Part shown: positions 1 to 64,000 of the stretch, one piece after another
How positions within the stretch are numbered: the first letter of the stretch is position 1
Layout of the letters: every line of letters starts with the position of its first letter
Source: Mobula hypostoma
Taxonomy: Eukaryota
Assembly: GCF_963921235.1 (NCBI RefSeq)
Contig: NC_086108.1
Span: 22,444,001-22,508,000 of the forward strand
Length of the DNA: 64,000 bases
Direction: 5' to 3'
The notes under the pieces: model-generated
Databases searched by the model: none
The model's input: the letters and a program-made list of their open reading frames with translations, nothing else
Told to the model about the DNA's origin: nothing
Position numbers and translations under genes: made by a program

Positions 1-540
1 ATTCATCTGAACCAACTCCGGAAATACAAGAGCAGATCAGAGTAAGTGACTCTGTTACTGATGTCCAAAGCTTTATCACCGTCTACAAGGTGTGGAATGC
101 TCTCTACTTGCTGGGCTGGGTGCAGCTCCAACAACATTGAACAAGCTCAATGCCATCTAGCATAAAATAGTTTGCTTGGTTGGCATCCCATCAACCACAC
201 TAAATATTAGTTCTCTCTACCACCGACTCTCGGTGATAGCAGTGAGCACCATTTACAACATGCACTGCTATATTCACCAAGGCTACTCTGACAGCTCCTC
301 CCAAACTCATAAGTTCTAGGACAAAGGACGAGGACAGCAGAACACCTTCACCTGCAAGTTCCTTTCCAAGTTGTACACCATCCTGATTTAGAAATATATT
401 GCTTGTCTTTCATCATTATTGGGTCTTAATTCTGGAACTTCTAACCCACCCAAGGTGATGGCCTACCACCATGTATTCAAGGGTATTTAGGGTCGGGCGG
501 TAAAAGCTGGCAATTCTGTGATGTGCCCATTCTAAACAAA
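1..540 (+). mobile_element. Old degraded L2/CR1-group LINE 3' fragment (cut by window start)
   Basis: Decayed sequence resembling the C-terminal 'YK...EYS..AW..AAPTTL.KL..IQ.K...L.G' region and 3' end of ancient CR1/L2-group LINEs; no intact ORF. Confidence 0.45.
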
Positions 541-763
541 GAATTGATCAAGCAAACCTATATACTGATTACATATCTCATTCTTGTTGAAAATTTCTGT
601 TCATCCACATATGTCTGGATAGTGATCAGGAGAGACTGTTTTGCTCTTACCCAGTCACCATTAAAAGGGTCACTTGTACCATTATGATATCCCTTCTTTC
701 CTCCCCTTTGTGTGTCCTGTATGAAACTGGGACTTTAGCATATATGTGATTTGTATATTGCCA

Positions 764-3320
764 TTCAAGTTCAGGTTCAAGTTTATTGTCATCTAACCAT
801 ACTTATATATTGTAGAACTGAACAAAACAATGTTCCTCTGGACGATGGTGCACCCACATGACATACATCGTACACAGCACATAATCCAAAAATATCATAC
901 TATCAATAAGTTAATAAAAATAATTCTAAATGCATGTAGTAGAGCGCAGCACAAGTAAACAGAAAACAGCTTGCTCTACTAGTGGCGAGACCTCGATGGT
1001 GATGGGGTATTCACTAATCTCACAGCCTAAGGGAAGAAGATACTACCCAGTCCGGCACTCCTAGTCCTAATGCTTCCATACCTCCTTCCTGATGGTAGTG
1101 GGTCAAAGAGATTGTGGGATGGATGATGGGGATCCTCAATAATGCTTTCAGCCCTTCATCTGCAATGCTCCTGATAAATGTCACAAATAACGGGGAAGGA
1201 GACCCCATTGATTCTTTTGGCAGCTGTAGGGTTTTTCAGTCTGACGCCCTTAGTACCACACCATGATGCAGCTAAACAGGTCACTGTCCTTAGTGCTCCT
1301 GTAGAAGGTTGTTAGAATGGGATGGAGAGCCTTGCATACCCTCATTGTCTCCTCAGAAAGTGTAGATGCTGCTGTGCCTTCTTACTAGTGAGGAAGTGGT
1401 GTGAGTCTAGGTTAGATCAACTGTTATGTGCACACCAAAGAACTTTGTGCTCTTCACTCTCACCGTGGCAAAGGTGTTGATGTGCAATGGAGAGAAGTTG
1501 ACGCATGCCAATTGTCTTTTTTGTCTTTTTCATGTTGAGACCCAGGTTGTTGTTCTTGCACCATTTTGATAAGCCTCTCTACTTCCTCTCTGTATCCTGA
1601 CTCATTGTTGTTGATGAGGCTAACCTTTGTTGCATCATCAGTGAACTTGATGATATGGTTTGAGCTGGGTCTGGTTGTGCAGTCATAAGTCAGCAGCGTG
1701 AAAGGCAGTGGACTGAGAACATAACCCTGGAGGACATCAGTGCTCAGCGTGACGTTGGCTGCCAACTTGGACTGACTGGGGTCTTTCCACTGTAGACAAA
1801 CTGGAAGGAGTCCAATGTAGCTGGAAGATTGGAATTTATGCAATCCATCCACCAGACGTTCAAAGCACTTTATGATTGTTGAAGTCAGTGCCACTGGCCG
1901 ATAATCATTTAGGCCATTTAACGTTGCTCTCTTGGGCACTGGAATGATGGTGGCTGCCTTGAAGCCTGCAGGGACATTGGACTTTTTTAGAGAGATATTA
2001 AAGATGTCTGTAAAGCCTTCTGTTAGCTGGGCTGCACTGCCCCTCAGCACCTGACCAGGTATGTTGTCTGGCCCTGTAGCTTTACATAGGTTTACCCTGG
2101 CTGCGGTCCCCCTCAACTTGGCTGCAGCCAAACAGGCTGCCTGTTCCTCAGGAAGAGAAGGGGCTTTCCTCAAAGTCACACCATTCAGTTAGTCAAATTG
2201 TGCATAGAAAGCATTCAGCCTATCAGGAAGGGAGACATTACTGTCATTGACATGCGGGTGGACGTATACCTTACCACGTGCACTGTGTGTCCCTGGTGTT
2301 ACAAAGGTGACTGTGAGGTTTTTTGTGCATACTAATGTTTTGCCTTCCTGATGGCATGGGAGACCATGGCTCTTGCTGATGTTAGAGCTGTCCTGTCCCC
2401 TGATCTGAAAACAGCGTTCTGATCTCTAAACAGTGCACATTCCTCTGCAGTCAGCCATGGTTTGCCCTGACAGTGAAGTGCTCAATCACAGTAATGTCCT
2501 CAATGTACTTTCTAATATAGCCAGTCACTGATCCCAATGGTCATCAATATTGATGTGATAATCATAGGTAGCTGCCTCCCTGAATATGCCCCAGTCTGTG
2601 TTTTCGAAGCAGTCCTGCCGCGCTGATGTGGCACCTTCTGGCCAGATCATGATCTCCTTGTGAACTGGTTTGACTTGTTTAACCGATGCTCTGTGTGCAG
2701 GAATCAGCAAAATGGATATTTGGTCTAAGTATTCGAGGTGAGTGTGGGTGATAGTCTTGTAGGCTCCATGAAAGTTGGTATGAACTCTGTCTAATATAGT
2801 TTCCCCTCCGGTTGAGAAGTTGACATGTTGGTAGAACTTTGGCAGGACTGATTTTAAGTTGGCATGATTGAAGTCACCAGTAACAATGAAGAAACTGTCA
2901 GGGTGAGCAGCTTTGAGGTTGCAGATTGTGCCATTGAGTTCCTGCCGTGCCTCCCCAGCACTAGCATGTGGGGTATGTGAACAGCAATAATCACAATGCT
3001 AGTGAACTCCCTCGGTACATCGATGGGCCTGCACTTCACCATTAAAAACTCTACCTGCGGTGAGCAGTGGGCGGTTATTACCTAGCCATTCACTGCATCA
3101 GTTCTTATTGATGTAGACGCATAGAGCTCCACCACGGGTCTTGCCGGGTTGCAGCAATCCTGCCCCCCTGAAAGGAGGTTAGCTCATCTAGTTGGATGGC
3201 CAAGTCTAGAATGGTGTCTTGAAACCAGGTTTCTGTCAGGATGAGTGGGCAACAGCCCCTCCTCTCGCACTGGTTCAGACGCAGACAAAAGCAAAGCAAT
3301 GTGTTTTGCTTGTTGACAAA
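764..3320 (-). mobile_element. Rex1/Babar-like non-LTR retrotransposon, fragmented
   Basis: Short-repeat 3' tail (TTCAAG/TTCAGG on +) at 764. RT fragment ORF 1460..2179 ([42 protein letters not shown]). APE fragments 2854..3299 (LTETW, KCRP..PREFTS). 5' limit approximate. Confidence 0.75.
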
Positions 3321-3909
3321 CTACTAGATGATGCCTCTCCCTTTTCAATTAAAAACAACAATGGGCTTCACGATCTGGAATTTCACTTCCTCCTGTGTTC
3401 TCTTGGGTGTTTAGAATTGGCTCTCCAGCCTTGGGACTGTTACTCTGGGTTACCTGGCATGAAACAGGGGCTCGACACAAGTGTTTTGGAGGCCGCTTAA
3501 ACAGGCCAGTCTTTGACCTTGTGGCCAAATTTCAGCTTCTTCCTGACTACTTGGATGTAGCTATGTAGTTAGGCAGGAGTTTTGCAGGAAAAGAGAACAC
3601 ATTCCAGATGCTTTGCACTATAAAACAGCACAGCACTTAATAAACCTTGTTTCAATTATAATCTTTGGCTGGACTAAATGGGGGCATGATATACACTTGA
3701 AAAATGGGTCAGACTTCAGCAGGGTATGGAACCCTTTTGAGGAGTGTTTGGATTAACCCGGTACTCTGCTTGTTAAACAAATCAAGTGTGACTGAGTATA
3801 GATTTTATTGTTCTTTAATCACTCATTCATGGTTGATTCCTTACAGCTATATAAAATTCAAAAGATCTTAAATTTAAATTAATTTTTTTAGCATTATTCA
3901 ATCTCAAAT

Positions 3910-4765
3910 AGAAAGGCTTGTATTTCTATAACATGTCCGTGTTAGTGACATATACCAAAAGCTTTACAGCTAATTAAGTACTTTGAAATGAAATCTCAAT
4001 TGTAATGTGAGGGAAGTGAGGTCATTTTGAACAGAGCAATGTTCACAAATAGTGAATATCCCAAGACTCTACTTTGGGAACGTTGGTTGAGAGTTAAATA
4101 TTACCTTGGGTTCTGGGGATAACTATTTCGGTAGACCTCCGTAGTATCTTAGACATCTTCAAGGAGCGGTGCCTCAAAAAGGTGGCCTCCATCATTAAGG
4201 ACCCCCACCACCCAGGACGTGCAATCTTCTCACTGTCACCACCCTAAAGGAGATACAAAAGCCAGAAGGCAGACATTCAGTGACTCAGGAACAGCTTCTT
4301 TCCCTCTGTCATCCGATATCTGAATGGACTTTTGAAACCATGAACACTAACTCACCTACTTTTTGTTTAATTTCTGTTTTTGCACTTCTTATTTAATTTA
4401 ACAATTTGATATACATATACTGTATATACTTACTGTAATTCAGTTTTTTTTTCTCATTAACACATTGCATTGTACTGCTGCTGCAAAGTTAGCAAATCTC
4501 ACAACATATGCAGGTAATATTAAAAAGATCTCTGAAGTGCACCCAAGAGAGCAGATTGTTGAAAATTGAAATTCAATTTAATTGAATTTGAAACCAATTT
4601 CAAATTGGTTTAACATTCCATTTTGAAAGAAGGCACTTTCAGCCAGTGCAGTACTCCCTCAGTGCTGCACAAAACTATCACTAAGATTTTGGTGTTGATG
4701 ACTTTGGAGTGGGGCTTAAATCCACACCTCTTTGACTCAGAGCTGAAAGAGCTACCCACTGACCT
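3910..4765 (-). mobile_element. DeuSINE (SacSINE1/AmnSINE1-like) remnant, interrupted by a Rex1-like LINE 3' end at ~4150-4525 (+)
   Basis: Deu-domain-like block (CAGTGCAGTACTCCCTCAGTGCTGCAC...GGAGTGGGGCTTAAATCCAC...TGACTCAGAG on +). The inserted piece matches the 3' ends of the LINE copies at 52200-55890 and 61200-61586. Confidence 0.5.
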
Positions 4766-5149
4766 GGAAGTGGTTCAATGCCTGACTCACATTTGATTTT
4801 GAGGCAGTTCTGGTCTTTGTTCACGTCAACTGGCGAGGCAATGTCATTGGTTGACACACTGCTCTGTTACTGCACTGCCCTAGAGCCTTTTGCATGCATT
4901 TCAAAAGCTGTTCGTATTTGCAACACATTCATGAATCCTTATGAATTTATTAACCAACGAATTGCCAATGAGGAGAACGAGGAATGGGAATAACCTATCA
5001 TGTTGCATTAGGTTTTGCATACAAAAGTGGGATCAAGGGACTGCTGGAGTAAGTTAAGATACGAAAGACCATCTGCTAGAAATAGTCCTAGAGTAATGCA
5101 GCATGGAAATAGAGCTTCTGGCCCAACTCAGGCACCTGGTACCCAACAT

Positions 5150-5249
5150 CTGCCTGCTTTTTGTTTCTTTGAAGCTCCTTATCTGCTCAAATTTCTTGCT
5201 GCCTGCTTTTAGCTTCTTAGAAGCTCCTTACCTGCTCAAATTTCTTGCT
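5150..5249. repeat. Two-copy ~49-bp tandem duplication
   Basis: TGCCTGCTTTT..GAAGCTCCTTAYCTGCTCAAATTTCTTGC occurs twice head to tail. Confidence 0.8.
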
Positions 5250-7244
5250 ACACAATGCCTTTGTCATGTTTGAGCAGAATAATCAAATTTTTCAGCTTGT
5301 AACAGAGCATGATAAAAAGTGATGGCCAGTTCACCTTGTACACCACCAGCTGCCTTATGTGGTATTTGATATCACGGTTTTGGATATAGTCTTGTGTGCC
5401 ATGTCATGTTGCTATTCCTGCTTATTACAATACACTTTGCCACCTTCAGGGAAGGCAAGAAAATTGTCATAGGCAGGCTACTGCCTTGTCTACTTTGCTT
5501 GTATTGCTGATTTCATGCAAATCCATTGCTCCTGGGTGATCTTAGGTTATTTTCTCAAATCTATTAGACAATAGACAATAGACAATAGGTGCAGGAGTAG
5601 GCCATTCGGCCCTTCGAGCCAGCACCGCTATTCACTGTGATCATGGCTGATCATCCACAATCAGTATCCAGTTCCTGCCTTATCCCCATAACCTTTGATT
5701 CCGCTATCTTTAAGAGCTCTATCCATCTCTTTCTTGAAAGCATCCAGAGACTTGGCCTCCACAGCCTTCTGGGGCAGAGCATTCCATATATCCACCACTC
5801 TCTGGGTGAAAAAGTTTCTCCTAAACTCCATTCTAAATGGCCTACCCCTTATTCTTAAACTCTGGCCTTTGGTTCTGGACTCACCCATCAGTGGGAACAT
5901 GCTTCCTGCCTCCAGCGTGTCCAATCCCTTAATAATCTTATATGTTTCAATAAGATCCCCTCTCAGCCTTCTAAATTCCAGAGTATACAAGCCCAGTCGC
6001 TCCAATCTTTTGACATATGACAGTCCCGCCATCCCGGGAATTAACCTTGTGAACCTACGCTGCACTCCCTCAATAGCAAGAATGTCCTTCCTCAAATTTG
6101 GAGACCAAAACTGCACATAGTACTCCGGGTCCCACCAGGGCCCTGTACAGCTGCAGAAGGACCTCTTTGCTCCTATACTCAATTCCCCTTATTATGAAGG
6201 CCAGCATGCCATTAGCTTTCTTCACTGCCTGCTGTACTTGCATGCTTGCTTTCAGTGACTGATGTACAAGAACACCTAGATCTCGTTGTACTTCCCCTTT
6301 TCCTAACTTGACTCCATTTATATAATAATCTGCCTTCCTGTTCTTGCCACCAAATTGGATAACCTCACATTTATCCACATTAAACTGCATCTGCCATGCA
6401 TTCGCCCACTCACCCAGCCTGTCCAAGTCACCCTGCATTCTCATAACATCCTCCTCACATTTCACACTGCCACCCAGCTTTGTGTCATCGGCAAATTTGC
6501 TAATGTTACTTTTAATTCCCTCATCTAAATCATTAATATGTATTGTAAACAGCTGCGGTCCCAGCACTGAACCCTGCGATACCCCACTGGTCACTGCCTG
6601 CCATTCCGAAAGGGACCCATTAATCGCTACTCTTTGTTTTCTGTCAGCCAGCCAATTTTCAATCCATGTCAGTACTCTGCCCCCAACACCATGTGCCCTA
6701 ATTTTGCCCACTAATCTCCTATGTGGGACTTTATCAAAGGCTTTCTGAAAGTCCAGGTACACTACATCCACTGGATCTCCCTTGTCCATTTTCATAGTTA
6801 CATCCTCAAAAAATTCCAGAAGATTAGTCAAGCACGATTTCCCCTTCGTAAATCCATGCTGACTCGGACCACTGCTATCCAGATGTATCGTAATTTCATC
6901 TTTTATAATTGACTCCAGCATCTTTCCCACCACTGACGTCAGGCTAACCGGTCTATAATTCCCTGTTTTCTCTCTTCCTCCCTTCTTGAAGAGAGGGATA
7001 ACATTAGCCACCCTCCAATCCACAGGAACTGATCCTGAATCTATAGAACATTGGAAAATGATTACCAATGCGTCCACGATTTCTAAAGCCACCTCCTTAA
7101 GTACCCTGGGATGCAGACCATCAGGTCCCGGGGACTTATCAGCCTTCAGACCCAACAGTCTATCCAATACCATTTTCTGCCTAATATAAATTTCCTTCAG
7201 TTCATCCATTACCCTAGGTCCTTTGGCCACCATTATATCTGGGA

Positions 7245-7337
7245 ACATACATCAAAGTTGCTGGTGAACGCAGCAGGCCAAGCAGCATCTATAGGAAGAG
7301 GCGCAGTCGACGTTTCAGGCCGAGACCCTTCGTCAGG
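7245..7337 (-). mobile_element. 93-bp Penelope-like 3' fragment (hammerhead core plus downstream tail)
   Basis: 13-bp TSD ATTATATCTGGGA at 7232-7244 and 7338-7350; matches the PLE tails at 16860-16960 and 37250-37345. Confidence 0.9.
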
Positions 7338-7338
7338 A
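7305..7338 (-). ncRNA. Minimal hammerhead ribozyme core (stem I truncated by the insertion edge)
   Basis: Minus strand: tc CTGACGA agggtctcggcct GAAAC GTC gact; core intact, only 2 bp of stem I remain. Confidence 0.7.
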
Positions 7339-8128
7339 TTATATCTGGGAGATTGTTTGTGTCTTCCCTAGTGAAGACAGATCCAAAGTACCTGTTCAAC
7401 TCGTCTGCCATTTCCTTGTTCCCCATAATAAATTCACCTGTTTCTGTCTTCGAGGGCCCAATTTTGGTCTTAACTATTTTTTTCCTTTTCACATACCTAA
7501 AGAAGCTTTTACAATCCTCCTTTATATTCTTGGCTAGTTTCCTTCGTACCTCATTTTTTCTCCGCGTATTGCCTTTTTAGTTACCTTCTGTTGCTCTTTA
7601 AAAGTTTCCCAATCCTCTGGCTTCCCACTCGTCTTCGCTATGTTATACTTCTCTTTTATTTTTATACTATCCATTACTTCCTTTGTCAGCCACGGCCTCC
7701 CCTTACTCCCCTTAGGATCTTTCTTCCTCTTTGGAATGAACTGATCTTGCACCTTCTGCGTTATTCCCAGAAACACTTGCCATTAGTGTATTTGATCTAA
7801 GTTGAAAATTGAACATTTTGAGGGTAAAGTCCATCTGACAGTGTTTGGCTTTTCTTATCCTTGTCAAACCCAGAGGGTGTTTATATCCTCATTTTATTTG
7901 TAGTAAAATGTGAGTTCTTAGTTTTCCTTTGACCAACTGTCAAAATAATTAAGTTGTTGGTGCTTCAAGATGAAACCCTACATTATTTTAATCTGAAATA
8001 TTGACAATTCCTGTCTTCCCACAGATGCTGCATGACTCAATGAGTTCTTCCAGCAAATAATTTGTTGCCACACATATCAAAGTTGCTGATGAACGCAGCA
8101 GCTATGCAGCGTCTCTAGGAAGAGGTAC

Positions 8129-8164
8129 AGTCGATGTTTCGGGCTGAGACCCTTCATCAGGACT
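8129..8164 (-). ncRNA. Minimal hammerhead ribozyme, variant (GUC changed to AUC)
   Basis: agtc CTGATGA agggtctcagccc GAAAC ATC gact. Confidence 0.6.
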
Positions 8165-9129
8165 AACTGAAAGAAGAGCTAGTAAGAGATTTGAAAGTGG
8201 GAGGGGGAGGGGGAGATCCGAAATTATAGGAGAAGATAGGAGGGGGAGGGATGGAGCCAAGAGCTGGACGGTTGATTGGCAAAAGGGATATGAGAGGATC
8301 ATGGGACAGGAGGCCTAGGGAGAAAGAAAAGGGGGAGGGGGGAAAACCCAGAGGATGAGCAAGGGGTATAGTGAGAGGGACAGAGGGAGAAAAGGGAGAG
8401 AGAGAAAAAGAATGTGTGTATATAAATAAATAACGGATAGGATACGAGGGGGAGGTGGGGCATTAGCGGAAGTTTGAGAAGTCAATGTTCATACCATCAG
8501 GTTGGAGGTTACCCAGACGGAATATAAGGTGTTGTTCCTCCAACCTAAGTGTGGCTTCATCTTTACAGTAGAGGAGGCCATGGATAGACATATCAGAATG
8601 GGAATGGGACTTGGAATTAAAATGTGCGGCCGGTGGGAGATCCTGCTTTCTCTGGCGGACAGAGCCGCACATTTTAATTCCATGTCCCATTCCCATTCTG
8701 ATATGTTTGTCCACGGCGTCCTCTAATGTAAAGATGAAGCCACACTCAGGTTGGAGGAACAACATCTTATATTCCGTCTGGGTAGCCTCCAACCTGATGG
8801 CATGAACATTGACTTCTCAAACTTCCGCTAATGCCCCACCTCCCCCTCGTACCCCATCCGTTATTTATTTATATACACACATTCTTTTTCTCTCTTTCCT
8901 TTTTCTCCCTCTGTCCCTCTCACTATACCCCTTTCCCATCCTCTGGGTTTTCTCCTCTCCCCCCTTTCTTTCTCCCTGGGCCTCCTGTCCCATGATCCTC
9001 TCATATCCCTTTTGCCAATCACCTGTCCAGCTCTTGGCTCCATCCCTCCCCCTCCGGTCTTCTCCTATCATTTTGGATCTCCCCCTCCCCCTCCCACTTT
9101 CAAATCTCTTACTAGCTCTTCTTTCTGTT

Positions 9130-9165
9130 AGTCCTGATGAAGGGCCTCGGCCCAAAACGTCGACT
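9130..9165 (+). ncRNA. Minimal hammerhead ribozyme, likely inactive (GAAA changed to AAAA)
   Basis: agtc CTGATGA agggcctcggccc AAAAC GTC gact. Confidence 0.6.
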
Positions 9166-9640
9166 GTACCTCTTCCTAGAGATGCTGCCTGGCCTACTAC
9201 GTTCACCAGCAACTTTGTTGTGTGTGGCTTGAATTTCCAGCATCTGCAGATTTCCTCGTGTTTGCGTTTTTAAATAATTTGTTGCCCCAGATTCCAACAG
9301 ATATAGTCTCTTGCCTCTCAGCAAGTATTTGTATTTCTTAAATGCCTTTTAAATTGGAAGGTATGCCAATCAAATTCACAGGGCCCTTACCAACAATGTT
9401 TGATAAATAGTACCAAGATATTAGGACAGGAACCAAAAGAAGGTGGGAGGAGAGGATTGGTGGGGATGGGGAAGCATCTTCAGAGGAAAGGCTAATAGCA
9501 CCAGCACTTGCCTTAGAGTTGACAGAGGTTGCAAGGTTGAAGGCTGTCCAGGAAGTTATTGAGGAAAGTAGTTTCGAGACATTGGAAAGCCATGCGATAA
9601 CACTGGGCTACAATCTTAGGGTTTAGGAGAGAGCCTACAG

Positions 9641-9720
9641 CAAGGGTTTCCAACTTGGGGTCCACAGATCCCTCGGTCAATGGTAGGGGTCCATGGCGTA
9701 AACAAGGTTGGGAATCCCTA
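9641..9720. mobile_element. 80-bp hAT (Charlie/MER5-like) MITE
   Basis: Imperfect TIRs CAAGGGTTTCCAAC / GTTGGGAATCCCTA; 8-bp TSD GCCTACAG / GCCTCCAG (7/8). A related decayed copy lies at ~26319-26398. Confidence 0.7.
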
Positions 9721-11089
9721 GCCTCCAGGGTGAAGTTACAAAGCACTTAGTGAAAGAAAAGTTTGCAGAAATTTGGAACTCTTTCCTTCAAACTAGGGGA
9801 TGCTGACTTACTTAAAACTTTCAGTGACATGTTATTTCTATGCAAATTTATAAAATGGATAGAATGAACTGCACCATAAATTTAGATTAGTTAATAGAAT
9901 GGTAGACAATGTTTGGGCAGGGGGTGGGGGTTAGTGAGGAGGATAGTGAATGCTTTCTTCCTGTATAACTCCTCCTGTAACTCTTCCGATTTCTGTACCA
10001 TCCCTCTATCTTCAACAATGGATGACTCAGGCATCCAAACTCATTGCAGTGAAGCTACTTCATTATAGTAAAATCTAACTGAAAAATGTATGGAAATACG
10101 ACTTCCCAAGAGGGGAAATGAATCACTGAACTAACCCCAGCAGTATTGAGAGAAGTACCAAAGAAATCCCAGTCATCTATATGGAACTGAAGCTCGAAGA
10201 AAAATATAGAAAATCCAAGATGGGAAGAATTCTGGGAAGTAGGTGGTGAAAAGCTGTTGGAGGTGAAAAGAAAGCATGCTGTAGTGTTAATTATATACTC
10301 ATGAACTTAGTTTTACAAAGTAAATTGTACCTTCAGGCCGAGAGGTAAGAAAGGCTGTTGAATTTCCTGTTTCACAGTTGGCGTGTGGTACCCTCAGATG
10401 AAGAACAGCACAGAGGGAGACCCAACAATAGGCCTCAGCCCCAACTTCAAAGCATGTGCTACAGGACCACTGTCAAAGCAGCTAGCTTGTGACCTCCCCG
10501 GGTGAACCAAGGATGACACTCTCTTTCCATGGATTTCTTCCCCAGGTGGGAAGTGGATTCAGTCTTCACGGACTACTTAGAGCAAGTAGGTATTATTCCA
10601 GCAATTAGTATTTCTACCACCACTGGCGGAGTAACTCACTGACAAATTTCACTCTCAGAGCATCCCCAGTTTGTCTCCAGTCAAAGTTTAAGATGAAAAT
10701 GAACTGCAGACCTGTGAGGAACCAGGATAAATGCAGTGATTTCCACTAATATGAACAAGATGCAAAACAAAAGAGTTGCAAGGTACAACATTATTATAGT
10801 TTGACCACCTGGGACTTAACTATTTCAGTAGGAGCAAAGAAAGAAAGTTAGAATTGCATTTATACTGTATAGCTTATCTTTCACACCCCTGGAACACCCT
10901 GAAGAGGCGGAGGGCAATGAATTATTTTTGAAATGTAGCCTTAATCATACTGAAGATGTGCTAAGGACCAAACCAACTAGTAGAGTTGACTAAGAGATAA
11001 TCATTGTTTGGGATTTCAAGAGAGCTCCCCATTCCTTGAAATGGTGAATAGTACTATTTGGTAAATAGTACTATTTACTATATGGTCTA

Positions 11090-11370
11090 TGGGGCAGCAT
11101 AATGGTTAATGCTGCTACCTCACAGCTTCAGAGATCCTGACCTTGGCTGCTATGAGGAGTTTGCATGTTTTCTCTGTGACCTCATGAGTTTCCTCTTGGT
11201 GCTCATGTGCCAAGGACACACCGATTAGCTTGTTAATTGGCAGGTGCAGATCATCCCTTTGCTGAGTGGGAAGTTGCTGTGGATTAATGGGTACAATGAA
11301 ATTAGTGGAGTCAAGTCTTTGATGGTCAGCATGGATGAGGTGAGCTGAAGGACTTGTCTCTGTGTTGTGA
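11090..11370 (+). mobile_element. tRNA-derived V-SINE (HE1-like), degraded
   Basis: tRNA-like head followed by V-domain-like GGAGTTTGCATGTTTTCTCTGTG..GTTTCCTC..GGTGCTC. Confidence 0.6.
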
Positions 11371-11664
11371 AAATCAAAGAAAACTGCAGACGCTGAAAAT
11401 CTAAAACAAAAACAGAACGTGCTGGAAACACTCAGCGGGGCAGGCTTCAGCTGTGGGAATAGCAAGAGTCGACGTTTCAGTTAAAAGACCCTCTGAGAGA
11501 CTGAAAAGGAGACGAGAAGCTGGTAAAGCTGCAGGGAGGGTGAGTGAGAGCATATGTCCTATTGTCTATGTCTGACTCTGTAACAGCTCCCATTCACTCA
11601 TTGACCAGATAACTTTGCTTATCCCCGTGGCCACCTTGGTTTTACACGATCCCACCCTCTACCC

Positions 11665-11935
11665 TTCCTATGGTTAGCACAACGCTTTACAGTAGCAGCA
11701 ACCCAGGTTCAATTCCCGTTGCTGCCTGTAAGGAGTTTGTCCGTACTCTCCATGACCCCATGGAGTTTCCTCCGGATGCTTCAGTTTCCTCCCACAGTCC
11801 AAAGATATACTGGTTAGTAGGTTAATTGGTCATTTGTAAATTTTCCCATGATTAGGCTGGGAATAGGTTGGAGGAATGCTGGGTGACCTGGCTCAAAGGG
11901 CTGGAAGAGCCTATTCTGTGTTGTATCTCAATAGA
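11665..11935 (+). mobile_element. tRNA-derived V-SINE
   Basis: B-box GGTTCAATTCC; V-domain GTTTCCTCCGGATGCTTCAGTTTCCTCCCACAGTCCAAAGA. Related SINE pieces at ~20640-20870, ~24190-24410 and ~41240-41530 (-). Confidence 0.7.
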
Positions 11936-13429
11936 TAAGTAACTTCATTTGCCTCATTTTGAAAAAGGATCTCTAACTTGAAAAGTTAACTCTGTTCCTC
12001 TTCCCACAGATGTAGACTGACCTGCTGGTATTTCCAGTGTTTTTTTTCTGCTTTAGTTTTTGCTTTTGTGTTCTCTGGCTCTGTGACTGTAACTCGTTGG
12101 TTTGGTTTAACACTTCATCTGACCCACCGCACCCTCAATGCAATACTCCCCACACACTGAATTAGATGCTTGCCCCAAGAACACTCTCCGGTCTCTGAAA
12201 TGATTTTCAGGCACCTGATTAACAACTGGACAATGGTGTATTACCTCCTCTTATTGGAACTCTAATCTGGTTTGAGCAAAATCATTCCCTGTTGGGATCC
12301 AGGAACCTCTGCTGGAAAGTTGTATGGGTGGATACGTATTGGAAATAGCACTGGGATTGGACTGCCATTTCCAGTTTGTGCAAGGCTCAGGACTGAACAC
12401 TGGTTACTTACAGAGACAGCAGTAATCACCCTATCAGGCTTAGCTTGAAATTGTTGGGGGCAGGGGAGGAAGGGTGGGGTGGGTGTCACCTGCTTTAGAA
12501 TATTTCTGCTTGTGGAGACATCCATTTAAAAAAAAGAAAATAAAATGGGTAACATCATTGGAATTACAACCGACCGGGAGAGTCTGCACCGGGTTCACTT
12601 ACCACATGCTTAGAGGATTGACAGGAAAGTGTAATAAGGGAATGATTGTGTGGTTTTAAAGCAAGACCATTGAGGGCCTGGTATGGTTTATATTAAATAG
12701 CTGTTATCACACAGTCTGCTGTCCAGACATGTTGTACAAAACCTACTCCAGCAGGAAACATGTCTGAGTGGCTGTTACTGCTGGGAATGCAGCCAATCCC
12801 TGTCCAATCAGTAACCCATTCACCACAGTACTTCTCCACTTCAGGAGTTTAACACATCAAGTCTCTTACTGCTGCAGTCCTGTTGTATCATTTTAATTTG
12901 GATTGTCAATGTTATGAATGAAGACATAGGTATTATATGCTTTTTTATGGTGACTGGGGAAGATGGTGTTCAACCATAAGTGGTCAGCTGTGGGTCAGTA
13001 AATATTACTTTCATCTCTGCGTGATTCCTGCCTTACTACAGTACGAAAGGTAGGCTGGGATCGCAATGCAGAATCCAGGGATTCCTCTGTTACTGACAGA
13101 TAGGATGCTCAATTGACCTCTCATGAAGCACAAAAGATAACTCAAGCTGTGGAGTATTCCATGATGTTGCGGCCAATATTTATCCACCATCAACATTACT
13201 TTGGGCAAGAGATTTAAGAGGAATCTGAGAGAGATCACACAGAGTATTGAGTACCTGGAACATGCTTCAGGAGAGAGTGGTGGAAGCAGAGGTGATGACA
13301 GTATTTAAGAAACTTCTAGACGGGCATTTATATCACCTAGGCATAGAAGCCTGAAGACCAAATGCTGGAATGTGGGATTAATATAGACAGATGCACGTGA
13401 TGGGCCAAATGGCTTGTTTCCATTCTGTA

Positions 13430-14166
13430 GAGTGATCAATCGAGTCGAGTATGATGTTCTCCTAAGGGGTTGTCTCTTCAGGTGGCTGTAGAGTCCAGTC
13501 TGGGATCCACATAATCTAAACCCTGCCCCTTCCCAATTGCTGATTGCCATGGGACCTGCCCAGGACATTGTTGTGGATTCCATGAATGGAGAACGCCTGT
13601 GCGTGACTTTGCCTAAGGTGGGGAGGCTGATGCACAGGCAACCACCACGTGCTCCTTGACAGGTCATGGTCGGGGTGCAGAGGAAGTCTGGGGATTGGAG
13701 ACCCTTCTCTGCTGTAGCCTTCCTCTGCCTTCGCTGTTGTGACGTGTCATTATCATCCGCCAGCTCCACTGTTGAGGTCTTTGTCTGGAACTTCTTCCAT
13801 GATCTTAACTGCCTTGGTGCCAGGGGTTTTTGTGGACTTGGGTGACTTCTTCAAGCTCATCCGTGAGACGGTTTAAATCTGTTCCCATGTCTTTTTTTTC
13901 CTTTTCAAGGTGGCTGGGGTCCTGTTGGAGTCCATGATCTACAGATTTACATTCTTCATGGACGGTGGGTACTTGCTGTTCAGAACTCACCAAGCGGCCT
14001 GCATTTTGGATCTCAGGAGCAGCTTGAAAGACAAGTGCCTTCGGGGTGTGGCCTCGTAGATGACCCGATTCCTCATTGATGTTGCTGACTGAAGCATCGC
14101 AGTCAGCAAAACATCAAAACAGCAGATGTGGCTGCTGGAGGCCTTTACACTCAAGTGATTTTTTTT

Positions 14167-14213
<47 letters not shown>

Positions 14214-14763
14214 TCTGATTCTTGTGTTGGGGGAGCTCGAAATAAGCGACACCGTAACATTGAAACAGCGAGCTGCTGCCACCCCTCTCGCTGTGGCAGG
14301 AGCGGTACTTCCCTCTCCCTCGTTAGTGAGAGAGAGGGCCTGTTGAGACGTTGAAGAGTGGGATGGACAGTAGTTTGTGATGGTCCCCAGATCGTGGTCT
14401 CTGGGGGCTTGCTATTGCTTGGCGGGTGGTGGGGGGCTACTGATGCTTTTTGCTGGAACAAGTGGGGGGAGGATTGATGCTTTGCAGCTGTTTGTGCATG
14501 AGAGGGGGCAGAGACTTTGGGGTTCTAACATTTTTCTGTCATTCATTCTTTGGGGTTTTTTTCTCTCTGTTTCGTAGATGTCTGCGAAGAGTAAGGATTT
14601 CAGGTTATCTACTGTGATATTAAATTGAACCATTGAACCATTTGGTGACCCTACCAGGAACTAAGTGCCGGATGGCTAAACTCCAGATGGCATCACTCTG
14701 GGGATCTCAGACACTCACAAGGCTTTCCACCATGATGATAAGGTGGCAATCTGCAGAGAAGCC
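13430..14763 (-). mobile_element. Non-autonomous RTE-derived element, split by an insertion at 13820-14641
   Basis: Its 5' end (GGCTTCTCTGCAGATTGCCACCTT..GGTGG..CCTGGTAGGGTCACC) is homologous to the element at 19660-20082; no RT ORF. Confidence 0.65.
13820..14641 (+). mobile_element. Non-coding retroposed element with a (TTGAACCA)n tail and an internal (CT)n microsatellite (~14169-14209)
   Basis: 6-bp TSD TTGGTG at 13814-13819 and 14642-14647; ATTAAA followed by a short-repeat tail. Confidence 0.55.
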
Positions 14764-14979
14764 ATGCGGTATGACCGAAACGTAACTTGGCATTCTCTTC
14801 TTGCGATGCTTGACAGCTTGCTGCTTTTGTGATGTTACAACCATGAGTTCACATCAAAACGACATCATTGAGAATTTTAATAAAAACCCACCTGTGGAAG
14901 ATGCCAAAAAGTTCGGGCTTAGCTTTGATGATCATGATTGTGTGCTCACTGGGTGCAGAAGGCTGAGACATTTTTCTGT

Positions 14980-15770
14980 AGAAACACACAAAAATGCTGG
15001 CGGAACCTAGCAAGTCAGGCAGCATCTCTGGAAATGACTAAACAGTCGACGTTTCAGGTTGAGATCCTTCATCAGCACTGAGAAGGAAGGGGAGGACACT
15101 AGAATAAAAAGGTTGCGGGAGGGGAGAGGGGAAGGAGGCTAGCTGGAAAGTGAAAGGTGAAGCCAGGTGGGTGGGAAAGGTGAAAGGCTAGAGAAGAAGG
15201 ACTCTGATCGGAGAGGAGAGTGGACTGTGGGAGAAAAGCAAGGAGGAGGGGACCCAGGGGGAAGTGATAGGCAGGTGAGATGAGGTAGAGTGGGGAATAG
15301 TAGAAGATGAGGGGAAGGGGAGGAAAACAATTTTTTTTTACCCTGAAGGAGAAATTGATATTCATGCCACCAGGTTGGAGGCTACCCAGACGGAATATAA
15401 GGTGTTGCTCCTCCACTCCGCGGGTGGCCTTTTCTTGGCACAAGAGGAGGCCATGGACTGACACGTCGGAATGTGAATGGGAATTGGAATTAAAATGCTT
15501 AGCCACCAGGAAGTTACACTTGTGGCGGACGGAGCAGAGGTGCTCGATAAAGTGGTCCCCTAATCTATGACAAGCCTCACCAATGTAGAGGAGGCCGCAT
15601 CGGGAGCACTGGACACGATAGACGGCCCCAGCAGATTTGCAGGTGAAGTTTTGCCTCACATGAAAGAACTGTCTGGGGCCCTGAATGGAGGTGAGGGAGG
15701 AGGTGAATGGGCAGGTGTAACACATAGGCCACTTGCAGGGATAAGTGCTGGCAGGGAGATTAGAGGGAGA
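14980..15770 (-). mobile_element. Penelope-like element fragment (second, older subfamily): GIY-YIG domain plus tail
   Basis: ORF 15099..15725: CYTCP, AVYRVQCSRCGLLYIGE, EEQHLIFRLGSLQP. Confidence 0.85.
15044..15079 (-). ncRNA. Minimal hammerhead ribozyme (core intact, stem I mismatch)
   Basis: agtg CTGATGA aggatctcaacct GAAAC GTC gact. Confidence 0.65.
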
Positions 15771-16825
15771 CTATCTGTCTTTATGGTAGACAGAATAAAA
15801 AGCATTCCAACTTGTGCAGGGGACCAAAGAGCTTATCAGAGTGAAGAATGTAGAGTACTTAATTTTAGTATAAAAATTACTTAGGAAACTAATTAGATTA
15901 AAAGTTGGCAAATGCCCTGTTGGCTACATAGCGTTTTAAAAGAGCTTGTTTCAGATATAATGGAGGGATTGGTGTAAGATCATAAAATTCCTGATGAATT
16001 TGGAAGTAGCAAATGGAACACTACTATTCAAGGAAGGAAAAACCTGAAAATACAGGCCTGTTCGTCTCATGTCTGCTGCCAGAAAGTTCTGGAGTCTATT
16101 ACCTGAATAAATAGGTCAACAGGAAAGGTTTAGAAGAGGGATATGGATGAAACGTGAGCAAGTGGGATTAGCTCATTTGACAAGCTGGCCCTGTTGCCCT
16201 GCTGTATTATTCTAGGACACTATGACCATAAGGCAGATGAGCAGAATTGGGCCATTGGGCCTATTGAGTTGCTCCACCATTTCATCATGGCTGATCCATT
16301 TCCGTCTCAGCCCCAATCTCCCTGTAACCTTTCACACCCTGAAAGATGAAGCATCTATCAGCCTCTGCCTTAAATACACCCAATGACCTGGACTGCACAG
16401 CTGCCTAAGGCAACGAATTCCACAGATTCACCACCTTTTGGCTAAAGAAATTCCTCCTCAACTCTGTTCTAAATGGATGTGCTTATATTTAGAGGCTCTG
16501 CTATGGTCCCCACCATAGGAAGTATTTTCTTAATTCCAGCAAGTACAGGCCCAGAGCCTTTAATCACTGCTTTTATGATAGTTCTTTCATTCCTGGAATC
16601 ATTCTCATGAACCTCCTCTGAAATCTCTCCAATGTCAGCACATCCTTTCTTAGATAAGAGGCCCAAACTGCTCACAATACTCCAAGTGAGGCCTTATCAG
16701 TGCCTTACAAAGCCTCAGCATTACCTCCTTGTTTTTCATTCTTGTCCTCTCAAAATGAATGCTAACATCACATGTGCCTTCCTTACCACTGACTCAACCT
16801 GCAAACTAACCTTTAGGGAATCCTT

Positions 16826-17485
16826 AAACAACAGGAAATCTGCAGATGCTGGAATTTCAAGCAACACACATAAAAGTTGCTGGTGAACGCAGCAGGCCAG
16901 GCAGCATCTGTAGGAAGAGGTGCAGTCGACGTTTCAGGCCGACACCCTTCGTCAGGACTAACTGAAGGAAGAGTGAGTAAGAGATTTGAAAGTTGGAGGG
17001 GGAGGGGGAGATCCAAAATGATAGGAGAAGACAGGAGGGGGAGGGATAGAGCCAAGAGCTGGACAGGTGATTGGCAAAAGGGGATACGAGAGGATCATGG
17101 GACAGGAAGTCCGGGAAGAAAGACGGGGGGGGGGGGACCCAGAGGATGGGCAAGAGGTATATTCAGAGGGACAGAGGGAGAAAAAGGAGAGTGAGAGAAA
17201 GAATGTGTGCATAAAAATAAGTAACAGATGGGGTACGAGGGGGAGGTGGGGCCTTAGCGGAAGTTAGAGAAGTCGATGTTCATGCCATCAGGTTGGAGGC
17301 TACCCAGACGGAATATAAGGTGTTGTTCCTCCAACCTGAGTGTGGCTTCATCTTTACAGTAGAGGAGGCCGTGGATAGACATGTCAGAATGGGAATGGGA
17401 TGTGGAATTAAAATGTGTGGCCACTGGGAGATCCTGCTTTCTCTGGCGGACAGAGCGTAGATGTTCAGCAAAGGGGTCTCCCAGG
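16826..17485 (-). mobile_element. 5'-truncated Penelope-like element
   Basis: Nearly identical to 37244-37860; short duplication ATCCTT at 16820-16825 and 17486-17491. Confidence 0.88.
16924..16959 (-). ncRNA. Minimal type-I hammerhead ribozyme, best-preserved copy
   Basis: agtc CTGACGA agggtgtcggcct GAAAC GTC gact: stem I agtc/gact, stem II agg/cct, conserved CUGANGA and GAAA, palindromic ACGU in place of stem III, GUC cleavage triplet. Confidence 0.8.
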
Positions 17486-18184
17486 ATCCTTCATGAGGAC
17501 TCCCAGGTCCATTTGCAGCTTGGATTTTTGAATTTTCTCTCCATTTAGAGAATAGTCCATCCTTTTATTCCTTCTACCAAAGTGCATGACCACACACTTC
17601 CCAACACTGTATTCCATTTGCCACTTCTTTTCCTATTCTCCCAATTTGTCCAAGTCCTTCTGCAGCCTTCCTGCTTCCTCAACACTACCTGTCCCTCCAC
17701 TCATCTTCATATCACCTGCAAACTTCCCCACAAAGCCATCAATTCCATCATCCAAATCATTGACATATGATGTAAAAAGAAGCAGTCCCAACACTGACAC
17801 CTGCGGAACATCTCAAATCACCAGTAGTCAACCAGAGAAGGTTACCTTCATTCCCTTGAACACTTGAGTTAAGCAGAGTACCATTATTCATCAGAAAAAA
17901 ATATATTTGATAAAGCTATAAGAAGTTTGTAAGGATGAGTCTTGAAACTCAATAAATGAATGCCTGTGAACATGATATATTTAGATTTTCAAAGGCTTTT
18001 TGACAAGTTGTCACATAAAACGTTACTCAAGATAAAGACTCATGGTATGGAGGGTAATAAATGAATGTGAAAAGAGGTTGATTCACTAAGAAAACAGAAT
18101 AAAGCATCAATTTTAAGTTAGGCACTTACAATGGAATGTTTCAAGAATTAGTGCATGGATCCCATCTATTTCTGAACTACGTAG

Positions 18185-18900
18185 GGTCATAGAGAAGTAC
18201 AGCACAGAAACAGGCCCTTTGGCCCACCTCCCATTGACCTGCACCGGAAGTAACCCTCCATACCCTTTCCATCCATGTACCTATTCCAACTCCTCTTAAA
18301 TGTTGAACCAAGTTCACATGCACCACTTCTGTTGGTAGCTCATTCCACACTCTCATGATCCTCTGAGTGAAGAAGCTTCCCCTCATGTTCCCCTCAAACT
18401 TTTCACCTTTCACCCTTAACCCACGACCTCTGATTGTAGTCCCTCCCGACCTCAGTGGAAAAAGCCTGCTTGCATTACCCTATCTATGATTTTGTATAGC
18501 TCCATCAAATCTTTTCTCAATCTACTATATTATAAGGAATACAGTCCAAATCTATTCAATCTTTCCTCATAACTTAAGTCCTCCAGACCTGGCAACATCC
18601 TTGTAAATTTTCTCTTCACTCTTTCAACCTTATTTACATCATTTCTGTAGACAGGTGACCAAAACTGTACACAATACTGCAAATTAGGCCTTACCAATGT
18701 CTTGTACAACTTCAAGATAACATCCCCTCTTCTGCACTCAATACATTGATACATTGATTTACAAAGGCCAGTGTGCCAAAAGCTTTCTTTACAACTTACC
18801 TGTGACACCACTTTCAACAAATTATGGGCCTGTATTCCCAGGTCCCTTTGTTCTACTGCACTCCTCAGTGCCCTGCCATTCATTGTGTAAGTCCTACCTA
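18185..18900 (-). mobile_element. CR1 LINE 3' fragment
   Basis: ORFs 18530..18883 and 18177..18413: LYKTLVRPNLQYCVQFWSP, FFTQRIMRVWNELP. Confidence 0.85.
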
Positions 18901-19659
18901 TAACTTAAAGTGAAGAGACTGATTATACGGCATTTTAACTCGGGATTGATATTGTGTTCCTGTGCTGTTTTGTTTTCTGTCTAAGTATCTGATATTTCAA
19001 AGCATGGGAATTGAGCCAGTTAGTAAAATCAATGTAAAGTGGGGGACATGCAGCATGCTTGAAAAGGAAAGAAGCTTTGAAGGTTTTATAGCTAAAATAG
19101 GCAATGGAGATGAGGGGAGGGGAGTTGAAGGCAATGGGGAGCATTTTAAATGGGAGCAGATCAACAAATACATTGTAAGTCCATCAGATATTGGATCACT
19201 GGGTAGGTCACTCAGTTCTGGCTCTCCTCTTCTTCCTAAGTGCCACCATTAAACCACTGACCTCTCCTTATCTGCCTGGTAACCCCAGTTTCACCCTACC
19301 ACAGATACTCCCTTTATTCCACCTACTCCTCTCCCCACCTCCGCAATTTAAAGATGACTTTTTCTTTCTCTCTTTTCCAGTTCTGAATATGTGCCTGAAA
19401 TATTAACCCACTTTCTCTTTCCACACATGCATTCTGACCTGCTGCATTTTTCAAGCAGTTTTAATTTTCATTTATGATTTCCAGCATCTGCAGTAACAAT
19501 GAAATAGGAAGGCCAGTGGTCACAAAAAATTAACACAATTACTGTGATCGGCTTGGGAGAGGGATTGCATGAAATTGTGTAGAATGGGACAATATTTTCT
19601 CAAGTTTAATTGAATGAATGCTGATTATTGAAGTGTACACAATAACCTGGTAGGGTGAT

Positions 19660-20082
19660 CTTCTCTGTGGATTGTCACCTTGTCATGGTGGAGAAGCTTG
19701 TGTGGTCCTGTGATCCCGAGAGCAATGCCGTCTGGAGCTATGCTCCTGGTAGGGTTACCCATGGCGATAAGGTCAAGGGTGAGGTCCCTGACAAAGAACA
19801 ATCCAACCGAGACCTCAGCGGTGGAATAGGTGGACGAAGTTACTTCGAACTCAACGGCTGTGAAGGCAGATGAAGGCTGCAACAAATCCATCAGCTCCAA
19901 TCATCATGGTTTCCATGCCATTGGAATCAGTTGGTTGATTTGTGAAGTATTGCGTGCTTCTTGGAGTGCAACATCAAGTACATGTTAAACAAATACATGC
20001 ACAGGCGTCTTCACTCTGTGGGCCACTTCTTCAGATTGAAGACCATCATCCTCAACCTCGAGGGATAGCTACGATGACGACA
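19660..20082 (+). mobile_element. 423-bp non-autonomous RTE derivative (RTE 5' end joined to 3' end)
   Basis: 10-bp TSD GTAGGGTGAT at 19650-19659 and 20083-20092. RTE/Expander-type 5' motif (CACCTTGTCATGGTGGAG..CCTGGTAGGGTTACCCATGG..GACAAAG); (GAT/GAC)n tail. Confidence 0.75.
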
Positions 20083-20110
20083 GTAGGGTGATGTTAACAA
20101 ATAGGTTCAC

Positions 20111-20258
20111 AAACAAGAGAAAATCTGCAGATGCTGGAAATCCAAAGCAACACACACAAAATGCCGGAAGAACTCAGCAGGTCAGGCAGCATACGAAAAA
20201 GAGTAAATAACCGACTTTTTGGGCTGAGACCCTTCATCAGGACGTTTTGTGTGTGTAT
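20111..20258 (-). mobile_element. 148-bp Penelope tail insertion with a decayed hammerhead and a short inverted stub
   Basis: 19-bp TSD TGTTAACAAATAGGTTCAC at 20092-20110 and 20259-20277. Confidence 0.8.
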
Positions 20259-22191
20259 TGTTAACAAATAGGTTCACTTAGGTGAAATGTCTTGAACTCT
20301 GGTTGTGTTGTCTAATGATCAGCAGTTACACATTTAGTTTTAGATGCAAAGAAACTCTTAACACCAGAGGTTTCTACTGCAGAAGGCTGTGAGGCTTAGA
20401 TGTTGATAATATTCAAGACCGAGAGCAATAGAGTTTTGGAATGAAAGCATGTGGGGATTGAGCAATGAAGTGGAATGCAGATAGTTCTGAACTTCTTGAA
20501 TAATGGAGCAGACTTCATAGCCTATTGCACCTACATTTTAATGTTCACTGTTTTTCTCAAAAGTTTACTGAAGAAATTTACTGCTGGAAATTGGACTACA
20601 TGATCAACTGTCTCATTGATTGGATTTGCTGGTCATCCTTGGATTTATACCTGTAACCATTTGGGTTTCTTCCACGTGCACTGGTTGCCTCTCACACTTG
20701 AAAGGTGTCTGAGCTGGGGTCAGTGAATTGCAGGTCTGCTACGTTGGCTCTGGAAGTGTGGTGACACTTGCTGGCAGCCCCAGTACTCACTTGGACTGCG
20801 TTGGTCATTGAGCCAAATGATGCTTTCACAGTATGTTTCAATGTTTTGACTTACATGTGACAAATAAAGCTTCCCACTCCCAAATCTTTACATCTTGATA
20901 TTCAGATGTTGTCCTTTGGCAATGTCCTGTGGAGCAGAGTAGCTACACAACACACATCTATGACATCTCCCCGGCCCCTCTGATGTCATGATATTGTCAC
21001 AATTCAGACACCCAAGTCAGGTTAAATAGAAATTTGGGCCAAAAAAACGAGAAAGCCAAAGCCACAAATTCTGTTTCCTAGTCACCTACTCTGCCTGTCT
21101 CCTTGGCAACGGTCTGAGACTGTTTGCAACCTCTCATTATACTTGACTCTGAGGTGTGTTTATATCTGTATATCCACAATGTCAATAAAATTGTCTACTT
21201 CCACCTCTGTGGTATTACCCAACTCTACAATGACTTAGCTCAACTGTCAGTGAAACCCTCATTCAGGTTGTTCTTAATTCCAGACCTGCCTGTTCCAGTA
21301 AACTGAAGGCTGTGATCCCATCTTCCACGCTCCAAAAATATAAGAATATTCACAATTCTCTTGTGCATGTCCTAGCTTGTAATGTACCGTCATGATTTCT
21401 GAACAGTTGGATAATGAATGTTTACTGTACCTCAGCATGTAACAAACTAGTTTACCAATTTATTAGAATCTTATTGTAGTTAGCATTGGAAGTCAATTTA
21501 AGTGAAAGTGTTATTTTTGGATTAGATTAACTATTATCCAATCATGTTGATACTATGGCTCCCACGTCAATTGTCAAAGTCAAAGTCATACTGTCATATG
21601 CACAAGTGCATATACGAAAAGGTGTAATAAAATAATTAACTTGCTGCAGCATCACAAAGTATCATATAAGCAGTATTCACACAAAAACATAAATTATACA
21701 GGATTTTTACAAGAAAGAACAAAATTAGACCAAAAGAAAGCATAGCCCATTGCAGTGCAAGGAGATTCAAGTGGTCATAGTGTTGTTATACTGGGGCAGT
21801 GACCAGGGTTGTGCTGGTTGGTTCAAGAGCTGAATGGTTCTTGAAGATTCATACTGTTAGAAATCCAGAAGTATCACACAGAGGTAGACTTCCATGACCG
21901 ATGCTGCCTGGAATTAGAGCACAGCATTAACACACTGCAGTGATTCCCCATCAATGCTCCATGATGTTCAGTCAAAGTAAGATTACAACTAAGAAGTGCT
22001 TAGATATTATGTTTATAATTTGATATATCTTGCATTGCATCAGGGAAAACGAAATAGCAGCTGACTCCTCACCTCCTGCCACTGCACGTATAGTAGTGGT
22101 TAGTTTGGATGTGACATTTTGACAAATAAATCATTAGCATTGCAACAGGGTAGAGGGCTAGAGGTAAGGGTAGGCCCCGGCTGGGATAGCC

Positions 22192-23030
22192 TGTTACGTA
22201 CCCCGTAACTGGGTTGCCAAACCAGCAGAAATGGATCACTCAGTTGGAGTCTGGATTACTAGAACTAAGAAAGTTTTATTAAAGAAACAAGCAACACAGT
22301 ACTCTAATCAAAAGGATAATGAATGCAACAGTTCAGCAATGATAAACATACATGTACACAGAATTAAGATAACAGGATCAATCAAGCTCTATTGTTGTCT
22401 AGGGGTAAATGACCAGTTTCAAAGTAACGCAAAGTTCAGTTCAGTTCGCGGTAATCGCTGCCGTGGCAATGGACAGTGGTGGGGGGGGGGGAGGAGAGAG
22501 AGAGCAAAAACGAATGAATATTCAAGGCTTCCACACACAGACCTTCGCAGTCAGCTTTCGGGTGAGTCCTTTGTGATGTCATCTGAGGTCACCGACCGTG
22601 ACCCCTCCGTTTCCAGACACGACCGTTTCCCTGCGCTGAACCTGGCACCCAGGCAAGGGTGGACACACACCAGGTTCCCGCCGATCGTACCTTTCCACCC
22701 TGTGCGTTTATGGCCCGGTACTTCCCACCGACTTGTAAGAGACGCACCGCTTCCAGGGTCTTGTTACCTCGGGTGTCGTGTGTGTCCTGCCTTAGCGAAC
22801 CCGTCCCTTTTTATCCCCCTGCTGGGGTATCGCCTGTCCATCACTTCAAACAGTTCAGGGTTCAAAGGGAGAGCCGCTCTAGACAGCTCTCTCTCCCGTC
22901 CCTTCATTACACATCTCCAAATGCTGCTCCATTGTTTTCCTTATCTCTCTCTCTCCTGAAGACAGGTGGCAGACCAACTGTCGATTCCACAGGACAGCTA
23001 ACATCTTAATCTATGTGTATTCCTGTCACA
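22192..23030 (-). mobile_element. Solo LTR (839 bp), probably Gypsy-type
   Basis: TGT...ACA termini; 4-bp TSD AGCC at 22188-22191 and 23031-23034; AATAAA and a TATA-like motif on the minus strand. Confidence 0.85.
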
Positions 23031-24749
23031 AGCCATACACAGTTTCAGCTCCAGACAATTCAGAAAAGCACTATGATAGGACAAAGGTGGTTTGGCATAA
23101 ACAACAAACCGTGTAGGTCCTCCCTAATGGTCTGAGCAAAGAAGTTAGGAGACAAAGAAGCTCATAGAGTTGTAGCATTGGATAGCATAGAAATAGGCCC
23201 TTCAGCCAACTATGTCTATGCTGATCATTATGACTATCCACAGTATATTAATCCTACTGGCATTCATTCTATATTTCCTCTAGGCCCTATCCATTCAAGT
23301 TCCTATCAAGATGTCTCTTATGGTGGTCCTGGTCCTGTCTCCACCACTTCCACTGGCTGCTCATTCCAGATGCCAAATGCTTTTCATGTGAAAGATTTCC
23401 CTCTTGGATCCCCTTTCAACCTCCTCCTTAAAATGATGTCTGAGTTTTAGACATGCCTGACATAGGAAACAGACTCTTTCTGCCTTTCTGTGTCTCTCAA
23501 AACGTTATATAACTTCCTTCATTCGGTGGGGAGGACGAAAAGGGCAAGCCTTATCCAATTCTCAGCTCTTCAGTCTTACACACATCAGCAGAGAGCCTAG
23601 CTTGTACGTGACGGGAATTACATTTATAGACCCAGTCTAATAGACAATTTCTCAGTTTTTTATTGCAACCAAGCCAAAAACTATCCATGGTAAACATGGA
23701 AACAAAGTGGAAATTCAGACTTATGGCATGCAGGTTTAGGTCATGATGTTGAGTACCACAGTTCAAAGCATTATTCAAAGTTATTCCAACAATTTACAAG
23801 GATTAATGCCCTGGGGGAATAATAGTGGCTCCTCAGAACAGGATTGCCTATCTTTGCTGAAAATGATGGCTTTGTGATCACATCACTGGTACTCTTCTAG
23901 TCTCATTGCCTGTCAGTCAAATCATCCAAATGACTGACACAATCATGTGTTCTGAGGCTAGGCCACATGAGCTCACAGGTCTGTGACTTTTTTCAATCCT
24001 TCAATAAGCTTTAGTGCAGCTATTACAGAACCTTGTAGGAGTCGGAGACGGATATCTAAACTAGAGGTAGGAAATAATAGTATGTGGAGCTGACAGTCAT
24101 ATTTTATGGCCTAGTGTATATGATTTGGAAAGATAATTTGATTTTCCATTGAAAATGAAGATCAGTAGTAGAATGAGAAACATGGTGAAGGGTGCCACAG
24201 TAGCACAACGGTTAGCAAAATGCTTCACAGCACCAGGGATGCAGGTTCAATTCCCATCACTGTCTGTAATTCCCACAGCAAGTTGTGAGCCTGGTATGCT
24301 GGTGCCAGAAACGTGGCTACACTCGCAGGCTGCTCCCAGCATGCCCTCAGACAGCACGTTTCACTATCTTTCAATGCCTCAATGGACATGTGACAAACAA
24401 AGGTAATCTTTATGGAATTAGGAGAAATGTATTTATTTTTATTTGCTAATCATATGTGGACCATTGCAGGTCAACATTCAATGATAATCCCAAGGAGGTG
24501 ACAGTGAGCCACCTCCTAGTCTGGCTCTTTGTCTGTTGCAGTGAAGGTTCTCTCATGATTCTGTAAAGCACAGATTTTGGAATTTGACCTGGGGAACAGA
24601 GAGATAGGTGTAAAATTCATTTCCAAGTCAGGCTGGCATTTCCCTTGGAGGTGAACTTGTGAATGCTGGTGTGCCGACACAACTGTTCCCTTTATCCTTT
24701 AGGGGTGTGAATCTTGCCGTCATAGAATGATAGAGGGTTTAAGACACAG

Positions 24750-25930
24750 AAGGATTGATTATCTTCTCTGAAACATCAGAGATAAAGTGGAAACCTAATA
24801 GAAGTTTATAAAATTATGAAGACATTGATAAGGGAGACGGTCAGAATCTTTATCCCAGGACTGAAATATCTAATACTAGATGGCATAGTGTTAAGGCAAG
24901 AGAGGGAAGCTCTTTTACACAGAGAGTGGTGGGTTTCTGGAACACACTGCCGGGGTGGTGGTGGAGAAAGAGACAATAGTGGCTTTTAGATAGGTGCAGA
25001 AGCACGAGGGAATGGAGGAAAATCGATCATGTGCAGTGTTCCATACCTCGTGGGTATCTTGTGACTGTCTTATGAGCATGATGTAATGGTCTTGTGGAGG
25101 TCACATGATGTAATTTTCCTGCCAGTGTGAGGTCACATGATGACCTGTTCTCAACAGGTATATAAAGGGAAACCCTGTTGTGACGCAGTTAGTTTGTTTA
25201 GTTTTGTGTTAGTTCGTCAGTTACTCCATTATGCTGCGTATTTGTCTCAAGACGCAGTTTCGTTTTAAAACGGAGTTTTCTTTTCTATTTTTAGATGCAA
25301 AGATTGGTGCTGGCAGTTTCGCCAATTGCTGCCAGTTTTGTGTGTCGCATCTATAATTTTTACTTTACAGTCCAGGATTGGAGAGTGAAGAAAGAAGTTA
25401 ATAAAGTTGGAGTCGTTTGGAGGTTTTATATAGGATCGACCTTATTGAGTCTTCGTTCAGAAATAGTGACATGTATCTGAGATAACTCCTGCAAGAGCAG
25501 GGAAGTTTGTGCAGTGTTCACTCACCAGAAAAAAGGTCAGTTCCTTTAAGCCGTTTTATTTCCTTGGTCATGAATCCTTTGGAGAATCAGCAGTAACGTC
25601 ATGTCTTCAAAGAAATCCGTTTCCAGAGAAGTCTCTCCGTATTGACGGTGTAAATCACTTGGACTTTCGAATTTACCACTTTAAGAACTGTTCCAGAGCT
25701 GACGTGTAGCTGTTAACTTCTGGTTAAGTTAGTCCTTTAAATATTTTTCCGCTATTGTTGAGCAGAGTTTATTAAATGTTTGTTTGTTTATAAACCTGAC
25801 TCAATTATATATTCACTGTTGCTGATTACGTAACAGCAGGCAGAAGGGACTAGCTTAAGTTGGCATCAGACTTTCTACCTGTAACATGGGTGGGAGTGTC
25901 TGTTCTAGTGCTGTACAACTTTATGTTCTA
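24750..25930 (+). mobile_element. Old CR1 3' fragment hosting a solo LTR
   Basis: Decayed 'LIEVYKIM...FTQRVVGFWNTLP' sequence; the CR1 3' UTR (CATGTGCAG|GCAGAAGG) resumes after the LTR. Confidence 0.7.
25037..25835 (+). mobile_element. Solo LTR (799 bp)
   Basis: TGTT...AACA termini; 4-bp TSD GCAG at 25033-25036 and 25836-25839; TATATAAA at ~25159; ATTAAA at ~25771. Confidence 0.85.
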
Positions 25931-26425
25931 AAGAGAACATACCACCCATGAGGTCTGTGTGCCCCTTGAGAAAGAACTAGTCAGCATAATGCCCCTTCCA
26001 GTGTAAGTACTTTGGCCTGCAGGGCATGGCTCTTCAGTAACGCCTGTTGGAGATTCTCTGACAGCTAATAACTGTTGATTGGTCTAACTGCACAGGATGG
26101 TGGAGGGAGCGAAGGTTTATGGTGGTTGACCAGATGTGAGCTAATTTGTTCTGCATAGTGTGGGGCTTCTTGAGTTTTGCTAAATCTGAATTCATCCAGG
26201 AAAATGAAGATCACAGTTTTAGACTATGGGAGTAGATCTCATGGAAAGGTAAAAGAATCTGAAAGGGTTGGATGCAGAAAGGATATTTCCCCTATCTAGA
26301 CCAATTATAGCTGCCTCTTTGGGGGTCCCAACCTAGGATCCACGAACCTCTCAGTTAATAGTAAGGGCCTATGGGATTAAAAAGTTCAGAAACCCCTGTT
26401 CTGGGTAATAGACTAAGCTTCATTC

Positions 26426-27698
26426 TGTCATGGTCCGGTCTGTGAAATCCGCATTCCAGTTCACGGTCCATTCCGTGGACTCAGGACTCCGGGTCTTCCA
26501 GCTGTCCCTTGTTTTGATGGAGTTAAGCATAGGCACCTGATTCTCATCTTGAGTCTTGGAATATAAGTAGCCTTGGGGTTGAGTGTGAGCTGCTGGTTTG
26601 TCTTGTCAATCCTCCTTGGAGCAACCTGCTGATGGAAGGCTAGTGAAACCATTTGTGATCTCCAGGACTGGTTGGAGGTCCACTGCTTTATGGAGCCTTG
26701 TTGCCACTCGTCAGTGGTATGGATTTGGCTGTTTCTGTAGCCAGTCAAGGTTGCAGGCTGCCCCGAGACTCAGAGCCACCCTGGATTGAGCTCCTTTCCT
26801 GTCCCTTGCATCCATTGGGTAAGCCAGGCTGATTGCTGTTACCCTGTGGTTGGTTCTGTCCTTTCCTGTCCCTTGCCTCCGTCAGGTAAGCAGGGCTGTT
26901 TGCAGTTACCCTGCTGTTGGGTCCGTCCCTCCCTGTCCTTGCCTCCATGGGGTGAAGTTCTGCATCCTGCCCAGGAGTTCTGCGTCCTGCCCAGGAGTTC
27001 CGCATGCTGCCCAGAAGAAGCTCCAAGAACCCAAACCTCGAAGATCCCAAGCTAAGCTCCAAGAACATAAACCTCGAAGATCCCAAGCCAAGCTCCAAGA
27101 ACACAAGCCTCGAAGATCCCAAGCCAAGCTCCAAGAGCACAAGCCTCGAAGATCCCAAGCCATGCTCCAAGAGCACAAGCCTCGAAGATCCCAAGCCACA
27201 CTTCAAGAGCACAAGTCTCGAAGATCCCAAACCAAGCTCCAAGAGCACAAGCCTCGAAGATCCCAAGCCAAGCTCCAAGAGCACAAGCCTCGAAGATCCC
27301 AAGCCAAGCTCCAAGAACACAAGCCTCGAAGATCCCAAGCCAAGCTCCAAGAACACAAGCCTGAAGTCCCCAGCCTGTAGCCAAGCTCAGGCCTCTAGAC
27401 CCCAGCCATGTCCTGTCTGAAGCCATGTCATGTCTTTGCCTGGTTCTGGGGTCCAAGCCCGTGGCAAGACCCAGGTTCTGGGTCCTTGTCCAGTCTTGGA
27501 CTTGGGCTCAGAGTTGAAGCCTTGTTTCCTAGTCCATGGTTTCTTGTCCTGGTCCCACCTTCCCTAGCCCAAGCCTGTGTTCTTGTCCCTGCTCCTTGCC
27601 TGTATCCTGTCACATCCCTACTCTGGTCAAGTCCTGTTCCTTGTACTTCAGTGTCTGTGTCTCGCATTTGGGTCTGTTCCCAGCACCTCATTGTGACA
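26426..27698 (+). mobile_element. Solo LTR (1273 bp), Gypsy-like, expanded by internal tandem repeats
   Basis: Perfect TGTCA...TGACA termini; 5-bp TSD CATTC at 26421-26425 and 27699-27703; CACCTG and TATAA near the 5' end. Confidence 0.85.
27018..27362. repeat. 36-bp minisatellite, about 9.6 copies
   Basis: Unit AAGCTCCAAGARCACAAGCCTCGAAGATCCCAAGCC; produces 12-aa repeats in all six frames. Confidence 0.95.
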
Positions 27699-28209
27699 CA
27701 TTCTTGAGCATTCATGAACAGGATCATACTCCACACATCTTATATTTCCCCACAGAACTTCAAGTTACTAAATCTTCCCTTTCATTCCAACTATACCAGG
27801 AAACCCTATTGCCACCATCTTCCATTCTCTCCCTCACCCTCTATTTATTCTGCAGCTGCAGAGGAGGGCAAGGTTCAATGTGGTCAAAGATTTTGAAGCA
27901 ATATATTCACAGGTCTGCCCTGTACTAGAGTGCACCTCCAGGGTGGTTCAGAAAGCAGAATTGTGTGTGCTAACTTTGTATGTGAAAATATTCTGCTTTT
28001 ACATGCTGAATCAATATGCAAATCAGCAACTTGTAAAAGGAGACACTGGTGACTGTAGACCTTGGGATCTGGAGTAAAACCCAATCTGCAGTGGGGTCAG
28101 CATCTATGAAGACAACAGGATAGACAATGTTTCAGAAGGAGATTCTGCATTAGAGCCAACTCTGCATCTTGACCTCACTATTGACTGTCCATTTGATCCT
28201 AATCCTTTG

Positions 28210-31200
28210 ACCATTACCATATAACAATTACAGCAAGGAAACAGGCCATCTCGGCCCTTCTAGTCTGTGCCAAACTCTTACCCTATCCTAGTCCCATTGA
28301 CCTGCACTCAGCCTATAACCCTCCATTCCTTTCCTGTCCATATATCTATCCAATTTAACTTTAAATGACAACATAGAACCTGCCTCAACCACTTCTGCTG
28401 GAAGCTCATTCCACACAGCTACCACTCTGAGTAAAGAAGTTCCCCCTCATGTTACCCCTAAATTTATGTCCTCTAACTCTCAACCCATGTCCTCTTGTTT
28501 GAATCTTCCCCACTCTCAATGGAAAAAGTCTAACCATGTCAATTCTATCAATCCTCCTCATAATTTTAAACACCTCTATCAAGTCCCCCCTCAACCTTCT
28601 ACACTCCAAAGAATAAAGACCTAACTTGTTCAACCTTTCTCTGTAACTTAGGAGATGAAACCCAGGCAACATTTTAGTAAATCTCCACTGTACTCTCTCA
28701 ATTTTATTGACATCTTTCCTAAAATTTGGTGACCAGAACTGTACACAATACTCCAGATTTGGCCTTACCAATGCCTTATACAAATTCAACATTACATCCC
28801 AACTCCTATACTCAATGCTCTGATTAATAAAGGCCAGCAAACCAAAAGCTTTCTTCACCACCCTATCCACATGAGGTTCCATCTTCAGGGAACTATGCAC
28901 AATTATTCCTAGATCCCTCTGTTCTACAGCATTCTTTAATGCCCTACCATTTACCATGTATGTTGATTAGTTCTACCAAAATGTAGCACCTCACATTTTT
29001 CAGCATTAAACTCCATCTGCCATCTTTCAGCCCACTCTTCTAACTGGCCTAAATCTCTCTGCAAGTTTTGAAAACCTACCTCATCATCCACAACACCACC
29101 TATCTTAGTATCATCTGCAATTTACCACCCCATCATCCAGATCATGAATATATATGACAAGCAACATTGGACGCAGTACAGATCCCTGAGGCACACCACT
29201 ACACACCGTCCTCCAATCTGACACACAGTAATCCGCCACTACTGTCTGGCCTCTCCCATCTAGCCACTGCTGAATCCATTTTACTACTTCCATATTAATG
29301 CCTAATGATTGAACCTTCCTAACTAACCTTCTGTGTGGAACCTTGTCAAAGGCCTTACTAAAGTCCATATAGACAACATCCACCATTTTACCCTCGTCAA
29401 CTTTCTTAGTAACCTCATCAAAAAATTCAATAAGATTTATCAAACATGACCTTCCACGCACAAATCCATGTTGACTGTTCCTAATCAGACCCTATCTATC
29501 CAGATAATTATATATATCATCTCTAAGAATACTTTCCATCAATTTACCCACCACTGACGTCAAACTCACAGGCCGATAATTGCCAGGTTTACTCTTAGAA
29601 CCCTTTTTAAACAATGGAACCACATGAGCAATATGCCAATCCTGCGGCACCATCCCCGTTTCTAATGACGTTTGAAATATTTCTGTCAGAGCCCCTGCTA
29701 TTTCCACACTAACTTCCATCAAGGTCCTAGGGAATATCTTGTCCGGACCTGGAGAATTATCCACTTTTACATTCCTTAAAAGCACCAGTACTTCCTCTTC
29801 TTTAATTGTCATACTTTCCATAACTACCCTACTTGTTTCCTTTACCTTACACAATTCAATATCCTTCTCCTTAGTGAATACTGAAGAAAAGAAATTGTTC
29901 AAAATCTCCCCCATCTCTTTTGGCTCCGCACATAGCCGTCCACTGATTCTCCAAGGGACAAATTTTATCCCTCACTATCCTTTTGGCACTAACATAACTG
30001 TAGAAACCCTTTGGATTTATTTTCACCTTACTTGCCAAAGCAGCCTCATATCTTCATTTAGCTTTTCTAATTTCTTTCTTAAGATTCTTTTTACATTCTT
30101 TATATTCCTCGAGTACCTCATTAACTCCAAGCTGCCTATATTTATTAAAGATCCCTCTCTTTTTCTGAACCAAGTTTCTAATATCTCTTGAAAACCATGG
30201 CTCTCTCAAACTTTTAACCTTTCCTTTCAACCTAACAGGAACATAAAGATTCTGAACCCCGAAAATTTTATCTTTAAATGACCTCCATTTCTCTGTAACA
30301 TCCTTCCCATAAAACAAATTTTCCCAATCCACTCCTTCTAAATCCTTTCACATCTCCTCAAAGTTAGCCTTTCTCCAATCAAAAATCTCATTCCTAGGTC
30401 CAGTCCTATCCTTCTCTATAATTACACTGAAACTATTTGTATTGTGATCACTGGACTCGAAGTGCTCCCCAACAAATACCTCCGTCACCTGCCCTGTCTC
30501 ATTTCCTAACAGGAGATCCAACATCGCCCCTTCTCTAGTTGGTACCTCTATGTATTGCTGCAAAAAACTATCCTGCACACATTTTACAAACTCCAAACCA
30601 TCCAGCCCTTTAACAGAATGGGCTTCCCAGTCTATTAAAGTGTGGAAAATTAAAATCTCCCACAATCACAACCTTGTGCTTACTACAAATATCTGCTATC
30701 TCCTTACAAATTTGCTCCTCCAGTTCTCGATCCCCATTAGGTGGTCTATAATACACCCCTATAAGCATTACTACACCTTTCTTATTCCTCAATTCCACCC
30801 AAATAGCCTCCCTAGACGAGTCCACTACTCTATCCTGCCAGAGCACCACTGTTATATAATCTCTGACAAGCAATGCAACACCTCCCCCTCTTACCCCTCC
30901 TATTCTATCACATCTGAAGCAATGAAATCCTGGAATATTTACTTGCCAATCACACCCCTCCTGCAACCACGATTCACTAATAGCTGCAACGTCATCTTTC
31001 CAGGTATCAATCCATGCTCTAAGCTCATCCACCTTTCTTACAATGCTCCTAGCATTAAAATAGATGCATTTAAGAAACTCTCCACCTCCCACTCTCTGTT
31101 TATCCTTAATTGAGCAAAAACCTTGTTATCTTTTTCTTATTTTTCCTCTACATCAACCTCCTCTCTCCTAGTCTCCTTAATTTGATTCCCTCACCCCAAC

Positions 31201-32290
31201 CATTCTAGTTTAAAGTCACCCCAGTAGCCCTCGCAAATCTCCCCGCCAGGATACTGGACCCCCCAGGATTCAAGTGCAACCCGCCCCCCCCCCCCGTACA
31301 GGTCACGCCTGCACCAATAGTGGTCCCAATCATCCAAAAACCCAAATCCCTTCCCCTTGCTCCAATCTCTCAGCCATGCATTTATCCTACATCTCATTGC
31401 ATTCCTACTCTCACTGTCACGTAGCACAGGCAGTAATCCCAAGATTACTACCTTTGTCGTTCTTTTTCTCAACTCCCTATATTCTTCTTTCAGGACCTCT
31501 CCCCTTTTCCAATCTATGTCATTGGTACCTATATGTACCACGACCTCTGGCTCCTCTCCCTCCCACTTCAGGATCTCTTGGACGCGATCAGAAACATCCT
31601 GGACCCTGGTACCAGGGAGGCAAACTACCATCCGGATCTCCGGACTTCGTCCACAGAATCGTCTATCTGAACCCCTAACTATTGAGTCCCCTCCTCTTCC
31701 GTTCCCTATCCTTCTTAGCTACAGGGCCGGACTCTGTGCCGGAGGCACGGCCGGTGTTGCTTCCCCTGGGTATGCTGTCCCCTACAACAGTACTCGAACA
31801 GGAGTACTTATTGTCAAGGGGCACAGCCACAGCCACAGGGGTACTCTGTATTACCTGATTCTTCCTATACCCCCTCCTAACCTTGACCCACTTGTCTGCC
31901 TCCCATGGCCCCAGTGTGACCACCTGCCTGTAACTTCTCTCTATCAACTCCTCACTCTCCCTGATAAGACGAAGGTCATCGAGCTGCAGCTCCAGTTTCC
32001 TAACATGGTCTCTTAGGAGCTGCATCTCTACACACCTGGCGCAGATGTGGATGTCCGGGAGGCTGAGAGACTCCATGACCTCCCACATCCGGCACTGAGA
32101 ACAACAAGCTGCCCTCACACTCATACTTCCCCCTCTCCTCAAATAACAGGGGGAAAAAAATGAAAAACCAAACCTTCTTCGCCTCGCCCGTTTCCGCCTA
32201 AGCCCGTTTAGCCAAAGCCCTTAAGCCTTCACTCTGCTCCTGGCTCACTCCGCAGCCCGCAAACTACTCTGCCCGCTCTATAAGGCTGTG
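28210..32290 (-). mobile_element. Near full-length CR1 LINE (ORF1 and ORF2 both disrupted)
   Basis: ORF1: Zn-finger/leucine zipper 31675..32142 (CSQC..ICARC..LELQLDDL) and SGNH esterase 31191..31631 (CLPG..VHIGTND). ORF2: APE 30610..31092 (NARS, ESWL, GDFN), RT 29111..29914, C-terminus 28406..28957. Short-repeat tail at ~28210. Confidence 0.92.
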
Positions 32291-32386
32291 TTTCTTTTAC
32301 TTTTCCTTTTACCTTCACTAATGCTGCCTAAACTTCTGAGTTCCTTCAGTAGGAACTCAGCAGGTCAGGCAGCATCTGTGGAAAGG

Positions 32387-32926
32387 CAGACATCCCACCC
32401 TGCAAAAAACTGATTTCTGGGAGAGGTGGGATGTCTGCAATAGAGTAGCTCCTTAGCAGCTAGCCAGCTAGTTTAAATAATGTTAGCTATGCTAATGAAT
32501 GAATAACACCTGTTAAATTCACCTCTACATGTCTTTTACAGTCTTAACCCACCATGGCCAATAGAAAAGTCACTGTTGCAAACAGCCCAGCGAGAAACAC
32601 TGTCATTATTTTTGACCCCTATTAGGCAGGGGTGCACTTTAGTGTAGTCTGGGGTGACGTACATTTTATATTTTTTTTTGGAACACTACTGCCATGGCGC
32701 GCTCTTGCTCTCTCTCTCTCTCGCGCTCGCTCTCTCATGGTTGCTCTCACGCTCTCACTTGCTTTCTCTCTCGCTTGCTTGCTCTTGCGCTCTCACTTGC
32801 TTTCTCAAGCTCGTTCGCTCTCAAAAAAATTGATTTCCGTGGTATTGTATATAATTTGCGGGCATCAGGGAGCCACTATTAATATGCGGGAGATTCCCGG
32901 AACTTCCGGGAGAGGTGGGATGTCTG
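32387..32926. mobile_element. Non-autonomous DNA transposon (540 bp) with a 6-bp TSD and an extra internal TIR
   Basis: TIRs CAGACATCCCACC / GGTGGGATGTCTG; TSD GAAAGG at 32381-32386 and 32927-32932; inserted into a PLE tail that resumes on the far side. Confidence 0.8.
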
Positions 32927-33318
32927 GAAAGGAATGAAGAGTTGATGTTTTGGGCCAAGACCCTTCATATGGAAAGGAATAAAGGAATGATGTTTCAGGC
33001 CGAAATTTTTCAACAGTACTTATGAAGAGTCTCAGCCAGAACCATCGATTCTTTATTCCTCTCCACAGATGTTGCCTGACCTGCTGAATTCCTGTAGCAT
33101 TTTGTGTGTTTCTCTGGATTTCCAGCATCTGTAGAATCTCTTATGTTTGAGTTCCTCCAGCATCATCTTCTTTCATAAGTGATATGAGGGTGGGCTTTTA
33201 ATCTGTCTTGGTGGCTGCAAGATCAGATACATCACTATTGTGCATGAGGTGTTTGACAGTGTGTTGTCCTTAAGGCATTTATTTGACTTTGTTGGGTCTA
33301 TGCTTTAGATAATTTGTT

Positions 33319-33910
33319 TGTAACTATTTTCTAGTTAAAGTTAAAAGTTGATAATTATGTTACAGTTTAACGAAGGTAAATTCATTGTCTATGGTATATC
33401 GCGGCGTGATGACGTCACCTCCGGTTTCGCCGCGTCTTATGTGTAACTGCGGCTCGGAGAAGGTGTGAAGGTGGGTGCTTTGCGTGCAGCGTGATCGTGA
33501 AGCGCTCCGTTTCTGCCCACAAAGAAACATTATAGAAGCAACGCCGTAAGTTCATAAGAATGTATTTGAAGTAAAAATATTAACGCGGTTTCTGTTAAGG
33601 ATGCGGCTGTTGGGGCGGCTTTTCAATTTCAGACGCGGGGTGGGCTCGGGCCCGATGGCGGTTTGACGCGACCCCCTCGCCCACTACTCGGGGCGGCTGG
33701 AGACTCTCGCTAAAAGAGAGCGCGCCTGGTTTCCAGAATGAAACAGATGCTGTATATGTTTGTATTTTTTTATCAACAGTTTTCACCATACGATGTTAAT
33801 GTGGAAGAGTGCACAGTAAATGGTTAACCTTACTACGACTCTGCCTTCATTGGCTCCTGTTTAACTTGGTGTTTAGTCAGAGTTTCAACACACTGCATGA
33901 GAACACTACA
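33319..33910. mobile_element. Candidate solo LTR, CpG-rich
   Basis: TGTA...TACA ends, TGACGTCA at 33410-33417 and many CpGs; no TSD found. Confidence 0.45.
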
Positions 33911-34329
33911 GACAGTGCTAATGAAGATTTTCAGCTTGTGGTTGCAGATACTTGGACATATTGAACGAACGTTCACCAGCAACTTTGATGTGTGTTGCTT
34001 GAATTTCCAGCATCTGCAGAATTCCTGGTGTTTGAATGAAACCCCTTGCTCTGGTGGGGCAGGCTCTTATGATGATGTGAATGTGGTCAATCATCTCCTG
34101 AACCATTAGTGACCCTGCAGCACTTGTAAGTGCCCATGGCTACCTGATACTCTCTACCTATGAAGGGTGAGTTCCCTGATGCATTGGTGAAGAGCCTACT
34201 GGCAAATATTGCTGAGAGTCTCAGTCCCATTGTGGAATAACTCTAGAGTGAAAAGACCTTCCATCTAAAGGTGGATCAGGCCATGCTCAGCTATGGGAAG
34301 TCAGTCACCATTATTGGAAGTTTGAGAAA

Positions 34330-34720
34330 TTGCTTCTCACCTCCCCCCTTCACCTTTTCCCACCCCCTTTTCTCTCCCTCACCTTATTTCCTTGCCCGCC
34401 CATCACCTCCCTCTGGTGCTCCTCCTGTCCCCACCCCTCCCAATTTTATTTCTTCCATGGCCTTCTGTCTCTTTCACCAATCAACTTCCCAGCTCTTTTC
34501 TATCCCTCCCCTTCCAAGCTTCACCTATCACCTGGAGTTTCCCTCTCCCTTCCCCCCCACCTTTTAAATCTACTCCTCAGCTTTATTTTCTCCAGCCCTG
34601 CTGAAGAGTCTGGGCCCGAAACGTTGACTGTACTCTTTTCCGTAGATGCTGCCTGGCCTGCTGAGTCCCTGCAGCATTTTGTGTGTGTTGCTCAGATTTC
34701 CAGCATCTGCAGATTTTCTC
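34330..34720 (+). mobile_element. Penelope-like 3' tail with a decayed hammerhead
   Basis: Pyrimidine-rich UTR, then CTGCTGAAGAGTCTGGGCCCGAAACGTTGACTG and GATGCTGCCTGGCCTGCTGAG. Confidence 0.7.
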
Positions 34721-37309
34721 TCTTTTTTTAAACTTAAAGTAAACATTTTTTTCACTGTCCCTGTTCTGATGAAAGGTCACCATCTAGAAACATCTGTTTC
34801 TCTTTTCGCAGATGCTGCCCAACACACTAAGTATTTGCAGTATTTTCTGTTTTGATTTTAGATTACTGGTGCCTACAATTTTTTTGATCTTCTAGTGCAG
34901 TTGAAGGCTCCAATAATCTGCACACCAACATACTCGGCAATCCATTTCAAAGAGATAATATTAACTTGATCAAGCCCAAGGAGCCAACTGCTGCATTGTT
35001 GACATGATTGACGTTATTTCCCCAGTAGCACCTACAATGTAGGTGATGACTGAAATTTCAAAGAAAAAGTCTTTTGGATGCTTCTGCCAACCAGCCAGTG
35101 GGGTTTAAAGAAGGGGTTTAAGTGTGTTTCCAAACAGTTGCCTTTAATGGAAATGCATCCTATGTATGATTTGGTAAATTATAATGCTGCATTGTCAGTG
35201 CTGTTGTCCAAAAGAATAATAACACAAGACAGTAATCCGAGCCCACCCTTTTATATGGAAGTGAAGGATCCCAAAACATTATTCTATGAGAACCCTGGGG
35301 CTATCCTTCAAACAGCGAATAGACTGGACATGTATTTATCTGTATTTTTTTAGTATTGCACTGAGTGAAAATGGCCTGTAGAATTTTTAATATTATGACA
35401 TTTCTTAAATTATCTTAGCCATTGTGGGAGCATCGTGTGAGTGGGCTAGTGGAGGAGCCTGAGGTCTAAGGGTTTGGCTCAAGAGGCTGCAGCAAGGAGG
35501 ACAGGTGAATGGCAAATAGAAGGGTAAGTTTTTTAATAGTAATTTAAAAGATACCAAATTATATCTAATTAAACAAAGCCAAGATGCAGGATCAGTTGAT
35601 GTGTTGTAGCTGCATGATGTGGGAGCAGGTGTACCCCATTGTGGTTCCTGGTGAGCATGTCTGCTGCATGTTTAGTGGCTTGAGGAACTCAGACTGGAAT
35701 CTGAGCTTTGAACTTTGTGATGCATCAGGGAGGGGAAGAGATACATGGACACTGTGTTTCAGGGAGCTGGGCAGTCACACCCATTAGATTAACTACTTTA
35801 AATTCGGTTTTCTGGCCCGGGATGTGAGGGTGTCACTGCGAGTGAGGCAGGTAAGGGGTTCCAACAGGTAGTGCTGGAGGAGCCTCAGCCCTTAAACTTG
35901 CCCGAAAGATCTGAGATTGTCACTCCCTGTGAGGGTAAGAGTGGGCTGTATGAAATAAGAGGAATTGAATTGTGACACCGTGATTCAGGGAGCTGTTCTA
36001 GAAGGGGAGAGAAGAGAAATGTAGTTGTAATCGGGGATAGTATAGTCAGGGGAATAGACACAATTCTTTTTTGCAGGGATTGAGAATCCTGAAGGCTGTG
36101 CTATTTGCCTGATGCCCATCCATCTGCATATTGAAAATGCTAGGACTATCACCTCAACTGACCTGCAGAGGAATTTAGAGTAGGAGGGGAAAGATCCAGT
36201 TGATCTGTCCATGTGGATAACAATGTAGAAAGCACAAGGCAAGAGATTCCGCTGAGGGAATTTGAGCAGCTAGGGATTAAATTAAGGTGCAGAATCAAAA
36301 AGAAAATAAGTTCTGGTTGGGAGCTCAATATCCAAGGATATACTTTGTATCAAAAGGACAGGTGGATAGGCAGAGGAAGTTGAGTGGCTCTGTTGGTAAA
36401 AAATGAAATCCTTAGAAAGAGATGACATGGGATCAGAAGGTGTAGAATCCTTGTGGGTAGCGTTAAGAAACTGAAGACTGATGAAAGTTATATGTGGGCC
36501 TCTGGACAATATCCAGGATGTGGTTTACAAATAACAATAGGAGATTAAAAAAAAAAGCATGTAAAATGGGCAATGTTATGATAGCCCTAGCATTTTCAAT
36601 ATGCAGATTGATTGGGAAAATCAAGTTGGTGCCAGATCTCAAGGGAAGAAATTTGTAGTATGCCTACAAGATGCTTTTTCGCACAGCTTGTGGTTGACCC
36701 CATTGGGGAAAAGCCAATTTTTGATTGTATGTTATGTAATGAACCAGATTTGATGAGGGAGTGGGTGTTTTAAACCAGATTTGATGAGGGAGCTTAAGAT
36801 AAAGGAAACCTTAGGAGACAGTGATCATAATATGATAGAAATTACCCTGCAGTTTGAGAGGGGGAAGCTAAAATCAGGCGTATTGGTATTACTGTTGAGT
36901 AAACCTAGCTACAGAGGCATGAGGGAGGAGCTGGCCAAGGTTGATTGGAAGAAGGCGCTAGCAGAGAAGATGGTAAAGCAGCAACAGCTGTAATTTCTGG
37001 GAGTAACTTGGAAGATGCTGGATTGATTAATTCTAAAGAAGAAGAAGCATTCTGAAGTGAATATACAGCAACTGAGACTGATAGAGAAGTCAAAGACAGC
37101 GTAGAAGTCCACACGGAAGGCAAAGCAGCATAAAAGCAAAAGTGGGGGTGTACAATCTAGCAAAATTAGTGGGAAGCTAGAGGATTGGTAAGTTTTTAAA
37201 CACCAACAGAAGGTAACTAAAAAGGCAATAAGGAGAGAAAAGACAGGCAACACACATCAAAGTTGCTGGTGAACGCAGCAGGCCAGGCAGCATCTGTAGG
37301 AAGAGGTGC

Positions 37310-37345
37310 AGTCGACGTTTCAGGCCGAGACCCTTTGTCAGGACT
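37310..37345 (-). ncRNA. Minimal hammerhead ribozyme, likely inactive (CUGACGA changed to CUGACAA)
   Basis: agtc CTGACAA agggtctcggcct GAAAC GTC gact. Confidence 0.6.
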
Positions 37346-37634
37346 AACTGAAGGAGGAGTGAGTAAGGGATTTGAAAGTTGGAGGGGGAGATCCAAAATG
37401 ATAGGAGAAGACAGGAGGGGGAGGGATAGAGCCAAGAGCTGGAGAGGTGATAGGCAAAAGGGGATACGAGAGGATCATGGGACAGGAGGTCCGGGAAGAA
37501 AGACAAGGGGGTGGGGAACCCAGAGGATGGGCAAGAGGTATTTTCAGAGGGACAGAGGGAGAAAAAGGAGAGTGAGAGAAAGAATGTGTGCATAAAAATG
37601 AGTAACAGATGGGGTACGAGGGGGAGGTGGGGCC

Positions 37635-40057
37635 TTAGCGGAAGTTAGAGAAGTCGATGTTCATGCCATCAGGTTGGAGGCTACCCAGACGGAATATAAG
37701 GTGTTGTTCCTCCAACCTGAGTGTGGCTTCATCTTCACAGTAGAGGAGGCCGTGGATAGACATGTCAGAATGGGAATGGGATGTGGAATTAAAATGTGTG
37801 GCCACTGGGAGATCCTGCTTTCTCTGGCGGACAGAGCATAGATGTTCAGCAAAGCGGTCTCCTGGTCTGCGTCGGGTCTCACCAATATATAAAAGGCCAC
37901 ATCGGGAGCACCGGACGCAGTATATCACCCCAGTCGACTCACAGGTGAAGTGTTGCCTCACCTGGAAGGACTGTTTGGGGCCCTGAATGGTGGTAAGGGA
38001 GGAAGTGTAAGGGCATGTGTAGCACTTGTTCTGCTTATACGGATAAGTGCCAGGAGGGAGATCAGTGGGGAGGGATGGGGGGGGCGAATGGACAAGGGAG
38101 TTGTGTAGGGAGCGATCCCTGTGGAATTGAGAGAGAGGCGGGGAGGGAAAGATGTGCTTAGTGGTGGGATCCCGTTGGAGGTGGCGGAAGTTACGGAGAA
38201 TAATATGTTGGACCCGGAGGCTGGTGGGGTGGTAGGTGAGGACTAGGGGAACCCTATTCCTAGTGGGGTGGCGGGAGGATGGAGTGAGAGCAGACGTACG
38301 TGAAATGGGGGAGATGCGTTTAAGAGCAGCGTTGATAGTGGAGGAAGGGAAGCCCCTTTCTTTAAAAAAGGAAAATACCTCCCTCGTCCTAGAATGAAAA
38401 GCCTCATGCTGAGAGCAGATGCGGCGGAGATGGAGGAATTGCGAGAAGGGGATGGCGTTTTTGCAAGAGACAGAGTGAGAAGAGGAATAGTCCAGATAGC
38501 TGTGAGAGTCAGTAGGCTTATAGTAGACATCAGTGGATAAGCTGTCTCCAGAGACAGAGACAGAAAGATCTAGAAAGGGGAGGGAGGTGTCAGAAATGGA
38601 CCAGGTAAACTTGAGGGCAGGGTGAAAGTTGGAGGCAAAGTTAATAAAGTCAACGAGTTCTGCATGCGTGCAGGAAGCAGCGCCAATGCAGTCGTCGATG
38701 TAGCGAAGGAAAAGTGGGGGACAGATACCAGAATAGGCACGGAACATAGATTGTTCCACAAACCCAACAAAAAGGCAGCATAGCTAGGACCCATACGGGT
38801 GCCCATAGCTACACCTTTAGTTTGGAGGAAGTGGGAGGAGCCAAAGGAGAAATTATTAAGAGTAAGGACTAATTCCGCTAGACGGAGCAGAGTGGTGGTA
38901 GAGGGGAACTGATTAGGTCTGTAATCCAAAAAGAAGCATAGAGCTTTGAGACCTTCCTGATGGGGGATAGAAGTATATAAGGACTGGACATCCATGGTGA
39001 AAATAAAGCGGTGGGGGCCAGGGAACTTAAAATCATCGAAAAGTTTAAGAGCGTGAGGAGTGTCACGAACATAGGTCGGAAGGGATTGAACAAGGGGTGA
39101 TAAAACAGTGTCGAGGTATGCAGAAACGAGTTCGGTGGAGCAGGAGCAAGCTGAGACAATAGGTCGGTCAGGACAGGCAGGTTTGTGGATCTTGGGTAGG
39201 AGGTAGAAACGGGAAGTGCGGGGTGTGGGAACTATAAGGTTGGTAGCAGTAGATGGGAGATCCCCTGAGCGGATAAAGTCGGTGATGGTGTGGGAGACAA
39301 TGGCCTGGTGCTCCCTAGTGGGGTCACGATCGAGGGGTAAATAAGAGGAGGTATCCGTGAGTTGTCGCTGTGCCTCGGCAAGGTAGAGGTCAGTACGCCA
39401 GACTACAATAGCACCCCCCTTATCGGCAGGTTTAATAATAAGGTTAGGATTAGTGCGGAGGGAGTGGAGAGCAGAGCGTTCCGAAGGAGTGAAGTTGGAA
39501 TGGGGAAAAGGTGCGGTGAAGTCGAGACGGTTGATGTCCCGTCGGCAGTTAGCAATAAAGAGATCCAGAGCAGGCAGAAGACCAGAGCGGGGTGTCCATG
39601 AAGAAGAGGAGGGTTGAAGACGGGAGAAGGGGTCATCGGTGGGGGTGGAAGAGTCCTTGCTGAAGAAGTAGGCTTGGAGACGGCGGAAGAAAAGTTCCGC
39701 ATCGTGGCGAACACAGAACTCGCTGGGGTGTGGGCGAAGAGGGACAAAGGTGAGGCCCTTACTGAGGACAGAGCGTTCTGCCTCCGACAGTTGAAGGTCG
39801 GAGGGGATGGTAAAGACCCGGCACGGATGAGAGCTGGGATCAGAGGGGGGAGGGGGGAGGCTGGGGGTGTCGGAGAGGGGAGGGTTGGGGTGAGAGGAAG
39901 ATGGAGGCTCTGAGGGCCCAGGAGCTGACGATGGGATCTGAAGGAGACGGGATTGCAGAGTATTGATGGGGGAAGGGGAGACGGGAGTCACAACAGCAGC
40001 ACTTGAAGACCCGGCCTGGAGTTCAAGGCTGGAGTTGCAGTTGGTGGTTGCGCAATC
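37635..40057 (-). pseudogene. PLE reverse transcriptase / GIY-YIG endonuclease, one frameshift near 38770
   Basis: LSKGLTFVP, IKPADKGGAIVV, FYLLPKIHK, TMDVQSLYTSIPH, GVAMGTRMGPSYA, FLRYIDD, Cys-rich linker (KCYTCP), VIYCVRCSRCGLLYIGET. Confidence 0.92.
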
Positions 40058-42147
40058 AAGGAGAGAAAAGATGTAATGTGCATGTAAGGTAGTCCAAACA
40101 GGGAAATCAAAATTTCTTTCAGATATATAAAGTGTAAAGAGGGACAAGAATGGACATTGGTCTGCAGGAAAAGGACACTGGAAAGGTAGTAATGGGGAGA
40201 AGAACTGAAAAATGGCGTATGAACTGAATAAGTATTTTATGTCAGTCTTCACGGTAGAACACACCAGGAGTATGCCAGACTTTTGAAAGTGTCTGGGGCC
40301 AGAAGTGATTGTAGTTGCTAAAGATGAGGAGAAGGTGCTTGGAGTCATCTGGACCAGGTGGACTAGACCCCAGGGTTCTGAAAGAGGTAGCTGAAGAAAC
40401 TGTGAAGTCATTGGTAATGATCTTTCAAGAATCACTAGACACTGAATGGTCCCGAGGACTGGAAGATTGCCAATGTCACTCCTCCCTTTAAGAAGAGAAG
40501 GAGGCAACAGACTGGAAATTATAGGTCAGTTAGTCTGACTTCAGTGGTTGGCACATGTTAATGTCCTTTATTAAGGATGAGATTTTGGGGTACTTGGACG
40601 CACATGATAAAATAGGCCAAAGTCATCATGGTTTCTTTAAGGGAAAATCATGCCTGACAAATCTGTTGGATCCATTGAGGAAATAACAGGCTGAATAGAC
40701 AGAGGAGAGCTAGTGGGTGTTGTTTACTTGGATTTTCAGAAGGCCCTTGACAAGTTGCTGGAGGCTGTTGAACATGATAAGAGCCCATGATATTACAGGA
40801 AAGGTACTAGCATGGACTGAAGATTGGATGACTGGCAGAAGGTGAAAATGGTAATAAAAGAGGCCTTTTCTGGTCGGCTGCTGGTGACTAGTGCTGTTCC
40901 GCAGGGGCAGTGCTGTGTCCACTACTTTCCACGACATGTGTGAATGATCCAGATGATGGAATTGATTGTTTCGTCGCCAAGTTTGCGGATAAGTGGAGGG
41001 GCAGGTAGTGTTGAGGAAGCAGGACCGCTGAAAGATTTGGACAGATTAGGAGAATGGGCAAAGAAGTGGCATATAGAGTATAGTGTAGGGAAGTTTATTG
41101 TTAAGCACTTTGATAGTAGGAATAGAGATGTAGACTATTTTCTAAATGGAAGCAAATTCCGAAACCAGAGGTGCAAAGGGACTTGGGAGTCCTCGTGTAC
41201 GATTCCCAAAAAGTTAAGTGCAGGTTGATTCAGTAACGATTAAATATTAGCTTTATTTGTCACATGTACATTGAAATATCAAAGCATACAGTGAAATGTG
41301 TCATTTGCATCAAAGACCAACACAGCCCAGGGATGTGCTGTAGCAGACTACAAGTGTCAAAGTAGCATACCTGCGCCTTAGTAAACCCAACCCTAGCCCA
41401 TAAGGTTTTGGATTGTGGGAGGAAACCGGAGCACCAGGAGGAAACCCATGCTGTCATGGGTAATGTACAAACACCTTAGAGACAATGGTGGGAACTGATC
41501 GCTGATCACCGGTACTGTAAAGAGTTGCGCTAAAGTTGTTTGGCGTTGCTGTCCAGGGTGTCAAAGGAGCCAGCGGTTGGGTCGGAGAAAGATGAGCCAG
41601 CGGTCGGGTCGGAGAAAGATAAGTCAGCGGATGGGTGGCGTCTGTGCTCGGTTGGGGGCTGCCCTCCAGTGTTCGACCGGTAGAATGACAGACTGAATTG
41701 CCAGGAGCTGTATCATCAGTTTGCATGTTGCTCAGGGTCTTGGACTATCTGTGTGTTTTTCTGTGTAACGATGTGTGTGTGTTTTTTCTCCGCTGTTTTG
41801 AATGGATGTTTTGCACCTTGGCCCCAGAGGAAAGTTGTCTCATTCAACTATATCCATATATGGTTTGAATGATAATTAAACTTGATTTGATTTGATAACC
41901 ACTATACTACCATGCGGTACTGTAAGGATGACAAATGCAATGTTAGCACTCATTTCAAGAGGACTCAAATATAAGAGCAAGGATGTAATTCTGAGGCTTT
42001 ATGAGGCATTGGTCCGACCATATTTAGAGTATTATGAACAGTTTTGGGCCCATTTTTAAGAAAGGATGTGCTGGCACTGGAGAAGGTCCAGAGAAGGTTT
42101 ATGAAATAGATCCTGGGAAAGAAAGGGTTCATGTAGAAGAAGCATTT

Positions 42148-43975
42148 AAGACCATAAGACATAGAAGCAGAATTAGGCCATTCAGCCCATCACGTCTGCT
42201 CTGCCATTCCGTCATGGCTGATCCTGGATCTCACTCAACCCCATACACCTGCCTTCTCGGCATATTCTTTGAAACTATCAGGAAACTATCAACTTCCGCT
42301 TTAGGTATATCCATGGACTTAACCTCCACCACAGTCTGAGGCAGAGCATTCTACAGATTCACAACTCTCTGACAAAAAAAAAATTCCTCCTTACCTCTGT
42401 TCTAAAAGGTCGCCCCTCAATTTTGAGGCTGTGCCCTCTAGTTCTGGATACTCTCACCATAGGAAACATCCTCTCCAGTCCTTTCAACATTCGGTAGGTT
42501 TCAAAGAGATCTCCTGCATTCTTCTAAATTCCAGTGAGTACAGACCAAAGCTGTTAAATGCTCCTCAGACATGAACCCCTTCATTCCCAGAATAAACCTC
42601 GTGAACCACCTCTGGACTCTCTCCAATGATAACATATCCTTTCTGAGATATGGGTCCCAAAATTGTTGATATCTTATAAAGGCTCAGCATTATCTACTTG
42701 CTTTTATATTCTATTGCATTTGCCTTCCTTACCACTGACTCAACCTGTAAATTAACCTTCTGGGAGTCTTGCACGAGGACTCCTGAGTCCCTCTACACCT
42801 CTGATGTTTGAACCTTCTCCCCACTTAGATAATAGTCTGCACTACTGTTCCTTTTACCAAAATACATTATCGTACATTTCCCTACACTGCATTCCATCTG
42901 CCACTTTTTTGTTCATTCTTCCAATTTGTCTAAGTCCTGCTGCAATTGCATGACTTCCTCAGCACTACCTACCCCTCCACCTATCTTCGTATCATCTGCA
43001 AACTGTACTGCAAAGCCATCAATTCCATATCTAAATCATTGACAAACAATGTGAAAAGTAGCAGTCCCAATACTGACCCCTGAGGAACACCATTAGTCAC
43101 TGATAGCCAACCAGAAAAGGTCCTGTTTATTCCCACTTGCTGCCTCCTGCCTGTGAGTTATTTCTCTATCCAGGCCAGTATCTCTCCTGTAATGCCATAG
43201 GATTTTATCTTGTTAAGCAGCTTCATGTGTGGCACCTTATCAAACACCTTCTGAAAATCCAAGTAAATAAAGTTTACTGCCTCTCCTTTGTCCACTTTGT
43301 TTGTTACTTCCTCAAAGAACTCTAACAGATTTGTCAGGAAAGATTTGCTTTCAAAGAAACCATGCTGACTTTGACTTATTTTATCATTAGTCTCCGAGTA
43401 CCCTGAAACCTCATTCTCAATAACAGAGTCCAACACTTTCCCTACCACTGAGCTTAGGCTAGCTGGCCTATAATTTTCTTTATTTTGCCTTCCTCCCTTC
43501 TTTAAAGAGTGGAGTGACATTTGCAATCTTCCAGTTGTCTGGGACCATGTCAGAATCGAGTGATTCTTGAAAGATCATGACCAGTGCATCAGTTATCTCT
43601 TCGGCAACCTCTCTCAGGACTCTGGGATGTAGTCCATCTGGTCCAGGTGACTTATCCACCTTTGAGCTTACCTAGCACTTTTCCCTTTATAATAACAATG
43701 GCATTTTCCCCTGCTCCCTGACACTCATGGACCTCTGTCACACTGGTGCAAAGTACTTATCTGTCATTTCTTTGTCCTCCATTACTACTTCACCGACGTC
43801 ATTTTTCAGTGGACGACATCAACTCTCACCTCCCTTTTACTCTTTATATAACTGAAAAAATTTCTTGTATCCTGCTTCATATTATTGACTAGTTTGCCCT
43901 CATATGCTGTCTTTTCCATTCTTATAGCTTTTTTAGTTGCCTTTTGTTGGATTTTTAAAACTTTCCAATCATCCA
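42148..43975 (-). mobile_element. CR1 LINE 3' half, degraded
   Basis: AAGACCATAAGACATAG tail; ORF 43158..43526 (NYRPASLSSVVGK, YLDFQKVFDKVPH). Confidence 0.85.
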
Positions 43976-45903
43976 TCTCAGACTGCTGAAATGAGAGGTT
44001 AAAGATGTCAATAAACATTCCTGCCAGTAGATTAGCACAAGTCTTCAGTACTCATCCAGTTACACCATCTAGCCCAGATGCTTTCCATGGGTTCACCTTC
44101 CGAAGATGTGTTGACGTCGGCCTCAGAGACTGAGATCATTGGATTATTAGATGCCCCCATGATCTGTTGGTCAAAGTGAACATAAAAGGTTTTGCTGATG
44201 GTTTTATACTGAAATGGGAGTAAGACTGTCCAGCTCTCTAAGACGTCCTGTAGTTATAAGAGGTGCGAGAGAAATGCAACTTCCAATTTTCTTCTTCTTG
44301 TTGCATTTATCAGTTGCATTTACTTCAGTAATCTAATCACTCACTCTGTTTGGTTTATTTGTCATTAACATCCTACTAAAAGATACTGAATACAAGTAGG
44401 AATACCAAGTTGATCAGATGTATCCTTTGAATTCAGGGGTATTTGTCAGATTAATACCTGAAAATAAAGTCAGAAGTCCATGCCTTTCCCTTTTCTTGGA
44501 TTTACAAAGAATCTGAACACAGTAATTTGATTGAAACTTCCGTGTAGAGATTAGTATTTGTTGGTATGCCTAAATTCCAGCTCATTTAGAAGCACAGATG
44601 GGAATCCTGTGTAGTTACAAGGAATTCCAGGAAGTATTCCCAGAAAACGTGGTGAAGAGAGATTTGCAGACTTCTAAGATTTTGTGGGAGGTTTATGAGT
44701 GTTATTCTTTACATGCTACTTTATTGTCCAAGACTATAATTATATATTAAACTGCAGCCTAACAAGCTGTGGAGTCCACTTAGCCTTCAAGGAAGACAGA
44801 ATGCAAAATATCACACCAGTGTTTATATATTGAGAAATTAAGTGGGTAGATGGCAAGCATATTAACATTGAATATTATGTTGAATGACAACATACGTCAA
44901 ATATGAATTGTATTTTCCCAATTCTTATTGTTTGTCATGGTTATGACTAAAGCTCAGGAAGATGCATCAGTCATCAATGGCCCTCCAGGACTTTGCTGTA
45001 GTTGTCATAGCAGAAAGGATTTAGGGTGCCTCCCAAAAACCCAAGATATCCTTATTAATATTTTGAATCTTGTCTTCCCTACAGAAGAGCCAATAAAGAG
45101 CAGAAGTGTAGCAGAGCCAGTGATCCAGGAATGGGGAGGAAATTGAGAGTAATTCCCATTATTAAAAAGAAAGTGAAAAGGGAAGTGAAATCAGATAAAC
45201 CCATAGACTTAATAGCTGGCATTCCAGGATTCCATGAGAAGTGACAGCACAGTTGGCCGAGTCCATTGCTTATGAATTTTGGTCTTCCAAAATTCCTTGA
45301 TTCTGGAATAGTTCCAGCACACTGGAAGGTGGCAAATATAATATAAAATCTAACCACAAATAGAGATGGAGGTGAAATAAAGAATCTTTTTCTCACAGTT
45401 TTTCTCACCAGACGTCAGTTGATGGCAAGGTGCCGGTGAAGGAAGAAAATTTGCTGAGAAAATCAGAGTGTGATTAGACAGAGTGAACACGGCTTAATGA
45501 AAGGGATATGGCATTTGAAAATTCTGAGTTTTCCGAGAGTGTAAGGTAAGGTTGTGAGGATGAGGGCAAAGCAATTGTTATAGTATATCTGGATTTACAA
45601 AGGCATTTGAAAAAATAGCATGACATAAGGTTTCACAAGTTTGATGATAACATATCAACATCATATAGGATTGACTTAAGGATAAGAATATCCTCGATTA
45701 AGAATCAACTAGGCTCTTTCAGGTTGAAATTCGGTTACTAGTTGGGTGCATCAGATATCCTCAGATATCCATGTTCCATTTATATCCCTTGTAGAATGAA
45801 ATATTTGCTGTGACTCACTGACTGGTACTTCTGCCTCTTGGTCAACATGTTCTGGTCCAGCCTCACACCGGACTCCAATCTCAACGTTGATCTTCAGTGT
45901 GGT

Positions 45904-46250
45904 AGGGGAGTGGAGTTGACGACATTAATGATTGTATTCAATGTAATATATTAGCCCAGCCTTGTTTTGTTCTGTTTCGATCAGTTTTTGGTTCAGTTTA
46001 GTTTAGTTTTTTTTCTTAGTTTTTTTTTGTCACTTTGGGGGTTTTTCTTTCTTGTGATTTTTAAAAAAAAGTTTTTCCTTTTATCATGATTAACTATATC
46101 GAGAGTTTGGGAGGTCTAGTATACTTGTATTATTTATAGTTTTACTTGCATATGTCTATTATCAATAATGTAATTCCAATCTCTTTGTATTACTATTGTT
46201 ACTGTGTTCTTGAACTTGAAAATCAATAAAAAGATTAAAAAAGAAAGAAA
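45904..46250 (+). mobile_element. L1/Tx1-like 3' end inserted into a DeuSINE remnant
   Basis: 15-bp TSD GATCTTCRGTGTGGT at 45889-45903 and 46251-46265; T-rich UTR, AATAAA and an A/(GAAA)n tail. Confidence 0.65.
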
Positions 46251-47202
46251 GATCTTCGGTGTGGTGCTGAGCAAGTGTGTACTGTTAGTTTCTAGCTTTT
46301 AACCAAACAGGGGCACTGCTTCTCCCTAGAGGTACACTTAAAAGTTTCAAAAAAAGAGTCCAGCATTCATTAATTGTGTCCTCAATCATCCTCAATAAGC
46401 ATTTCAAAAGGTGTATTTAATGTCAGAGAAATGTATACAATAGACAACCTGAAATTCTTTTCTATTTCTTCACTTCTGTCATCTTATCATTTAGTCATTA
46501 TCACATGTGGGGGGGGGGGGTTAACAATGTGCAAATTGGTCGCTGTGTTTTGTATGTTACCACAGTGATGCCTGAGCATTAATATATCTGGAAAAAAGAT
46601 GTCTAAGTTGCTATCTGACTACAAATTCATTTTTATTTTATAACAGCCCTGATTTTTCTGTTTAATTCTTGGGGTAGATTTTATACCAAGAACGTCAGAC
46701 CTAAGGGTCAAAAGTGGTACTCACAGAATTACAGATGAGAGTACATTTATCATCTTTGAGCCTTAACTAGGTGTCAATTGACTGTTCCAACATTAGGGCA
46801 AAGCCCTGACTTTTTTATATAGGTGCATACAATACACATATTCAAGCTGCTGTTAAATGCGAAGGAGACCATGATGCTTTGGCAAGAATGGAGATTCCTC
46901 TCCTCCTTATCAATGTACAGGCTTATCAATGGTACGTCTATGTGGCCTGTTGTGAATACTGCTAGGTCTTTTCCTTTTCCAAGACTAAACAAAGCCTGGG
47001 AACTGTCCTGGTCTTCTACAAATACACCATGGAGAGCATTCTGACTAGTTGCATCACCATTTGGAATGCAGGCGCTAATGCACAGGATAGAAAAGAGGTT
47101 GTAGACTCAGCCAGTTCCATCACAGCTCATCATGGAGAACATCTTCAAAAGGCAGTGTATCAGAAAGGAAACATCCATTTTAAAGGCCTACACCATCTAG
47201 GA

Positions 47203-47370
47203 TGGGGTGGCCAACCTTTTACATTCCATGCATCAATTTTTTTCACTCACGAGTTCAGATGCGCCATACAACTCTTGTACCCCCCCCATTCAATTCTTGT
47301 AAAAAGATGTTAATATAGAACTCGTGCATGAAAAAGTTGACACATGGAATGTAAAAGGTTGGCCACCCCG
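47203..47370. mobile_element. 168-bp hAT (Charlie-like) MITE, largely palindromic
   Basis: TIRs YGGGGTGGCCAACCTTTTACATTCCATG; 8-bp TSD ATCTAGGA at 47195-47202 and 47371-47378; sits in an older LINE 3' fragment (~46975-47500). Confidence 0.88.
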
Positions 47371-49193
47371 ATCTAGGACATGCCCTCTTCTCATTACTAC
47401 CATCAAGGAGGAGGTACAGGAGTCTGAACACCCACACCCAACATTTTAGGAACAATTTCTTTCCCTTTGCTATCAGATTTCTCAACAGTCCATCAACAAT
47501 TATACCAGCTAAGAAGAATAATGTGACCTACCTTAATGACTATCGCCCAGTAGCACTCACATCTACAGTGATGAAATGCTTTGAGAGGTTGGTCATGACC
47601 GGGCTGAACTCCTGCCTCAGCAAGGACCTGGACCCATTGCAATTTGCCTATCGCCACAAAAGGTCAACGGCAGATGCAATCTCAATGGCTCTTCACACGG
47701 CTTTAGACCACCTGGATGACACAAACACCTATGTCAGGATGCTGTTCATTGCCTATAGCTCAGCTTTTACTACCATCATTCCCACAATCCTGATTGAGAA
47801 GTTGCAGAACCTGGGCCTCTGTACCTCTCTCTGCAATTGGATCGTCAATTTCCTAACTGGAAGACCACAATCTGTGTGGATTGATAGTAACATCTCCTCC
47901 TCACTGACGATAAACACTGGTGCACCTCAGTGGTGTGTATTTAGCCCACTGCTCTACTCTCTATATACCCATGACTGTGTGGCTAGGCATAGCTCAAATA
48001 CTGTCTATAAATTTGCTGATGGTACAACCACTGTTGGTAGAATCTCAGATGATGATGAGAAGGCGTTTAGGAGCAAGATATGCCAACTAGTGGAGTGGTG
48101 TCACAGCAATAACATGGCACTCAATGTCAGTAAGATGAAAGAGCTGATTGTGGACTTTAGGAAGGGTAAGACGAAGGAACACATGCCAATCCTCATGGAA
48201 GGATCAGAAGTGGTGAGAGTGAGCAGTTTCAAGTTCCTGGGTGTCAAGATTTTTGAGGATCTAACCTGGTCCCAAAATATCAATGGAGCTATAAAGAAGG
48301 CAAGACAGCAGCTATACTTCCTTAGGAGTTTGAAGAGGTTTGGTACAGTCGAAGTCAGAAGTTTACATACACCTCAGCCAAATACAGATAAACTCAGTTT
48401 TTCACAATTCCTGACATTTAATCCTAGAAAGCACTCTCTGTCTTAGATCAATTAGGATCACTACTTTATTTTAAGAATGTGAAATGTCAGAATAATAGTA
48501 GAGAGAATGATTTATTTCAGCTTTTATTTCTTTCATCACTTTCCCAGTGGGTCAGAAGCTTACATACACTTTGTTAGTATTCGGTAGCATTGCCTTTAAA
48601 TTGTTTAACTTAGGTCAAATGTTTTGGTAGCCTTCCACAAGCTTTTCACAGTAAGTTGCTGGAATTTTGTTCCATCCTTCCAGACAGAACTGGTGTAACT
48701 GAGTCAGGTTTGTAGGCTTCCTTGCTTGCACATGCTTTTTCAGTTCTGCCCAGAAATTTTCTATTGGATTAAGATCAGGGCTTTGTGATGGCCACTGAAG
48801 TACCTTGACTTTGTTGTCCTTGAGCAATTTTGCCACAACTTTGGAGGTATGCTTGGGGTCATTGTCCATTTGGAAGACCCATTTGCGACCGAACTTTAAA
48901 TTCCTGGCTGATGTCTTGAGATGTTGCTTCAATATATCCACATAATTTTCCTTCCTCATGATGCCATCTATTTTGTGAACTGCACCAGTCCCTCCTGCAG
49001 CAAAGCACCCCCACAACATGATGCTGCCACTCCCATGCTTCATGGTTGGGATGGTGTTCTTCGGTTTGCAAGCCTCACCCTTTTTCCTCCAAACATAACG
49101 ATGGTCATTATGGCCAAACAGTTCAATTTTTGCAACACACACAAAATGCTGGTGGAACGCAGCAGGCCAGGCAGCATCTATAGGAGGAGGTAC

Positions 49194-49229
49194 AGTTGAC
49201 ATTTCAGGCCGAGACACTTTGTCAGGACT
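49194..49229 (-). ncRNA. Decayed hammerhead ribozyme
   Basis: agtc CTGACAA agtgtctcggcct GAAAT GTC aact. Confidence 0.5.
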
Positions 49230-51044
49230 AACTGGAAGAAGAGATAGTACAAGATTTGAAAGTGGGAGGGGGAGATCCGAAATGATAGGAGAAGACAGGA
49301 GGGGGAGGGAAGAGCTAAGAGCTGGAAAGTTGATTGGCAAAAGGGATACAAGGCTACAGAAGGGAAAGGATCATGGGATGGGAGGCCTAGGGCGATAAAA
49401 AGGGGGAGGGGAGCACCGGAAGGTGTAGTGAGAGGGATAGAGAGAAAGAGAGAGAGAGAGGGGAAAAACTATAAATAATAAATAAATAAGGGATGGGGTA
49501 AGAAGGGGAGGAGGGGCATTAACGGAAGATAGAGTAGTCAATGTTCATGCCATCAGGTTGGAGGCTACCCAGACGGAATATAAGGTGTTGTTCCTCCAAC
49601 CTGAGTGTGGCTTCATCTTGACAGTAGAGGAGACCGTGGATAGACATATCAGAATGGGAATGGGACGTGGAATTAAAATGTGTGGCCACTGGGAGATCCT
49701 GCTTCATCTGGCGGACAGAGCGCAGGTGTTCAGTGAAACGGTTTCCCAGTCTGCGTCGGGTCTCGCCAATATATAGAAGGCCACACCAGGAGCACCGGAC
49801 GCAGTATATCACCCCAGTCGACTCACAGATGAAGTGTCAAGTCAAGTCAAGTCACTTTTTATTGTCATTTCGACCATAAGTGCTGGTACAGTACACAGTA
49901 AAAACGAGACAACGTTTTTCAGGACCATGGTGCTCCATGAACAATACAAAAACTACACTGAACTACGTAAAACAACACAAAACCACACTAGACTACAGAC
50001 CTAACTAGAACTGCATAAAGTGCACAAAACAGTGCAGGCATTACAATAAACAATAAACAAGACAATTTGCACAGTAGAGGGCAGTGGGAAGAAACTGTTA
50101 CATAGTCTTCTCATGAGAGACCAAATGCTTTGGTGCCTTTTGCCGGGGTGGGGGGAGGGAAAGATGTGCTTGGCAGGGGGATCCCCTCCGCCACCTCCAA
50201 CGGGATCCTACCACCAAGCACATTTTTCCCTTCCTCCCCCCCCCGGCTTTCCACAGGGATCGCTCTCTACGCGACTCCCTTGTCCATTCGTCCCCTCCAT
50301 CCCTCCCCACCGATCTCCCTCCTGGCACTTAACCCTTGTAAGCGGAACAAGTGCTACACATGCCCTTACACTTCCTCCCTCACCACCATTCAGGGCCCCA
50401 GACAGTCCTTCCTGGTGTGGCGACACTTCACCTGTGAGTTGGCTGGTGTGATATACTGCGTCTGGTGCTCCCGGTGCGGCCTTCTATATATTGGCGAGAC
50501 CCGACACAGACTGAGAAACCGTTTCGCTGAACACCTACGCTCTGTCCGCCAGAGAAAGCATTATCTCCCAGTGGCCACACATTTTAATTCCACATCCCAT
50601 TCCCATTCTGATATGTCCATCCATGGCCTCCTCTACTGTCAAGATGAAGCCCAACTCAGGTTGGGGGAACAACACCTTATATTCTATCTGGGTAGCCTCC
50701 AACCTGATAGCATGAACATTGACTTCTCTAACTTCTGTTAATGCCCTTCCTCCCCTTCTTACCCCCCCTTTATTTATTTATTTATTTATAGTTTTTCCCC
50801 CTTTCTTTCTCTCTCTTGTCTCCCTCTGTCCCTCTCACTATATCTTCCTCTGGTGCTTACCTCCCCCTTTCATTCTCCCTAGGCCTCCCGTCCCATGATC
50901 CTCTCCCTTCTCCAGCCTTGTATCCCTTTTGCCAATCAACTTTATTTCTTAGCTCCATCCCTCCCCCTCCTGTCTTCTCCTATCATTTCGGATCTCCCCC
51001 TCCCCCTCCCACTTTCAAATCTCTTACTATCTTTTCTTTCAGTT

Positions 51045-51080
51045 AGTCCTGACGAAGGGTCTCAGCCCGAAACGTCTACT
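51045..51080 (+). ncRNA. Minimal hammerhead ribozyme (core intact, one stem I mismatch)
   Basis: agtc CTGACGA agggtctcagccc GAAAC GTC tact. Confidence 0.7.
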
Positions 51081-52293
51081 GTACCTCTTCCTATAGATGC
51101 TGCCTGGCCTGCTGCATTCCACCAGCATTCTGTGTGTGTTGCTTGAATTTCCAGCATCTGCAGATTTCCTCGTGCTTGTGAGTTCAATTTTTGCTTCATC
51201 AGAGCAGAGGACATTTCTCCAGAAAGTAAGATCTTTGTCCCCATGTTCACTTGCAAACCGTAGTCTGGTTTTTTTATGTCGGTTTTGGAGCAGTGGCTTC
51301 CTCCTTGCTGAGCGGCCTTTCAGGTTATGTTGATATAGGACTCGTTTTACTGTGGATATAGATACTTGTCTGCCTGTTTCCTCCAGCATCTTCACAAGAT
51401 CCTTTGCTGTTTTCTGGGATTAATTTGCACTTTTTGCACCAAAGTACGTTCATCTCTAGACAGAATGCATCTTCTTCCTGAGCGGTATGATGGCTGCGTG
51501 GTCCCATGGTGTTTATACTTGCGTGGTATTGTTTGTACAGATGAACGTGGTACCTTCAGGCGTTTGGAAATTGCTCCCAAGGATGAACGAGACTTGACAT
51601 CATTTTCTGACCTCAATCCAATAGAAAATTTCTGGGCAGAACTGGAAAAGCATGTGCGAGCAAGGAGGCCTACAAATTTGACTCAGTTACACCAGTTCTG
51701 TCTGGAGGAATGAAACAAAATTCCAGCAACTTATTGTGAGAAGCTTGTGGAAGGCTACCCAAAATGTTTGACCCAAGTTAAACAATTTAAAGGCAATGGT
51801 ACCAAATACTAACAAAGTGTATGTAAACATCTGACCCACTGGGAAAGTGATGAAAGAAATAAAAGCTGAAATAAATCATTCTCTCTAATATTATTCTGAC
51901 ATTTCACATTCTTAAAATAGTGATCCTAACTGACCTAAGACAGGGAATGTTTTCTAGGATTAAATGTCAGGAATTGTGAAAAACTGAGTTTAAATGTATT
52001 TGGCTGAGGTGTATGTAAACTTCTGACTTCAACTGTATGTCAACAAATACACTCCAAAACTTCTGTAGTTGTACCGTGGAGAGCATTCTGACAGGCTGCA
52101 TCACTGTCTGGTATGAGGGGGGTGGGGCTACTGCACAGGACCGAAAGAAGCTGCAGATTTAGTTGGCTGAATCTTAGCCTACAAAGTACCCAGGACATCT
52201 TCAAAGAGTGATGTCTCAGAAAGGCAGCGTCCATTACTGAAGACCCCCAGCACCCAGGGCATGCCCTTTTCTCACTGTTACCATCAGGTAGGA

Positions 52294-55200
52294 AACATAG
52301 AAACATAGAAACATAGAAAATAGGTGCAGGAGTAGGCCATTCGGCCCTTCGAGCCTGCACCGCCATTTATTATGATCATGGCTGATCATCCAACTCAGAA
52401 CCCAGCCTTCCCTCCATACCCCGTGACCCCTGTAGCCACAAGGGCCATATCTAACTTCCTTTTAAACATAGCTAATGAACTGGCCTCAACAGTTTGCTGT
52501 GGCAGAGAATTCCACAGATTCACCACTCTCTGTGTGAAGAAGTTTTTCCTAACCTCGGTCCTAAAAGGCTTCCCCTCTATCCTCAAACTGTGACCCCTCG
52601 TTCTAGACCTCCCCAACATCGGGAACAATCTTCCCGCATCTAGCCTGTCCAATCCCTTTAGGATCTTATACGTTTCAATCAGATCCCCCCTCAATCTTCT
52701 AAATTCCAACGAGTACAAGCCCAGTTCATCCAGTCTTTCTTCATATGAAAGACCTGCCATCCCAGGAATCAATCTGGTGAACCTTCTTTGTACTCCCTCT
52801 ATGGCAAGGATGTCTTTCCTCAGATTAGGGGACCAAAACTGCACACAATACTCCAGGTGTGGTCTCACCAAGGCCTTGTACAACTGCAGTAGTACCTCCC
52901 TGCTCCTGTACTCGAATCCTCTCGCTATAAATGCCAGCATACCGTTCGCCTTTTTCACCGCCTGCTGTACCTGCATGCCCACTTTCAATGACTGGTGTAT
53001 AATGACACCCAGGTCTCGTTGCACCTCCCCTTTTCCTAATCGGCCACCATTCAGATAATAATCTGTTTTCCTATTTTTGCCACCAAAGTGGATAACTTCA
53101 CATTTATCCACATTAAATTGCATCTGCCATGAGTTTGCCCACTCACCCAACCTATCCAAGTCACCCTGCATCCTCTTAGCATCCTCCTCACTGCTAACAC
53201 TGCCACCCAGCTTCGTGTCATCCGCAAACTTGGAGATGCTGCATTTAATTCCCTCATCCAAGTCATTAATATATATTGTAAACAACTGGGGTCCCAGCAC
53301 TGAGCCTTGCGGTACCCCACTAGTCACCGCCTGCCATTCTGAAAAGGTCCCGTTTATTCCCACTCTTTGCTTCCTGTCTGCTAACCAATTCTCCACCCAC
53401 ACCAATACCTTACCCCCAATACCATGTGCTTTAAGTTTGCACACTAATCTCCTGTGTGGGACCTTGTCAAAAGCCTTTTGAAAATCCAAATATACCACAT
53501 CCACTGGTTCTCCCCTATCCACTCTACTAGTTACATCCTCAAAAAATTCTATGAGATTCGTCAGACATGATTTTCCTTTCACAAATCCATGCTGACTTTG
53601 TCCGATCATTTCACCGCTTTCCAAATGTGCTGTTATCACATCCTTGATAACTGACTCCAGCAGTTTCCCCACCACCGACGTTAGGCTAACCGGCCTATAA
53701 TTCCCCGGTTTCTCTCTCCCTCCTTTTTTAAAAAGTGGGGTTACATTAGCCACCCTCCAATCCTCAGGAACTAGTCCAGAATCTAACGAGTTTTGAAAAA
53801 TTATCACTAATGCATCCACTATTTCTTGGGCCACTTCCTTAAGCACTCTGGGATGCAGACCATCTGGCCCTGGGGATTTATCTGCCTTCAATCCCTTCAA
53901 TTTACCTAACACCACTTCCCTACTAACATGTATTTCGCTCAGTTCCTCCATCTCACTGGACCCTCTGTCCCTTACTATTTCTGGAAGATTATTTATGTCC
54001 TCCTTAGTGAAGACAGAACCAAAGTAATTATTCAATTGGTCTGCCATGTCCTTGCTCCCCATAATCAATTCACCTGTTTCTGTTTGCAGGGGACCTACAT
54101 TTGTCTTTATCAGTCTTTTCCTTTTTACATATCTATAAAAGCTTTTACAGTCCGTTTTTATGTTCTCTGCCAGTTTTCTCTCATAATCTTTTTTCCCCTT
54201 CCTAATTAAGCCCTTTGTCCTCCTCTGCTGAACTCTGAATTTCTCCCAGTCCTCAGGTGAGCCACTTTCTCTGGCTAATTTGTATGCTACTTCTTTGGAA
54301 TTGATACTATCCCTAATTTCTCTTGTCAGCCACGGGTGCACTACCTTCCTTGATTTATTCTTTTGCCAAACTGGGATGAACAATTGTTGTAGTTCATCCA
54401 TGCAACCTTTAAATGCCTGCCATTGCATATCCACCGTCAATCCTTGAAGTGTCATTTGCCAGTCTATCTTAGCTAATTCATGTCTCATACCTTCAAAGTT
54501 ACCCCTCTTTAAGTTCAGAACCTTTGTTTCTGAATTAACTACGTCACTCTCCATGTTAATGAAGAATTCCACCATATTATGGTCACTCTTACCCAAGGGG
54601 CCTCTCACGACAAGATCGCTAATTAACCCTTCCTCATTGCTCAAAACCCAGTCCAGAATAGCCTGCTCTCTAGTCGGTTCCTCAACATGTTGGTTCAAAA
54701 AACCATCCCGCATACATTCCAAGAAATCCTCTTCCTCAGCACCTTTACCAATTTGGTTCACCCAGTCTACATGTAGATTGAAGTCACCCATTATAACTGC
54801 TGTTCCTTTATTGCACACATTTCTAATTTCCTGTTTAATACCATCTCCGACCTCACTACTACTGTTAGGTGGCCTGTACACAACTCCCAGCAGCGTCTTC
54901 TGCCCCTTAGTGTTACGCAGCTCTACCCATATCGATTCCACATCTTCCCGGCTTATGTCCTTCCTTTCTATTGCGTTAATCTCTTTTTTAACCAGCAACG
55001 CCACCCCACCTCCCCTTCCTTCGTGTCTATCCCTCCTGAATATTGAATATCCCTGAACGTTGAGCTCCCATCCCTGGTCACCCTGGAGCCATGTCTCTGT
55101 GATCCCAACTATATCATAATCATTAATAACAATCTGCACTTTCAATTCATCCACCTTATTACGAATGCTCCTTGCATTGACACATAAAGCCTTCAGGCGC

Positions 55201-55591
55201 TCTTTTACAACTCTCTTAGCCCTTTTTAATGCTTGCCCTGGATTTGTCGGCCTGCCACTTTTACTTTTCCCCTTTGTACTTTTTGCTTCTACGCTCACTT
55301 TACACTCCTCTGTCTCTCTGCACTGGTTCCCATCCCTCTGTTGTGAACTAACCTCCTCACACCTAGCCGCTTTAATTTGATTCCCACCCCCCAACCATTC
55401 TAGTTTAAAGTCACCTCAGTAGCCCCCGCTAATCTCCCTGCCAGGATATTGGTCCCCCTAGGATTTAAGTGTAACCCGTCCTTTTTGTACAGGTCACACC
55501 TACGCCAAAAGAGGTCCCAATGATCCAAAAACTTGAATCCCTGCCCCCTGCTCCAATCCCTCAGCCACGCATTTATCCTCCACCTCATCGC
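52294..55591 (-). mobile_element. Young CR1 LINE, 5'-truncated within ORF1
   Basis: (AACATAGA)n tail; short duplication AGGA; ORF1 C-terminus at 55400..55591 (DGLHLNPRG). Confidence 0.93.
52395..55394 (-). CDS. CR1 ORF2: apurinic-type endonuclease + reverse transcriptase, uninterrupted, 999 aa
   Basis: NARS, ITETWL, VYRPP, MGDFN, LDWV, SDH (APE); YRPVSLTS, YLDFQKAFDKVPH, GVPQGSVLGP, KFADD (RT). Confidence 0.95.
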   Translation of the reverse strand: MGGGNQIKAARCEEVSSQQRDGNQCRETEECKVSVEAKSTKGKSKSGRPTNPGQALKRAKRVVKERLKALCVNARSIRNKVDELKVQIVINDYDIVGITETWLQGDQGWELNVQGYSIFRRDRHEGRGGGVALLVKKEINAIERKDISREDVESIWVELRNTKGQKTLLGVVYRPPNSSSEVGDGIKQEIRNVCNKGTAVIMGDFNLHVDWVNQIGKGAEEEDFLECMRDGFLNQHVEEPTREQAILDWVLSNEEGLISDLVVRGPLGKSDHNMVEFFINMESDVVNSETKVLNLKRGNFEGMRHELAKIDWQMTLQGLTVDMQWQAFKGCMDELQQLFIPVWQKNKSRKVVHPWLTREIRDSINSKEVAYKLARESGSPEDWEKFRVQQRRTKGLIRKGKKDYERKLAENIKTDCKSFYRYVKRKRLIKTNVGPLQTETGELIMGSKDMADQLNNYFGSVFTKEDINNLPEIVRDRGSSEMEELSEIHVSREVVLGKLKGLKADKSPGPDGLHPRVLKEVAQEIVDALVIIFQNSLDSGLVPEDWRVANVTPLFKKGGREKPGNYRPVSLTSVVGKLLESVIKDVITAHLESGEMIGQSQHGFVKGKSCLTNLIEFFEDVTSRVDRGEPVDVVYLDFQKAFDKVPHRRLVCKLKAHGIGGKVLVWVENWLADRKQRVGINGTFSEWQAVTSGVPQGSVLGPQLFTIYINDLDEGIKCSISKFADDTKLGGSVSSEEDAKRMQGDLDRLGEWANSWQMQFNVDKCEVIHFGGKNRKTDYYLNGGRLGKGEVQRDLGVIIHQSLKVGMQVQQAVKKANGMLAFIARGFEYRSREVLLQLYKALVRPHLEYCVQFWSPNLRKDILAIEGVQRRFTRLIPGMAGLSYEERLDELGLYSLEFRRLRGDLIETYKILKGLDRLDAGRLFPMLGRSRTRGHSLRIEGKPFRTEVRKNFFTQRVVNLWNSLPQQTVEASSLAMFKRKLDMALVATGVTGYGGKAGF

Positions 55592-57589
55592 AGGAGATAC
55601 AGAAGTCTGAAGGCACACACTCAGCGATTCAGGAACAACTTCTTCCCTCTTCCATCTGATTTCTAAATGGACATTGAACCCTTGGACACTACCTCATTTT
55701 TTATATATATATTATTTCTGTTTTCTTGCACAATTTTTAATCTATTCAATATACATATACTGTAATCTATTTATTTATTTATTTATTATTATTATTTTTT
55801 TTCTTCTATGTTATGTATTGCATTGAACTGCTGCTGCTATGTGAACAAATTTCACGACACATGCCGGTGATAATAAACCTGATTCTGATTCTGAACACGA
55901 CTTCACTTCTCCTTCTTTGTACTCTTTATTTATAACTCAGTAATTAGTTATGCCTGCATTCCACTGCTGACAGAAATCAACATGTTTCATTTCTTATGTC
56001 AGTGACAATAACCCTCATTCTCAGGCCACAGTGTGCAGATGTGCTTGTTCCAAACACTGCTGCCACTTGCAAAACTCAATTAAAATTTTAAAAAAGATAT
56101 TTTACAAACTTCACTAACCAATTAAGAGCTGCACAACTGAAAGCAAAGCCGGGTGATTCAACCGTTTTTTTCAGGATTCTTTGTCCTTCTCATCCACCTG
56201 TTACAGATGGAATGCCTGTATGATATACTTCACTATAAAAGCGGGATGTTAACAGAAACAGGATGGGCAGTTAGCACTGATCTAACGTTTAGAAATGGAT
56301 CATCAAGGAATACAGTGTATAATATAAACTATAAATATATTTGGTGTGGATTCCTTCTCTACTTATGTCCTTGGAGATCTCCAGCTGTTTTGTGAAGAGG
56401 TGAGTGTGAAGAAACATGAGTGAGCAAAATCAAAGCATATATGTAATAATGGTGAATAATCTTGTGATGCTTCAATGTAATGTTGTGAAGTCATTATCAT
56501 TGCACATTATATCGAGAGATCCTAACACTGAGGATCAGTGGGTCCACATCCGAAGGGTGATTGGAGATGTAGTTGTCCATTGTATATTCTAAGCACTCTG
56601 GATAGGGGTAATTTAGTATTAGTGAGGAATGGGATAGCTTTCTCACAGCTTAACTTCTGGGGCAGCTGGACCACCCTTAGCAGCTCTCGCTCTCTGATCC
56701 TCCTCAAATCAGCCCTATTGACTGCATCTATTTTAGCAGAAACTGCATATTGAACCATCTGGCTCATCTGATATTTCAATGGGTGGGGCAAGCACATTTC
56801 AAGAACATCCCACTGATTCTTTGCAAAGCAACGACCAGGAAGAGCACCAGATCATTCTAGCTGTCTTCCTGCAGTTAGTGCATTGGCCCCAGCTGCTGTG
56901 AGGACCACCTTCTCAAGCAATGGCTTGAGCTTCATAGGAGATTGCAGATGCTGGAGTTTGGAGCAGAGAACGAGCTGCTGGAGGAACTCAGCAGGTCAAG
57001 CATCACCCGTGGAGGGAAATAGATAGCCAATATTTGGGGTCAAGAGCCTTTTTCTCAACTTAAAGAGCAAAGGGGTAAGGAAAACCAGTACAGTATAAAG
57101 AGGTGAAGGGGAGGAGTGGGATTAGAGCTGGTGAAAGGGTGGATCCAGCTGAGGAGGATTGATAGGCAGATAATGGGGAAAAGAAGGATCGAGATGGGAA
57201 GCGGAGGTAACAAAAGGTTGAAGATCGTGGAATCTGATAAGAAAGGAACCAGATCACGGAGAGATGATAGGCAGTTGGGAACATCTGGGGAGAGGATGGG
57301 ATCAGAGTGTGTGGGTGATGGAGTAGGTGAGGCAGGGGAAAGAAATGGGTGATAAGGGACCAGGGAGTGGTAGGGGTTCGAAAAGAAGAGTGTGTCCGGC
57401 AGGACCTGAGTATATCAGTAGGGAGTGAAAGCGCAGGGTATCCGAAAGTAAAAAATTCAATGTTCATGCTGTCAGGTTGTAGACTGAAAACACTTTGTGA
57501 ACTTGGTTTGTAGGCAGCTTGAGTGTGCAGGACTTTCACACTACAGCTGATGGCTTCGGAACTACAGACCTGGCACAATGCTTAGCTTG

Positions 57590-57960
57590 AATGCATATGA
57601 CGCAGCCTCCCAAGTTAAAGGCGGGAAAGAGGGCGAGAAACCTCTGACAGGCATGTGCTGCTTACATTAGAGTAATGTCGAATTAGGAGAAGAGAAATGG
57701 ATGATTTATCCAAATGGGCTGGTCTTTAAGTTCCACAGGGGTCTCCTCAACATATTTTCCTGACAGATTAATAGATCAATGTATTCAATAAAACAAACAA
57801 TTTTATTGCACCAGAATAACTTTGATCCATTTAAGGTGTGCAGCAGGCCCAGCATGGAAACAAAGGCTTATTTGGTCATTTCACTTCAACATAAAAACCT
57901 TCAGTCATGAGGAGAGCTAGGGCTGGGATAAAATGTGATTTCTTATTTTCTGTGCAGTGC
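57590..57960. promoter_or_regulatory. Candidate developmental enhancer / conserved non-coding element
   Basis: Non-repeat island with TGACAG x2, TGATTTAT, CAATAAAA/TTTTATTG, AACAAT, AACAAAG and CTTTGAT. Confidence 0.3.
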
Positions 57961-58437
57961 TGTGTTGGAGATCAGCCAGCTTGAAGTGGTGTGGTTTTTC
58001 AAGTAGCTTGGCCCATGTTTGATGGGAGGCCATTCACTTATCCCAAAACACCGAGGGGAATTCCTGGAACCTGTCCCACGGGTATCCATGGCCCACGTTG
58101 ATTTTATTAACATTCTGTTCAGAATTTACTTGCCCCTTAGACTGCACTAATACCTTTGGAGCATTGAACCTCTGACAAGGAATTGAGAAAGGTGATTGTG
58201 TGGCTGAAGTTATTGAATATCTGCTTTCATTTCTTTTATAGCTTACAGAACTATAGGCTCTCTTATGTGGTTACAATATCCTTCAGGCAGGACAGCTGGT
58301 ACATTATAGATGATTAATGTTTTGTGAGAGGGACTGAAACCTTTAGTCCGTTGTTGTTATTTCAATCATGTAGTTGTTACATGGAACAGTTGTTACATAC
58401 AGTGAATGGATTGCATGGGGTGGTGACAAGCCAGAAT

Positions 58438-59235
58438 TTGAAGTTCAAAATAAATTTATTATCAAAATACATATATGTTACCATATACAACCCTGAGATT
58501 CATTTTCTTGTTGGCATTCACAGTAAATACAAAAAACACAATAGAATCAATGAAAGACTGCACCTAACCAATGTGCAAAAAAACCCCCAACAAACTGCAA
58601 ATACGAAAGAAAGAGAAAAAAGAAATAATAGTGATAATTATAAATAAATATTGAGAACATGAGCTGAGGAGTCCTTGAAAGTGGGTGTGTAGTTTGTGGG
58701 AACTGTTCAGTCAAGCTTGAAGTTATTTCCCCTGGTTCAGGCCCCTGATGGTTGAGGAGTAATAATTGTTCCTGAACCTGGTGGGGTGGGTCCTGATGAT
58801 CTTGTACATTCTTTCTGATGGTAGCAGTGAGAAGAGAGCATGGTCTGGATGGTGGAGGTCCGTGTTGATGAATGCTGATTTCCTGTGACAGCACTCCGCG
58901 TAGATGTGCTGAATGGTGGAACGGCTTTACCTGTGATGGACTGGGCCAATTCCACTACTATTTGCAGGATTCTCTGTTCAAGGGCATTGGTGTTTCCATA
59001 CCAGGCTGTGATGCAACCAGTCAATTCATTGTCCACCGCACATCTGTCGAAGGTTGTCAAACTTTAAGATGACGTCAAATCTTTGCAAACTCTTAAGAAA
59101 GTAGAAGTGCTGTTGTGCTTTCTTCATAATAGCACTTACATGCTGGGCCCCAGGACAGATCCTCTGAAATGCTAACACTGAGGAACTTAAAGTTGCAGAC
59201 TTGCTCCACATCTGATCCTCCAATGAAAATTTGGT
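58438..59235 (-). mobile_element. Rex1/Babar-like LINE 3' fragment
   Basis: KKAQQHFYFLKSL, LTGCITAWYGN; tail at ~58438. Confidence 0.75.
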
Positions 59236-59589
59236 TCATGGACCTCCGATAGCTAATAAGATGCTGGGTAGAGGAAGTCTCATTCCCTGGCATTTCAGTC
59301 TGGCTTGGAGTCCTCTCCTCTTCCCTCTCTTTCAGCATGGTGATGCAAACTTCTTCTGCTCTACTTGCATGCTCGAGAGTTTCCGTCAAGTCCTTCAGAA
59401 GATCTCTAAATCATTAGTTCATTCAGAAAGTTCAAAAGTATATTGCTTAAAGGGAAATTACAAGTGCAGATTGCAGTGAGTGTAATTCAGAAGAAGTATA
59501 TTTAGAAGTTTTGTAAGTAGCCCGCAACATGTTGCAGTGGTTCACCAGCAGCATCCAGGAGAGAGTGACCAAAGAGTCCCATTGGTTTT

Positions 59590-61586
59590 AATGAAGTTGT
59601 TACCGACTTCATTAAAACCTGTGTGGATGAGTGTGTGCCTACAAGGACTTACTGTACATTCCCAAACCAAAAGCCGTGGATGAACCAGGAGGTAAGTCAT
59701 CTGCTGAAGGCTAGATCTGTGGCATTCAAGTCTGGCAACCCAGGCCTGTACCAGAAAACCAGGTATGATTTGCAGAGGGCTACTTCAAGGGCGAAGGGAC
59801 AACTTCGAACGGGGTTGGAGGTGATATCAGAAGCATGGCACCTCTGGCAGAGACTGCAAGACATTACTTCCTACAAAGTGAAACCCAGTAGTATGAATGG
59901 CAGCAATGCTTCACTACCAGATGAACTCAACACCTTCTATGCACGCTTTGAAAGAGAGAACACAACTACAGCTGTGAAGATCCCTGCTGCTCCTGATGAC
60001 CCTGTGATCTCTGTCTCAGAGGCCGATGCTAAGACTGTCTTTAAAGAGAGTGAACCCTCGCAAGGTAGAAGGTCCCGATGGAGTACCTGGTAAGGCTCTG
60101 AAACCTGTGCCAACCAACTAGCGGGAGTATTCAAACATTTTCAACCTCTCACTGCTACAGGGAGAAGTTCCCACTTGTTTCAAAAAGGCAACAATTATAT
60201 CAGTGCCAAAGAAGAATAATGTGAGCTGCCTTAACGATATCACCTGGTAGCACTCATATCGACAGTGATGAAATGCTTTGAGAGGTTGGTTATGACTAGA
60301 CTGAACTCCTGCCTCAGCAAGGACCTGGACCCATTGCAATTTGCCTATAGTCACAATAGGTCAACGGCAGATGCAATCTCCATGGCTCTTCACATGGCTT
60401 CAGACCACCTAGGCAACACAAACACCTATGTCAGGATGCTGTTCATCGACTAGAGCTCAGTATTTAATACCATCATTCCCACAATCCTGATTGAGAAGTT
60501 GCAGAACCTGGGCCTCTGTACCTCTCTCTGTAATTGGATCCTCAACTTCCTAACCACAGTTTGTGCGGATTGGTGATAACATATCCTCTTCACTGACGAT
60601 CAACACTGGCGCACCTCGGGTGTGTGCTTAGCCCACTGCTCTACTCTCTGTATACACATGACTGTGTGGCTAGGCATAGCTCAAATACCATCTACAAATT
60701 TGCTGATGATACAACCATTGTTGGTAGAATCTCAGGTGGTGAGGAGATGTGTACAGGAATGAGATATGTAAACTAGTGGAATGGTGCTGCAGCAACAACC
60801 TGGAGCTCAGTGTCAGTAAGACAAGAGAGCTAATTGTGGACTTCAGGAAGGGTAAGACAAGGGAACACATGCCAATCCTCATAGAGGGATCAGAAGTGGA
60901 GAGAGTGAGCAGCTTCAAGTTCTTGGGTGTCAAGATCTCTGAGGATCTAACCTGGTCCCAACACATTGATGTAGTCATAAAGAAGGCAAGACAGCGGCTA
61001 TACTTTATTAGGAGTTTGAAGCAATGTGTCATGTCAACAAATACACTCACAAACTTCTATAGTTGTATGGTGGAGAGCATTCTGACAGGCTGCATCACTG
61101 TCTAGTATGGAGGGGCTACTGTACAGGACCGAAAGAAGCTGCAGAAGGTTGTAAATCTAGTCAGCTCCATCTTGGGTACTAGCCTACAAAGTACCCAGGA
61201 CATCTTTAGGGAGCAGTGTCTCAGAAAGGCAGAGTCCATTACTAAAGACCTCCAGCACCCAGGGCATGCTCTTTTCTCACTGTTACCATCAGGTAGGAGA
61301 TACAGAAGCCTGAAGGCACACACTCAGCGATTCAGGAACAGCTTCTTCTCCTCTGCTGTCCAATTCCTACATGGACTTTGAAGCTACCTCATTTTTAAAA
61401 ATATACAGTATTTCTGCTTATGCACATTTTATAATAATCTATTCAATATATGTAATTGATTTACTTGTTTATTTATTATTTTTTTCTCTCTCTGCTAGAT
61501 TATGTATCGCTTTGAACTGTTGCTGCTAAGTTAACAAATTTCACGTCACATGCCGGTGATAATAAACCAGATTCTGATTCTGATTC
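59590..61586 (+). mobile_element. Rex1/Babar-like LINE, 5'-truncated and frameshifted
   Basis: [51 protein letters not shown]; (GATTCT)n tail. Confidence 0.88.
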
Positions 61587-61779
61587 ATTGGGTTACTTGA
61601 TAATAGGCAGGAAGTAATAAAGAAAAAAAATACTGTACTTACTTCAGTTGCATAGCATTATTTGTGACCTTGGTATGTGAAAGTCAGTCACTATTGTTTT
61701 GGTGGAAATGGAGCTGCCAATTTATTTACAGAAAGATTAATTAAAAGCAGTGAAATAAATTAAACATTGGTTAGACCAT

Positions 61780-62290
61780 TCAAAAACTGGGGGACCGCTT
61801 TGTTGAGCACTTCTGCTCCATCTGCCAAAAGTGGAACTTCCCAGTGGCCAAATGTTTTAATTCTGATTCCCATTCCCATTCCAACATGTTGGTCCATGGC
61901 CTCCTTTTGTCCCAAGATGAGGCCACCCTAAGAGAGCAGGAGCAATACCTCATATTCTGTCTGGGTAGCATGAATATCAGTTTCTCCTTCTGGTAAAATG
62001 TTTGTCCTTCCCTGTCCCCTCTTCTTCTGTTCCCTACTCAGGCTTCTTACCTCTTCTCACCTGCCTGTCTGCTCCCCCCTGGGTTCCCTCCTCCTTTCCT
62101 TTCTCCAATGGTCCACTCTCCTCTTCTATCAGAGTCCTTCCTCTCCATCCCTTTACCTTTCCCACCCACCTGGCTTCACCTATCACCTTCTAGCTATCCT
62201 CCTTCCCCTTCCCCACCTTTTTATTCTGGCATCTTCCCCCTTCCTTTCCAGTCATGAAGAAAGGTCTCCAGCATTTTGTGTGTTGCTTAA
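61780..62290 (+). mobile_element. Older Penelope-like fragment (end of GIY-YIG plus tail) within a DeuSINE remnant
   Basis: Collinear with 14980-15570; DeuSINE-like sequence at ~61620-61770, ~62410-62600 and ~63760-64000. Confidence 0.7.
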
Positions 62291-64000
62291 AATAAATAGC
62301 CGGATAGTTCTGTTGTTGGGTCTTGTCCCAAAATGTCAACAATTACTTTATAATGACAGTGCTGTTCAGTCTGAATTCTTCCAGCAGTTTGATTTCTGAG
62401 CCAGAGAACTCTGTTTAAATGATGTTGGTGGAGGGATGGGTATTGCATGGGATACCAGGAGTAATTTTTGTTTCTGACACAACCTACAAGGGGCTAAGCA
62501 TAATTTCAGCTTCATGCCTTACCTGAAGAACTACATTTGCAGCAATGCAGCAGCCTCTCAGTACTGTACAGACTGTTTTCCTTTCAAGCTCAAGACCTGT
62601 TTGCTTTGGTGAATATAGTATCCAGTGGGTAAGGACTGACACAGTATCATGGGATAGATATATATGAGGAAATTTATTCAGTAAACTTCAGACCCTGCTT
62701 TAGGAAACCAACACTGTTCCTTCAACCCACCAACAGTATATTGCCTCATTACATTCAGATATTGCTTAAATTATTTTGGAGTTGTTCCACCTCTGTACCT
62801 GGAATTCCATGCATTAGTCACTCTGTGTTAAGAACCTCCTTTGTGGTCCCGTGTGGTCTTGTTCAGTGGTCATTTGTTTAATCACACATTTATACTGGAA
62901 ACTTACCCAGATGGCCTTTTTCCAAGTATATGCTTGATCAACAAAGCTCTGTAATTCCACAGAACTTCCATTTTCTTGCTCCAATACTGGCAGGCTGGCC
63001 TGACAGCACACATCTCCAACAACCTCCAGCATGTAATGGGCAGACACCTGATGTCATCTGATTTGACATTCTGAGTATGGATTGCATAGAGAATGTAGGA
63101 GAGTTTGGCAGCTAAAGTTTACATGCCCTATTACAGTCGGGTTTACCACATCTTCCCTTACATTATGATGAGATATGAGGTTCACTTCCTTGAAGAAGCC
63201 AGGAGCTAAACTTGATGCCTTTGTACTCTGTAGCCTCAACAACACGATATTCAAACCACAGCGTGTATGGCATCAAGGTCATTGCCCTAGTTTCCTCAGA
63301 AAAACATGAGACTATAGATGCTGAAATCTGGCGCAACACACAAAATACTGGAGGAACTCAGTGACTCAGGTAGCATCTATGGAGAGGGAATGGGTAGCAG
63401 ATGTTTTGGGTCAAGACCATTTCCTCCATTGATGGTGTCTGACCTGCCAAGGCTTTCCAGCATGCAATGTGTTCCTACAACTCCCTCGCATATTTTGAGA
63501 AATGAGACCAGGTTTTGGCTCTAAGATGCAAGCAACTCTCAGGGTCATATTAATACTATAAGGATGCTGAAATACAAGTTTTAGAACTTTCAATTTTCTC
63601 TAGCAATCCTGAATAAAATGTTTTTCAGCACTCTGTGATCCAACAAAGCACAGCACAGGAAAAACCCATTCTCCGCTTTGGGAAATTGATCCTCTTTGAT
63701 GCCTCATTTAGGCAAATTGTCCAATTAAAGTTATGCTACTCTATGGGAATACGTAGATACTTGAAAGAGATTTAATTTGTAACCACAAACTGCCTCCAGG
63801 TATTCTTAGAACTAATAAAATACTTTCTAAAGCATAGACATTTACAATAGGGCAACACACCAAGATCCCACAACGAGCAATAAGATAATGTGTGTTTTTT
63901 TTAGTGATGTGGGTTGACTGGTAATTATCGGGCGGGATACCAGATTTCTCTTCAATATGTGAGGGACTTTCACATCTGTATTACTTGGGAGAAAATAGTT

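Follow-up and report, generated by a model that had tools for sequence, protein, structure and literature searches.

A minimal hammerhead motif carried by one abundant Penelope-like element lineage of Mobula hypostoma, and what the ends of its copies suggest about its role

The 36-nt motif at 16924-16959 of the window (the whole 64-kb stretch of Mobula hypostoma DNA that was analysed) is, judged by its sequence, almost certainly the minimal hammerhead of Penelope-like elements (PLEs). The motif itself is of an already known kind, of which this lineage is a further member. The first-pass annotation had read its copies as a dispersed family of ribozymes; they are instead passengers of one very abundant endonuclease-positive PLE lineage and form no family of their own. 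As to what the motif does, we lean slightly, at a little better than an even chance, to the explanation that the hammerhead cuts full-element RNA and that a unit circle is then copied over more than one round, with lone copies inactive.

Motif anatomy and copies in the window

Positions with a plus or minus sign are counted from C3 of the core (0), and the predicted cut lies between +27 and +28. The flagged motif and its host copy are laid out as follows.

16826-17484, minus strand: host copy, a solitary 5'-truncated PLE spanning -529 to +129 from C3
16924-16959, minus strand: minimal type-I hammerhead, the flagged 36-nt motif
16959-16956, minus strand: stem I, 5' strand
16955-16949, minus strand: CUGANGA, followed by one extra A
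16947-16936, minus strand: stem II, with G.U as the closing pair 10.1/11.1
16935-16932, minus strand: GAAA
16932-16929, minus strand: 4-nt palindrome
between 16928 and 16927, minus strand: predicted cut
16927-16924, minus strand: stem I, 3' strand

Helix I closes the motif, which makes it type I, and has four pairs (92.5% of cells paired in 20 sequences). Helix II also has four pairs (96.3% paired in 20 sequences), the extra A before 10.1 is invariant in the alignment, and helix III is a 4-nt palindrome without a loop. The catalytic core of CUGANGA, GAAA and UH is complete at 16924, at 7305 and in the family majority, and the 10.1/11.1 pair is G-C in older families and in 25% of young copies and G.U in the rest, including 16924. 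This anatomy matches the published motif and bears out the earlier identification as a minimal type-I hammerhead of PLE terminal repeats with stem III reduced to a 4-nt palindrome. The host copy of 659 bp holds the end of the GIY-YIG domain, the 3' UTR, the hammerhead and a long 3' tail, is 96% identical to a full-length copy, and has no partner motif on the same strand within about 9 kb. Upstream of the motif, 16962-16980 (minus strand) is a pyrimidine tract ending in AG; near it one subfamily carries what we take to be a branch-point-like word, and the words at -10 to 0 of the motif are presumably initiator-like. No spliced copy, with its joint at the acceptor-like site that precedes helix I, turned up among same-strand jumps. 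An intron that ends at helix I is on record from Drosophila virilis (PMC4209133).

All eight motif copies that the first-pass annotation placed in the window are present, on the minus strand at 7305, 8129, 15044, 16924, 37310 and 49194 and on the plus strand at 9130 and 51045. The four decayed traces that it gave near 11470, 20215, 32945 and 34600 are also present, along with two more at 33019-33046 and 34766-34794. Its sketch of the motif was too short in the spacer: the stretch from CUGANGA to GAAA is 13 nt, and a pattern with a spacer of 4-12 nt gave zero matches. With the 13-nt spacer and at most one mismatch allowed, the pattern matches nine times in the window, whereas 100 second-order Markov shuffles of the window average 0.1 matches and never exceed one. 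Of the searches by hammerhead model, as had been proposed, one of the window against Rfam returned no hammerhead at the gathering score or at E up to 10; a strict descriptor (the core, stems I and II of at least three pairs each, and palindromic 15.2/16.2) finds the 16924 copy, which alone passes in the window. The same descriptor has 125 matches in 1.11 Mb of DNA, from loci partly chosen by motif so that the count is not a density, and none in reversed DNA. The motif had also been placed about 260-330 nt past the GIY-YIG stop, and this holds: leaving out the 7305 copy, which has no part of the open reading frame, a stop was found in six of the seven copies tested, with 293-307 nt from stop to C3. 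The other copies in the window are the following.

7244-7340, minus strand: PLE copy of about 95 bp that begins 2 nt before C3 and hence has a shortened stem I; target-site duplication of 12-13 bp
8067-9264, both strands: head-to-head inverted PLE insertion with a 15-bp target-site duplication; arm 8067-8665 (minus) has a short 3' end and motif 8129-8164 with a broken palindrome, arm 8664-9264 (plus) a long tail and motif 9130-9165 with G12 changed to A
11467-11503, minus strand: heavily decayed motif trace
14989-15767, minus strand: older-family PLE remnant, motif 15044-15079 with the first stem I pair broken
20110-20243, minus strand: decayed old-family copy, starting 3 nt before C3
32935-33149, both strands: decayed old-family copies in inverted arrangement, traces near 32945 (minus), at 32989-33016 (minus) and at 33019-33046 (plus)
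34477-34719, plus strand: older-family copy, motif near 34594-34629 with the A6C core variant
37244-40058, minus strand: longest PLE copy in the window, with reverse transcriptase (RT) and GIY-YIG, frameshifted and 5'-truncated; motif 37310-37345 with G8 changed to A
49132-49836, minus strand: PLE 3' fragment, motif 49194-49229 with G8 changed to A and further changes
50187-51178, plus strand: PLE 3' fragment with GIY-YIG, motif 51045-51080 with G1.1 changed to U, which breaks the first stem I pair

A fold-back where the 50187-51178 copy has its 5' end has left an inverted repeat at 50141-50248, which yields chance matches to microRNA families. Other mobile elements occupy 52395-55415, 6070-7251, 47355-48446 and 48615-49370, and comprise a 1,006-codon frame (endonuclease and RT), two further RT frames and a DDE_3 transposase fragment.

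Host element and abundance

The 3.48-Gb genome holds 45,139 exact matches to the 34-place motif and 90,862 matches to a 23-nt word from the tail, with zero matches in the reversed control for either. Among 20 loci chosen for long open frames, nine have motifs on both sides of the frame, spaced about 3,503-3,516 nt apart. A frame of 1,043 codons matches RVT_1 (E=4e-05) and GIY-YIG (E=0.004), both weakly and under Pfam's cut-off, and its translation contains a C-x4-C-x2-C linker; a CX2-5CxxC zinc-finger linker before the endonuclease is a mark of Neptune and Nematis (PMC8557442). The lineage probably belongs to Neptune rather than Nematis because, in the available text of a preprint, only Neptune and Poseidon were found in vertebrates (bioRxiv 10.64898/2026.07.22.740005). 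Among named proteins, those of a bamboo shark come closest (68-72% identity).

Conservation and natural core variants

Dispersed copies decay neutrally: the CpG sites in their motif lose 3-8%, like the outside CpG at +66/+67. Between families the picture is one of a kept motif in changing surroundings. In a selection made by the tail only (128 rows outside the young family), the majority motif departs from the young one at N7 and 11.1 and nowhere else, and the flanks on both sides differ between the older families and the young family. Among subfamilies of the young lineage, polymorphism affects one of the 37 sites in the motif and about 21 of the 209 in its flanks, a weak difference (P about 0.1). 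In 20 natural copies 94.4% of the 160 stem cells are paired, and no pair has changed on both sides in the 20 sequences, whose nearly invariant stems give such a test no power. A relaxed core scan was too noisy to delimit families.

Two natural variants depart from the canonical ribozyme. In the young lineage about 75% of copies have U at 11.1 (C in 21,430 of 84,904), a change that costs stem II about 1.6 kcal/mol of stability in the folding model. Mere CpG decay is rejected as the main cause of this U, as most of the least decayed copies carry it. The other variant is an older family with C at position 6 (A6C), found in seven of 13 typed copies; its 34-place pattern has 217 exact matches in the genome, and it also occurs at 34594-34629 of the window and at loci L268-L287. 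In other hammerheads A6C lowers activity in magnesium by orders of magnitude (PMC7151607; also PMC3088659). Both the U11.1 and the A6C lineages spread despite these changes to core or stem.

Predicted folding and candidates for activity

For the monomer at 16924 the predicted structure is a rod (-5 to +32; -12.6 kcal/mol, z -1.35), which is not the active fold, and the hammerhead arrangement of a dimer scores -8.3 with U11.1 and -13.5 with C11.1, against -31.7 and -35.3 for the best co-fold, in a model that ignores tertiary contacts. These predicted folds fit the low activity and the need for help that have been published (PMC4209133, PMC11167929). Solitary copies, 16924 included, are likely inactive or inert under our preferred explanation and also under the structural and template-jumping alternatives discussed below. 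The proposal that 16924 is the best candidate for activity stands as far as preservation goes, its sequence being the best kept of the eight, and is weak as to activity, given a solitary, truncated copy with a predicted monomer rod. From the sequences, the better candidates would be full elements with two motifs 3.5 kb apart.

Ends of copies at the motif edge

The sample for copy ends comprises 95 of the first 100 places of the tail word in the genome. Among the 70 copies that reach C3, 18 have their 5' end at -15 to 0, a rate of 0.016 per nt as compared with about 0.001 upstream of -50, and three of 84 end at +28 to +30. The 7244-7340 copy is a case of this 5'-edge hotspot inside the window, and in the contiguous 264 kb around the window three of 14 copies end at the edge. 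Anchor counts over the genome, which carry a few percent of noise from the choice of words, fall from 84,904 copies reaching +6 to 57,974 reaching -17 and 50,022 reaching -34, with 40,883 at -69 and 42,043 at -110; about 30% of genome copies end at the 5' edge of the motif. At the other end, copies fall into two 3' classes, at about +77 to +102 and at +119 to +130. Both classes peak at the same 5' place, and a hotspot set at a fixed distance from the priming site is rejected. Generic cDNA hairpins are not supported as the cause either, as hairpin strength did not predict 5' ends elsewhere (P=0.38). In a first sample the hotspot seemed specific to U11.1 (34/94 against 1/22), but copies picked for C11.1 showed it in 5/28 (Fisher P=0.30). 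Between +6 and -17, 21% of C11.1 copies are lost as compared with 35% of the rest; the hotspot is thus weaker in C11.1 copies and not absent from them, and age confounds the comparison. In the literature, largely openly accessible papers, we found no report of a pile-up of 5' ends at a hammerhead edge.

Ends at the predicted cut site

The junction at +28, with three mismatches upstream, is found in 576 copies where 109-206 are expected at a flat rate, a comparison without a same-method control elsewhere. This excess is no clear signal of cleavage: among 30 cut-site loci sampled, 21 are fold-backs, usually with 3-4 nt of microhomology that can explain such joints, and the remainder, apart from about four solitary copies, are small deletions, duplications or mutated copies. 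The solitary ones, with unrelated DNA upstream and no clear duplication, amount to no excess over the flat rate. At three fold-back loci (L293, L294 and L295), one arm ends at -3, the other begins exactly at the cut site, and an identical extra A sits at the joint between them. Cut-site ends are enriched for the older haplotype (72 of the 100 listed against 43 of 100 in the general sample, counted by eye), and C11.1 is present in 9 of 19 typed partners of cut-site copies against 25% genome-wide (P=0.03). This gives a hint, without a matched control, that the canonical C11.1 variant was cut more often.

Copies longer than one unit

From the 150 best protein matches we took 100 long copies, 20 chosen for long frames and 80 in list order. 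The upstream repeat is reached by 29 of these and its C3 by 20. Two of the 20 stop there, at -2 and -4, and the other 18 continue for 74-1,014 nt with an end rate near background and without a fixed boundary; none of the 100 has its 5' end at +28 of the upstream repeat. In the 18 continuing copies the two repeats of one element share 55 non-majority variants, where 16.6 are expected if they were independent, and one-sided variants number 79, mostly singletons. It follows from the shared variants and the over-length copies that reverse transcription passes the cut site and takes up the same letters of the template a second time. Letters copied twice fit a circular template, which explains them simply; template jumping or a read-through RNA can do so as well.

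Some individual copies have features of their own. At L132:4238-4778 (G000:C1 near 1,876,750) a non-native junction, from +284 to about -58, is read twice; the repeat is a 342-nt unit with a hammerhead, a pattern compatible with either a small circular template or a source that was itself duplicated, and splice signals are absent at the junction. The upstream repeat of L262 has the letters of another subfamily at +33 to +55 only, which suggests a switch between two RNA templates. The 5' ends of long copies (L188-L267) also cluster at about +809 (6/100) and at +644 to +654 (6/100) from the upstream C3, and these clusters may reflect pausing, or alignments that break off in C-rich tracts.

Head-to-head pairs

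Of the 94 copies selected by the tail, 44 belong to head-to-head pairs. The 43 pairs listed, some of them chosen for their paired look, each combine a short with a long 3' end. Over 42 pairs, the two arms carry different letters at 43 of 348 subfamily sites, whereas random pairs do so at 43%. The divergence is greater in long pairs than in short ones (15/76 against 7/129 subfamily sites, counted by hand), which suggests two templates in the long pairs. A simple fold-back of one cDNA is rejected as a general origin of the inverted arms, either of which can be the longer.

Explanations for the role of the motif

Under the explanation we prefer, two motifs 3.5 kb apart in the transcript of a full element would cut as a dimer, probably with the help of the element's protein. 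Cleavage would release an RNA of unit length, likely closed into a circle, and this circle would be copied for more than one round. Short copies, whose ends lie 0-15 nt before C3, would come from uncut linear RNA with its start at that place and with internal priming at +93 or +130. We give the RNA 5' end an even chance of being the cause of the hotspot, and rate a cut-and-circle role, with dimer cleavage, ligation and a circular template, just below even. A fuller version, in which the genome would record the working of the ribozyme in vivo, cut and ligated 3.5-kb circles would be the templates for full elements and would regenerate pseudo-LTRs, uncut RNAs with their start at the ribozyme's 5' edge would give the tens of thousands of copies of 100-140 bp, and the change from C11.1 to U would have shifted the ends of the young lineage from the cut site to the 5' edge, seems to us unlikely. 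The preferred explanation draws on the anatomy, the elements with two motifs, the conservation in older families, the over-length copies, the shared variants, L132, the richness of cut-site ends in C11.1 and the cleavage, with protein help, of a related hammerhead from Anolis (PMC11167929). Against it count the lack of compensatory change and of a solitary cut-site excess and the spread of U11.1 and A6C lineages regardless. Insertion in vitro in Anolis did not need cleavage and no RNA-seq read ended at the cut site (PMC11167929), and eight of nine dimers of Xenopus retrozymes failed to cleave (bioRxiv 10.64898/2026.07.22.740005). The data do not establish the earlier claim that the lineage uses self-cleaving RNA, with zero compensatory pairs in 20 sequences, no excess of solitary cut-site ends and an older A6C family that spread.

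An alternative that we regard as somewhat unlikely is that the hammerhead is real, that its cleavage lies off the main path and that uncut linear RNA is the template. Reverse transcription would start in the 5' repeat, reach the RNA 5' end before the motif and usually jump to the 3' repeat, in a manner that resembles retroviral strong-stop transfer, and short copies would be failed jumps. The hotspot at -15 to 0 (18/70, and the genome-wide fall from 84,904 to 57,974) speaks for this, as do the second-pass ends at -2 and -4 (2/20; P=0.04 against background), the missing solitary excess at the cut site, the success of the A6C and U11.1 lineages and the Anolis in vitro result (PMC11167929). However, of the 20 long copies that come to the supposed RNA end again, 18 run past it, so that the second jump would have to succeed nearly every time, and the conservation of catalytic letters across families is left unexplained. 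Another alternative is a motif kept mainly as a structural or pairing signal, whose palindrome would join two RNAs or bind a protein so that both DNA ends are primed, with the fold or the bound protein stalling RT at the 5' edge. The head-to-head pairs (44 of 94 copies; one short and one long end in 43 of 43), the long arms that often differ at subfamily sites and so point to two templates, the predicted monomer rod from -5 to +32, whose base coincides with the hotspot, and the fact that A6C leaves pairing intact all suit such a signal. We nevertheless think it improbable: cDNA hairpin strength is not predictive elsewhere (P=0.38) and the hairpin at -5 ranks no higher than the top 20%, a smaller share of second-pass copies ends in the hotspot (2/20 against about 30%; P about 0.02-0.04 binomial, 0.08 Fisher), and Naiad elements insert inverted without canonical hammerheads (PMC8557442). 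That the core match is an accident multiplied with the transposon is hardly credible. Few source lineages stand behind all copies, so copy number gives no independent support, and there is no Rfam match and no covariation; yet it agrees with the published PLE motif in every core position, both stems, the extra nucleotide, the palindrome and its place in the element, and it is kept while its flanks diverge.

Comparison with known systems

Cervera and De la Peña (2014) described minimal hammerheads in the pseudo-LTRs of metazoan PLEs, reported them in Neptune, Poseidon and Xena elements of fishes and proposed a circle model (PMC4209133). The motif here resembles theirs in its type-I order, the lack of a helix III beyond the palindrome, the extra nucleotide between 9 and 10.1, a short helix I, its presence in both terminal repeats and its occurrence mostly in dispersed truncated elements. 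It differs in that helix II has 3-4 pairs in the Mobula hypostoma lineage as compared with 7-8 in Schistosoma, and in that the dominant lineage, nearly uniform in sequence, has G.U and not G-C at 10.1/11.1. Exact copies number at least 45,139 in Mobula hypostoma, as compared with about 4,000 in coelacanth and 9,000 in Xenopus (PMC4209133), and the searchable supplement of that paper names no cartilaginous fish. Dimer cleavage was described by Lünse et al., as covered by the review PMC6765202.

Poseidon_Ac (Frangieh et al. 2024, PMC11167929) is similar in having a hammerhead followed by two RT start sites that define an optional tail, in the extension of both DNA strands and in copies that read through the cut site. 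It belongs to a different clade, and the Mobula hypostoma element has a zinc-finger linker. In Mobula hypostoma the likely start codon comes about 165 nt downstream of C3, whereas in Poseidon_Ac it lies in stem II, and the pile-up of 5' ends at the motif edge does not appear in the available text of the Poseidon_Ac account (PMC11167929). Inverted PLE insertions with a one-sided tail of 30-40 bp have been described by Craig et al. (2021, PMC8557442) and Arkhipova et al. (2013, PMC3846280), and ours share with these the head-to-head arms, a tail on one end, target-site duplications and partial tandems. Beyond those accounts, the pairs are counted in Mobula hypostoma, where about half of the copies are in pairs and 43 of 43 pairs combine a short with a long end.

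Non-LTR retrozymes, also reported in one cartilaginous fish, likewise have type-I hammerheads derived from PLE terminal repeats (bioRxiv 10.64898/2026.07.22.740005). However, these are tandem arrays of a fixed unit, whereas the Mobula hypostoma copies are single, inverted or partial tandem with variable 5' ends; identity with a retrozyme is rejected, as the copies examined contain no tandem array of a fixed hammerhead unit. The A6C hammerhead of phage Bcep176 (PMC3088659, PMC7151607) has the same core change as the older family, but it is a single phage example, whereas the PLE family of Mobula hypostoma has the change fixed, with at least 217 well-kept copies.

The role of hammerheads in PLEs and the regeneration of pseudo-LTRs are stated as open questions in PMC8557442 and PMC2377424. 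In a young, nearly uniform lineage of more than 90,000 copies the ends of copies can be counted, and three natural ribozyme variants (G10.1-C11.1, G10.1.U11.1 and A6C) together with a sharp hotspot at the 5' edge make the question of PLE replication testable. The motif itself is an expected one; the interest lies in the statistics of copy ends and in the natural core variants.

Follow-up and report, generated by a model that had tools for sequence, protein, structure and literature searches.

The element and its host

The window, the whole stretch of 64,000 nucleotides of Mobula hypostoma DNA that was analysed, holds at 48346–52035 a dead Sleeping Beauty (SB)-type Tc1 fossil with ~93% identity to two full-length, asymmetric parents of 1639 bp, L001 and L002. 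It interrupts a LINE whose reverse transcriptase lies on the plus strand at 47494–48343 (RVT_1, E = 2.2e-25) and which resumes at 52038–52302; the two parts are 87% and 83% identical, respectively, to a further copy at 60189–61307. A TA stands on either side of the element (48344–48345 and 52036–52037), read from the sequence as a target-site duplication: joined with one TA kept, the flanks align gap-free to the LINE copy near 61020 (94 of 109 columns identical), so exactly 2 bp were duplicated. The paralog has CA where the TA would stand, and the adjoining bases differ too; hence, of the earlier statement that the LINE reads through the junction as it does near 61020, the colinearity holds and the TA in the paralog does not. 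Immediately to the right of the element the host LINE is interrupted again, at 52395–55415 (minus strand), by 1006 codons without a stop; their translation resembles a LINE endonuclease plus reverse transcriptase, and the open frame points to a young copy. Elsewhere in the window there are a small MITE-like element with 46-bp inverted ends (47197–47376) and a tandem duplication with a period of ~145 bp (27010–27375).

The transposase gene is read on the minus strand, in two parts. Its N-terminal part, from the last base of codon 19 to ~codon 154, occupies 51195–51596 (HTH_SB, E = 2e-11; HTH_Tnp_Tc3_2, E = 1.5e-17), carries a 3-bp and a 1-bp deletion and is 93.3% identical to L001. The catalytic half (~codons 155–340; 48576–49133; DDE_3, E = 3.7e-19) includes D244 and E279, has lost 1 bp, carries a stop near its end, and runs without interruption into a right IR/DR with both outer and inner DR (48346–48575, minus strand), which together with the half-gene forms the basis of the 92.4% identity to L001 across 48341–49132. 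Although the DD34E residues D153, D244 and E279 are all retained, the 340-codon ORF is broken by the loss of its 5' part, two frameshifts, a stop and a nested insert. Beyond the N-terminal part lie a 15-nt piece of parental 5' UTR (51595–51609, minus strand) and then, on the plus strand at 51607–52035, an added copy of parent positions 1206–1639 (codons 274–340 and the right IR/DR; 92.4% identical to L001), in which codon 308 is a stop and 5 bp are deleted. We refer to the original right end with its adjoining gene segment (48346–48778) as arm A, and to the added copy as arm B. Overall, the three SB pieces are 92.4–93.3% identical to L001 at the DNA level.

The left 444 bp of the fossil have thus been swapped for an inverted copy of the element's last 434 bp. 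The two arms align at 428 columns, of which 28 are substituted (23 transitions and 5 transversions), with two gaps, which bears out the inverted copy of the last ~430 bp that a sequence-only reading of this DNA had placed at the left. The same reading listed the left IR/DR, the 5' UTR and about the first 19 codons as lost: the first two are indeed part of the parent's absent 444 bp, the coding loss amounts to 18 codons plus 2 nt, and a piece of the 5' UTR survives. Without its nested insert the element measures 1629 bp; restoring the 10 bp lost in private deletions brings it to 1639 bp, the length of the parent. Put as a balance, 444 bp were lost and 434 + 10 = 444 bp gained, a net length change of zero. 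Comparison of the window with itself reveals no second SB copy in the 64 kb.

Both ends are of the right type

The P0004–P0006 proteins (340–358 aa) match the catalytic fragment at 88% identity; the P0005 and P0006 clusters contain salmonid Tc1 proteins and a pT2 vector transposase. In metagenome contigs scanned with P0005, 130 stretches were candidates and 3 were confirmed, and such contigs supplied L001 and L002, both complete 1639-bp elements with flanking TA (the reading frame of L002 is frameshifted). In these parents the left and right ends are just 69% alike, as the earlier assertion of an asymmetric parent would have it, and the first 27 nt of the two tips are identical.

The ends of the window element are ~230 bp long with two direct repeats each, as in SB-type IR/DR elements, and both retain intact TA-CAG tips. 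Against the right IR/DR of the parent, 212 of 230 and 215 of 235 columns are identical, versus 159 of 241 and 158 of 238 against the left; the presence of two right ends, each flanked by TA, is therefore confirmed. DR half-sites are found 16 and 213 nt from the tip in arm A, and 16 and 208 nt from it in arm B. The parental left end has a further half-site, 154 nt from its tip, which has no counterpart in either window end when up to three mismatches are allowed. A half-DR motif of the SB left end is called an enhancer in PMC5224488, and from its position and likeness we take the parental half-site to be this putative HDR enhancer. Given that both ends are right-type and that the left-end half-site is without counterpart, the element is a derivative of the SB-type Tc1/DD34E IR/DR group, not a canonical member. 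With its Sleeping Beauty or salmonid-type relatives it shares the TA duplication, the two DRs per end and the 1639-bp frame, whereas it is without the left IR/DR, the half-site and the gene start, its reading frame is broken and an insert is nested within it.

Sequencing runs from other organisms also bear on the parent. When 24 runs were compared by shared words, the best share was 0.37. Four of them were aligned, and the depth on the LINE flank fell roughly hundred- to ten-thousand-fold below that on the element, reaching zero in the last bin; this collapse leads us to take the four as non-host organisms with the same transposon family. In all four, the loose ends behind 51596 continue as a normal gene start (156, 112, 61 and 153 records). 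A symmetric parent with ordinary long TIRs is excluded by this normal gene start together with the asymmetry of L001 and L002. None of the 32 pieces listed, of 220,574, crosses the junction in these non-host runs, a count that has no bearing on the host.

The ~93% DNA identity to the salmonid-type SB elements L001 and L002 is seen here in a ray genome, and would fit horizontal transfer. In a survey of SB relatives (PMC9777934), the TIRs listed for ray-finned fish reach 415 bp, and cartilaginous fish have no SB-clade element listed.

A nested Penelope-like insert

More than half of the 48346–52035 span is taken up by a 2-kb insert of which the sequence-only reading makes no mention. It is Penelope-like (49134–51180), consists of two inverted halves, gives two GIY-YIG matches (E = 1e-4 and 2.8e-4, the second barely under the Pfam cut-off) and is bounded by identical 14-bp target duplications at 49120–49133 and 51181–51194 (both plus strand). 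The halves, at 49132–49838 and 50422–51142, are 89% identical (8.8% diverged). Within the left half, a fragment at ~49839–50141 ends in a five-base tandem tail, which suggests that it may be LINE-like; a 41-bp inverted repeat (50145–50242) adjoins it and marks the centre of the palindrome, both features lying within 49839–50247. Another Penelope-like insert with head-to-head inverted halves, 6.9% diverged, lies at 8059–9264, and single halves are present at 16833–17484 and 37244–38188. We considered the palindrome as the feature that set the switch point of the end swap and rejected it, as the breakpoints are symmetric about the element tips rather than the insert (355 versus 402–416 bp).

The junction is templated throughout

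On the minus strand, 51609–51595 is an exact 15-nt match to parent positions 261–275, unique in both L001 and L002; in the parent this stretch sits in the 5' UTR, directly inside the left IR/DR. Its 10 central bases (51597–51606) had been described as a ~10-bp filler, a description that falls away with the template. Of 20,000 shuffled versions of the 10-mer, 192 occur in the parent; this rate applies to the filler alone, and the five flanking matches push the chance of the 15-nt match below it. Weaker templates of 12 and 11 nt (antisense 5' UTR) were discarded because they leave bases unaccounted for. The step from the inverted right arm into the 5' UTR piece occurs at a 3-nt microhomology (CAG), and that from the 5' UTR to codon 19 at a 2-nt microhomology (CA, codons 19–20), with 169 bp skipped. 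The parental sequence explains every base, and the number of untemplated bases is zero. As a piece of 5' UTR is retained at the junction, the source molecule must once have had a normal left part. One 9-bp motif occurs three times in the SB 5' UTR, once inverted (L001 positions 266–275, 304–312 and 382–390), and may act as a template-switch hot spot.

Of the host genome, the search for further copies covered this window. The exact 22-nt junction pattern is absent from the metagenome contigs, and the P0005 search of viral contigs yielded no confirmed match. Neither of the two near-length candidates matched the junction-spanning peptide; among longer proteins it gave 63 matches in 93 candidates, the antisense part being found in none.

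Age of the end swap

The end swap is old, the arms differing at 28 of 428 sites. Relative to L001, they have 20 differences in common, which are transversion-rich, and private differences numbering 20 in arm A and 8 in arm B; the unduplicated middle of the element differs from L001 at 40 of 757 sites. Five of the eight shared residue changes occur at a frequency of at least 5% among 99 homologues, and the 20 common differences are accordingly best read, on sequence comparison, as probably family-level. The arms have no stop or frameshift in common, and one CpG has decayed in opposite directions. The fraction of the copy's lifetime that preceded the duplication is estimated at 0–0.38, with upper limits of 0.34–0.69, according to how many differences are assigned to the family. 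Non-CpG divergence is equal per arm (25/840) and in the coding segment of the insert (16/560). The swap was probably made early in the life of the copy.

Palindromes nested in one another, as here, are prone to misassembly, but the 6.5% difference between the arms and the oppositely decayed CpG show that assembly did not generate one arm from the other. Autointegration products carry a transposon tip joined to an internal TA, as PMC3952818 describes them, whereas neither junction is of this kind, both being internal microhomology joins. We therefore regard an assembly artefact or an autointegration product as very improbable.

The imbalance in private change (20 versus 8; p = 0.036, polarised on L001 and post hoc) hints that the arms may have come from two copies, either through ectopic repair of the left end from a younger copy or through deletion between head-to-head copies, the resulting hybrid then having moved. 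In the nested insert the two halves show no such imbalance (33 versus 31), and the contrast between arms and insert is significant when all columns are used (p = 0.009), but it vanishes without the low-complexity part of the insert (p = 0.29). Two donors would also leave the zero length change without an explanation, and we judge such an origin improbable. Two related proposals were dropped: a more recent date for the added arm than for the nested insert, which fell once the low-complexity columns were removed, and simple fusion of two neighbouring copies at the site, which the colinear LINE rules out.

Origin: repair in place or movement as a unit

The sequence-only reading held that the element appears to have transposed as a unit, and offered the TA and the LINE read-through in support. 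These do not carry the claim: the tips of the parent are identical over 27 nt, and a template switch in place would likewise keep the TA and the flanks.

Our leading proposal, to which we give about an even chance, is a one-off template-switching repair at this site, early in the life of the copy. A normal left/right copy would have landed at the TA of the LINE. While a gap was being repaired or replication restarted, one of the new strands would have come in at the left tip, changed template to the right end via the 27-nt tip identity and copied 434 nt inwards, while the other strand would have traversed the gene to codon 19 and jumped 169 nt into the 5' UTR; the two strands would then have joined at the 3-nt microhomology. 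The Penelope-like insert may have arrived at roughly the same time or later, and the right/right form would never have needed to transpose. This proposal is favoured by a junction that is wholly self-templated, by the conserved length and by the weakness of right ends in SB. Random breakpoint pairs match the parental length within 2 bp in 0.4–0.9% of cases (a post hoc figure with arbitrary priors that assumes a parent of L001 length), a low rate that suits a single event within one element. Three considerations count against repair in place: the early date is just as compatible with formation at another locus and later movement to this one; after one self-templated event the two arms should have gathered equal private change, whereas 20 and 8 are observed; and mariner families with shared breakpoints exist, so that a random example is likelier to come from a family, if any exists.

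A right/right derivative could instead have been born at another locus and been cut and pasted here by the family transposase, whether in one isolated jump or as part of a non-autonomous family; we see this as a close second, somewhat less likely than repair in place. The intact TA-CAG tips, both DRs at each end, and the normal spacing and length between the ends are as a mobile unit would require, and the mariner precedent, the early duplication, and an arm non-CpG divergence no different from that of the insert all fit as well. On the other side, the enhancer-like half-site is missing from both ends, and one copy is known. A direct assay by Izsvak in 2002 is said to have found the SB right/right pair a poor substrate. 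From published work, the SB left end is reported to be required for high efficiency (10.1101/659086); solo right ends gave no transposition and solo left ends 0.56% (PMC3952818), which makes right ends the weaker SB ends; and SB is cited for its preference for one end (PMC4505599). In addition, zebrafish IR/DR elements are reported to give rise to no amplified MITEs (PMC5224488).

Comparison with end-replaced transposons

The closest parallels are mariners. In Rpmar49 and Rpmar17 of Rhodnius prolixus the 5' part is replaced by an inverted 3' part (PMC4678618); the former has 13 transposed copies, for which a model of deletion between head-to-head copies was offered, and the latter 227 copies with varied breakpoints. 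The window element likewise has an inverted 3' part in place of its 5' part, and long terminal repeats that include transposase sequence. As far as their published description goes, however, these are short-TIR mariners of <1 kb in many copies, whereas the window element is an IR/DR Tc1 of full parental length known from one copy, and is set apart from them by the templated 5' UTR piece at its junction. The rearranged Drosophila MITEs Dromar7, Dromar11, Dromar28 and Dromar36 form seven sublineages in which the 3' end is replaced by the 5' end (PMC4161770). One end replaced by the other and long TIRs are features in common with the window element; these MITEs are, according to the same source, always left/left and shown to be amplified, in contrast to the right/right window element. 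Galileo (PMC3573991) also recruits internal sequence into longer inverted repeats, but is of the P superfamily, with TIRs described as symmetric from the outset. By analogy, our element would work like the end-replaced mariner derivatives.

At 1629 bp and with most of its transposase kept, the element is not a MITE, MITEs being mostly <600 bp (PMC4877112), and zebrafish Tdr1 is reported in PMC5224488 to be without derived MITEs. A search of the literature, with few subscription journals among the papers covered, found no natural right/right SB-type element.

Significance

As a single dead copy, the element has no evident effect on the host. If the junction is single, it is an unusually legible repair fossil, with two microhomology junctions, a templated piece and zero net length change, and it bears on the origin of end-replaced transposons, which the mariner papers term elusive (PMC4161770) and puzzling (PMC4678618).

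It is less likely, and in our view rather doubtful, that the element belongs to a natural right/right SB-type family, without the left-end enhancer, that has spread through the genome and in which the junction is multi-copy. Mobility of a two-right-ended form would, if true, be surprising. A multi-copy junction would be a case from nature against the rule that the left end is indispensable to SB, and would offer ready material for studying the function of the left-end enhancer. Such a family would mean that right/right ends, a poor substrate for engineered SB, can be mobilised by a wild SB-type transposase, and that copy-back derivatives of exactly parental length arise from IR/DR elements.
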